DNA of 64,000 bases from NCBI RefSeq assembly GCF_046119375.1, contig NW_027362772.1:234546001-234610000 (forward strand), in the 5' to 3' direction. The translations under genes and the position numbers were made by a program. Origin of the DNA: Phyllobates terribilis. Its lineage: Eukaryota. The notes beneath the pieces were generated by a model, which saw nothing but the letters and a program-made list of their open reading frames with translations, did no database searches and was not told the origin of the DNA. Positions 1-64,000 of this stretch are shown in pieces; within the stretch, counting starts at the first letter, position 1, and each line of letters starts with the position of its first letter.

Positions 1-59
1 ACCGCATGGGGAAGACCCCTGGAAGCATCTCTGACTCCCAGGTCACTGTCTAAAAGTAT

Positions 60-1700
60 GCCCATCATAAGTGATCCTTACCGCATCAGAAGATGCAGAC
101 TTGCAACTATCCCCATGCAAGTTCTAGTCCCAGGGCAGTGTTCAATTGTACCTCCCCCATTCCTTGCAATACAAGATCAAGTATGCAGCCTGCCACCCAC
201 CCACCCCCAGGCTGCAATACCATACTGCTTGCTTGCTTGAACTTGAAATTGGGCCTTTTAGGCATGTGGAGGCGGAATCTGGCCACCACGTCATGGCTGT
301 GTTGGCGGCCTGGAATCCATACTCAGTCCCCAGCCGCCCGGCGGCCGGGTGTCCATACTCGGTCCCCAGCCGCCCCGCGGACGGGTGTCCACACACGGTC
401 CCCAGCCGCCTGGGGGCAGCCAGGTGTACATAAACGGTCCCCAGCCGCCCCTATTTCTCCTTGGAACATCCCCCCACACACTTTTCTTAGCCGGCCTGCT
501 TTAGGCAGCATTGGACGAGCCCACCAAAGAACCAGACTCCTCCGGTGGGCCCTAACTTCTCCATCGGTGGAGTTGAGAGAGCCAAGGTGAGGAGCATGAT
601 GATGATGACAGAAGTTAGCATCTGCTATGTTTTCTTTTAATGCAAGTGTAAGTGTGCAGCCTGCCTCCCACTCACCCCCAGACTGCAATTACATACTGCT
701 AGCTTGCACTTGAAATGGGGCCTTTTAGTTTGGAGGAGGCCGAAGCTGGCCACTACCTCATGGCTGCTTCGGCAGCGAGGTATCCATACTCAGTCCCCAG
801 CCGCCCATATTTGTCCTGGTGTGCCTTATACATAAGATTAAGCGCGTATACCAAAACATTACCTGTGCCCTCCCCAGTGCATTTAGTGGGAAGGAAAGCC
901 TGTTCCGCTGTAGTGTGTGCATGCCAAACCCATGTTCATGGTACATGCGAAGATGCCTCCCACCTTGCACCTGCTGTTGCAGACTTGCAACTATCCCCAT
1001 TCAAGTCCTTGTCCCAGGGCAGTGTTCAATTGTACCTCTCCCATTCTTTGCAATGCAAGCGCAAGTATGCAGCCTGCCACCCACCCACCCCCAGGCTGCA
1101 ATACCATACTGCTTGCTTGCTTGCACTTTAAATTGGGCCTTTTAGGCATGTGGAGGCGGAATCTGGCCACCACGCCATGGCTGTGTCGGCGGCCTGGTAT
1201 CCATACTCAGTCCCCAGCTGCCTGGTGGCCGGGTGTCCCCGCTTGCTCCCCAGCCTCCAGGGGGTGGCCGGGTGTCCATACTCGGTCCCCAGCCACCCCT
1301 ATTTGTCTCGGTAACCTTTCCCACACTTTTCTTAGCCTGGCCTGCTTTAGGGCAGCATTGGCCGAGCCCACCGGACTATCAGACTCCTCCGGTGGGCCCT
1401 GGCTTCTCCATCAGGGGAGTTGAGAGTGCCAAGGTGAGGAGCATGATGAGGATGATAGAAGTTAGCATCTGCTTTGTTTTGTTGTAATGCAAGCGCATGT
1501 ATGTAGTAGCGGCTAGGCCTGAGGTGGTCAGCGTTTTGGCGCATATCCTACCTCCTCCGAGGATTGCTGGATGTTTTCCTGCTACTATCCAAGTTCTATG
1601 ACTCCCATTAAAACAAAGCTTCAGGTGATAAATGATGGATGAGGTAGTGGCAAAGGAGAAAGAGCAGGAGGAACAGGGACCATTCACATCAATATCAGGC
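60..1700 (+). pseudogene. Degenerate, internally reiterated hAT transposase fragment, antisense to the main ORF of copy A
   Basis: Translations such as SQGSVQLYLSHSLQCKRKYA, LLELEIGPFRHVEAE and PYSVPSR align with the transposase segments SQRSAQLSIPQSLERKRKYA, LLALEMLPFRLVETE and RYSVPSR. HILPPPRIAG near 1540 matches HILPTPRIAG. Confidence 0.75.
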
Positions 1701-1972
1701 CAGTCAACCAGATATGTCTTGTAGGATATGTTTCTGTAACAAAAGGAGCAGTTCGGCTACACACTTATAGGGCATACAGTGAGTGCAATGCCTACCAAAA
1801 ATTTCGAGCCACTCCAATGCCCCTTGGAAATGACATGGAGGTCAGAGGGCGTTAACTAAACCTTTTTTTCCATTTATAGCAACTGGGTCTCCCGTGCACT
1901 GTTGGCCTAAGCAGTGAATGGAAGGCTTTCCAAAAATTATGAGGAACTGCAATGCCCCTTACAAGAGCCATG

Positions 1973-2983
1973 TGTGGCACCCCAGGGGTCTGGTCACCAC
2001 ATTAATAGAGATATTACGTCGGAGAGCAAGTGGGAGGTTTCCTGGTCAGGATCCCTTAAACATGCAACATCCTCCTGCCCCAATCCTGGGAGGGGAGAAT
2101 TCTGCCCTTATAAACTGGATCTGGGGCGGGGTTGAGTGAGTCAGAGAGCAGTCAGAGTCAGAGTGAGAGCAAGGGAAAGTAATAGCAAGGAGCTCTGTAG
2201 GAGCTAGGAGCTAAAGACCAGGGGCTGGAAGCTGAGCAGAACTCGCCCTGGCAGAAGACAATAGGAACCGGACACAGGAGTCTGAAGCTGTGAGGACTTA
2301 TATATCCAGCAGCAGAAACCAGCCGGCAGGAGATTTCAGGTCCTCTGGCCATAGAAGCCCGGAGGCTCAGTCACAAGCAAGGGACCAGCACCGCCGTCGT
2401 GGAGCGGAGGCTAACAGAAGGCCTCAAGTCACCAGCCATACGGGTGAGCACTACACGGTACACTCAGGGACGTGGGCTACTTCTACCGGCTTACAGCAAG
2501 GTAGCCAGGAAGAGTGCAGACAGACGGGGAGGCCTACAACTCCACCTGGCCAGGGGAACTCCTGCTTGCTCAAAGACTGACCAGGCCTCTTATGCTAGCC
2601 AGTATTCCCGGGAGGGTCTACCTTATAATCATCAGTAAAGACCCTGAACTGCACTGCAAAGACTCTGAGTCATTCCTGCTGCGCTCGTGCACCGTCATCC
2701 ACACTCACTGCCCTGAGGCTATACTCCTCCTGAGGGGAGTTATCCCATTCTATGCTGCGCACACAACACCAGCCTCAGCGGTCTGCCTCGCAGAGGTGGT
2801 ACTCCCTGACCGCAATCCACGGGTGGCGCAGTCGGACAATTAACCTCAAAACCTAAGAAAGACTGCCACTGGTTTGACCAGCCTGAGCCACAGGACCGGG
2901 TCACCGCCACGGAGACTACAGACCCCAGAGACCCGGCACCGGGTATCCCACACACGTGTACACACGGCCCAGGGGGCGCGTCA
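1973..2983 (+). mobile_element. Solo-LTR-like element, probably Gypsy (copy 1)
   Basis: Runs TGTGGCACCCC...GGGGGCGCGTCA. 4-bp TSD CATG at 1969-1972 and 2984-2987 splits a satellite unit (CAAGAGCCATG|CAGTACAGC). Confidence 0.8.
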
Positions 2984-2987
2984 CATG

Positions 2988-5900
2988 AAGTACAGCATAT
3001 TACAAACATAAGTCCCATTATTGGGGAGTGGGTGTCCCATGGTATTTGCTTATGGTTTCCAAGCAAAAGCTGCCAAAAATTAGGACAGAGCAACTTGCAA
3101 TGCCCCTTACAAGAGCCATGCAGTACAGCATATTACAAACATAAGTCCCATTATTGGGGAGTGGGTGTCCCATGGTATTTGCTTATGCTTTCCCAGCAAA
3201 AGCTGCCAAAAATTAGGAAGGAGCAACTTGCCCCTTACAAGAGCCATGCACTACAGCATATTACAAACATAAGTCCCATTATTGCGTTGTGGGTGTCCCA
3301 TAGTATTTGCTTATGCTTTCCCAGCAAAAGCTGCCAAAAATTAGGACGGAGCAACTTGCAATGCCCCTTACAAGAGCCATGCAGTACAGCATATTACAAA
3401 CATAAGTCCCATTATTGGGGAGTGGGTGTCCCATAGTATTTGCTTATGCTTTCCCAGCAAAAGCTGCCGAAAATTAGGACGGAGCAACTTGCAATGCCCC
3501 TTACAAGAGCCATGCAGTACAGCATATTACAAACATAAGTCACATTATTTGGGAGTGGGTGTCCCATAGTATTTGCTTATGCTTTTCCAGCAAAAGCTGC
3601 CAAAAATTAGGACGGAGCAACTTGCAATGCCCCTTACAAGAGCCATGCAGTACAGCATATTACAAACATAAGTCCAATTATTGGGGAGTGGGTGTCCCAT
3701 AGTATTTGCTTATGCTTTCCCAGCAAAAGCTGCCAAAAATTAGGACGGAGCAACTTGCAATGCCCCTTACAAGAGCCATGCAGTACAGCATATTACAAAC
3801 ATAAGTCCCATTATTGGGAAGTGGGTGTCCCATAGTATTTGCTTATGCTTTTCCAGAAAAGCTGCCAAAAATTAGGATGGAGCAACTTGCAATGCCCCTT
3901 ACAAGAGCCATGCAGTACAGCATATTACAAGCATAAGTCCCATTATTGGGGAGTGGGTGTCTCATAGCATTTGCTTATGCTTTCCCAGCAAAAGCTGCCA
4001 AAAATTAGGACGGAGCAACTTGCAATGCCCCTTACAAGAGCCATGCAGTACAGCATATTACAAACATAAGTCCCATTATTGGAGAGTGGGTGTCCCATAG
4101 TATTTGCTTATGCTTACCCAGCAAAAGCTGCCAAAAATTAGGACGGAGCAACTTGCAATGCCCCTTACAAGAGCCATGCAGTACAGCATATTACAAACAT
4201 AAGTCCCATTATTGGGGAGTGGATGTCCCATAGTATTTGCTTATGCTTTCCAAGGAAAATCTACCAAAAATTAGGACGGAGCAACTTGCAATGCCCCTTA
4301 CAAGAGCCATGCAGTACAGCATATTACAAACATAAGTCCCATTATTGGGGAGTGGGTGTCCCATAGTATTTGCTTATGCTTTCCCAGCAAAAGCTGCCAA
4401 AAATTAGGGCGGAGCAACTTGCAATGCCCCTTACAAGAGCCATGCAGTACAGCATATTACAAACATAAGTCCCATTATTGGGGAGTGGGTGTCCCATAGT
4501 ATTTGCTTATGCTTTCCCAGCAAAAGCTGCCAAAAATTAGGACGGAGCAACTTGCAATGCCCCTTACAAGAGCCATGCAGTACAGCATATTACAAACATA
4601 AGTCCCATTATTGGGGAGTGGGTGTCCCATAGTATTTGCTTATGCTTTCCCAGCAAAAGCTGCCGAAAATTAGGACGGAGCAACTTGCAATGCCCCTTAC
4701 AAGAGCCATGCAGTACAGCATATTACAAACATAAGTCACATTATTTGGGAGTGGGTGTCCCATAGTATTTGCTTATGCTTTTCCAGCAAAAGCTGCCAAA
4801 AATTAGGACGGAGCAACTTGCAATGCCCCTTACAAGAGCCATGCAGTACAGCATATTACAAACATAAGTCCAATTATTGGGGAGTGGGTGTCCCATAGTA
4901 TTTGCTTATGCTTTCCCAGCAAAAGCTGCCAAAAATTAGGACGGAGCAACTTGCAATGCCCCTTACAAGAGCCATGCAGTACAGCATATTACAAACATAA
5001 GTCCCATTATTGGGAAGTGGGTGTCCCATAGTATTTGCTTATGCTTTTCCAGAAAAGCTGCCAAAAATTAGGATGGAGCAACTTGCAATGCCCCTTACAA
5101 GAGCCATGCAGTACAGCATATTACAAGCATAAGTCCCATTATTGGGGAGTGGGTGTCTCATAGTATTTGCTTATGCTTTCCCAGCAAAAGCTGCCAAAAA
5201 TTAGGACGGAGCAACTTGCAATGCCCCTTACAAGAGCCATGCAGTACAGCATATTACAAACATAAGTCCCATTATTGGGGAGTGGGTGTCCCATAGTATT
5301 TGCTTATGCTTACCCAGCAAAAGCTGCCAAAAATTAGGACGGAGCAACTTGCAATGCCCCTTACAAGAGCCATGCAGTACAGCATATTACAAACATAAGT
5401 CCCATTATTGGGGAGTGGATGTCCCATAGTATTTGCTTATGCTTTCCAAGGAAAATCTACCAAAAATTAGGACGGAGCAACTTGCAATGCCCCTTACAAG
5501 AGCCATGCAGTACAGCATATTACAAACATAAGTCCCATTATTGGGGAGTGGGTGTCCCATAGTATTTGCTTATGCTTTCCCAGCAAAAGCTGCCAAAAAT
5601 TAGGGCGGAGCAACTTGCAATGCCCCTTACAAGAGCCATGCAGTACAGCATATTACAAACATAAGTCCCATTATTGGGGAGTGGGTGTCCCATAGTATTT
5701 GCTTATGCTTTCCCAGCAAAAGCTGCCAAAAATTAGGACGGAGCAACTTGCAATGCCCCTTACAAGAGCCATGCAGTACAGCATATTACAAACATAAGTC
5801 CCATTATTGGGGAGTGGGTATCCCATAGTATTTGCTTATGCTTTCCCAGCAAAAGCTGCCAAAAATTAGGACGGAGCAACTTGCAATGCCCCTTACAAGT

Positions 5901-6950
5901 GCCATGCAGTACAGCTTATTACAAACATAAGTCCCATTATTGGGCAGTGGGTGTCCCATAGTATTTGCTTATGCTTTCCCAGCAAAAGCTGCCAATAATT
6001 AGGACGGAGCAACTTGCAATGCCCCTTACAAGAGCCATGCAGTACAGCATATTACAAACATAAGTCCCATTATTGGGGAGTGGGTGTCCCATAGTATTTG
6101 CTTATGCTTTCCCAGCAAAAGCTGCCAAAAATTAGGACGGAGCAACTTGCAATGCCCCTTACAAGAGCCATGCAGTACAGCATATTACAAACATTAGTCC
6201 CATTATTGGGGAGTGGATGTCCCATAGTATTTGCTTATGCTTTCCAAGCAAAATCTGCCAAAAATTAGGACGGAGCGACTTGCAATGCCCCTTACAAGAG
6301 CCATGCAGTACAGCATATTACAAACATAAGTCCCATTATTGGGGAGTGGGTGTCCCATAGTATTTGCTTATGCTTTCCCAGCAAAAACTGCCAAAAATTA
6401 GGACGGAGCAACTTGCAATGTCCCTTACAAGAGCCATGCAGTACAGCATATTACAAACATAAGTCCCATTATTGGGAAGTGGCTGTCCCATAGTATTTGC
6501 TTATGCTTTCCCAGCAAAAGCTGCCAAAAATTAGGACGGAGCAACTTGCAATGCCCCTTACAAGAGCCATGCAGTACAGCATATTACAAACTTAAGTCCC
6601 ATTATTGGGGAGTGGGTGTCCCATAGTATTTGCTTATGCTTTCCCAGCAAAAGCTGCAAAAAATTAGGATGGAGCAACTTGCAATGCCCCTTACAAGAGC
6701 CATGCAGTACAGCATATTACAAACATAAGTCAAATTATTGGGGAGTGGGTGTCCCATAGTATTTGCTTATGCTTTCCAAGCAAAAGCTGCCAAAAATTAG
6801 GACGGAGCAACTTGCAATGCCCCTTACAAGAGCCATGCAGTACAGCATATTACAAACATAAGTCCCATTATTGGGGAGTGGGTGTCCCATAGTATTTGTT
6901 TATGCCTTGCAAGCAAAAGCTGCCAAAAATAAGGACGGAGGAACTTGCAA
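2988..6950. repeat. 133-bp tandem satellite, about 30 copies, inside hAT copy A
   Basis: Unit GTCCCATTATTGGGGAGTGGGTGTCCCATAGTATTTGC...CATATTACAAACATAA. Period 133 (for example 3406 to 3539). Confidence 0.97.
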
Positions 6951-7098
6951 TGCTGGCACCCTGGTGGTATAGTGGTGGTGGAGGCTGAGGATAAGGAGAA
7001 GAAGATTAAACAGCCGAAACGAGGAAGCGTATACCAATGTGTGGGTGTGAAGCGGTGCACGTGAATACACCTCCCGAAATAACACAGTGGATTTGACT

Positions 7099-10000
7099 TT
7101 ATGTTACTCTGCTGTCATTTGGTGGTGATGAGAAGTCTGGCCCAATCCAGCCCTTGTTCATTTTAATAAGGGTCAGCTTGTCAGCATTGTCAGTTGACAG
7201 GCGAGTGCGCTTATCAGTTATAATTCCCCCAGCGGCAGTAAAAACACGTTCCGATAACACGCTAGCGGCAGGGCAGGCCAGGACCTCCAAGGCGTACAGA
7301 GCGAGTTCATTCCAAGTGTCCAGCTTGGATACCCAATAATTAAAAGGCACAGAGGAATCACGGAGGATGCTGGTACAATCGGCAAGGTACTCCCTTACCA
7401 TCTTTTGAAACTTTCCACTCCTTGTGAGAGTACCCCGCGCCTCAGGGCCTGTAAGCTGGGCGGGACTCAGAAAACTGTCCCAGAACGTTGACAGTGTTCC
7501 CCTGCCTCTGCTGGATTGGAGTTGCATCTCTCTCGCCTGTACGCCTTGGTTGGGCAACGAACTGTGACCTCTACCGCTAGCGTGTTCAGATGGGAATTTT
7601 TTAAGAGTTCTGCAGCAAGGGCCTTCTGGTATTGCCCCATTTTTGTAGACCTCTCCACCTCAGGAATAAGAGAGTGAAAGTTCTCCTTGTAGCGGGGGTC
7701 TACAAGTGTCACCAACCAGTAATGACTGTCACCCAACATTTTGACAACGCGAGGGTCACGGTTAAGGCAACGTAACATAAAGTCAGCCATGCGTGCCAGA
7801 CTGGTAAAGGGCAAGATTTCCGTGTCCTCACCAAGATGACAACTGACCATGCTCTCCTCCTCCTCCTCCTCTTCCTCCTCCCCCCTGTCCTCAGGCCACC
7901 CACGCTGAACCGACGGTATGACACTTGTACAGGTACTACCATCTACAATGCATGATAGCAGCTCCTGTTCTTCCTCCTCCTCCTCCTCCTCCTCCTCTCC
8001 CTCATTGTCCCCCAATGCACGTTGGGATGAGATGAGGCTGGGCTGTGTGTAATCGCCCGCTACGGCTTCTGATCCATCTCATCATACTCTGGCTGCAATG
8101 CCTCCTCTTTAATTCTCTGCAGAGAGCGTTGCAAAAGACAGACAAGTGGGATGCTGACACTAATGATGGCGTCATCGCCACTCACCATCTTGGTGGCCTC
8201 CTCAAAGTTTGTCAGGATGGTACATATGTCAGACATCCAGGTCCACTCCTGAGGTTTTATGTGTGGAGTCTGACCTGAATATCGACGGCCTTGTTGCAGC
8301 TGGTACTCCACAACTTCTCTCTTCTGCTCACAAATCCTTTGCAACATGTGGAGGGTAGAGTTCCAACGTGTGTGATCTCACCTCGCCTCAGAGCCGCCAC
8401 TAGGTTACGGCCATTGTCACACACGACCATGCCGGGATGTAGGTTCAGCGGTCTCAGCCACAGATCTGCCTGCTCTTTCACAGCGGTCCACAACTCACAA
8501 GCAGTGTGAGGTTTATCACCTAAGCTTATGAATTTCAGCACAGCATGTTGCCGCTTGGCGGAGGCAGTACTGCAATGCTTCCAGCTTGTAACTGATGTGG
8601 TGATATCTGAGATGGAGGCTGAACATGAGGAGGAGGAGGAGGAGGGGGATGCGCAGGAGCTGTACACTGAAGGGGTAACTCTGACTGACATAGGGCCCGC
8701 AATCCTCGGTGTGGGGAGGATGTGTTCCGTCCCAAGGACCGACTGGGTCCCGGCTTCCACTATGTTTACCCAGTGTGCCGTCTGAGAGATGTACCATCCC
8801 TGGCCACAAGCACTTGTCCACGTGTCCGTTGTCAGGTGGACTCTCCCAGTACCTGCGTTGTTGAGGGCACGGCAGATGTTTTGGGACACGTGCTTGTGTA
8901 GTGCGGGGATGGCACACCGGGCAAAATAGTGTCGGCTGGGGACCGAGTACCGAGGGACGGCCACCGCCATAAGATTGCGGAAGGATTCCGTCTCCACCAG
9001 CCTAAAAGGCAGCATTTCCAATGCAAGCAGTCGTGAAATGTGCGAATTTAGGATTGTGGCCTGTGGGGCGTTAGCTGCGAATTTCCGCTTTCGTTCAAAG
9101 GTCTGGGATATGGACAATTGAACGCTGCGGTGGGATGTGGACGTGGATGCTGATGCTGTTTCTTGAGAAACTGCCATAACAAGTGAAGACTGAGAGGAGG
9201 GGGCATCTTTACATGCAGTATGGACAGGGGATTGCCTTGCACACACAACAGGGGGTTCTATTGCACGCACAACAGTGGAAGAAGCAGTGGTGACACCCGC
9301 TGACACTGGTCGTGGACCCTGGGTTTCGCCCCACAAAGTCGGGTGCTTTGCTGCCATGTGCCTGATCATGCTGGTGGTGGTCAAGCTGGTAGTTTTGTCA
9401 ACCCTGCTGATGCTGGCATGGCAGGTGGAACATATGGCCTTTTTTGGGTTATCAGCAGAGTCTTTAAAAAAATTCCAGACTCTGGAAGACCTACCGCTTG
9501 TACTGGCAACGTCCCTCGTGTTGGTGTTACGGGGAACGGTTGCCTGCCTTCTGTCTGCGGCCACCACACTGCTTCTTCCTGCCTGTTGGGGTACTCTGCC
9601 TCCCTCCCCCTGTATGCTGCTGGCCTCACTCTGCATGTCCCCCTTCCACGTTGGGTTAGTTACTAGATCATCCACCACCTCCTCCTCTTCCACTTGCGCA
9701 CCACGATGCTCCTCCTCACTTCCTGGCAATTGTGTCTCGTCATCGTCCACCTCTTGTGACAGATTGCCAACGTCGACTTCCTGTGGCTGTGGCTGTTCAA
9801 ATATTTGGGCATCGCAACATGGGATCTCCTCTTCCACCACTTCAAGCGTATCAGGCGAGGGGCCCAAATATGGAAATGGACCAGTGAACAGCTCTTCAGA
9901 GTGTCCAAGTGTGGGATCACTTGCTGTCTGACGACACTCGGCATGGTGGGAGGAAGGAGCATCAGGGTGAGGAGGAGTATGCGATCGAGACTCACGGCTA

Positions 10001-10272
10001 CTAAGAGTTGACCGTGTGGAAGACAGACCGGAGGTGGTGGTGCCCAGGTAACTGGAAGTATTATCTGCTATCCAATTAATAACCTGTTCACACTGATCAG
10101 TTATCAATACTGGTGTTGTTCTGTGCTTCCCTCGTAATTCGGTGAAGAAGTGGGAGCGAGAAGATGTGGCTGTTGGTTGTGGCACATTTTCACCTTGGTC
10201 ACGGCCCCGTCCTCTACACGAACCATCACCAGAACGTCCACTTCCAAGTCCCTTGCCATGCGCCTTGCCCAT
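7099..10272 (-). pseudogene. hAT (ZBED-like) transposase pseudogene of copy A
   Basis: BED finger (WNFF...CSTC...RHMAAKH), catalytic TTDTW and VCDNG, and C-terminal LACPAASVLSERVF dimerisation motif. Frameshifted pieces: 8257-10272, 8060-8347, 7467-8015, 7099-7557. Confidence 0.93.
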
Positions 10273-10359
10273 TGTAAATGAAGTAAAATAGCTTACACTT
10301 GCACTATCAATGGAAAAAGGGTAATAAAGAGTAGATTAGAACCGTGGAAGAGGAAAACC

Positions 10360-11110
10360 ACAATTATTGCTTACTGGGGTATACCACACTTTTTAAAATA
10401 GAGATATTTGCGGCTGAACAGTGAGCGACACACTCAAACTGCTTTTTTTTTAGATACCAAAGGCCCAAAACTGGATAGTACAGCGATTTGACCCGTGGAA
10501 CTGTGAAACCACACTGGGATGTCGGTCCTACACAAGACTATTTTCAACAGATATATTTTTGTGTCACAACAGTCAGGAGACACTACTGTTTTTCTTTACA
10601 GAAAAAACTACCAAAAGCTGAATAATAGAGATTTTTTACCGTGGGATGGCAAAACCACAGTTATTGTTTACTGGGGTATACCACACTTTTTTAAATAGAG
10701 ATATTTGTGGCTGAACAGTGAGCGACACACTCAAACTGCTTTTTTTTTAGATACCAAAGGCCCAAAACTGGATAGTACAGCGATTTGACCCGTGGAACTG
10801 CGAAACCACACTGGGATGTCGGGCCTACACAAGACTATTTTCAACAGATATATTTTTGTGTCACAACAGTCAGGAGACACTACTGTTTTTCTTTACGGAA
10901 AAAACTACCAAAAGCTGAATAATAGAGATTTTTTACCGTGGGATGGCAAAATCACAGTTATTGTTTACTGGGGTATACCACACTTTTTTAAATAGAGATA
11001 TTTGCGGCTGAACAGTGAGCGACACCCTCAAACTGTTTTTTTTTTAGATACAAATGGCCCAAAATGGATAATACAGAGGTTTGAACCGTGGAAGTGCGAA
11101 ACAACACTTC
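10360..11110. repeat. 297-bp tandem repeat (about 2.5 copies) in the 5' region of hAT A
   Basis: GAGATATTTG recurs at 10401, 10698 and 10995. Related ~150-bp units occur in copy B at 19530-20100. Confidence 0.85.
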
Positions 11111-11544
11111 TGTTTCTCTAGCCTACACAAGAATATTTTTAACAGTTATATTTGTGTCTGAAAAATCAGAGACACGCTTTTTTTTTGGGGGGGGGGTGAC
11201 ACACCAAAAGGTTAATAAGACGGATATTTGTACAGTGTGAAGGAGGAAAAAAAAAGGAGGATTTAGATGAAAAAAAAAGGATTTTTCCTGGCCCCCGACA
11301 CCTGGTGCTAAGTCCAGCAATTTCAGCAACAGGAGCACACAGGACTGTAATGCAGCGTTTGCTGGTATAACCACTGTGTCTCCTATACAGCCTGCCTGCC
11401 TGGTATCTGGGATGGATATTAGTCCTGAAAAGGACTGTTTGTTTGTTCTGGCAGCCTTTACAGACCCTACACTAACTATTTCGCAGTTTATATCTCTCCC
11501 TAAATCAGCAGCGCTGTCCCTACACTGTCTAATCCGGAGCGACT

Positions 11545-11610
11545 GTGTCCAAGATGGCGGCGCCCCGTTTTAAATACTCGAGGTGACGCTGTGCGTCCAG
11601 CCAATCGATG
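11545..11610 (-). promoter_or_regulatory. Putative hAT transposase promoter (CCAAT, CRE-like half site, TATA-like, YY1)
   Basis: Minus strand reads ATTGG...GCGTCAC...TATTTAAA...GCCGCCATCTTG, the same order as in copy B. Confidence 0.5.
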
Positions 11611-11822
11611 TAATGCCCACAACCAACATGGCTGCAGCATTACAGTGACTGGCTGGCAATCCCTGCATGTTCATTGGCTCTGTAAAGAGCGCCAAACATG
11701 CAGGGCGGAGACCCGAGCTCCCACCCGAGTAACCCGGAAATGCTCGGTGCTCGCCGAGCATCCCGAGAAGCGTGATGCTCGGGCGAGTACCGAGCAGTGT
11801 CGAGCATGTTCGCTCAACACTA

Positions 11823-14800
11823 ATGGAGAGGCATATATAAGACACACCCATTACTAACCCCATAGTCAAAGTTAAAAAAAAAACACAAACACCCAGAATA
11901 AAGTCCTTTAATTGAAATAAAGACACAATTCTTTATTGTTCTAAATTAAACCATACTTACCATCACGCCCATTCCAGCTGAAGCCAACGATCTCCTGCAA
12001 TAAAAGTAAAATAATAAAGCAACATCATCCTTACCTTTCCATGGTTCCCACGACAGCTTCAGCTCTGCTACATTCACATGACAGGCTGGATCGCAGCAGA
12101 ACGCTGCCATCCAGCTTGCCATGCCGCAGACACTGAGAAGCGCAGGCATGCTTGCGCTCCTCAGTGTCTCGCTGTGACGGCATCCAGATGAGCCGAGTTC
12201 ATGTCCAAGAAACTCAGCTCACCTCTTGCACGTCACTGACAGCGTGGGAGAATTCTCACGCTGAAGCGCTGAGTGCAGTAGAATTTTCCCACGCTGTCAG
12301 TGACGTGCATGAGGTGAGCTGAGTTCATTGGACATGAACTCGGCTCATCTGGATGCCGTCACAGCGAGACACTGAGGAGCGCAAGCATGCCAGCGCTTCT
12401 CAGTTTCTGCGGCATGGCAAGCTGGATGGCAGCGTTCTGCTGCTATCCAGTCTGTCATGTGAATGTAGCAGAGCTGAAGCTGTCGTGGGAACCATGGAAA
12501 GGTAAGGATGATGTTGCTTTATTATTTTACTTTTATTGCAGGAGATCGTTGGCTTCAGCTGGAATGGGCGTGATGGTAAGTATGGTTTAATTTAGAACAA
12601 TAAAGAATTGTGTCTTCATTTCAATTAAAGGACTCTATTCTGGGTGTTGTGTTTTTTTAAATACTTTACTAGAAATTCATGGCGATCATGTCTAATATTG
12701 GCGTGACCCCATGAATTTTCGGGCTTAGGGCCAGCTGATAATGCCAAGCTGGCCCTAACCCCTTCATTACCCAGTGAGCCACCGCACCAGGGCCCTGGAT
12801 GAGTTGGGTAAAGCGCCAGAAGATGGCTCTTCTATGAACGCGCCATTTTCCGGGGTGGCTGCGGACTCCAATTTGCAGCGGGGGGGTCCCATAAGGCTTG
12901 GGCCTCCCTGCGCTGCGGATTCCAGTCCCAGGCTTCCTAGTTGTACCTGGTTGGACACAAAAATAGGGCGAAGCCCCACGTATTTTTTTTTTTAATTATT
13001 TCATGAAATTCATGAAATAATTAAGAAAAAAAGGGCTTCCCTATATTGCTGTGTCCGGCCAGGTACAAATAGGCAGCTGATGGTTGGGGGCAGCCCGATC
13101 TTGCCTGCTGTACCTGGCTGGACACAAATATAGTGCGAAGCCCAACGTCAATTTTTTTTAAATTATTTAATGAAATAATTAAAAAAAAAGGGCTTCCCTA
13201 TATTGTTGTGTCCGGCCAGGTACAAATAGGCAGCTGGTGGTTGGGGGCAGCCCGTTCCTGCCTACTGTACCTGGCTGGACACAAATATAGTGCGAAGCCC
13301 CACTTCAATTTTTTTTAAATTATTTCATGAAATAATAATAAAAAAAAAGGGCTTCCCTATATTGTTGTGTCCGGCCAGGTACAAATTGGCAGCTGGTGGT
13401 TGGGGGCAGCCTGTTCCTGCCTGCTGTACCTGACTGGACACAAATATAGTGCGAAGCCCCACGTCAATTTTTTTAAATTCTTTCATGAATTTCCTGAAAT
13501 AATTTTAAAAAAATTGACGTGGGGCTTCGCACTATATTTGTGTCCAGCCAGGTACAGCAGGCAGGAACGGGCTGCCCCCAACCACCTGCTGCCTATTTGT
13601 ACCTGGCCGGACACAACAATATAGGGAAGCCCTTTTTTTCTTAATTATTTCATAAATTTCATGAAATAATTAAAAAAAAATACGTGGGGCTTCGCCCTAT
13701 TTTTGTGTCCAGCCAGGTACAACTAGGCAGCTGGGGGCTGGAATCTGCAGCGCAGGGAGGCCCAAGCTTTCTGGGCCCCACCCGCTGCAAATTGCAGTCC
13801 GCAGCCACCCCGGAAAATGGCGCGTTCATAGAAGCGCCATCTTCTGGCGCTGTATCCAGCTCATCCAGGGCCCTGGTGCGGTGGCTCACTGGGTAATAAA
13901 GGCGTTAGGGCCAGTTGGTATTATCAGCTGGCCCTAAGCCCGAAATTCATGGGGTCACGCCAATATTAGACATGACCGCCATGAATTTCTAGTAAAGTAT
14001 TTAAAAAAAACACAACACCCAGAATAAAGTCCTTTAATTGAAATAAACACACAATTCTTTATTGTTCTAAATTAAACCATACTTACCATCACGCCCATTC
14101 CAGTTGAAGCCAACGATCTCCTGCAATAAAAGTAAAATAATAAAGCAACATCATCCTTACCTTTCCATGGTTCCCACGACAGCTTCAGCTCTGCTACATT
14201 CACATGACAGGCTGGATCGCAGCAGAAAGCTGCCATCCAGCTTGCCATCCCGCAGACACTGAGAAGCGCAGGCATGCTTGCGCTCCTCAGTGTCTCGCTG
14301 TGACGGCATCCAGATGAGCCGAGTTCATGTCCAATGAACTCGGCTCACCTCATGCACGTCACTGACAGCGTGGGAAAATTCTCCTGCACTCAGCGCTTCA
14401 GCGTGAGAATTCTCCCATGCTGTCAGTGACGTACATGAGGTGAGCTGAGTTCATTGGACATGAGCTCACCTCATGTACGTCACTGACAGCGTGGGAAAAT
14501 TCTCACGCTGAAGAGCTGAATGCAGGAGAATTTTCCCACGCTGTCAGTGACGTACTTGAGGTGAGCTGAGTTCATTGGACATGAACTCACCTCATGCACG
14601 TCACTTACAGCGTGGGAAAATTCTCACGCTGAAGCGCTGAGTGCAGGAGAATTTTCCCACGCTGTCAGTGACGTGCATGAGGTGAGCCAAGTTCATTGGA
14701 CATAACCTCGGCTCATCTGGATGCCGTCACAGCCTGACACTGAGGAGCGCAAGCATGCCTGCGCTTCTCAGTGTCTGCGGATGACAGGCTGGATGGCAGC

Positions 14801-15080
14801 TTTCTTCTGCGGTCCAGCCTGTCATCTCGATGTAGCAAAGCTGGAGCTGTCCTGGGAACCATGGAAAGGTAAGGATGATGTTGCTTTATTATTTTTCTTT
14901 TATTGCAGGAGATCGTTGGCTTCAGCTGGAATGGGCGTGATGGTAAGTATGGTTTAATTTAGAACAATAAAGAATTGTGTGTTTATTTCAATTAAAGAAC
15001 TTTATTCTGGGTGTTTGTGTTTTTTTTTAACTTTGACTATGGGGTTAGTAATGGGGGTGTCTTATAGACGCCTCTCCATT
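11823..15080. repeat. Nested inverted repeat X-X'-Y-Z3-Z'-Y'-X-X'
   Basis: Hairpin 11880-12655 (arms about 385 bp); Y 12656-13000 versus Y' 13640-14005; second hairpin 14010-15030; outer arms 11823-11880 versus 15020-15080. Confidence 0.9.
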
Positions 15081-15544
15081 ACTAACCTGGGCTTGATGTC
15101 AGCTGGCATTATAAGCTGACATCAACCGCAGCCCTATTACCCCACTGCCACCGCTACAGGGCAGTGGGATGAGCGAGGCTAAGTGCCAGAATTGGCGCAT
15201 CCTATTGATGCGCCATTTCTGGGGCGGCTGACGGCTGGTGTTTCTAGCCTGGGAGGGGGCCAATATTCATGGCACCCTTCCTGGGCTATTAATATCAGCC
15301 CCCAGCTGTCTGCCTAGCCTTTGCTAGCTATTAAAATAGGGGGGACCCCACGTCATTTTTTTGGGGGGGTCCCCCATTTTAATAGCTAGTAAAGGCTAGG
15401 TATTCAGCTGAGGGCTGATATTAGTAGCCTGGGAAGCTCCGTGGGTATTACCCCCTTCCCAGGCTTCAAACATCTGCCCCAGCCGTCTGCTTAACCTCCG
15501 CTAGAGACTAAAATTACGGGGAACCCCACGCCAATTTTTTTTTT

Positions 15545-16110
15545 AATAAATCCTTTATTTTAAAACTAAATGACAAGTACAGTAAGCAACACTGTCACTG
15601 TACTTCTTACATATGTGACTGACATGTTTCTATCTATCTAATCTTGTGTGATGCTCTATCTTTCTGTTCTAAATTGTCGGGTACTGCTGCTGAATTGCCG
15701 GCCGACTTTTTTAACGAGACGGTGCATGAAAACACTATTATTTTTTTAAATAAATCCTTTACACTAAATGACAAGTACAGTAAGCAACACTATCACTATA
15801 CTTCTTATATATGTGACTGACATGTTTCTATCTATCTAATCTATGTGTGATGCTCTATCTTTCTGTTCTAAATTGTCGGGCACCGCTGCTGAATAGCCGG
15901 CCGGCTTTTTTAAAGAGACGGTGCACGAAAACACTATTATTTTTTTTAAATAAATCCTTTACACTAAATGACAAGTACAGTAAGCAACACTGTCTCTGTA
16001 CTTCTTATATATGTGGCTGACATGGTTCTATCTATCTAATCTATGTGTGAAGCTCTATTCTTTCTGTTCTAAATTGTCGGGTACCGGTGTATGCCGCTGC
16101 TGAATAGCCG
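15545..16110. repeat. ~200-bp tandem repeat, three copies
   Basis: GACAAGTACAGTAAGCAACACT recurs near 15572, 15770 and 15970. Confidence 0.85.
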
Positions 16111-16385
16111 GCTTTTCATGTTTCACTGTGAGCACTGTTCCCATCGATTTGGGCAACCACCTCCCCCAATACATTCTACATTATTGTTAGTTGTTTTCCT
16201 TCATGTATAATTAACCTACAAGGAAAGAAAGGGTTTATTTTCATTCCGATATTTGTGTCCCATTGACTTGCATTGGTTTCCGGTATCGGAATCGGCGATA
16301 TCCGATACTTTTTGAGTATCGGCCCGATCTAATCCGATCCGATATTTCCTGATATCGGAAGGTATCGCTCAACACTAATGAGCAC

Positions 16386-17280
16386 TAATGCAGCCACATA
16401 GCATCAAAGATGCAGGAACTGTGAGATGATAACAAGCTGGGGGATCACTCTCCTCTGGAGTCGGCAGGACACTGCCTCCGTGCTTTCCAAAAAAAATGTA
16501 ACATTTTTATTTACTTGACCACAGAACAGATTTCTATTAATCGTCAGTCTATTACAAATGAGCTTTGGTCCAGAGAAGACAGCAGCATTTCTGTACTGGG
16601 TTAATTTATGGCTTCTTATTTGCATGATAGAGCTTTGACTTGCATTTGTGGTTTGCCTGGAGACTGTGTTCATAGACAATGATTTCTTAAAGTATTCCTG
16701 AGCCCCTGCAGTGTTTTGAATGACCAAATCATGCCTGTTTTTAATGCAGTGGAGCTTGAGGGCCTGTAGATCACCAGCATCCTTGTTCCTTACGCACATA
16801 GATTTCTCTGCAATTTCTGAATCTTTTGATGATGTTATGTTCTGAAGATGGTGGGATATTCAATGTTTCTGCAATTTTATGTTGATGAACATTTTTCTGA
16901 ATTTGTTGCACAATTTTTAGACCTAGTTGTTCACAGATTGGTGAACCTCTGACCATCTTTGCCTCTGAGAGACTCTGCCTCTATAAACATATTCTTTTTT
17001 ACACAGTCATGTAATTTAGTTGAAAATTGATGCTCCACCTGATTTTCATTGGTACCATTTGCTTTTCCGGCCTTTTGTTAACCAACTTTTTTATAATGTG
17101 TTGCTGCCATCAATTTCTAAATTAGATAGTTTTTTCAAATGGAATGGAAAAACATTAATCTAATCTGTGATCTATGTTCTGTTGTGCATGCAACATGGCT
17201 ATAAGAGATTTCCAAATCATTACATTCTTGTTTTCTTCACATTTTACATAGCGTGCCAACATTTTTTGGAATTGGGGTTG
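16386..17280 (-). mobile_element. Tc1-like transposon, 5' half (interrupted by element C)
   Basis: TIR CAACCCCAATTCCAAAAAATGTTGG followed by TA at 17281-17282. Decayed paired-like HTH region (MVRGSPICEQL...NIPPSSEHNIIKRF) in ORFs 16771-16956 and 16404-16799. Confidence 0.8.
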
Positions 17281-18140
17281 TAATAATAAACACATTATTT
17301 ATTTTCTCCAGACTTCCATCTAATGAAATAAATCTAAAATTACATAGATAACACAATCCCCTTAAGTGCGACCACCCAAATAGACACATCTATGGTGTTA
17401 TTTGACGATAGCACTAGTACTTTCAATGGTACGTTAGGTCTATCACGGCCTGATATATATTTTCCTCTAACTTTGAGAAATAAATCCCTGTCAAGTAGAT
17501 TTTCTATGATATGCAAATCTATATCTATAATCCAATTGCGGAGGAAAATTACACAAAGACGCCAAGTGTCCTAAACATTTTGTAGACTCTACGTTACAAT
17601 TTAATTCCGCAATTCGCAGACGATGATGAAAGTCTGGAATAGCTTATCCACAAATTGACTCTCAAATCTCTTTCGCTCTCGCTTTCTCTTTTTCATTGGC
17701 TCATCTCTTGGCTGCCCGGGTAAGTACAGTAGATGAACATGGGTTGGCATATTTCATTTTCTCCTCTAATGCTATATTCTATAAGCCGCCTCATCATTGA
17801 TATGATCTTATGGAAATTTTCTTATGTTCACCATTCTAATAAACATTACCAAGAATATTGAGTTCGGTATCTCTATCGGTAAAATCATTTCCACAGGTTT
17901 ATCTTATGACTAGCAAAATATTCAGAAACGCATAATAAGAGTTCAATAAAAAGAAAAACGTATTTTCTGCTGATATACAGTACAGACCAAAACTTTGGAC
18001 ACATCTTCTCATTTAAAGATTTTTCTGTATTTTCATGACTATTAAAATTGTACATTCACACTGAAGGCATCAAAACTATGAATTAACACATGTGGAATTA
18101 TATACTTAACAAAAGAGTGTGAAACAACTGAAAATATGTC

Positions 18141-18885
18141 TTATATTCTAGGTTCTTCAAAGTAGCCACCTTTTACTTTGATGACTGCTTTGCACACTCT
18201 TGACATTCTCTTGATGAGCTTCAAGAGGTAGTCACCGGAAATGGTCTTCCAACAATCTAGAAGGAATTCCGAGAGATGCTTAGCACTTGTTTTCCCTTTT
18301 GCTTTCACTCTGCGGTCCAGCTCACCCCAAACCATCTCGATTGGGTTCAGCTCTGGTGACTGTGGAGGCCAGGTCATCTGGCGTAGCACCCAATCACTCT
18401 CCTTCTTGGTCAAATAGCCCTTGCACAGCCTGGAGGTGTGTTTGGGGTCATTGTCCTGTTGAAAAATAAATGATGGTCCAACTAAACGCAAACCGGATGG
18501 AATAGCATGCCACTGCAAGATGCTGTGGTAGCCATTCTGGTTCAGTATGCCTTCAATTTTGAATAAATCCCCAACAGTGTCAATAGCTAGGCACCCCCAC
18601 ACCATCACACCTCCTCCTCCATGCTTCACGGTGTGAACCAGGCATGTAGAGTCCATCCATTCACCTTTTCTGAGTCGCACAAAGACACGGTGGTTGGAAC
18701 CAAAGATCTTGAATTTGGACTCATCAGACCAAAGCATAGATTTCCACTGGTCTAATGTCCATTCCTTGTATTCTTTAGCCCAAACAAGTTTCTTCTGCTT
18801 GTTGCCTGTCCTTAGCAGTGGTTTCCTAGCAGCTATTTTACCATGAAGGCCTGCAGCACAAAGTCTCCTCTTAACAGTTGTTGAA
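18141..18885 (-). pseudogene. DD38E Tc1 transposase, C-terminal part (N-terminal part at 27212-27491)
   Basis: WSDESKF...FQQDNDPKH...WPPQSPELNPIEMVW. The first ~40 aa of the listed ORF 18141-19010 are read from the hAT end. Confidence 0.9.
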
Positions 18886-19094
18886 CAGTGTTGAGCGAGC
18901 ATGCTCGACACTGCTCGGTACTCGCCTGAGCATCTCACTACTCGGGATGTTCGGCGAGCTCCGAGCATTTTTGGGTTACTCGGGCAGGAGCTCGGGTCTC
19001 CGCCCTGCATGTTTGGCGCTCTTTACAGAGCCAATTAACATGCAGGGATTGCCAGCCAGTCACTGTAATGCCATGTTGGTTGTGGGCATTACAG

Positions 19095-19155
19095 TGATTG
19101 GCTGGCCGCACAGCGTCACCTCGAGTATTTAAAACCGGGAGCCGCCATCTTGGAC
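19095..19155 (+). promoter_or_regulatory. Putative hAT promoter: CCAAT (ATTGG), GCGTCAC, TATTTAAA, YY1 (GCCGCCATCTTG)
   Basis: ATTGG at 19098, TATTTAAA at 19126, GCCGCCATCTTG at 19141-19152, about 1 kb upstream of the ORF. Confidence 0.5.
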
Positions 19156-19529
19156 ACAGTCGCTCCAGATGAGACAGTGTAGGGAGAGTGCTACTGAGCT
19201 AGGGAGAGATTTATACTGCGAAACAGGTAGTGTAGGGTCTCTAAAGCCTGCAAAATCAAACAAACAGTCCTTCTGAGGACTAATATTCATCCCAGATATC
19301 AGGCAGGCAGGCTGTATAGGAGATGCAGTGGTTATACCAATAAACATTGCATTACAGTCCTGTGTGCTGCTGCTGCTCAAATTGCTAGACTTAGCCCCAG
19401 GTCTCAGGGACCAGGAAAAATCCTTTTTTTTTCACATAAATCCTCTTTTTTTTTCCTCAGTCAGACTGTACAAATACCCATCTTATTAACCTTTTGGTAT
19501 CCCCCCCCCCAAAAAAAAAAATTGAGTGT

Positions 19530-20100
19530 GTCTGTGAGTGTTCAGACACAAATATATCAGTTTATAAGAGTCTGGTTTCGGCCAGATAACTAGAACCGTG
19601 GTTTTGCAGTTCCACGGTTCAAATCTCTATATTATCCACTTTTTTGCCTTTTTTCCATTAAAAAAAAACAGTTTGAGTGTCTCGCTGACTGTTCAGACAA
19701 ATATATCTATTTAAAAAAGTCTGGTATACACCAGGAAATTAGAACTGTGGTTTTCCTCCTCCACGGTTCAAATCTGGGTGTTATCCACCGTTTTGCCTTT
19801 TTTCCATTAAAAAAAACAGTTTGAGTGTCTTGGTGACTGTTCAGACACAAATATATGTTTAAAAGATTCTGGTGTAGGCCAGACAAATAGAACTGTGGTT
19901 TTCCTCTTCCACAGTTCAAATCTGGGTGTAATCCACCTTTTTGCCTTTTTTACATAAAAAAAATCAGTTTCAGTGTCTCGCTGACTGTTCAGACACAAAT
20001 ATATCTGTTTAAAAGATTCTGCAGTAGGCCAGAGAACTAGAACTGTGGTTTTCCTCTTCCACGGTTCAAATCTGGGTGTAATTCACCTTTTTGCCTTTTT
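19530..20100. repeat. ~150-bp tandem repeat (about 4 copies) in the 5' region of hAT B
   Basis: CAGACACAAATATAT and AGAACTGTGGTTTTCCTC recur about every 150 bp. Confidence 0.8.
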
Positions 20101-20111
20101 TATATTAAAAA

Positions 20112-23100
20112 ATACACTTGGTGATGGTGCGTGCAGAGGATGGGGCCATGGCCAAGGCGAAAATGTGCCACAACCAACAGCCACATCTTCTCGCTCCCAG
20201 TTCTTGACCGAATTACTAGGGAAGCACACAACAACACCACTATAGCGAACTGATCAGTGTAAACAGGTTATTAATTGGAAAGCAGATAATACTTCCAGTC
20301 ACCTGGGCACCACCACCTCTGGTCTGTCTTCCACACTGTCAAGTCTTAGTAGCCGTGAGTCTCGATCGCATACTCCTCCTCACCCTGATGCTACTTCCTC
20401 CCACCATGCCGAGTGTCGACAGACAGCAACTGATCCCACAGTTGGACACTCTGAAGAGCTGTTCACTGGTCCATTTCCAAATTTGGGCCCCTCGCCTGCT
20501 CCGCTTGAAGTGGTGGAAGAGGAGATCCCATGTAGCGATGGCCAAATATTTAAACAGCCACGGCCACAGGAAGTCGACGCAGGCAATTTGTCACAAGAGG
20601 TGGACGATGACGAGACACAATTGCCACGAAATGAGGAGGAGGATCGTGGTGCGGAAGTGGAAGAGGAGGAGGTGGTGTATGATCTAGTAACTGACCCAAC
20701 GTGGCAGGAGGACACGCAGAGCGAGGCCAGCAGCACACAGGGGGAGGGAGGCAGAGTACTCCAACAGGCAGGAAGAAGCAGTGTGGTGGCCGCACACAGA
20801 AGGCGGGCAACTGTTCCCCGTAACACCAACATGAGGGACGATGCCTGTACAAGCGGTAGGTCTTTCAGAGTCTGGAATTTTTTTAAAGACTCTGCTGATA
20901 ACCACAAAAAGGCTATTTGTACCACTTGCCAGGCCAGCATCAGCAGAGGTGACAAAATAACCAGCCTGACCACAACCAGCATGATCAGGCACATGTAAGC
21001 AAAGCACCCGACTTTGTGGGGCGAACTCCAGGGCCCACGACCAGTGTCAGCGGGAGTCACCACTGCTTCTTCCGCTGTTGTGCGTGTAAGAGAACCCCCT
21101 GTTGTGCATGCAAGGCAATCCCCTGTCCATACTGCATGCAAAGATGCCCACTCCTCTCAGTCTTCACTTGTTATGGCAGTTTCTGAAGATACAGCATCAA
21201 CGTCCACCTCCACGTCCCACCGCAGCGTTCAATTGTCCATATCCCAGACCTTTGATCGAAAGCGCAAATTCGCAGCCAACGCCCCACAGGCCACAGTCCT
21301 AAATTCGCACATTTCACTACTGCTTGCGTTGGAAATGCTGCCTTTTAGGCTGGTGGAGACGGAATCCTTCCGCAACCTTATGGCGGTGGCCGTCCCTCGG
21401 TACTCGGTCCCCAGCCGACACTATTTTACCCGGTGTGCCATCCCCGCACTACACAAGCACGTGTCCCAAAACATCTGAAGTGCCCTCAACAACGCAGTTA
21501 CTGGGAGAGTCAACCTGACAACGGACACGTGGACAAGTGCTTGTGGCCAGGGACGGTACATCTCCCTGACGGCACACTGGGTAAACATAGTGGAAGCCGG
21601 GACCCAGTCGGACCTTGGGACGGAACACATTCTCCCTACACCGAGGATTGCGGGCCCTATGTCAGTCAGAGTTCCCCTCACAGTGTACAGCTCCAATGCA
21701 TCATCCTCCTCCTCCTCCTCATGTTCAGCCTCCATCTCAGACATCACCACATCAGTTACAAGCTGGAAGCACTGCAGTACTGCCTCAGCCAAGTGGCAAC
21801 AGGCTGTGCTGAAACTCATAAGCTTAGGTGATAAACCTCACACTGCTTGTGAGTTGTGGACAGCTGTGAAAGAGCAGGCAGATCTGTGGCTGAGACCGCT
21901 GAACCTACATCCAGGCATGGTCGTGTGTAACAATGGCTGTAACCTGGTGGCGGCTCTGAGGCGAGATCACACACATACCATGCCTGGCTCATGTGCTTAA
22001 CCTCATGATTCAGCGGTTTCTAAAATTGTACCCCGAGTTGCCAGATCTGCTCGTCAAAGTACGCCGCCTTTCAGCTCATTTTCGGAAGTCGGTAACAGCT
22101 TCCGCCACCCTTGTTGTGTTGCAGCAGCATTTGCAGCTTCCGGCACACCGACTGGTGTGATGTCCCCACACGTTGGAACTCTACCCTCCAGAGCAGTTGT
22201 GGAGTACCAGCATCAACAAGGCCATCGGTATTCAGTTCAGACTCCACATATAAGACCTCAGGAATGGACCAGGATGTCTGACATATGTACCATCCTGACA
22301 AACTTTGAGGAGTCCACCAAGATGGTGAGTGGCGATGATGCCATCATTAACGTCAGCATCCAACTTGTCTGTCTTTTGCAACGCTTTCTGCAGAGAATTA
22401 AAGAGGAGGCATTGCAGCCAGAGTATGATGAGATGGATCAAGAAGCCGTAGCGGGCGATTACACACAGCCCAGCCTCATGTCATCCCAACGTGCATTGGG
22501 GGACAATGAGGGAGAGGAGGAGGAGGAGGAAGAACAGGAGCTGGTATCATGCGCTGTAGACGGCAGTACCTGTACAACTGTCATACCGTCGGTCCAGCGT
22601 GGGTGGCCTGAGGACAGGGGGGAGGAGGAGAAGGAGGAGGAGAGCATGGTCAGTCGTCATCTTGGTGAAAACACGGAAGTCTTGCCCGTTACCAGTCTGG
22701 CACGCATAGCTGACTTTATGTTACGCTGCCTTAACCGTGACCCTCCCGTTGTCAAAATGTTGGGTGACAGTCATTACTGGTTGGTGACACTTTTAGACTA
22801 CCGCTACAAGGAGATCTTTCACTCTCTTATTCCTAAGGTGGAGAGGTCTACAAAATGGGGCAGTACGAGAAGGCCCTTGCTGCAGAACTATTAAAAAAAT
22901 TCCCATCTGAACACGCTAGCAGCAGAGGTCACAGTTCGTTGCCTAACCAAGGCATATAGGCGAGAGAGACGCAACTCCAATCCAGCAGAGGCAGGGGAAC
23001 ACTGTCAACATTCTGGTACAGTTTTCTGAGACCCGCCCAGTTTACAGGCCCTGAGGCGTGGGGTACTCTCACAAGGAGTGGAAAGTTTAAAAAGATGGTG

Positions 23101-23397
23101 AGGGAGTACCTTGCTGACTGTACCAGCGTCCTCCTTGATTCCTCTGTACCTTTTAATTATTGGGTATCCAAGCTGGACACTTGGAATGAACTCGCTCTGT
23201 ATGCCTTGGAGGTCCTGGCCTGCCCTGCCGCTAGCGTGTTATCGGAGCGTGTTTTTAGTGCCGCTGGGGGAATTATAACTGATAAGCGCACTCGCCTGTC
23301 AACTGACAATGCTGACAAGCTGACCCTTATCAAAATGAACAAGGTCTGGATTGGGCCAGACTTCTCATCACCACCAAATGACAGCAGAGTAACATAA
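20112..23397 (+). pseudogene. hAT transposase pseudogene of copy B
   Basis: Pieces at 20483-20998, 21014-21478, 21590-22000, 22157-22894 and 23095-23397 carry BED, TDTW and SVLSERVFS motifs. Several stops and frameshifts. Confidence 0.93.
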
Positions 23398-23564
23398 AGT
23401 CAAATCCACTGTGTTATTTCGGGAGGTGAATTCCCATGCACCGCTTCACACCCACACATGGGTATACGATTCCTCATTTTGGCTGTTTTTTGCTCTTCTC
23501 CTTATCCTCAGCCTCCACCACCACTATACAACCAGGGTGACCATAGTCCGTGTTGCCAGCATTG

Positions 23565-23830
23565 CAAGTTCCTCCGTCCTAATTTTTGGCAGCTTTTGCT
23601 TGGAAGGCATAGGCAAAGACTATTGGAGACCCACTCCCCAATAATGGGAATAATGTTTTTAATAAGCTGTACTGCATGGCTCTTGTAAGGGGCATTGCAA
23701 GTTCCTCCGTCCTAATTTTTGGCAGCTTTTGCTTGGAAGGCATAGGCAAAGACTATGGGAGACCCACTCCCCAATAATGGGAATAATGTTTTTAATATGC
23801 TGTACTGCATGGCTCTTGTAAGGGGCATTA
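23565..23830. repeat. Two units of the 133-bp satellite monomer (reverse complement of the array in copy A)
   Basis: GCATTGCAAGTTCCTCCGTCCTAATTTTTGGCAGCTTTTGC...GCATGGCTCTTGTAAGGGGCATT occurs twice. Confidence 0.85.
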
Positions 23831-24505
23831 AAATCGTCTTGTTAAGCTACTTTGACCTCCACGTCTCTTCCAAGGGTCATTGATATTGTATTTTAATTCC
23901 ACTGTGACCTCCACGTCTCTTCCAAGGGGCATTGATATTGTCTTTTTATTTCACTGTGACCTCAACGTCTCTTCTAAGGGGCATTAAAACCATCCTGTTA
24001 AGCTACTGTGACCTCCACGTCTCTTCCAAGGGGCATTAAACCCGTCTTGTTAAACGACTCTGAACTCCACGTCTGTTCCGAGGGGCATTAAAATCGTCTT
24101 TTTAAGCTACTGTGATCTCCACGTCTCTTCCAAGGGGCATTGATATTGGCTTTTTATTCCACTGCGACCTCCATCACTCTTCCAAGGGGCATTGATATTG
24201 TCTTTTTATTCCACTGTAACCTCCACCACTCTTCCAAGGGGCATTGATATTGTCTTTTTATTCCACTGGGACCTCCACCACTCTTCCAAGGGGCAGGGCA
24301 TTGATATTGTCTTTTTATTCCACTGGGACCTCCACGTCTCTTCCGAGGGGCATTAAAACCATCTTGTTAAACCATTCTGAACTCCATGTCTCTTCCAAGG
24401 GGCATTAAAACTGTCTTGTTAAACCACTCTGAACTCCACAGCTCTTCCAAGGGGCATTGAAATGTTGTTTTTAATTACCTCTAACCTCCACGACTCTTCC
24501 AACGG
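23830..24505. repeat. ~52-bp minisatellite, about 13 copies, inside hAT B
   Basis: Core CCACGTCTCTTCCAAGGGGCATT with two alternative tails. Confidence 0.88.
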
Positions 24506-24879
24506 GCATTGCATTTCCTCCTAATTTTAGTCAGCTTTTGCTTTTCAATGCATAGGCGAACACTAAGGGAGACCCACTCCTCAATAATGGGTAGAAGGTT
24601 TTTAGTACGCTGTAATCCACGTCTGTTTCAAGGGCAATTGCAGTTTCTAATAATTTTTGGAAAGCCTTCCAATCACTGCTTAGGCCAACAGTGTACAGGA
24701 GACCCAGTTACTATAAATGGAAAAATCATTTTAGTTAAGGCCCTCTGACCTCCATGTCACTTCCAAGGGGCATTGGAGTGCCTCGAAATTTTTGGTAGGC
24801 ATTGCACTCACTGTATGCCCTATAACTGTGTAGCCGAACCGCACCTTTTGGTAGAGAAACATATCCTACAAGACATGTG

Positions 24880-26590
24880 TGGTTGACTGGCCTGATATTG
24901 ATGTGAATGTTCCCTGTTCCTCATGCTCTTTCTCCTTTGCCACCACCTCATCCATCATTCATCACTTGAAGCTTTGTTTTAATGGGAGTCATAGAACTGG
25001 GATAGTAGCAGGAAAACATCCAGCAATTCTCGGAGGAGGTAGGATATGCGCCAAAACGCTGACCACCTCAGGCCTAGCCACTACTACATACATGCGCTTT
25101 CATTCCAAGGAACAGAAAGCTAAGGAGATGGATGGCCTCATGATCATGAATAATTTACTCGTTGTGTAGGAGGCCGACCACTGCAGCTGTCTACCTTCTG
25201 AACTTTGTCTTGAAGCCTGATTGACCCAGGACCCGCAATCCTCTATGTCTGGAGGACGTGTTGAATCCCAGTGTCCAACTGTGTCCCAGCTTCCACAATA
25301 TTAACCCAGTGTGAAGGCATCAGTGAGATGGACCATCCCTGGCCACATTCATTTGTCCACGTGTTTTTGGTTAGGCTGTCCTTCAAATAGGGGCGGCTGG
25401 GGACCGTGTGTGGGCACCCGGCCGCGGGGCTGCTGGGGACCGAGTATGGACACCCGGCCGCCCCCTGGCGGCTGGGGACCAAGAGTGGACACCCGGCCAC
25501 CGGGCGGCTGGGGACTGAGTATGGATACCAGGCCGCCGACGCAGCCATGACATGGTGGCCAGATTCCTCCTCCACATGCCTAAAAGGCCCAATTTCAAGT
25601 GCAAGCAAGCAAGCAGTATGGTATTGCAGCCTGGGGGTGGGTGGGTGGCAGGTTGCATACTTGCGCTTGCATTGCAAGGATTGGGGGAGGTACAATTGAA
25701 CACTGCCCTGGGACAAGGACTTGAACGGAGATAGTTGCAAGTGTGCATCTACAGGTGCACGGTGAAAGGCATCTTCGCATGTGCCATAAACAGGGGGTTG
25801 GCATGCACACACTACAGCGGAATAGGGTATCCTTCCCACTAAATGCACTGGGGAGGGCACAGGTAATGTTTTGGTATGCGAGCTTGTGTATAAGGTGCAC
25901 CGGGACAAGTAGGGGCGGCTGGGGACTGAGTGTGGACACCCGGCCGCCGGGCGGCTGGTGACTGAGTATGGATACCAGGCCGCCGACACAGCCATGACAT
26001 GGTGGCCGGCGTCTGCCTCCACAAGCCTAAAAGGTCTCATTTCAAGTGCAAGCAAGCTAGCAGTATGGTATTGCAGCCTGGTGGTGGGTGGGTGGCAGGC
26101 TGCACACTTACGCTTGCATTCCAAGAAAACAAAGCAGATGCTAACTTCTACCATCATCATCATGCTCCTCACCTTGGCACTCTCAACTCCCTGATGGAGA
26201 AGCCAGGGCCCACCGGAGGAGTCTGGTTGTCTGGTGGGCTCGTCCAATGCTGCCCTAAAGCAGGCCAGGCCAAAAAAAGTGTGGGGAAGGTTACCGGGAC
26301 AAATAGTGGTGGCTGGGGACTGAGTATGGAGACCTCGCCGATGACGCAGCCATGAGGTAGTGGCCAAGTTCGGCCTCCTCCATGCTAAGAGGCCCCATTT
26401 CAAGTGCAAGCTAGCAGTATAGTATTGCATCCTGCGGATGGGTGGGTGGTTGACTGCATATTTGCGCTTGCATTGCAAGGAATGGGGGAAGTACAATTGA
26501 ACACTGGCCTGGGATAAGGACTTGCACGGGGATAGTTGCAAGTCTGCATCTTCTGATGCGGCAAGGATCACTTCTGATGGGCACACTTTT
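24880..26590 (-). pseudogene. Degenerate antisense hAT transposase fragment in copy B
   Basis: ORF 25243-26586 contains SQGSVQLYLPQSLQCKRKYA, LLALEIGPFRHVE, repeated YSVPSR and TWTNECGQGWSIS..HWVNIVEAGTQ. It is the inverted equivalent of 60-1700. Confidence 0.8.
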
Positions 26591-28647
26591 AGGCAGTGAC
26601 CTGGGTGTCAGAGATGCTTCCAGGGGTCTTCCCCATGCTGTTCCCATGTTTTCTCAGCACTGTATGCATGCGTCACACAGCACATGGCCAGATAAGGTTG
26701 TAAAATGTTAAAATGACATTTACCGGTGAATGCATTTGTCACGGTTGAAAGCAATACAAAAGTGCAAAAACGCATAAAAATGCTACTTGTGAACATAGCT
26801 CAAGGTGTGGAGGAGTATTTTTGGTTATTTATTTTACCTTATACACAAGTCTTTACCCTGGAAAGGATGTTCCTTAACATATTTCACAGGATAACAGTTT
26901 CAGTTTCATTTTTGAACGTTTTATTGTGAGCCCGTAAAAGTGGCTGACCACGTTGTTGAGAGCAGTGACCTGTGGGTCATAAATGCTTCCTGGGGTGATC
27001 CCCATGCTGTCCCCATGTCATTTGAACACTGTCACTATCATTTTGGGCACTTTTTAGGCTTTCTTTAGACAGCCGAGGGTGCCGCCACAAAAATGCTCGG
27101 GTCTCCCATAGACTAACATTGGGCTCGTTGCTCGGGTCGAGCACCCAAGTATCACGATGAGCTCGGCCCGAGTTTCGAGCACCCGAACATTTTAATGCTC
27201 GCTCAACACTATTGTTGAATAGATGTGTCTGCTGCTAGAACTCTGTGTGGCATTGATCTAGTCTCTAATCTGAGCTGCTGTTAACCTGCGATTTCTGAGG
27301 CTGGTGACTCTGATAAACTTATCCTCAGAAGCATAGGTGAGTCTTGGTCTTCCTTTCCTGGGGCGGTCCTCATGTGAGGCAGTTTCTTTGTAGCGCTTGA
27401 TGGTTTTTGCAACTGCACTTGGGGACACTTTCAAAGTTTTCCCAATTTTTCGGACTGACTGACCTTCATTTCTTAAAGTAATGATGGGCACTCATTTTTC
27501 TTTACTTAGCTGCTTTTTTCTTGCCATAATACAAATTCGAACAGTCTATTCAGTAGGACTATCAGCTGTGTATCCATCAGACTTCTGCGCAACACAACTT
27601 ATGGTCCCAACCCCATTTATAAGGCAAGAAATCCCACTTATTAAGCCTCACAGGGCACACCTGTGAAGTGAAAACCATTTCCGGTGACTACCTCTTGAAG
27701 CTCATCAAGAGAATACCAAGAGTGTGCAAAGCAGTCATCAAAGCAAAAGGTGGCTACTTTGAAGAACCTAGAATATAAGACATATTTTCAGTTGTTTCCC
27801 ACTTTTTTTGTTAAGTATATAATTCCACATGTGTTAATTCATAGTTTTGATGCCTTTAGTGTGAATGTACAATTTTCATAGTCATGAAAATACAGAAAAA
27901 TCTTTAAATGAGAAGGTGTGTCCAAACTTTTGGTCTGTACTGTATACTCGGCACAGATATGTGATCATAGAGCTGTGGTCCTTGTAAGCAATGCTATAAG
28001 CCTACTTTAAAATTATTCAGACCAAGTGCAGATGAATCAACTTTCATTATGGCATTTAATTAATGGAGTTGTCTGATAGGGTTGTCCATGCATTACACAA
28101 TTTGGAGGTTAACCTTTCCCAAATGTTTTTAAAGACTCAATTTTTTCAAAATACAGATTGATACATTATCACAACGTGCTAGCGAAAGCCTTGAAAGGCT
28201 GCAATTCCCATTACAACCAATTAGAGACATGTACTGTATAACTTACATATACGGGCAGAGTATCACAAAGTATTGTCTTTTTTTTTTCAAGTTGCTAATC
28301 TTGTGCCATTCATCACGGCATGTGTTGGCACAGGAAAGAATGATTACAACAAGCTGCCGATCACCTGATAAAAGAGCAAAATTATCGTTCGTCAAGTGAA
28401 TTTATATTTTGTGCAGCACAAAAGATCATCATTCTCATCAGCGTATTGTTCTGTGTAAACACATATTGTGCTACTGAGAACTATGACAGCCTATGAGCAC
28501 TGAGCAATCCATTATAGACCGCTCAGTAGGGATCTTTTACTGTGGTCTGCCTGTGTAAACAAGTTATTAAACGACCGCCGGTAGGTACATGTTTTCCATT
28601 TGGCGGTCGTTTACTGCCACCAGACAGAAAGTGTAAATGGACCTTAA

Positions 28648-30457
28648 GGAGAATGTCCACTACTATAGAGAATGCCCCCATCGATTTAAAAGGTGGAAAT
28701 GAGATTTTTTGTAAGTACATTGTGTTGGGATTCTTGCCTGTGAGCAGTGCTATTGATGTGCCCCCTGGGGCCGTGGGGTACTCGGTAGCCGGGCCGGTCC
28801 TGTATTGGGGTAGTCAAGGTGGTAGTGACTCGGTCTGTGGCCCCGGGTGGTCAAATACGAAAAGAGAGAAGGGGAATAAAGTTTTGGGGGTAATGTTCGT
28901 GACGCCACCCGTGGTATGCGGCTATGTGGGGCCGCCGCTGCGGTGCAGGTCCACTGGGGCTGATGGTGACGCAGCAGATTTGGTTCAGCCCCAGGGAAGT
29001 GTAGATGATTTTATGAGCTAGATGTTGTTGGTGCGGTGTAGTGCAGAGCAGGTGATGGCGCACCAATTATTCAAGGACACAGTGGGGTGCAGTCTTCAGG
29101 TTTTACTCACAGTTGGTCAATTCTCCAGGTTACAGTTACCGGTGTGTAATCGCCCACGTCGTCCTGTGTCCTCCGGGGTAGTGACCCAGCAAACTCTCAG
29201 GTAGCACATGGACGGGACTCCATTCTATGTACCTTTCCAGGTCGCCTCACTGCGCTAGCTCTCCCTCCTGCCCTGCGCCTCACACCCAGTGTCCCAAGCC
29301 AGTGGCCGCGGGCCTTGTCAGGCGACGTCATCTTTGTCTCCTGGGTCCTCTATGGCCACCTTTTCGGCGATTAGGTGTGGAGTGTGGCTGCAGCACCTGA
29401 AATGCTGCAGCCTCCGGTTGGCTAGCTGAGACTTAAATTACTCCACTAGGCTGGAGCCGGTCCCCTACTGCGGCCTGATCCCTCCACGTCAGCGTGAATT
29501 CGGGCGCACGGGTGGCCTCTGCACTCGCCATGCCCCTGGGATCCCCTCTGTCTCTCTGTAGCCCTCCTCACTGCTTCCATCTTCATTCCACTCTTTCTTT
29601 CTCCTGGGCCTCCATGACTGGGCTCGACTCCTGTCTCTCTCCTTCCTTGCTCTCCTGAGCAGAACTGACCTCCTGCTCCAAACAATGGAACAGGAGTCTG
29701 GCCTCTTCTAGAACTTTCTACCCTCCTTATATACCCTTCTGTCTGTGCTCCACTGATCTTCTTCCTCCAACCACCTCTTCTACCTAGTTCCACCCTTCAG
29801 CTAGACTGTGCTCTCCCTTAGGAGCAATCTCGTCCTTCCCTGCTGATGTGGAGTGTATTGCATGTGGGTGTGTGGGTCCCGGGTAGTACTCCCTCCTTAC
29901 CTGAGAGTGGGGTACCACACCTCTGGGTGAGATGCAGCATCTCTGTGGCAACTGGACCCGCAGGGGCTCAACACTATTGTTGACCGCTCACCAGGAATCA
30001 CGTGATCCCCGGCTGCAGCCAGCTCTGTCATCCGCTGATGTCATTTCAAGTTCCGGCTGCAGCCAGGGTGTGATCCAGTGACGCGCTCCCTGCTGATTGA
30101 TGGGCTGTGGGTGGGGATTCACTGCACATCACAGCTCAGTATCCAGCGCATACTTTCCCAATGAGTGCAGAGGAGAGGGAAAGCACGTGGTGGATGTTGG
30201 GATGTGCGGTGAAAGCTGGCCCACAGCCCATCAATCAGGGGGGAGCGCGCCACTGGGTCATACCTGGCTGCAGCCACAACTTGACGTGACATCAGCGGAT
30301 GTCAGAGCCGGTTGCAGCTGGGGTCACGTGATGCCTGGTGAGCAGTCAGCAATAGCGCCACTCACAGGCAAGAATCACAACACAAGGTACTTACAAAAAA
30401 TCTTATTTCCACCTTTTAAATCGATGGGGGCATTCTCTATAGTGGTGGACAACCTCT
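28648..30457. mobile_element. TTAA-flanked MITE (T2/Kolobok-like), palindromic, interrupted by an LTR
   Basis: TTAA at 28644-28647 and 30458-30461. TIRs ...GTCCACTACTATAGAGAATGCCCCCATCGATTTAAAAGGTGG and its reverse complement. Internal palindrome at 29978-30400. Confidence 0.85.
28754..29973 (-). mobile_element. Solo-LTR-like element (copy 2)
   Basis: Minus strand runs TGTTGAGCCCC...GGGGGCACATCA. TSD CTAT at 28750-28753 and 29974-29977. Homologous to 44769-46034. Confidence 0.82.
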
Positions 30458-31879
30458 TTAAGTCTTTGCTTTAAGGTTATGATGGGTGTCTCTATCTTCC
30501 CATTACAGGGCAACACAGGTCGATGTGTTGCCCTGTGATCATTGTACCCAATGCTACACACCGTGGACTGTGTAAGGGAGCTCTCCCAGCTACCACACCT
30601 TACAGACGTGCACCAACTTGGCTGATCCTATATTTCTTCACCAAGACCTTCAGGTCTAGCTAATACTGAGACTTGCTTAAAATTCACTTTCAGTAAGTGC
30701 CCCAACTTGCCTGATATGACGAAAAACTGCCACCACTTTTACTTGAATGCTGAAAACGTGCTACCTTGCACATCTTCTCTTCATACACACCCAGTTATGA
30801 GCAGAACTGACCAATGGTATCCTTTTCTTTTCTGTAGCTGACTAACTATAAAGCAGGAATTAACTCCTAGAGCCCATTTACTTCTTCCCAAACTATGGGC
30901 TGGCCTTACAGTTAACCCTGTCCAACCCTGAAAACTATAGCCCACATAATTGTAAAACACAGAAAACCACAAGTGGCATTAACTATACAGTCAGGGGTTT
31001 TCAGAGAATGTGTTCGGACATCTTCTCCATCTTTACAGACCTGTTTCCTCCAGAGGGCTGCCAATATGTAAAGCTGAGGGATGTATGCTGAGTTTGCCCT
31101 TAACTAAAATAAAATGCACCAAACTTCCTTGCACCTTGTGGTACCCTATGGTTTTTAGACGACTGTGGCTCTTTCTTTTCTACCCATTGAAGAGGTCATA
31201 ACTCAAACTGGACTTCATTTATAGAATAACTTATCCACACAGATGCCCAATTTTGTTACACAATCTTTGTCCCTGTGAGGTATTTAGGCCACAATACCAC
31301 TAGCAAGCTGAAGTCAACCTATTGCCCTATCCACTGATTAGACCAGGAAGGTCGAACAAGTTGGACGTTCTGAGTAGTGTTGAGCCACCCCCGTAGTGTT
31401 CGAGTTCGGTTCGCTTCGTCGAACACCCTTGTGTTCGCCGAACTGTTCGTCGAACTGTTCGTCGAACACCTTCGAACACCGTTAAAACCAATGGCAGGCA
31501 AACAAAAACACATAGAAACACATAGAAAAAACCTTCAAAGGTGTCCAAAAGCTGATAAACTGCTCAGAAGACATAACTAACACATGGAAAAGTGACAAGT
31601 ACATATAGTCATGCGAAAAGAAAAGAGGTGGAGGAGTAAAAGGAGGGGGAGACACAGATATAGGCATGTCATGCCCTTCTAAAATCCAAAAAGTGAGAAG
31701 CCGACACGGCCAATCCGTTCCTGCCCGTGCCACCTCCGTGTCGCCGGATTTGTGCCAGAGCCGCGGTGGACCCTGACGGCCAGCCCCCCTCTCCCAATAC
31801 TGCTGCCTGTCCGCTGGTGGGTCGAGCGAGCCCCCTGTGGTGGAGGCAGGTCTAAGCTTTTTAATTTAAATTGTCTCTC

Positions 31880-32144
31880 TAATTTGAATGAATACACTTT
31901 AAATCCTTTTACAAGGATCTATTGGAGGGCAAGTCTCATGCCAGCAGCCGCATAATTCCAGCTCCAGTAGCGTCCACTAAAGCTGCTGCAGTTAAAAAGC
32001 TTTTATAAGGATCGAGCTCGGCGGTCCACCGCAAGTCGTCCTACCGCCAATCCCAGCCCCTATGCCTTGGGGTGCCTGCTGATGCTCTTCACCGAGTATC
32101 CCGGGGTCCCGAAGCATTTCCTTTGAAAAAATTAAGTGTCCAAA
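31880..32144 (+). pseudogene. Decayed 18S rRNA fragment
   Basis: CACTTTAAATCCTTT...ATTGGAGGGCAAGTCT..TGCCAGCAGCCGC..TAATTCCAGCTCCA...GCTGCAGTTAAAAAGCT...TTTGAAAAAATT matches the conserved central 18S region, with many substitutions. Confidence 0.9.
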
Positions 32145-32258
32145 CTACAGGTGGTGTAGCTTGCTTAACAGCTGGGATAATCCGCTGACTAGCAGACACT
32201 GCTACTAGGCACAAAGTATTTCCTGGGCTAGATGCAGTTAAAAATTTGTAATTAGATA

Positions 32259-34077
32259 CTCTCGTTGAATGCTGAGAAAGCATTCCATAGAGTCTCCTGG
32301 CATGCCATATATTATTCTCTTAAAAGCTTGGGGTAGGGGTCTAGGGGACCCTTTTATAGCCAAAATCACGGCCCTGTATCGCAATACGTCACCTAGGCTG
32401 AAGATAAATGGAACTGTAGCACCCCGAGGGCTCGGTTGCTACAGAGGTATTGCACCTCACCCAGAGGTGTGATATCTCACTCTCAGGTAAGGATGGAGTG
32501 TGGATCAGGACCCCAACACCTGCATGCATTACACCACATTGCTGTGGCGCAGGGCGACCAATATGCCTCTGAGATGGGCACGACAGTCCCTGTCCCTGGC
32601 TGGAGTGGGGGGAGGGAACACTGAGGAAGGGGAACCCTGTAGTGCAGGAGCAGGGAGGAAGCAGTTCCTGGGTACATTGAGAAGGAAGTATAAAAGGTGG
32701 GCACCATCTTAGTTCAGTGCAGAGAAGTCTGAGCAGAAGTGACAGGGAGCAGGGGCTGTGCATGAGCTCTGCTCCGGAGGCGGGCCTAGTAACAGAGGCC
32801 CAGGCCTGGAAGAGGGAGAAGGAAGGAAGAGGAGCGAAGAAGGATCCAGGAACGAGGAACAAAGGGATCCCAGGGGTGCGGACGGGCAAGTCGCCACCGC
32901 ACGCCCGAATCCACCTGCGTGGAGGGGTCAGGCCAAAGGGGGAGACCGGTGCCCGAAACTAGTGGAGGCGAGAAACGACCCTCAGCTAGAAACCGGAGGC
33001 TGTGACATTTTATGTGGCGCAGCCCCTCGCTACACCCGCTAGGAAGGCACCACATAGGGTCAGGGAAACTGGCGCCAAGTTTACCAAGAGGAGGCCCAAG
33101 GCAGTCGGACAGAAGCATTGGTAAGAAAGGCCAGACAAAGTACACACAAAGGGGGTCCTGTGAAGCGCTCCAAAGTTATCTGGGAGTTGTCTGAGCCCCT
33201 CACCTGGTAAGCACAGTACGACATGGGCAGCCGTTACCTGCAGAAGTGGTCTGGATAATAAAAACCGTGAGTAAAGGCCCTGGACTGCATCACTGACTCC
33301 GTGTCGTTACTGCTGCTGCCCTGCACCATCACCCCCATCCTACGCATACACTGCCCTGAGGCTATACTCCTCCCGTGGGGAGTTATGCTACGCTCTGCTG
33401 CACCCACAACACCAGCCTCAGCGGTCTGTCCTGCAGCGGCGGTTCACTCTGACCGCAATCCACGGGTGGCGTAGTCGGACATTTAAACATCAAAACCACA
33501 TAAATAGTTCCGCCACTGGTTTGACCGCCCTGAGCCACGGAACCGGGTCGCCGCCACGGAGACTACAACCACCAGCATCCACCAAAAAGGGTCCGGCTCC
33601 GGGTGTCCCAAGGCCCAGGGGGCGCGTCAGAACATTTTCATCACCTTTCATAATCACCAATGGGACAAGGCAGGGATGTCCTCTGTCCCCTCTCTTATAC
33701 ATCCTAGTGACAGAGCACCTGCTCTCATCAATTCGCCATAACCCCAATATTAGGTGGATTGAGGTGGGAGGCACCGAGTACAAGTGCTCTCTATTTGCTG
33801 ATGATGTCCTAGTATATATCACTCAATCACATATATCCATCCCTGCTGTTATGGCTGAAATAGATCACTTTGTTACATGGTCAAATTTTAAAATCAATCC
33901 AGCAAAGTCTGAGGCCCTCGATGTCTCCCTCCCAAAATCCATACAGGATTCCATCCAGTCCAACTTTCCCTTGCCTGGCCCTCACAGGGTATCAAATACT
34001 TAGGAATTCCTATTCATAGAGACCTCTCCCGTCTATGTTATCTTAATTTTGGGCCCTTTATTGAACAACTCCATACA
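32259..34077 (+). pseudogene. L1-clade LINE reverse transcriptase fragment, split by an LTR
   Basis: LSLNAEKAFHRVSW...LKINGT before the LTR; FSSPFIITNGTRQGCPLSPLLY...LFADD...NFKINPAKSE after it. Confidence 0.88.
32415..33629 (+). mobile_element. Solo-LTR-like element (copy 3)
   Basis: Runs TGTAGCACCCC...GGGGGCGCGTCA. TSD GAAC at 32411-32414 and 33630-33633. Confidence 0.88.
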
Positions 34078-34150
34078 GACCACGGTTGGCAAGTTAGAAC
34101 TGTAAGATTCACTACGTGAACCACTGGTGTTTTGTTGAAAAGCACATGTA

Positions 34151-35505
34151 CACTGTGTTCCAAATTATTATGCAAAAAGTGTTTAGGAGTGATAAGGGAA
34201 GAATTTGTTTGTTTGTCAGTTAAACTCATTGATGGTGATGTGTGTCAGGGCTCTTTATATCACTGTAAGCAATTGTAGACACCTGTGCTAATTAGTTTGG
34301 CAGGTGTGTCCAATGAAAGGCAAGACTACTTAAGAAGACTGTCCCACATTATTAAGCAGCCTACATTTTCTGCCAAAATGGGAAAGAAAAAGGATGTGTC
34401 GGCTGCTGAGAAGCAACAAACTGTGGAGTGTTTAGGTCAAGGCATGACTAAAATCAACATTTTGCGATGATCAGGATGAAGTGTCTTGGCAATCAAGAAG
34501 TATGTAGCTGATTCACAGTACACACGTGTGCGTGCTGATAAGGGCAAATTGAGGACTCTTTCCTACAGGCAATTACGTCAGGTTAAAAGAGCAGCGGCAA
34601 AAAAGCCTTGTCATAGCAGCAGACAAGTTTTTGAAGCTGCTGGTGCCTCCAACGTCCCCCAAACAACAAGATGCAGGGTCCTTCAGAGGTTTGCAGCTGT
34701 GCGTACGCCATCCTGTCGGCCTCCTCTATCCACTTCACACAAGCAGAAACGGCTCCAGTGGGCCAAACATTACATGAAGACTAATTTCAAAACTGTTTTG
34801 TTCACGGATGAGTGCCGTGCAACGCTCGATAGTCCAGATGGATGGAGTGGAGGATGGCTGGTTGATGGACACCCCACGCAAACACGGCTACAGCGCCAAC
34901 AAGGAGGAGGTGGAGTAATGTTTTGGGCTGGAATCATGGGGAGAGAGATTGTCGGCCCCTTTAGGATCCCTGAAGGGGTAAAGATGAACTCCATAATGTA
35001 TGTGGAGTTTCTCAAACAGCACTTCCTGCCATGGTTCAAGAAGAAGAACCGTGTATTCCACAGCAAGATCATTTTTATGCATGATAATGCCCCATCTCAT
35101 GCTGCACATAACACATCTGCATCTCTGGCTGATATGGGCATAAAAGGGGACAAACTTATGCTGTGACCCCCATGCTCCCCTGACCTCTACCCCATTCAGA
35201 ACCTCTGGAGCATCATCAAAAGGAGTGTCTATGATGGCGGGAGGCAGTTCACATCTAAGCAACAGCTCTGGGAGGGTATTCTGTCGTCATGCAAAACAAT
35301 TGAAGCAGAAACAATCCAAAACCTGACAAATTCAATGGACAAGAGAGTTCAGAAGCTCCTTTCGAACAAGGGGTCCTATGTGCAAATGTAACATCACCTA
35401 GAATAAATTTTTGAGTTGAAAACTGTTTGATTTCAGTTTCTAATAACCTGCTAATGCTTATAATTTCAAAAATGACCATTTTTTTGGTCTTTATTAAAAT
35501 GAAAA
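34151..35505 (+). mobile_element. Tc1-related DD37E (TRT-type) transposon, 3' TIR lost
   Basis: TA followed by CACTGTGTTCCAAATTATTATGCA TIR. ORF 34486-35166 (FTDECR...FMHDNAPSH) continues past a TGA to PPCSPDLYPIQNLW. 37 residues separate D from the E position, which is mutated to Q. Confidence 0.85.
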
Positions 35506-35639
35506 GGTTGATCGAAGAGTGTGGGGGATCTAAGAGTGTGGCAACCCAGTAGTCAGGATTACTTCGAATTCTGACAATCTGAGGGTCATGTTGCAGGTAG
35601 TGCAGCAAGAAGGCACTTATGTGTCTTGCGCATCTCGGA

Positions 35640-35915
35640 GCCCCAAAATTATTTTCCGGGCAAGATGCAGCTAAAAATTATTATTAATTTTAAATCTGTT
35701 GGAGCTTAGTATAGATGGCCTAATAGAATCAGTACTGCACACTGCTACAAAGCCCAAATTATTTTCCAGCCAAGATGCAGATAAACATGATTAGTAATTT
35801 TAAATCTGGTGGAGCTTAGTATAGATGGCCTATTAGAATCAGTGCTGCACACTGCTACAAAGCCCAAATTATTTTCCAGCCAAGATACAGATAAACATGA
35901 TTAGTAATTTGAAAG
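35640..35915. repeat. Two to three diverged units related to the 110-bp satellite, 3' of the copy D transposase
   Basis: TGGAGCTTAGTATAGATGGCCTA...CACACTGCTACAAAGCCCAAATT resembles TGGAGGTCAGTATAGATGGACTA...CACACTGCTAGAAGCCCAAATA. Confidence 0.75.
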
Positions 35916-35958
35916 CTTAAAACGGTTGGTGAGGTGATTTTAACCAATCATCAAGCTT

Positions 35959-38900
35959 TTACTCTCCCCAGGATGACACAGGGGTAGAAAAGTCGTTTCG
36001 GAACCATGATTTGTTCATCTTTATGAACGTGAGTCTGTCTACATTATCAGTGGAGAGCCGCGCGCGCTTATCTGTCAGCACACCACCAGCAGCGCTGAAC
36101 ACACGTTCAGACAGAACGCTGGCTGCGGGGCGTGACAAGATCTCCAAGGCGTAAGTGGCTAGCTCCGGCCATTTATCCAGATGGGAAGCGCAAAAAGAGC
36201 AAGGGTCCAGTGACACAGTCATGGCTTCAATGTTTACTTGGAGATACTCCTGTACCATCGTCTCTAGGCGCTGACTATGTGTCAGACTTCTTGTCTCCTG
36301 TGGCCTTGCAAAGGATGGGCTAAAAAAGTGGTGAAATGATTCCGCAAAATTGATGTTACCAGCAGATACAGTGTTTCTGTTACGGTTTGAGTGCTGAACA
36401 CTCGACGGTCCCACGGTTGGCAAGTTGGAACTGTGAGATTCACTACGTGCACCACTGGTGTTTTGTGGAAAAGCACATGTAAGATTCTGCAACAGTCTCT
36501 GCTGATACTCCTGCATGCGTGCATCCCTTTCTATGGCAGGAATAATTTCTGCAAATTTACTTTTGTACCGGGGATCTAACAGTGTGGCAACCCAGTAGTC
36601 AGGATTATTTCTAATTCTCACAATTCGAGGGTCATGTTGCAGGTAGTGCAGCAAGAAGGCACTCATGTGTCTTGCGCATCCAGGAGCACCAAGTCCCTGT
36701 TGTGTTGGTGGCGAGGTAACAATCATGCTTCCTTCCTCTGTCCTCTCCCCCCAACTTCGCACAACAGAAATGTGATCAAGGTCTCCCTCATCTGATGAGT
36801 CTTCCATCAGTTCGTCCTCCACTTCTTCCTGGGCTCCTGCACCTTCCTCACTAGTTTGGCTGCTACCATGCGCCCTGGTAAAACCATCTCCCCCACCCTC
36901 ACATGCCTGCCGCCTTGGTGCTGCCGACCGTCTAGACCTTGCAGATGTTAGCCCTTCCGCATACAACTCCTCCTCCTCTACTTCCTCCACCTCCTCTTGT
37001 GCCACCACCTGACTCCGAATTCTGTTTAACATGTGCTCCAGCATGTAAATCACCGGAATAGTCATGCTGATAATGGCATCGTCAGCACTAAACATCTTCG
37101 TCGCCATTTCAAAACTGTGCAGAAGGGTGCATAGGTCCCTGATCTGAGACCACTCCTCCAGCGTGATTTGCCCCACCTCTGGATCTCGTTGGCCCAGGCT
37201 ATACGTCAGAACGTATTGCACCAGGGCTTGTCGGTGCTGCCACAGTCGCTGCAACATGTGCAGAGTTGAATTCCACCAGGTAGGCACATCGCATTTTAGC
37301 CGGTGAAGTGGCAGGCCCAACGACTTCTGTAGAGATGTAAGTCGCTGAGCTGCGGGATGCGAACGGCGGAAGTGAGCACACAGCGACCGTGCTCTCTGCA
37401 GAAGGCCATCTAGTCCGGGATAGTGGTCTAAAAATTGCTGGACAACCAGGTTCAACACGTGAGCCATACAAGGCACGTGTGTGACATTGCCCCGGCGAAG
37501 GGCCGCACCCAGGTTTGCAGCATTGTCGCACACGGCCTTCCCTGGTTTCAGGTCCAGTGGAGACAACCATTCATGAAATTGGTTCTCCAGAGCTGACCAC
37601 AACTCCTCAGCTGTGTGACTCACATTTCCCAGACATTTCAATGTAAAAACTGCCTGATGACGTTGAGCCCTACTGCCAGCATAGTAAGGAGGTGTGCAGG
37701 ATCCCTTCTGTGCAGTTAGAAAGCTTGTGGCATGACCAGACAGGCTATGGGTGCAGGTGGAGGACCGAGAGGAGGTTGAGGAGGCAGAAGCAGTGGAGGA
37801 ACTTTGAGATAAAGAGGATTGACGCACAACTCGTGGGGACGGCAAGACTTGGACAGCAGCCCCTTGTCCTGCTGTCACCATAGTTACCCAGTGCCCAGTC
37901 AGCGACATGTAACGCCCCTGTCCATGCCTACTCGTCCAAGTGTCTGAGGTGAAATGCACCCTGTCACACACAGAGTTTCTCAAAGAAGCGGTGATGTTGC
38001 GTGCGACATGCTGGTGGAGCGCAGGCACACCTTTCTTTGAGAAGTAGTGCCGACTGGGCATCTGGTACTGGGGCACTGCACCGGACATAAGGTCTCGAAA
38101 ATCCTCTGTGTCCACCAGGCGGAAAGGCAGCATTTCTGTAGCCAAGAGCTTGCAGATGGTGAAATTCAACCTCTTAGCTTTCTCATGGCTAGGAGGAAAT
38201 GGTCTTTTACTTGTCCACATCTGAGGGACCGAGGGCTGGCTATTGTGCTTAGACGAGGTTGATAAGGGTGTCCCCGGAAAACTGCCGGTCTGTGAGGAAG
38301 ATGCAGGCGGACATGTTAGGTTGCCTTGATCCAAAGGTGGTGCTATCGATGTCGGACAGCAGTCAACACCAGCTGGTGTTACCACCTTCAAAGAAAATGA
38401 TGACCTGCCAATCACGCTGGCTGTTGCGGGTAAAGAGGTGGCAGGTCTGCGTCCCAAAACAGGTGTGACTGCTGTCTCCCCAGTCACAGAGGATGAAGAG
38501 GCCGCGGATGCACAAGATATGGCAGACGGCGGCTGGCCCGGCCGACTAGCCCGCATTGTAGCACAGTGAGCTTCCCACTGCAACTTATGCTTCATGTCCA
38601 TGTGCCGGTTCATGCATGAAGTAGTCAAACTATGTATTTTTTGGCCTCTACTTAGCTTTTGTTGACAAATGTTACAGATAACACGAGTTGGGTCATCTTT
38701 ATCGATCTGAAAAAATGCCCAGGCTATGCAAGGCTTAGCACCCATGCGACCTGAAGAGCCACCACGACTTGTGGTGAGAGGCAGAGTTGTGTTTGAGGAT
38801 GCAGTTGTTGACGTGCTTCCAGTACTGCGTCTCTGTCCAGGAAGGCGCAACCTGACCTCGTCATCACTAGCATTCTCCTCCACCTCCTCTGCTGACCTCA

Positions 38901-39345
38901 TCTCTTGGCTGACTGTGGGTTGACAGTAAGTGGGATCTCCAACCTCATCATCATCACCCTGTGCGTTATCACACCCGTCGTCCTCAGAGCCAACCTGTTC
39001 CTGCCCTGACAAAAAACTAAAGTTGTCGCTCCAATCAGGTATTTGAGTCTCATCATCGTCTTCCTCATTGTCTCCACCAACATGAGTTACAGTTTGGGAA
39101 TGAGGGTCTACATTATGGTCAGACCCTTCAGCGTCTGGTCCTGGATCCGACTCATAAAGATTCTGGGCATCAGTGCAGATCATTTCCTCGTCTGGATTCA
39201 CAGAAGCGCTGGAGCTGACCTCTGATTCCCAGGCTATAGTATGAGTAAACAGCTCTGCAGACTCAACCATCTGTTCTACCTCATACTTAGACGGGCAGCT
39301 GGAGATTTGGGAGCTGTGAGGAAGCAAGTGCGATTGGGGTGACAC
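35959..39345 (-). CDS. hAT (ZBED-like) transposase, 1128-aa open frame
   Basis: BED finger CNIC...RHMDMKH, FTSDTW (D), VCDNAA (D), PCMAH (CxxH), DVPTWWNST and SVLSERVFS (E). The in-frame upstream start at 39660 is cut off by two stops (39469, 39364). First in-frame ATG is near 39270. Confidence 0.85.
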   Translation of the reverse strand: MSPQSHLLPHSSQISSCPSKYEVEQMVESAELFTHTIAWESEVSSSASVNPDEEMICTDAQNLYESDPGPDAEGSDHNVDPHSQTVTHVGGDNEEDDDETQIPDWSDNFSFLSGQEQVGSEDDGCDNAQGDDDEVGDPTYCQPTVSQEMRSAEEVEENASDDEVRLRLPGQRRSTGSTSTTASSNTTLPLTTSRGGSSGRMGAKPCIAWAFFQIDKDDPTRVICNICQQKLSRGQKIHSLTTSCMNRHMDMKHKLQWEAHCATMRASRPGQPPSAISCASAASSSSVTGETAVTPVLGRRPATSLPATASVIGRSSFSLKVVTPAGVDCCPTSIAPPLDQGNLTCPPASSSQTGSFPGTPLSTSSKHNSQPSVPQMWTSKRPFPPSHEKAKRLNFTICKLLATEMLPFRLVDTEDFRDLMSGAVPQYQMPSRHYFSKKGVPALHQHVARNITASLRNSVCDRVHFTSDTWTSRHGQGRYMSLTGHWVTMVTAGQGAAVQVLPSPRVVRQSSLSQSSSTASASSTSSRSSTCTHSLSGHATSFLTAQKGSCTPPYYAGSRAQRHQAVFTLKCLGNVSHTAEELWSALENQFHEWLSPLDLKPGKAVCDNAANLGAALRRGNVTHVPCMAHVLNLVVQQFLDHYPGLDGLLQRARSLCAHFRRSHPAAQRLTSLQKSLGLPLHRLKCDVPTWWNSTLHMLQRLWQHRQALVQYVLTYSLGQRDPEVGQITLEEWSQIRDLCTLLHSFEMATKMFSADDAIISMTIPVIYMLEHMLNRIRSQVVAQEEVEEVEEEELYAEGLTSARSRRSAAPRRQACEGGGDGFTRAHGSSQTSEEGAGAQEEVEDELMEDSSDEGDLDHISVVRSWGERTEEGSMIVTSPPTQQGLGAPGCARHMSAFLLHYLQHDPRIVRIRNNPDYWVATLLDPRYKSKFAEIIPAIERDARMQEYQQRLLQNLTCAFPQNTSGARSESHSSNLPTVGPSSVQHSNRNRNTVSAGNINFAESFHHFFSPSFARPQETRSLTHSQRLETMVQEYLQVNIEAMTVSLDPCSFCASHLDKWPELATYALEILSRPAASVLSERVFSAAGGVLTDKRARLSTDNVDRLTFIKMNKSWFRNDFSTPVSSWGE

Positions 39346-39769
39346 CTTTGAGGACTGGAGTATTTATGATGTTGAAGTTGATGTGGAGGAGAGCCCACTT
39401 AAAGGAGCACTTGATATCCATTGAAGCACCTGCTGTTTTTGTGCCTCATCTGGAATTTGTAGCGATTGTCATGGCCGTAAGAAAGGGATCTTATCACATT
39501 GTCCGCTAAAAGAAGTAGACATTTTAGTTTGGCTGGAAGATGGTCTTTCTTCTGCAGATGTTACTGTTGCTTTAACACCTACCACACGGACACAACCTTT
39601 TTTCCCCTTCCCAACACGCCTATTCCCCTTTCCACCAGCAGCAGGCCTTTTTCCACTCATTTTGGTGGTTAACTAATTCACAACTCTGGAGTTGTTTGCA
39701 CAAAAAAACAATGGATGGGAACCGAGCAGAGCTGAGTGGCCAAACTGTAGTATTAGGCCAAAACTATTG

Positions 39770-40815
39770 GCTGGGTTAGATGCAGAAAAAAATTATATTC
39801 AATTTGCAACCTGATGGAGGTCAGTATAGATGGACTAATAGACCAAGTCCCACACACTGCTAGAAGCCCAAATATTTTTTCAGAGCTAGATGCAGAAAAA
39901 AATTATATTCAATTTGCAACCTGATGGAGGTCAGTATAGATGGACTAATAGAACAAGTCACACACACTGCTAGAAGCCCAAATATTTTTTCAGAGCTAGA
40001 TGAAGAAAAAAATTATTTTTAATTTGCAACCTGATGGAGGTCAGTATAGATGGACTAATAGACCAAGTCCCACACACTGCTAGAAGCCCAAATATTTTTT
40101 CAGAGCTAGATGCAGAAAAAAATTATATTCAATTTGCAACCTGATGGAGGTCAGTATAGATGGACTAATAGAACAAGTCCCACACACTGCTAGAAGCCCA
40201 AATATTTTTTCAGAGCTAGATGCAGAAAAAAATTATTTTTAATTTGCAACCTGATGGAGGTCAGTATAGATGGACTAATAGACCAAGTCCCACACACTGC
40301 TAGAAGCCCAAATATTTTTTCAGAGCTAAATGCAGAAAAAAATTATATTGAATTTGCAACCTGATGGAGGTCAGTATAGATGGACTAATAGACCAAGTCC
40401 CACACACTGCTAGAAGCCCAAATATTTTTTCAGAGCTAGATGCAGAAAAAAATAATATTCAATTTGCAACCTGATGGAGGTCAGTATAGATGGACTAATA
40501 GAACAAGTCCCACACACTGCTAGAAGCCCAAATATTTTTTCAGAGCTAGATGAAGAAAAAAATTATTTTTAATTTGCAACCTGATGGAGGTCAGTATAGA
40601 TGGACTAATAGACCAAGTCCCACACACTGCTAGAAGCCCAAATATTTTTTAGAGCAAGATGCAGAAAAAAATTATATTCAATTTGCAACCTGATGGAGGT
40701 CAGTATAGATGGACTAATAGAACAAGTCCCACACACTGCTAGAAGCCCAAATATTTTTTCAGAGCTAGATGCAGAAAAAAATTATTTTTCATTTGCAACC
40801 TGATGGAGGTCAGTA
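39770..40815. repeat. 110-bp satellite, left block (about 9.5 units)
   Basis: AATTTGCAAC recurs at 39801, 39911, 40021, 40131 and 40241. Confidence 0.95.
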
Positions 40816-40817
40816 TA

Positions 40818-42457
40818 CAGTCATGGCCAAAAGTTTTGAGAATGACACCAAAATTATATTTTCACATGATCTGCTGGCCTCTGGTTTTTATTAGTGTTTG
40901 TCTGATGTTTATATCACATACAGAAATATAATTGCAATCATATTATGGGTACCAATAGGTTATATTGACAGTTAGAATGAGTTAATGCAGCAAGTCAATA
41001 TTTGCAGTGTTGCCCCTTCTTCTTCAAGACCTTTGTGATTCTCCCTGGCATGCTCTCAATCAACTTTTGGACCAAATCCTGACTAATAGCAGTCCATTCT
41101 TGCATAATCAATGCTTGCATTTTGCCAGAATTTGTTGGTTTTTGTTTGTCCACCCGTCTCTTGATGATTGACCACAAGTTCTCAATGTGATTAAGATCTG
41201 GGGAGTTTCCAGGCCATGGACCCAAAATCTCTATGTTTTGTTCCATGAGCCATTTAGTTATCACCTTTGCTTTATGGCAAGGTGCTCCATCATGCTGGAA
41301 AAGGCATTGTTGGGCGCCAAACTGCTCTTGGACGGTTGGGAGAAGTTGCTCTTGGAGGACATTCTGGTACCATTCTTTATTCATGACTCTGTTTTTAGGC
41401 AAGACTGTGAGTGAGCCGATTCCCTTGGCTGAGAAGCAACCCAACACATGAATGGTTTCAGGATGCTTTACAGTTGGCATGAGACAAGACTGGTGGTAGC
41501 GCTCACCTCTACTTCTCCGAATAAGCTGTTTTCCAGGTGTCCCAAACAATCAAAAAGGGGATTCATCAGAGAAAATGACTTTGCCCCAGTCCTCAGCAGT
41601 CCACTCCCTGTACCTTTTGCAGAATATCAGTCGGTCCCTGAAGTTTTTTCTGGAGAGAAGTGGCTTCTTTGCTGCCCTCCTTGAAACCAGCCATTGCTCA
41701 AAGAGTCTCCGCCTCACAGTGCGTGCAGAAGCACTCACACCAGCCTGCTGCCATTCCTGAGCAAGCTCGGCACTGCTGGTAGTCCGATCCCGCAGCTGAA
41801 ACAGTTTTAAGATACGGTCCTGGCGCTTGCTGGTCTTTCTTGGGCGCCCTGGAGCCTTTTTCACAACAATGGAAGCTCTCTCCTTGAAGTTCTTGATGAT
41901 GCGATAGATTGTTGACTGAGGTGCAATCTTTGTAGCTGCGATACTCTTCCCTGTTAGGCCATTTTTGTGGAGTGCAATGATGGCTGCACATGTTTCTTTA
42001 GAGATAACCATGGTTAACTGAAGAGAAACAATGATACCAAGAACCACCCTCCTTTTAAAGTGTCCAGTGATGTCATTCTTACTTAATCATGACTGACTGA
42101 TCGCCAGCCCTGTCTTCATCAACACCCACACCTGTGTTAATGGATCAATCACTAAAACCATGTTAGCTGCTCCTTTTAAGGCAGGACAGCAATGATGTTG
42201 AAATGTGTTTTGGGGGTTAAAGTTCATTTTCTGGGCAAATATTGACTTTGCAAGTACTGTAATTGCTGTTAAGCCGATCACTCTTTGACATTCAGGAGTA
42301 TATGCAAATTGCCATTACAAAAAATGAAGCAGTAAACTTTGGAAAAATTACTCTTTGACATTCAGGAGTATATGCAAATTGCCATTACAAAAAATGAAGC
42401 AGTAAACTTTGGAAAAATTACTATTTGTCTCATTCTCAATACTTTTGGCCATGACTG
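40818..42457 (-). mobile_element. Full-length Tc1-family DD35E (Traveler-type) transposon
   Basis: TIRs CAGTCATGGCCAAAAGT at both ends, TA at 40816-40817 and 42458-42459. 35 residues between QHD and HIE. Confidence 0.93.
40995..42011 (-). pseudogene. DD35E transposase (338 codons) with one in-frame stop
   Basis: MVISKETCAAII...FSDESPF*LFGTPG...QHDGAPCH...SPDLNHIENLW. The two ORF pieces are in the same frame. Confidence 0.9.
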
Positions 42458-42529
42458 TAGGTTGGGGGTAAAAATGCCAAAAATCATAAAATTTGTGCAC
42501 AACTCGTAGTTGCACAAAAATGTTGCAAC

Positions 42530-43925
42530 ATTTCAGAGCTAGATGCAGAAAAAAATTATGTTGAATTTTCAACCTGATGGAGGTCAGTATAGATGGACTA
42601 ATAGAACAAGTCCCACACACTGCTAGAAGCCCAAATATTTTTTCAGAGCTAGATGCAGAAAAAAATTATATTCAATTTGCAACCTGATGGAGGTCTGTAT
42701 AGATGGACTAATAGACCAAGTCCCACACACTGCTAGAAGCCCAAATATTTTTTCAGAGCTAGGTGCAGAAAAAAAATAATTTTAATTTGCAACCTGATGG
42801 AGGTCAGTATAGATGGACTAATAGACCAAGTCCCACACACTGCTAGAAGCCAAAATATTTTTTCAGAGCTAGATGCAGAAAAAAATTATATTCAATTTGC
42901 AACCTGATGGAGGTCAGTATAGATGGACTAATAGACCAAGTCCCACACACTGCTAGAAGCCCAAATATTTTTTCAGAGCTAGATGCAGAAAAAAAAATAT
43001 ATTCAATTTGCAACCTGATGGAGGTCAGTATAGATGGACTAATAGAACAAGTTCCACACACTGCTAGAAGCCCAAATATTTTTTCAGAGCTAGATGCAGA
43101 AAAAAATTATATTCAATTTGCAACCTGATGGAGGTCAGTATAGATGGACTAATAGAACAAGTCCCACACACTGCTAGAAGCCCAAATATTTTTTCAGAGC
43201 TAGATGCAGAAAAAAAATTAGATTGAATTTGCAACATGATGGAGGTCAGTATAGATGGACTAATAGAACAAGTCCCACACACTGCTAGAAGCCCAAATAT
43301 TTTTTCAGAGCTAGATGCAGAAAAAAATTATATTCAATTTGCAACCTGATGGAGGTCAGTATAGATGGACTAATAGAACAAGTCCCACACACTGCTAGAA
43401 GCCCAAATATTTTTTCAGAGCTAAATGCAGAAAAAAATTAAATTCAATTTGCAACCTGATGGAGGTCAGTATAGATGGACTAATAGAACAAGTCCCACAC
43501 ACTGCTAGAAGCCCAAATATTTTTTCAGAGCTAGATGCAGAAAACAAATTAGATTGAATTTGCAACCTGATGGAGGTCAGTATAGATGGACTAATAGATC
43601 AAGTCCCACACACTGCTAGAAGCCCAAGTATTTTTTCAGAGCTAGATGCAGATAAAAATTATTTTGAATTTGCAACCTGATGGAGGTCAGTATAGATGGA
43701 CTAATAGACCAAGTCCCACACACTGCTAGAAGCCCAAATATTTTTTCAGAGCTAGATGCAGATAAAAATTATTTTAATTTGCAACCTGATGGAGGTCAGT
43801 ATAGATGGACTAATAGAACAAGTCCCACACACTGTTAGAAGCCCAACTATTTTTCCAGAGCTAGATGCAGAAAAAACTTATATTCAATTTGCAACCTTAT
43901 GGAGGTCAGTATAGATGGACTAATA
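42530..43925. repeat. 110-bp satellite, right block (about 12.5 units)
   Basis: Same unit as 39770-40815. Confidence 0.95.
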
Positions 43926-44649
43926 GAATGATGCTATGCCCAAAAGATTTTACTTCACTAGGTGCAGTAAAAAAATTGGTATTCTATACACAGGTGGTGT
44001 AGCTTGCAACACAGATAGGCTACTCCACTGACTAGGCCAAAAAGGATTAGCTTTGCTAGATTTAGCCAAATGCTGTGAAAAAAACTTGCACAGCACTGGC
44101 ACAGACCTGCCTGGCAAAAACTGATAGGAACTGATGTAACTTAGTCCTGAAAAGGACTGCAATTACAATTAGTCTTTACTCCCAACCTATCTATTTAAGA
44201 GCACAGACCTGTCTGATAAAAGTCGTAGGAAATACTGTAACCTAGTCCTTAAATGGACTGCAATCAAAACTATTCCCTACTCCCAAGCTATCTGTAGATT
44301 TGTGCGAAAATTGGCTTTAAATTAACAAGGTATAACACACACAGCAACAGCGGTGCCGTCTAACACGCAGCTGCAGCAGTGAGAAAATGGTGGCGACGGG
44401 GAAAATGGCTGGGTCTTATAGGGCAAGGACATGTGACATACACAGCCAATGACACATGGCCTTGCTTGTGTGAAAAAAAGCAGTTCGCTCCGTGTGTGCG
44501 CTGCTGATAGGCTGACAGATTGCACCTCCCCACTGTAAATGCGGGAAAGAGAAAAAAAAATGGAGATCTTCATTATTCCTGCAGAGATCCATCCCCTGCC
44601 CCTCCCCCCGCCCCGCTGTACACTCAAACTGCGTATTAACATTAATTTT

Positions 44650-44729
44650 CATCATTACTGAGAAAAAATCCAGAAATGTGGCAAAAGGTAGAAAAGTTCA
44701 AGGGGGCCAAATACTTTCACAATGCACTG
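44650..44729 (+). mobile_element. Tc1-like 3' terminal fragment
   Basis: AAAAGTTCAAGGGGGCCAAATACTTTCACAATGCACTG followed by TA resembles a Tc1 right TIR. Confidence 0.55.
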
Positions 44730-44768
44730 TATAACTACATCAGTATTTCCTGCAAATTACAATGCATG

Positions 44769-46034
44769 TGTGGCGTCCCTGATGGTCCAGTTGCCACAGA
44801 GGTACTGCATCTCACCCAGAGGTGTTGTACCCCACTCTCAGGTAAGGAGGGAGTACTACCTGGGACCCACACACCCACATGCAATACACTCCACTTCAGT
44901 AAGTAAGGGCGAGATTGCTCCTAAGGGAGAGCACAGTCCCTGGTCCCTAGCTGGAAGGTAGAACTAGAAAGAGGAGGTGGGTGGGGGAAGAAGTTCAGGG
45001 GAGCACCGACAGGAAGAATATAAGAAGAAGGGGAACCATCTAGAAGCGTGAGTTGTGAGTCAGTTGTGAGGAGAGAGAGTTGGGAACAGGAGCTCAGGAG
45101 GCGCTCTGCTCAGGAGGAGTAGAGAAAGGAGCAGGGCCCAGTGAGAGAGGCCCAGGAGAAGGAAAGAGAGAAGAGAGGAGCAGTGAGGAGGGCTCCAGGA
45201 GGAACAGAGGGGATACCAGGGGCACGGTGAGTGTGAATGTCACCCGTGCGCCCGAATCTACGCTGAAGTAGAGCGGTCAGGCCACAGAGTGAGAACCGGC
45301 CCCTAAACTAGTGGAGAACAACCAGGCTCAGCTAGACAACTGGAGGGTGCTGCATTTTCAAGGTGCTGCAGCCAAGAGCCACAATTACATTGCCGAAAAG
45401 GTGGCGGCATAGGGTCCAGGGGATTGCATGTCGCCCGACAATGCCCAAGGCCACTGGCTTGGGACACTGATTGTGAGGCGCAGGGCAGGAGGGTGAGAGC
45501 CAGGGCAGTGAGACTACCGGAAAGATACATAGAACGGGGTCCCGTTAAGTGCTCCTGAGGTACCTGAGAGATTGCTAGATCCCTACTCCGGAGGACACAG
45601 GACGACGTGGGAGGTTACACACTGGTAACTGTAACCTGAAGTCTTGAACAACTGTGAGTAAAACCTGAAGACTGCACCCCACAGTGTCCTTGAATAATTT
45701 CTGCGTCATCACCAGTCCTGCACTACACAGCACCAGCAACATCTACCTCATGAAATCATCACTACACTGCCCTGGAGCTAAGCTCTACCTGTGGAGAGCT
45801 GAACCAACTCTGCTGCGTCACCATCAGCTCCAGAGGATCTGCACTGCAGCAGCGGCTCCATATAGCCGCATACCACAGGTGGCGTCACGAACATTATCTC
45901 TAAAAACTTTATTCCCCTTTTATTTATCCTTTAATTGACCGCCCTGGGTCATGGACCGGGTCACGGCCACCGTGACATCCCCCAGCACTGACTGGCCCGG
46001 CTACCGAGAACCCCACGGCCCAGGTGGAGCGTCA
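44769..46034 (+). mobile_element. Solo-LTR-like element (copy 4)
   Basis: Runs TGTGGCGTCCC...GGTGGAGCGTCA. TSD CATG at 44765-44768 and 46035-46038. Confidence 0.85.
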
Positions 46035-46389
46035 CATGTGTTTCGGGGACCAAGGTTCAATACTGGACTGATGGAAGAGACAAAGAGAGTGCTACATATT
46101 CAAATATTGGGGCAAAAGGTACTTACCATGTCCTGGTCACCGACAACCCATGCTCCATGCAGTAAATAAACAGCAATACTTATAGTGACATTCTTACTTT
46201 GAAATATTTTAAAATATTTTGCAATAATTTGTTCTTTGACTACAATTTCTTGCTAGCAAAACCCTCACCTGTCCGCAACTCACATTACAACCACTTGGTG
46301 GCCACATAGAAGCACAGAGCATAAACCTTTCCTGACAAAGTATCTTTAAATCATTGTTTTTTCAAACCTTGTTCATGTCTCACCACTTA

Positions 46390-47251
46390 GGGTATGTGCA
46401 CACGATGCAGAAATGCTCAGGATTTTTTCCTGAGCGTTTCTGCATCTCTCTGGCAGGAAAAAACGCATGCGGATTGTACATGCGGTTTCCTGCCAGGGAC
46501 ATGCGGAAATGAAGCGGTCTTCACTTTCATTTCCGCATGCGGGTTGACAAGCGCTTCCCAAGCGATTTTAGCATCACTTGGAAAGTGCTTGTCAACTTCA
46601 CACTATATAAATCCATGCAACCGGCATGGATTTATATAGTGTGTGATGTCAAAAAATAAAAAATAAATCTATACTTTATCCTCTGATGGCCCCCGGTGTC
46701 CGGCTTCATCGGTCCCGGCTGCCGGCAGTGAAGACTGTAGGACCTTCCGACGTCAGCGTCACGTGACCCGTCACATGACTCTGACGTCAGCGAAGGTCCT
46801 TCATTCAACCCCGAAGTGCGCGGGAAGCCGGCAGGACGCAGCGCGGGCCATCAGAAGGTGAGAATATATATATTTTTTATTTTATTCTTTTTTTTTTAAT
46901 GGTACGTGGGTCTGGATGAGAGTCCTCTCATCCACACCCGGGTACCATCCGCACATTAGACCGCATGAAAAGCGCATCAACATATACAGTGATGCGGATT
47001 CCATGCGGTCTAATGCAAGTCAATGGCGGCAAAAGAGCAGCGTTTCCGCAAAATTAATTGACATGCTGCGGATTTTTGACCGCAGCATTTACGCTGCGGA
47101 AAAATCCGCATCATGGGCACAGCACATGCGGATTTCAATTGGGGAACATTGCTACCCTTCTACCATGCGTTTTTCATGCTTTTCCGCGGCGTTTACGCAA
47201 CTGCAAAAACGCCGCGGAAACGCATGAAAAACGCATCGTGTGAACTCAGCC
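46390..47251. mobile_element. PIF/Harbinger-like MITE
   Basis: GGGTATGTGCACACGATGC and GCATCGTGTGAACTCAGCC termini, TTA/TGA flanks, GCGGA/CCGCA subterminal repeats. Confidence 0.75.
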
Positions 47252-48179
47252 TGATCCAGTAAAATGTAGGGACAAGAAGAATGGTATGGAAAGACACATT
47301 TGTATCACCTGGGGGTAAGCTCTGCAGTGAGAGAAGGGTACTACATCAAGTAAAGTCACTTTGCCACATGATAAGTACCAAAAAACCAAGAATAATTCTT
47401 AAACACATGAAAAGTACCAAGAAAGCAAGAACAATTCTTAAACAAGAGTCTGTAATTTTTGTGGAATAAAACCAGGAGAATGAACAGCTGCGCATCGTCT
47501 TCTAACCTTTTAGCTTTAATTAATAATTTTCTAAACTTCCCATGAAGCTGCTCAAAGCTTTTTTATTTATTTCCAGCCGTCTGCATCTTACACCATCAGA
47601 TATTTTGCTGCTGGAATATTTTATAAACGGAATATATCATTAAAACCAAATATAATGTATTATTCACACAACCATAATAAATACGTGTCCTAAGAAACAG
47701 TCTTCAATTTCGTGAGTAGCTGCATAAACCTCTGACCCTGCGAAGCTCTGATCTGCGCTGATTCAATTTCTATCGTAAATTGGCGTGAGAGTAATTGTGT
47801 GACATCATTGCACTTAGCGGAGTTGGTGTGTGCGTAAGTAAATTACTGCAGGGAAGGGTTTAAAAGGAAGTTGTATTGAAAATAAATTATCGTCAATATA
47901 TAGAGTTTGTATTTCTTTGATTTTTGCATATAAACTCTTAGTTGGGTTGAAAACAACTAGAACATCAATTTTTTTTTTCCAACAACAGCACCCCAATTTT
48001 CCACAGGCTAAGAGTAGAATTGCAACTCAGACCTTTTCGCTTCAGCTAAACTTAGATGCAATACCAGATACAGCCTCTGGACAGGTGTGGTGCTGTTTCT
48101 GGAAAAAACAACACAATTGTCTAATATTGTGCAACACCTTTAAACATAAATGAGACTTATAACAGAAATATGTCTAATT

Positions 48180-49320
48180 AACCCCCCCTTGACCAAATGA
48201 AATAAGCCCGCTCCATAGATGGCATTCACCTCTAACAACGAGAGTCACTTCCGATCACTGCTGTTAATCCCTTAAACACAGCTGTCAATCTCTGACGAGA
48301 GCATTTAAGGCATGCAATTGTTGTGTTGTACCGTTTTGAGCAATCATAGGCCCCCCCATAAATGTGGGGTCCTACTGGGTTGTCATGCTGAAAGATCCTA
48401 CGGCTATCATATGCGTACTCCAATGTAATCCAGCATCAGGCTGACCTTCATGGTAGATCATCATGTTATCCACACAGTGCAGTACCAAGAGTAATCAATA
48501 GATCATAAGTTCATGTCCACTAAAAAGACTAAAAAAAGTGTTAAGAATAAAAAAATATCGAAAAATTGGAATCATCCCATTTTTCCCCCTTTAAAAATAA
48601 AGAAATAAAAAAGCTAAAAAATAAACAGACTTTGTATTGCCTTCACCTTGAAAGTCCGATCTTCCAAAATATAAAGTTATTAAATCCATAGGTAACCTCT
48701 GAAAATAAAAAGGAAATAAAAATTTCAGAATTCCTGTTTTTTAGTCACCACCACGCTTACCCCAAAAAATGCAATGAAAGGTGATCAAAATGTAATGTAC
48801 CCCAAAATGGCACCAATAAAAAGAAAAAAACAAATTGTCTCTTCAGAGAGGAAGAGGACCAGAACTCTAGTGCCACCTACAGGAAGTAGCAATCCTAAAA
48901 AGACCAATGAAAAGATCAGTTTGAGATGCAAAAAACAAGATCTCATACAGTTCCATCAACAAAAAAGAGAAAATGCTACGGGTCTCAGAAAATAGCGACG
49001 TGAACAAAATTTTTGTTTCTTTCACCACTGGAATAAAAAAAAAAACTTTACAAGTTTGATATAAGGCTTTCCAGGTCAATTTAATTTTACAATAAACACA
49101 GTAAAAATAAAACCACAAAACTATGGCAAAATGAAGGATTTGTTTTGCTAGTCCATTTTTTAGTACGTAGTATAAAAAAAGAATGGTGTCAATCAAAACT
49201 ACAACTTCTCCCACAGCGAACTAGCCCTTACACAGCTATACCTGATGGAAAATTAAAAAAGCTATGACTCTTGGAAAAAAAGGATGAAAACTAAACTAAA
49301 GCACAGAAACAAAAATTGGC
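48180..49320. mobile_element. Decayed TTAA-type (piggyBac-like) non-autonomous element
   Basis: TTAACCCCCCCTTGACC start and A-rich body. No right end found. Confidence 0.4.
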
Positions 49321-49340
49321 GGAGTTGAAAATGTGTTTAA

Positions 49341-49779
49341 AGAAGCACACCCATCACAGTTTTTATCTTAATATATTGCGGTCATCATATTATATAGCAC
49401 TGTGTACTTACAATTGCCCATTTTGCCTTTCTACCCAGTAAATTATTCTCTTTTCTCTGCTCTATGTAGAAACAGGAAGTCTCTTTTCCCTGCTTTTATC
49501 ATTCCCCCTCTTCAACTCCTGACCCAGCTGCTCCTTCCTCCCCTGCCAGGGACTTTTGCAGGATGACTGACACGGGTAAAATTGACCTCTGTTTCTACAT
49601 AGAGCTTAGAAGGATTCAGCTAGTCAGTTTTTAATCACGTGATGTCAAAGACATAACGGAAAAGAGAAGAATTATCTGGGTAGAAAGGCAAAATTGAGCA
49701 ATTGTAAGTACATAATGTTATGTAATATCAAGATTGCAATATATTAAGAGGTAAAAACTTTGATGGGAGGAGTGCTTTT
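49341..49779. mobile_element. TTAA-flanked MITE (T2/Kolobok-like)
   Basis: TTAA AGAAGCACACCCATC...GATGGGAGGAGTGCTTTT TTAA, with about 130-bp imperfect inverted arms. Confidence 0.8.
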
Positions 49780-50132
49780 TTAATACTTTTTTATTTTGTA
49801 TACAGCTCTTTGCCTAGGTGACTGTTCACCACTGCTGTCTAGCTGAACCTGCAAGGTCTTTTATTTTGAGATTGCAAGCACTGCTTTGAAGCTGGTGGGC
49901 ATCGCTGGAGGGCAGTTATCTCCTAATCTTGGCCACCTTTAAATGCAGTGTTTTTAAGCTAGATAGAAGAGATGGTCGGTTTCCTAGGCAATGAGCTGTA
50001 AACAAAAGAAAAGTGTTCAAATCTGATGAATGGCTTCAAATTTTAATATTCTATAAATTGCAAAAGTACTATCCAACAACACTCATCTATGTCCAACAAC
50101 ACTCATCTATGAAGATGGGAATAACCCTTTAA

Positions 50133-50507
50133 AGAGGACCTGTCGCCAGATCAAAACTGGCAAATTTTTTGCTCTTATATGATTCTCTCCGCTCCCCTGA
50201 GTAATACATTTTTCGTTTTTTTTTAAAATCTGCCATAAAGTTCCAAAGATATGGGTCTTTTATATTTAGCTCTACTGCTTGGGTGTAGCCCATATTATGC
50301 AAAACAGCCAAAAGACACGCCCACATATAATCTTGTGAGCATCGCCCCCTTTGCCAAGACTATAAAAAATTGCACCACATTAAAAGGCCCATATTTATGG
50401 AACTGTATGGCGGATTTTAAAAAAACAAAAAATGAATTACTCTGGAGAGCAGTGAGAATAGAATAAGAGCACAAACTAACCATGTTTGACCTAGTGACAG
50501 ATCCCCT
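50133..50507. mobile_element. TTAA-flanked MITE (T2/Kolobok-like)
   Basis: TTAA AGAGGACCTGTCGCCAG...CTAGTGACAGATCCCCT TTAA. Confidence 0.8.
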
Positions 50508-52009
50508 TTAAGTCCCATTTATTGCAGTTGCTACAAAACACACAACCAGCTGAACTGTATACGATGAGAGCAAAGTGGAACCCCTGTATTAACCACAGTG
50601 AAATTTTGTTCAATGGGGGTATTAATGCTAATTATGGTGGACCTCAAGGGTGGGAAATATATCCTGAAATATTAAAGCTAGGCACTGCTGGACAGCTCCA
50701 TCTTTGACAACTTTCTGAGAATAAGATGTATTACAGAAGTTCTCTTCATGATCCTAAACATATCACTTATATTAGTAGCAAAGTAAAGATCCAAGATGAT
50801 GACAGCCCAGAAAATGCATCAGGTTCTACAAAAGTAATTACCAATACATTGTAACTTCTCTTTGAAGGTTTGTCTTTCCTGAGTAATATGACAATTGACG
50901 GTAAGCACAACTCATGGCTGTTCGAGTGAAGACAACAATTATTTTCCAATCAACGCTAATTGCATGATTGAGAATTCCTGTTGAAAGTTCATCCAAATTA
51001 AGTCAATTCATTTTGAAAGGATGATTAAAAGTAAATGTATCGGAAACATGAAGACTTACAGGAAATATTCAAAAAAGGCAAAAGGTTCTGATTTTCTTGA
51101 GTATTGTCAGGAGCAAAGTAGAATAAAGTCAGCGACTGGGAAGAGACAAAAATTGGTAAAGTGAAGTTTTGGCCAAGTTTTCACAATTTGTAAAATGAGT
51201 AGGGTGATGTAATGGCACAGACTTTTTAACTCTGATCCCCCATCTGAAGGACGCTCTACGGAGGAGCTCTATCTTGGAGTTTTCCGTGGTCTATTTATCT
51301 CAGTTGGAAACTTTGTGTATCACATTTATATTATGTCTGACCCCGTTCCTAGATACCCATATACAAATGTATTTGTCGGTTCACGCGTCTTGTGGCAATC
51401 CATTTGTATCAGTAACGATAGGATGATCAAAGGTAGGGACTCCCATCAAGCAGCAATTGTTTCATTACCCCATAGTGGCACTGCAGGAGAAGTGAGGAAT
51501 TACATGGAGCCCACTAAAATCAATGACCTGTATGAGTAATAAATGAACATCCTGACAACTTTTGAAGTTGATTTCCCATTTCACTCCTGTCTTTGAATTT
51601 AGGATATGTGCAAATAAGTTATTCTATACTATATATATAAATATAAAATCCTAAAAATGAATTGTGCTAAATGGCAAACTCAGCTCTGCTGTACCTAAAA
51701 TCATTAATGATTTTCTTTATTACTGACACTATTTCAGAGGAGCACATCAAAGTAGATTTGAAGTGTTGGACAGTAATACAATACAAGGAGGAAGAAAGTG
51801 AAGAAAAAAAAAAGAAGAAACAAGCTCCTTGCAAATCTTACATGGTCTGAATTGAAACCTATGGTCATAGTAGTAAGGCAGAAACTCAAATCACCCTGGA
51901 ATGAAAACTGAAGCAATATTTTTTACATCTGGAAGCAGAAATTTCACATTTACACAGATGAGAGCGCAATTTTATTGTAATAGGAGCCACTGGGGTAACA
52001 GATCCATTT

Positions 52010-52217
52010 ATGACATTTCTTCCACCAAAATCTTCCCCAATCACCTGTGAGTGACATTATTGAGAAGTGGAAGGAACGGCAGCAACTCAGCCACGAAGTG
52101 GAGATCCCATAACGTTACAGAGCGGAGGTCACCGAATTCTGAGGTGCAGAGAGCAGAAAAATCACCAACGCTCTGCTGACCCCATAACTGCAGAGTCCAG
52201 GCCTCCTCTGGTATTAT
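52010..52217 (+). pseudogene. Tc1 transposase N-terminal fragment
   Basis: Decayed VSDIIEKWK...ATQPRSG.P.NVTE...KNHQRSAD.ITAE segment. Confidence 0.6.
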
Positions 52218-53227
52218 TGTAAGAGAGTGTACAATGAATGATGAGAGCCCCCAGCCGTGTACACCATTTGCGATTAGAGACTGCCATCTATTTCTCAGAT
52301 AGAACGCTGCAGAACGAGAAAAAAGAGGAAGCGTTGCAGGGAGGATGGGTCCAAAGAGAGCTCCAGATCAGGTGACTTTTGTGACGCAGCTCTCCAATAT
52401 AAAAAGACAATGCCAAAATGGAAGGATTTTTGAACTCAAGTAAACGAACAGACAGGACATGTGTCAAGGAAGTTGGTGAGACCAGGGTGAGAACCCATGT
52501 GGTGCCAGACGAGTCCCGGAATCCAGACAACGAAGGTCAAGGCCCGAAGACCCAATCTACGCCAAGCAAGTTCCAGAATTCAGACTACGCAGGTGAAGGC
52601 CTGAAAACCAAACTTACGCTGGTCAAGACCTGGAGTCCAGACGATGCCTGTCAAGAGCCAAGACCCAGCCCTTATCCCACAGGGTTCTAGAGACTTGCAC
52701 CATTGGACAAGCGCCGAAGATCTGTGAGGAGACTCCGCTTAGGGGGGTGAGCGCCTGCGGTGGTGAATGGGAGATGCGTGTGAGCTGGGCTGTTGCTTCC
52801 AGCACTGAAGTACGGTACAGGGGTTGGTCTGGGCTAGTACGACAGATAGTTAAGGTGGCCTAGCCAGCCATGTTAGACTTTGTCAGGAGGACTTGCGGCC
52901 TAGCGGGAAGAACCAGTGACCCCTGCTAGGGCTTGTGTTAGAGGAAGAAATAGTACAGTGACTTTTATGGTACCAGGATTATCACCCCTGTCAGACATTA
53001 TAAGAACATACTGTATAACAAGAGACTGTTGTTAGAGTGAACCCGAGGATTCATTGTATATCTGATATTGTATATTGCATTATTCATCATTGCTATAGTT
53101 ACCGCAATTTCTGCAATATGTGTATTCTTGTATACTGTTGACATAGATGGCAGAATGCATTGAAAATAAACCAGATTAAGATGTCAGTCAAGTCCTGTCC
53201 CTGTTACGCAAAGTCAACCTGATCACA
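52218..53227 (+). mobile_element. LTR-like segment of a different family
   Basis: Starts TGTAAG, ends GATCACA, AATAAA about 60 nt before the end, interrupts a Tc1 fragment. No TSD found. Confidence 0.4.
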
Positions 53228-53436
53228 AAACTGGCAGGACACACTTGTTTATTCCAATACTAGTTGGAGCAGCCATTGCTCCTACATGTTTATGGTTTCC
53301 ATAATATTTTCTGTGTTATAGGGAATGGTGTAAAACACCTGTATTCCTTGCACTTCCAATTATATATTCAACAAATGACCTTGTAATAGATTTTAACTGG
53401 CAATTTACTAATAAAGCCCTACTTTTGTACTATTTA

Positions 53437-53650
53437 GGCCAAGGCCCCACTATCAGTATTTGGTCAGTATTCGGTCAGTATTTTCTCCCAGGAGTGGGAG
53501 ACAAAACCTGTAATGGGTGATAAATGCAGAATTGGTGACTTGTTTCTATTATACCTTTTCTCTGATTGTTCCTCACGTGGTTTCGGCTCCCACTCCTGAG
53601 AAAAAGTACTGACCGAATACTGACCAAATACTGATAGCGGGGCCGTGGCC
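53437..53650. mobile_element. Small PIF/Harbinger-like MITE
   Basis: GGCCAAGGCCCCACTATCAGTATTTGGTCAGTATTCGGTCAGTA and ...TACTGACCGAATACTGACCAAATACTGATAGCGGGGCCGTGGCC. Confidence 0.8.
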
Positions 53651-53664
53651 TTCTGCCTAACAAT

Positions 53665-54075
53665 GCCCCTATACAGCCAACGCAATAGTATAAAGGCCAC
53701 CACATAGCTCTCCAAAAGGCATAATGGCCCCACATAGCAATTCAAACTGTATAATACCCCATACATAGCACTTTAAACAGCATAATGCCCCCCATATAAC
53801 CCTCCAAACAGTATAATACCCCTACATAGCCCTCCAAACAGCATAATGGCCCCATATAGCTCTTCAGACATTATAATGCCCCCCAAATATCCCTCCAAAC
53901 CGAATAATGGCCCCCACGTAGCTATCCAAGCAGTATAATTGGCCCCAACACAGCCCATGAAACAGTGTAAAGGCCCCCACACAGCTCTCCAAATAGTATA
54001 CTACCCCCCCACATAGCCCACTAAACAGAATAATGACCCCATATAGCCCTCCAAACAGTATAATATCCCACACAA
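53665..54075. repeat. ~31-bp diverged minisatellite
   Basis: CCCCACATAGCCCTCCAAACAGTATAAT-like units, about 12-13 copies. Confidence 0.8.
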
Positions 54076-55933
54076 TGTAATCATTGATTAAAAAAATAAA
54101 TAAAAATACTCACCTCTCCCTGTTCCCCCGCTGCTCTGGTCTATGCACAGTGTATTCTACACAGCAGGCGCGATGTAGAGATGTCATCGAACCCACTGTG
54201 CTGAGGTGCCAGAGCTCAGATGCACAGAAAGACTGATGAAGGAGGGAGCTAAGGGCTCAAATACAGTTGAAAGTGTGATGTCAGGTGGGGAGTCCTGGTG
54301 TTGGTGCTGGCCCCGCCCCCCAACTCAGGCTGCATGGTCTGCCGCTATTAGCTTATGCCCCTGCTATCCAGGGATTAAAAAGAACCTGACAGCTGATACA
54401 ACCTGCATGATCCATAGGCAGTATGTATCAAACCCTGGCTGTATGATCTCAGCCTTGAATGTCTGACTATGAAATACTGCAATTTTTCAGATTAAAACAT
54501 ATTTTAAAAGCAAAACCGGATCATTATAGAAATTGCAACGGTTTTGAATGGTCATTTGCAACTGTTATTTCTGATATGTACGGTGTACCAGGCAGTGCGA
54601 GGAAGTCACAGATCATGCCTTCCCTGCTGTCCCAGTCAGGTCTTAGTAGAATATAAAATAAAAGTAAATAAATCTAAAAACCCACATTAATAAGCAAATT
54701 AACAAATAAATAGCTATGTTTCTAATTACCCAGGTTACAGGATTTCTGTCGTCCTTCTACAGTTTGATCACTAGTGGCCGCTATTGTTCACTTTAATATT
54801 GTGCTGCAGTTTCACTCCTTACCACTGGAGGCTGCTGTTGTGTTCCGCAATTGCCCTTTACCAAAATGGTGGATTCTGAATCTATGGAATCCATCTTGTT
54901 TCCTGTTTGGGCCTACTTAATGCCGCATGGATCTCTCACTCATTGCTTGAGTATTGTGTCTAGCTGTTAGCCTAGTTCCAGTTCTCCAGCTCTTGAACAT
55001 TCTTACCCAGACTGTTCAATTTATCTACGGATTGTTTCCTACAACTCCTTGCTATCTACATGAACTTATACTACCACTTGCTGCTCCTGCTTGTGCTCCT
55101 TCAGCCACTGGTTTCCAGCAGTACTATGCCAGTATCGTAACACCAGGCCAGCTTGACTTCTTGCCCTTCATCAAGCACCCAGCACTTGAAGTGCATCACC
55201 CTCCATTCCTACTTTTGCTCAAGGGTTTAAAACCTCCTTAATCATATGAAACGTAAAAGCTACTAAGCTACTAAACTATTGTGCATAGGCAGAAACCCAG
55301 TACTCCCACCAGTCAGCTGAAATCCGCTCCGGCGGTGGCCAGGTATAAGTGATGACCGGAGCGAAACACAACAGCTGCGTATCTCTAAAAGTTTCAACTT
55401 TCCTCATGTCCCCTCTGTTATTGTCTTTACCTGCATAAGACGATTACATTAATTTCCTAACTACTTTGGCTTGGAAACAGCAAAGCAATAAAAAAAAAAC
55501 GTGAAGCTAATTCCACTATCTGCAATGCACAACAGCATCAATACAAAAACAGTTAATTGTGTGATAAATCAGGACAAACGGCTTTAGCGCCAGGACTGAT
55601 TTAGGAATCAATGTCTTCTTCTTGTTAATATTCATTACTAGTGGTGATATTTTATGGATCATATATAATTCATGTTTAATTAGCGTTTACTGCCTTTAAC
55701 ATTTCATGAAATAACATTTCATAGACATCTCATGATTACTCATTAGTAAAAGAAAATAAAAAATGAAGGCTGTGTAATAAAGATCCTGCATTGTAACTCA
55801 AACATGAGACAGCATTAGAGTCGAGCGGCATAAAAAATTCACAATGGTAAACATGTGGTAATCTCATAAAGATCATTGATTACAGAGGTAACTTTTTTTG
55901 AGGTTACAATAAGGGCTTAGGCCCAGGACCATG

Positions 55934-57249
55934 TGACGCGCCCCCTGGGCCTGTGTTGTGCAGGGGAACCCGGAACCGGGCCTATTGTAGAATGCTGGGG
56001 GTTGTAGTCTCCGTGTGGCGGTGACCCGGTCCGTGCCCAGGGTGGTCAAACCAGTGGCAGTCTTAATGTATAGCAAATGTCCGACTACGCCACCCGTGGA
56101 TTGCGGTCAGTGGGGACCGCCGCTGCGCTGCCGACCGCTGAGGCTGATGTTGTTTGCGCAGCCGAGTATGGGATAACTCCCCACGGGAGAAGTATTGCCT
56201 CAGGGCAGCTAATGTAGATGATGATGGGAGTGATGGTGTGAGCGTCCCAGTGCTAATGGTGCTGGTGCAGCGAGGAACCACAGAGACGTGCGGTTGCAGT
56301 TTTCAATGCTTTACTCACAGTTGTTGTTCATGTCAATGCTGCAGGCGATGACTGCCCGAGCCGTGCAGCGTCCACCAGGCAAGGGACTCGGTCAACTCCC
56401 AGGTAATTCCAGAGCGTGGCACAGGGCTCCCTTCTCTACCTTTCTCTGGCCGTCCCCACCAGTGACCCACCTTTGTCCAGCTTCCTCAGGCCTTCTGTTA
56501 GCGAAACCTCTCCCGGTTTCCCTGACCCTATGCGGTATGCCTTTCTGGTGGATGTAGTGAGGGGTCGCACCAAGATGTGGTAACAACCTCCGGTCTTTGG
56601 CTGAGGAATCTGTTGCCTCCACCAATTTGGGTTCCGGTACCCTGTTCTGCCAACCCTTCACCCTGTATCTCCTCTGGGCATATGGGGTTCCTTCTTTACT
56701 CGCATCTCTGGGCCTTTCTCTGTGTTCCTTGCTTCCTTTCTCCTCTGTTCCAGTTCCTTTCTTACTTTCCTTTCCGCTCCTTCTCCTCTCTCTTTCTGCT
56801 GTTTCTGGCCTCCACTCCAGGCCTGCCTCTGGAGCTGGGCCCAGACTGAGCCACAGCTCCCTGTCAGCCCTCTCTGGCTGAACTCCTCTCTGAACTGAAC
56901 TGACGGACTGTCCTAAGATGGTGCCTACCTTTTATACCTCCTTCTAACACCCGAGCCCAGGTGACTAGCAACCAATGGGCTCCTACCTATGCCCAGAGAC
57001 CCACCCCTATCTGCTCCTACACCACTGGGTATTCCACCCCCTCCCCACTCCAGCCAGGGACAGATGCTGTCGTGCCTGCACTTCTATCTTGTGGGAGCAC
57101 CGCTGAGCTGTCCCTCGGAAATGGGGTGTGTGTGGTGCATGCAGCTACTGAGTCCTGGTCCACACTCCATCCTTACCCGGGAGTGGAATATCACACCTCT
57201 GGTTTGAGGTGCAATACCCCTGTAGCAGCCGAGCCCTCGGGGTGCTACA
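55934..57249 (-). mobile_element. Solo-LTR-like element (copy 5)
   Basis: Minus strand runs TGTAGCACCCCGAGGG...GGGGGCGCGTCA. TSD CATG at 55930-55933 and 57250-57253. Its 5' end nearly matches copy 3. Confidence 0.88.
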
Positions 57250-57394
57250 CATGTATAAAGAATTGACATACTTTGACATAGGTTTTTTGCTGCAAACATA
57301 CCCATCGATCAAGTTGGGAGTTTAATTTTCCTGCAGTGCCTCCGTAGGGTAAATGAAATCATCGAGTTATCGAAAGATGTATTGGATTCTCCAG

Positions 57395-57770
57395 GCTAAG
57401 AGCAGGTGCAGACGACCGTATTTTCTCTCATCCTAGAGAATCGGGCCGATTATGCTAATCACACTCTGATCAGAGCGTGATCTGATTTTCTCACATGAGG
57501 AGAAGATGGAAAAAAAATGTCTTCATCTTCTCTGTTCTGTGAGACTGCAGAAATCGGACTGCACTCAGATGTCATCCGAGTGCAGTACGATTTTTTCCAC
57601 GGACTCATTGACTTGCATGGTTGAGTGCGATTCAAATATCGGATGCAAATCATGCACGCTGTGATTTTTTCCTAAGCGTCTGTCCGTGGAAAAAAATCTA
57701 AAAGTGCACGTCCCTATAGAATAACATTGGTCGGAGAGTGATCGCAATGAAAATACGGCAGCCCTTGGAC
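57395..57770. mobile_element. Decayed Harbinger-like MITE
   Basis: TAAGAGCAGGTGCAGACGACCGTATTTTC and GAAAATACGG inverted ends, with CGGA/TCCG subrepeats. Confidence 0.5.
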
Positions 57771-58321
57771 ACATTTACTATCGATAAAAGATGAGTGTCC
57801 TGAGCATTATATCCCCCTTTATTAATCAAGTATTCTGGCCAAGAGGTAGCCATTTTTTATTTGCTCATATTGAAAAATGTAAATATGTCACAAGGTTTTT
57901 GGTGCTTCCTCTGAGAGGAGCATAATGTAGGGTAGACTTTGAGTCCAGCGATGTCACTTACTGGGCTTCTTGCTGTCATTTTGATAAAATCACCATTTTA
58001 TCTGCTACACTTCTAATCTTTTCAGTGATGAGTTCACCCGTAAGATAGATTGACATTTTTTATAGCAACGCTGTGAATAGGCAAAAAGTTGCCAATTAAT
58101 GGGGAGGGGCAGGGATAGACAGAGCTCACGATTGTCAAGGACCACATTGTTCATCCTCTCCACCTCATAAAACACTGTTTTATCCAAACTACAGCAAGTA
58201 GCCCAATAAATGACACATCGCTGAAATCAGCATCTCTATACCCCTACATTATGAAAGAAAAAGGTGGCACATTCTCTGTAAACGGGTTCTTCGGGGATTT
58301 TAAAATTGATGACCTAGATGT

Positions 58322-58801
58322 TAGTGATGGGCGAGCGTGCTCGGTACTGCTCGATACTCGATCGAGAATCGGGTGCTCGAAAAAGTATCAAGCAGCTCCA
58401 TGTATCGCGTGGCGCTTGAGTGCTTGGATCCCCGTATGAGCTGCCCGCCGCACTGAAGCGGTGTATTCCCCTGCTGGGAGAACAGGGATTCCTCTGTCAG
58501 CCAGACTCTTTGTGAGTTGAAGAACTCTGCACTGAAATTGGGGCTTTTTCTCCTGAAATTAACCGTCAAGTGCCGGGAAAGATGCGTATCGACTAGTGAT
58601 GAACGAGCATACTCGCAAGCACTCGGTACTCGCTCGGGCGGATGCTCACGTTCCCTCCCTGCATGTTTGGCGCTCTTCAAAGCGCCAATCAACATGCATG
58701 GATTGCCTGCCACTCACTGTAATGCCGCAGCCATTTTTAACACAAAGGATCCATACATGTATCCAACCTGATTTGTACTTCCAGTCTCAATTATATACAA
58801 C
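58322..58801 (+). mobile_element. Two additional stacked hAT terminal segments
   Basis: TAGTGATGGGCGAGC at 58322 and TAGTGATGAACGAGCAT at 58594, each followed by CTCG-rich subterminal repeats. Confidence 0.75.
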
Positions 58802-61800
58802 TAGTGATGAGCGAGCATGCTCGCTACTGCTCGGTGCTCGCCCGAGCATCTCACTGCTCGAGATGCTCAGCGCTCGCCGAGTATTTCCGGGTTGCTCGGG
58901 TGGGAACTCGGGTCCCCTCCCTGAATGTTTGGCGCTCTTTAGAGAGCCAATGAACATGCAGGGATTGCCTGCCATGCACTGTAATGCCGTAGCCATGTTG
59001 GTTGTGGGCATTACAGTGATTGGCTGGCCGCACAGCGTCATCAGGTCTATATCAGACCTGGCACCGCTGTGCTCGTCACAGTCACTCCGGAATCAGAGAG
59101 TGTAGGGAGAGCAACTGCTGAGCTAGGGAGAGATTTGATTGTGTATTAGGTAGTGTAGGGAGAAAAACCGTACATTACACATATCCATCTTAACAAACAG
59201 TCCTTTTGAGGACTAATCCATCTGCAGAGATATCAGACAGGCAGGGTATATAGCAGACTGCAGTGCATATAGCACAAGAGGCTCCATTCCAGTTCTGCTT
59301 TCTGCTGCTGTTAGATATTTCTATACAAAGGCCCAGGACTCATGGGCCAGGAATACTTTTCTTTGGACCTTAATCCTCATTATTTGCTTAAAAAGCAATC
59401 CAGAGAACACCGTTTTTCTGCGCCATTTGCTTGTTGGCACTGCAGAATACAGCCAGGTCCTTTCCATATTACTGCGCTAGAAATTCAGCTATTTAAAACT
59501 CTGTTTTCTCCGTCACACGGATCACATATACGTTGTCAGAAAATACTGCCATTTCAAGTCTCCATTAAAAATTTCCTATAGTGTGTCAGTGAAGCAATTC
59601 ACACCAGTTTGCTGGTCAAACTACTTACCTACAGGCCAGGTATTTAAAACTCTGTTTTCTCCATCACACGGACCACATATAAGTTCGCTCCAAACTCAGT
59701 CATTTGTAGTGAACGTGGAAGATACTGTCCTCAATTGAAAATGGGCAAGGCACGTGGCAAGGGACGGGGAACTGGAAGTGATGGTAATGGTGCATGCAGA
59801 GGCCGAGGACAAGGCTGTGGGCAAGCCGAAATTCTCGCCTGACCTTCCTGTCCCAATTTCTAGGGGACCGCAGCACACCACTATTGAACCCAGAGCAGTG
59901 TCAAAAGGTTGTTTGTTGGATAGCGGATAATGCTTCCAGTCACTTAGCCACCACCACCACCCTGTCTTCCACACGGTCAAGTTTGAGTAGCCGTGAGTCT
60001 GGACCGCATATTCCTCTCCCTGATCCTCCTTCCTCCCACCATGCCGAGTACCCAGAGACAACTGATCCCACACATGGACACTCTGAGGAGCTGTTCACTT
60101 TTCCATTTATAGATTCGGGCCTCTCGCCCGGTCCACTTAAAGCGGGGCAAGAGGAGATCGCGTATAGCAATGCCCAAATATTTGAGCAGCCACGGTCACA
60201 CGAAGGCGACGGTGGGAAAGTGTCACAAGAGGTGGACGATGATGAGACACAATTGCCAGAAAGTCAGGAGGAGGACCAGGGTGTGGAAGTGGAAGACGAG
60301 GTGGCGGATGATATAGTAACTGACCCAACCTGGCAGGAGGACATGCAGAGCGAGGACAGCAGCACACAGGAGGGTGGAGGCAGAGCACTCCAACAGGCAG
60401 GAAGAAGCAGTGTGGTGGCCGCAGACAGAAGGCAGGCAACCGTTTCCCGTAACACCAACACGAAGGAAGTTACCAGTACAACTGTTAGGTCTTCCCGAGT
60501 CTGGTTGTTTTTCAAAGACTCTGCGGATAACCCCATAAAGGCCATTAACACGACCTACCAGGCCAGCCTCAGCAGCGGTGGCAAAAAGACCAGCCTGACC
60601 ACCACCAGCATGATCAGGCACATGGCAGCAAAGCACCCGACTTTGTAGGCCGAACCCCAGGGTCCGGGAACAGTGTCTGCGGGTGGCAACATTGCTTCTT
60701 CCGCTGTTGTGCATGCAAGCCAATCTCCTGTCCATGGTGCATGCGAAGATGCCTCCTGCCCTGCACCTGTCGTTGCACACTCTCAAGTAGCAGCATCAGG
60801 AAGCACGTCCATGTCCTTGTCTCAGCGGAGCGCTCAGTTGTCCATACCCCAGTCCTTGGAACGCAAGCGTAAATATGCAGCCAACGCTCCACAGGCCACA
60901 CTACTAAATTCTCACATTTCACGACTGCTTGCGCAAGAAATGTTGCCTTTTAGGCTCGTGGAGACGGAAGCATTCTGCAACCTGATGGCGGAAACCGTCC
61001 CTCAGTACTCGGTCCCCATCCACCACTATTTCTCCCTGTGTGCCGTCCCCTCATTGCACAAGCACGTGTCCCAAAACATTATCCATGCTCTCAACAATGC
61101 AGTTACAGGTAAAGTCCACCTAACCACGGACACGTGGACAAGTGCTTGTGGGTATGGACGGTACATCTCGCTGACGGCACACTGGGTTAACATAGTGGAA
61201 GCCGGGACCCAGTTGAACCTTGGGACGGAACATGTCCTCCCGACCACAAGGATTGCGGGCCCTAGGTCAATCAGGGTTGCCCTCACGGTCTACAGCTCCT
61301 GCACCTCATCCTCCTCAGCCTCCTCCTCCTCTTCAGCCTCCATCTCCGAAATGACCACATCAGTCACAAGCTGGAAGCACTGCAGCACTGCCTCAGCCAA
61401 GTGGCAACAGGCTGTTCTGAAGCTAATATGCTTAGGTGAAAAACCGCACAATGCTGAAGAGTTGTGGACAGCTCTGAAAGAGCAGGCAGATCTGTGGCTC
61501 ACACCGCTGAACCTACAGCCAGGCATGGTCGTGTGTGACAATGGCCGGAACCTAGTGGCGGCTCTGAGGCGAGGTGAGCTCACACACGTATCATGCCTGG
61601 CCCATGTGCTTAACCTCGTGGTTCAGCGGTTTCTCAAATCGAACCCGGAGCCGCCGGATCTGCTTGCTAAAGTACGCCACCTGTGTGCCCATTTTAGAAA
61701 GTCAGCTACAGCTTCCGCCGCCCTTGCAGCAGTGTTTCAGCAGCATTTGCAGCTTCCGGCTCACAGACTGGTGTGTGATGTCCCCACACGTTGGAACTCT

Positions 61801-63600
61801 ACACTGCAGATGTTGGGAAGGATTTGTGAGCAGAAGAGGGCAGTTGTTGAGTACCAGCATCAACAAGGCCATCGGTATTCAGTTCAGGCTCCACAAATAA
61901 GACCACAGGAGTGGACATGGATGTCAGACATATGTACCAGCCTCCAAAATTTTGAGGACTCCACCAAGATGGTGAGCGGAGATGACGCCATAATTAGCGT
62001 CACCATCCCGCTTCTCTGTCTTCAGAAACGCTCTCTGCTCACAATCAAAGAGGATGCATTGCAGGCAGAGCACGATAAGATGGAGCAAGGAACCATACAG
62101 GGTGATTACACACAGCCAAGCCTCATCTCATCCCAAAGTGGATTGGGTGACAATGAGGAAGAGGAGGAGGAGGAAGAAGGACAGGAGCTAGTTTCATGCA
62201 TTATAGACGGTACTACTTGCACAGCTGTCATACCGTCTGTTCAGCGTGGATGGCCAGAGGACAGAGAGGAGGAGGAGGAGCAGAGCATGGTCAGTCATCC
62301 TCTTGGTGAGGACACGGAAGTCTTGCCTGTTAGTAGTCTGGCACGCATGGCTGAGTTTATGCTACGCTGCCTTTCCCATGACCCTCGTGTTCTCAAAATT
62401 TTGGGTGACAGTCATTACTGGTTGGTGACACTTCTAGACCAACGCTACAAGGAGAACTTTATATCTCTTATTCCGGAGGCGGACAGGTGTACAAAAATGG
62501 GGCTGTACCAGAAGGCCCTTGTTGCGGAACTATTAAAAAAATTCCCATCTGAAAACGCTGGCGGCAGAGGGCACACTTCGTTGGACAACCAAGGAGAACA
62601 GGCGAGAGTGACACAACTTCAATCCAGCAGAGGCAGGGGAACACTGTCAAAGTTCTGGGAGAGTTTCTCAGACCCTCCCATCGCACAGGCCCTGAGGCGC
62701 GAGGTACTCTCAAAAGGAGTGCAAAGTTTGGGAAGATGCTGAGGGATTACATTGCTGACCGTACCAACGTCCTCCATGATTCCGCTGTGCCTTATAATTA
62801 TTGGGTATCCAAGCTGGATACGTGGAATGAACTGGCTCTCTATGCCTTGAAGGTCCTGGCCTGCCCTGCCGCCTGCGTTTTTCTGAGCGGGTTTTTAGTG
62901 CCGCTGGTGGAATTATAACTAATAAGCGCATCCGCCTGTCAACAGAAAATGCTGACAGGCTGAGTCTTATAAAAATTAACAAGGGCTGGATTGGGCCAGA
63001 CTTCTCAACACCACCGAATGATAGCAGCGTAACATAAACTCAAATCCAGTGTCTTTTCTTGGGAGGTGTATTCCCATGTACCTTTTCACACCCACACATG
63101 GGTATACGCTTCCTGATTTTGGCTATTTGCTCTTCTCCTCCTCCTTCTCCTCATCCTCCACCACCATATCACCAGGGTGACCGTGGTCCGTTATGCAACA
63201 CCCACATAATTTTTTTAAAGTGTGTTTATGATGCCCTTAAAAAAAAATTTTTATACAGTATGTTTATGTATACCCCCCAGGGGTAAATGTTTGTCAGCCC
63301 ATACAGTTAGTGCATGGGCATTACAAGTATAGGAGACCCGCTCCTTTCTAATGGGAACATTTTTTTAAGAGGCCCTTCTCCACGTCTCTTCCAAGGGTCA
63401 TTGAAGTGCCTCCAAATTTTTTGCAGCCTTTGCAATCACTGCATAGGCCAACACTATGGGAGACTCTCTCCTTTCGAATGGGAATTTGTCGTTACTGTGA
63501 CCCTGCTCTGTGTGTCTTTAAATTCTTAGTGGGGTTTTTCCTAAAATTGGTCAGCCGTTGGACTCACTGCATACCCTATAACTGTATAGCAGACCCTCTC
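58802..63600 (+). mobile_element. Large hAT transposon, copy E (3' end not reached in the window)
   Basis: TAGTGATGAGCGAGCAT TIR at 58802; 5' region homologous to copy B; transposase pseudogene. Confidence 0.88.
59741..63037 (+). pseudogene. hAT transposase pseudogene of copy E
   Basis: MGKARGKG start; TTDTW, VCDNG, SCLAH, DVPTRWNST and LACPAA motifs. Stop at 60646 and frameshifts near 59840 and 62690. Confidence 0.92.
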
Positions 63601-63619
63601 CTTTCTCATGGGAAAATGG

Positions 63620-63858
63620 GCATGCTTGCGCTCTGCAGTGTCTCTGAAGGATGACAAGCTGGATGGTAGCGCTCTGCTGCGATCCAGCGCTTCAGAGACA
63701 CTGCAGGTAGCGCTTCAGAGACACTGCAGAGCGCAAGCATGACACTGCATGACACTGCATGAAGCGCTACCTGCAGTGTCTCTGAAGCGCTGGATCGCAG
63801 CAGAGCGCTACCATCCAGCTTGTCATCCTTCAGATACACTGCAGAGCGCAAGCATGCC
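63620..63858. repeat. Hairpin with ~98-bp arms related to the X arms of element C
   Basis: 63620-63717 and 63760-63858 are reverse complements with one mismatch. Confidence 0.85.
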
Positions 63859-64000
63859 TGTGTGTCACCCTGGCCTGGATGCCACAAAATGTAATAAATT
63901 TGTGTCTGAGAGCAAGGGGGAGGTTCTCTAGTCAGGGGAACATTAGCATGCAGTACCTCCTGTCTCAGGCCAGTAGGGGGAGCAGGCTGCCCCTATAAAA

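Follow-up and report, generated by a model that had tools for sequence, protein, structure and literature searches.

A repeated tRNA-Ser complement in the predicted U5 of a frog Ty3/Gypsy family, and its candidate role in docking the primer tRNA

Five solo LTRs in the window

The window is a stretch of 64,000 nucleotides from the genome of Phyllobates terribilis (contig NW_027362772.1, positions 234,546,001 to 234,610,000, forward strand). It contains five elements, all with TG...CA ends and a 4-bp target site duplication (TSD), and each carries a motif complementary to the 3' end of a tRNA-Ser, here called the internal site, together with a second motif complementary to the tRNA 5' end (the tRNA-5' site). 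Their positions are as follows.

1973..2983, plus strand: LTR copy 1, solo LTR of the Ser-AGA/TGA type, TSD CATG; a passenger in an amplified repeat, adjoining a 133-bp tandem array
2634..2639, plus strand: AGTAAA of copy 1, a predicted poly(A) signal by which the internal site is presumptively placed in U5
2729..2735, plus strand: 5' strand of a 7-bp stem in copy 1; the partner 3' strand (2817-2823) abuts the internal site, and six of seven pairs form
2824..2835, plus strand: internal site of copy 1, complement of the tRNA-Ser(AGA/TGA) 3' end with one mismatch
2906..2919, plus strand: tRNA-5' site of copy 1, complementary to nt 1-11 of tRNA-Ser(AGA/TGA) with a 3-nt bulge
32415..33629, plus strand: LTR copy 2, solo LTR of the AGA type, TSD GAAC; a passenger within a repeat 3.8 kb or more in length
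33467-33478 and 33553-33566, plus strand: internal site and tRNA-5' site of copy 2
55934..57249, minus strand: LTR copy 3, solo LTR of the AGA type, TSD CATG
56081-56092 and 56004-56019, minus strand: internal site and tRNA-5' site of copy 3
44769..46034, plus strand: LTR copy 4, solo LTR of the CGA type, TSD CATG; internal site at 45880-45893
45965..45976, plus strand: tRNA-5' site of copy 4, an exact 12-nt complement of nt 1-12 of tRNA-Ser(CGA), with the tRNA gene L086 as reference
28754..29973, minus strand: LTR copy 5, solo LTR of the CGA type, older, TSD ATAG
28894-28907 and 28813-28823, minus strand: internal site and (decayed) tRNA-5' site of copy 5

The five tRNA-Ser-like motifs had been located by an initial annotation of the window, and their coordinates and strands are all borne out. 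The distance from site to LTR 3' end, given there as 153-162 nt, measures 154-163 nt when the first T is counted (160, 163, 159, 155 and 154 nt in copies 1 to 5). When the 3' 300 nt of the five LTRs are aligned the mean column identity is 74%, and copy 5 ends ACATCA, not in the GCGTCA given earlier for the conserved tail.

Copies 1 and 2 have been amplified inside larger repeats, the carriers spanning positions 340-8372 and 31374-35228 of the window, each with more than 1,100 preliminary candidate matches. For copy 1, all 20 near-copies that were fetched have both flanks in common with it; for copy 2, 19 of 20 do, the exception (L035) being rearranged. As passengers, these two LTRs have near-copies that are not independent insertions, and for the same reason no full elements were found among the near-copies fetched. 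The mismatch to the tRNA in the internal site of copy 1, at position 6, is common to all 20 fetched near-copies. The 133-bp tandem array in the carrier of copy 1 occupies 2984-6953 with 30 copies; elsewhere the window has two 110-bp tandem arrays (39777-40817 and 42531-43928) and long inverted repeats (11876-15362).

The parent family

The same LTR ends, together with the internal site, occur in both LTRs of full elements, and the five window elements are thus ordinary solo LTRs of a Ty3/Gypsy superfamily. In the full elements a canonical 18-nt tRNA-Ser primer-binding site (PBS) follows the LTR on its 3' side, and four of 20 near-copies of copy 4 continue past the LTR end into a 4-nt spacer and a PBS-like 18-mer. 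Genome-wide pattern searches returned 43,701 exact junctions of an LTR end with a Ser(AGA/TGA) PBS and 2,156 with a Ser(CGA) PBS, for about 46,000 exact junctions in the superfamily; reversed-pattern controls gave no matches in any genome-wide search, which rules out chance.

Two-LTR elements of up to 8.1 kb were found in eighteen 10-kb loci. In L061-L064 the LTR pairs are 99.1-99.8% identical and are accompanied by a 4-bp TSD and a purine tract, and Pfam profiles identify in the open reading frames of L061 and L064 a gag with a CCHC knuckle, protease, reverse transcriptase, RNase H and integrase, in Gypsy order. The gag is PNMA-like, with a score below the Pfam cut-off, and the closest proteins to these reading frames are frog and fish polyproteins labelled by their sources as Gypsy-type. 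Direct TG...CA repeats with a TSD, the order gag-PR-RT-RNaseH-integrase, and a PBS with a purine tract, all features of Ty3/Gypsy, are therefore present together. An endogenous retrovirus was considered and rejected, as the RNase H and integrase profiles are Gypsy-type and the homologues Gypsy-labelled; no long reading frame that might represent env lies 3' of integrase in L061 or L064. A single-LTR, TRIM-like non-autonomous element, one of the possibilities raised in the initial annotation, is also rejected: the same ends precede spacer, PBS and gag-pol in full elements, and two-LTR elements with a canonical PBS number tens of thousands. The check that had been suggested on full-length proviruses thus shows a PBS 3' of the LTR end and the internal site in both LTRs.

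Several structural variants accompany the full elements. L062, L063 and L065 are young two-LTR elements of about 4-5 kb, internally deleted, with LTRs 99.6-99.8% identical; these are non-autonomous derivatives in which all three tRNA sites are kept. The spacer from LTR end to PBS is subfamily-specific at 3-9 nt, while the purine tract is just 2 nt away from the 3' LTR. In two CGA-type elements (L073, L078) the 3' half of the PBS is partly repeated about 15 nt downstream of the PBS.

In 84 of 93 rows the hexamer AGTAAA precedes the internal site by 180-240 nt, and the site is accordingly assigned to predicted U5, an assignment that uses this hexamer in place of mapped RNA ends.

The internal site follows the primer isoacceptor

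The motifs match tRNA-Ser genes of the genome itself (CGA, L086; AGA, L096, L109 and L141; TGA, L142), so that their identification as complements of the tRNA-Ser 3' end agrees with the species' own genes, with the one mismatch in copy 1. That two subfamilies track different isoacceptors, as claimed earlier, holds genome-wide. Concordant AGA/AGA combinations of internal site and PBS were found 5,698 times (12-nt internal pattern) and CGA/CGA combinations 1,385 times (9-nt pattern), against no crossed case of an AGA internal site with a CGA PBS (10-nt pattern) and three of the reverse (9-nt pattern). The three crossed loci comprise two recombinant junctions and one microdeletion. Among 101 fetched junction rows 63 are AGA/AGA, 35 CGA/CGA and 3 crossed. 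This count follows removal of 24 rows: 14 downstream PBSs of duplicated elements, L118 (in which the site is present and which failed the context filter), L170, and 8 others representing six loci without the internal site, of which L138 resembles a member with a disrupted LTR. The 101 rows are partly non-independent, including overlapping loci or both LTRs of one element, and 5 to 8 such rows were omitted from the U5 tree and from the conservation, tRNA-5' site and co-folding analyses.

In the U5 tree (96 rows, motifs masked) the type of the internal site changes twice, both times together with the PBS; a sign test on this co-switching gives p=0.5, two pairs being too few for significance. The two switches could represent a single origin if there was recombination between clades. 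A gag tree covers 31 of the 101 rows, from which the second AGA clade and the divergent families are absent.

The extent of the match is sharply defined. Agreement with the tRNA is 0.91-1.0 at positions 1-11 and 0.25 at position 12 of the AGA sites (n=56), and 0.76-0.97 at positions 1-13 of the CGA sites (n=34). The 27 positions 3' of the match (19-45) are variable, with a commonest-letter share of 0.27-0.74, so that the comparison with neighbouring U5 proposed in the initial annotation favours the site. The internal site is therefore the complement of tRNA nt 66-76, extending to about nt 64 in CGA families, and position 11 of the match coincides with the end of the acceptor 3' strand as read from the tRNA genes. 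T1 of the site is invariant in AGA rows even though the base with which it might pair in the stem is T in 37 of 52.

Such a site is not required for serine priming in general, since other Ser-primed Gypsy families of the same genome (L085, L098, L120, L124 and L136) have no internal site. Relatives in metagenome contigs are distant (80 loci, 40-57% identity); none of those with a readable LTR and PBS has an internal copy, the longest prefix match to the PBS being 6 nt, and a search of viral contigs found no relatives.

An upstream stem and a third motif

The seven bases 5' of the internal site are paired to a stretch some 90 nt further upstream, and this 7-bp stem occurs in three compensatory versions, in 34, 31 and 8 rows. 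The compensatory changes identify CCACAGG as a stem strand. What had been taken for a canonical-looking LTR boundary, CCACA-GG, is accordingly the 3' strand of a conserved stem and does not have to mark a former LTR terminus.

The tRNA-5' site, complementary to tRNA-Ser nt 1-11/12, is located some 70-95 nt upstream of the LTR end; it is an addition of the present analysis and was absent from the initial annotation. It also switches with the isoacceptor, mostly by G.U-compatible changes; 24 of 34 CGA rows, and 5 of 6 from the second AGA clade, have either the exact complement or one altered solely in G.U-compatible ways. A bulge of 2-5 nt interrupts the site in the main AGA clade, where the pairing is energetically weak. 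Across AGA rows the cognate tRNA beats the non-cognate in 38 of 56, and the pairing energy is reached by 8.3 of 50 shuffles on average; 10 of 24 C>T changes at the site are also explicable as CpG decay. L148 and L156 have a CGA-type tRNA-5' site with three added bases and look like an intermediate towards the bulged site of the main AGA clade. A tRNA-5'-like site is found in L120 as well, 32 nt before the PBS, although the internal site is absent there. Single-sequence folding gives no support for folding of the third motif onto the internal site or the PBS.

Co-folding was carried out with unmodified tRNA and a U5 without PBS on 39 of 90 rows, and is partly circular in that the sites are defined by complementarity and tRNA modifications are ignored. 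Within these limits the cognate 3' end occupies the internal site with a mean probability of 0.86 (AGA) or 0.72 (CGA), against 0.12 and 0.09 for the non-cognate. Both tRNA ends are bound in 18 of 39 cognate pairs and 1 of 39 non-cognate pairs, and in the main AGA clade the tRNA 5' end is bound with a mean probability of 0.31.

Footprints of reverse transcription

In 11 of 12 loci retrieved with the tRNA-gene pattern the canonical PBS continues into further tRNA sequence, and read-through of 25-50 nt is present in 48 of 101 rows, the loci being picked by that same pattern; in L120 almost the entire tRNA is included. This read-through 3' of the canonical PBS shows that priming occurs there and that the PBS is copied from the tRNA. 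Elements with read-through (L079-L139, for example L084, L097 and L120) are commoner among the fetched loci than genuine tRNA genes, and some (L082, L120) can mislead tRNA finders. In L053, L087, L088 and L154 the PBS or read-through is followed directly by LTR ends in inverted orientation or by nested copies, which may be products of fold-back or of template switching.

A second class of footprint is an in-register duplication with the order internal site, tail, LTR end, 18-nt PBS, tail repeated (for example L084). There are 151 pattern matches, and 13 of 20 fetched loci proved true. The duplicated tail restarts at or within one base of internal-site position 19 if both tails are of one variant; in L152/153, L162 and L168 the two tails come from different variants. 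Some elements have the duplication, and hence an extra full PBS upstream, in both LTRs, which indicates that these were primed at the last PBS. We infer that plus-strand strong-stop DNA at times lands on the complement of the internal site.

Other departures are rare. The internal context followed by a full PBS has three matches genome-wide; in L251 the internal site has been cleanly converted to the full 18 nt, and L252 and L253 are the only two tail-less 5' LTRs found in the genome. Among the 161 U5 matches that reach the site (of 164, a sample biased to full ends) none has an LTR ending there; four flagged rows contain the site on inspection, and three matches are short and partial.

A candidate docking platform

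The internal site and the tRNA-5' site, which lies some 75 nt inside the LTR end, are best regarded as a candidate U5 docking platform that would pair both strands of the tRNA acceptor stem, a reading to which a probability of roughly 0.55 can be attached. Of the explanations first offered for the motif, the most probable is a dual or bipartite tRNA site. The acceptor stem of the tRNA would first exchange onto the internal and tRNA-5' sites of the genomic RNA with the T-arm intact, each acceptor strand being replaced by one of the sites in a nested geometry. The 7-bp stem directly upstream would block extension of a tRNA held at the internal site, and the tRNA 3' end would then be passed to the longer 18-nt PBS, a presumed hand-off during which the tRNA 5' end could remain anchored. 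A broader and more tentative proposal, possible but short of probable, is that a vertebrate Gypsy lineage has evolved a putative tRNA-loading device, in which strand exchange with an acceptor-stem mimic in U5, serving as a dock where no priming occurs, opens the primer before its transfer to the PBS, the three sites having changed jointly in two or more natural switches of primer.

The internal site probably arose by duplication of a PBS-tail unit and has probably been maintained by selection. LTR extension after a PBS shift, also suggested in the initial annotation, survives in this sense as a plausible origin, with in-register duplications visible, and rare mis-aimed plus-strand transfers may rewrite the internal site from the tRNA. 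It is unlikely that origin is the whole account, the site being a functionless relic in which an old PBS, enclosed after PBS-tail duplication, is kept matched by templated rewriting. The true in-register duplications, some in both LTRs, and the clean 18-nt conversion in L251 are what such a history would leave. Rewriting is nonetheless rare (at most 151 matches against 43,701 junctions, and one clean conversion) and yields 18 nt, yet the match stops sharply at 11-13 nt across divergent subfamilies, and the co-switching tRNA-5' site is left unexplained.

Similarly unlikely is an intramolecular role, in which the internal site binds no tRNA and instead pairs with the tRNA-5' site, keeping it off the PBS until the tRNA comes. 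The two sites are complementary by construction and co-switching of positions 5-10 would follow, and a neighbouring motif in elements of the main AGA clade is able to fold onto the internal site, as seen in 2 of 7 structures inspected. Pairing between the sites nevertheless has a probability near zero by single-sequence folding (79 rows, group means 0.00-0.03), and positions 1-4 and 11-13 match the tRNA although they cannot pair with the 5' site.

It is doubtful that a second tRNA on the internal site bridges two genomic RNAs to serve dimerization or packaging, a role suggested in Ty3 and in Drosophila gypsy. There is precedent for a tRNA bridge in the available portions of the work on gypsy (PMC1635307) and Ty3 (PMC5371799), and the tails of different variants in three duplicated elements (L152/153, L162 and L168) fit two co-packaged RNAs. 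In gypsy and Ty3, as those portions describe them, the sites pair different parts of one tRNA, whereas here the internal site and PBS compete for one strand. Quite improbable are a decoy or target for 3' tRNA fragments, consistent with silencing of LTR elements by 3'-tRFs through the PBS (PMC7472051, as far as available), and an action at the DNA stage of plus-strand transfer, for which the occasional capture of plus-strand 3' ends would speak: a site of 11-13 nt is a weaker target than the adjoining PBS, the captures are rare and look accidental, and neither accounts for the tRNA-5' site. A role for the internal site in alternative priming or as an integrase end, which would give short LTRs or single-LTR elements, can be set aside as highly improbable, for the two tail-less 5' LTRs stand against only three genome-wide occurrences of internal context with a full PBS, no LTR ending at the site among 161 U5 matches, and priming at the last PBS where an extra upstream PBS is carried in both LTRs.

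Comparison with known systems

The tens of thousands of genomic copies are a record of how three tRNA-matching sites, whose boundaries are exact, have co-evolved in nature, and the preserved accidents of reverse transcription, both read-through and mis-aimed plus-strand transfer, reveal how an LTR can grow. There is also a practical consequence for PBS-based LTR finders, which in this Ty3/Gypsy family can mis-call the LTR end by about 160 nt. How a folded tRNA is melted onto the PBS, and which contacts outside it matter, is still debated even for HIV, according to the accessible part of PMC3185550.

A literature search, with Repbase Reports, Dfam, supplements and most subscription journals outside its scope, found no published description of this arrangement, and primer binding sites are not treated in PMC6278860. 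Neither a repeat of the acceptor 3' complement in U5 nor template pairing with tRNA nt 1-12 appears in the available portions of PMC1635307, PMC5371799, PMC3592414 and PMC3185550. The nearest relatives are the frog and fish Ty3/Gypsy elements (Metaviridae) with PNMA-like gag, which are alike in PR-RT-RH-INT order, no env seen, 4-bp TSD, TG...CA LTRs, tRNA PBS and purine tract; an internal PBS copy or tRNA-5' site is unreported for them in the literature found, and with Repbase and Dfam outside the comparison the family may already be catalogued.

Drosophila gypsy also has more than one template site for its primer tRNA: two 11-nt sites serve one tRNA, and only the site 3' of the 5' LTR primes (PMC1635307, as far as available). 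Its second site is located close to the 3' end of the RNA and base-pairs with the anticodon and T stems (same portions), whereas that of the present family falls within predicted U5, is a further copy of the acceptor 3' complement and is joined by a site for nt 1-12. The bipartite PBS of gypsy and Ty3, divided between 5' and 3' parts, engages a different tRNA region with each; here the internal site repeats PBS positions 1-11/13, and only the third motif pairs another region (nt 1-12). In the Ty3 bipartite PBS and the Ty1 boxes the primer is held by more than one template segment, as here, with a short PBS and extra segments that pair the T and D arms; in Ty3 the tRNA 5' ends pair with each other (available portions of PMC5371799 for Ty3 and PMC3592414 for Ty1). 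The present family differs in having a full 18-nt PBS copied from the tRNA and extra sites that replace the acceptor stem. In HIV (PAS and A-rich loop) and RSV (U5-T loop contact), U5 segments pair with the primer tRNA and must change with it in laboratory primer switches, their targets being the T arm or anticodon (PMC3185550, in its accessible part); the present family offers by comparison a natural co-switch, recorded in the genome, at both acceptor strands.
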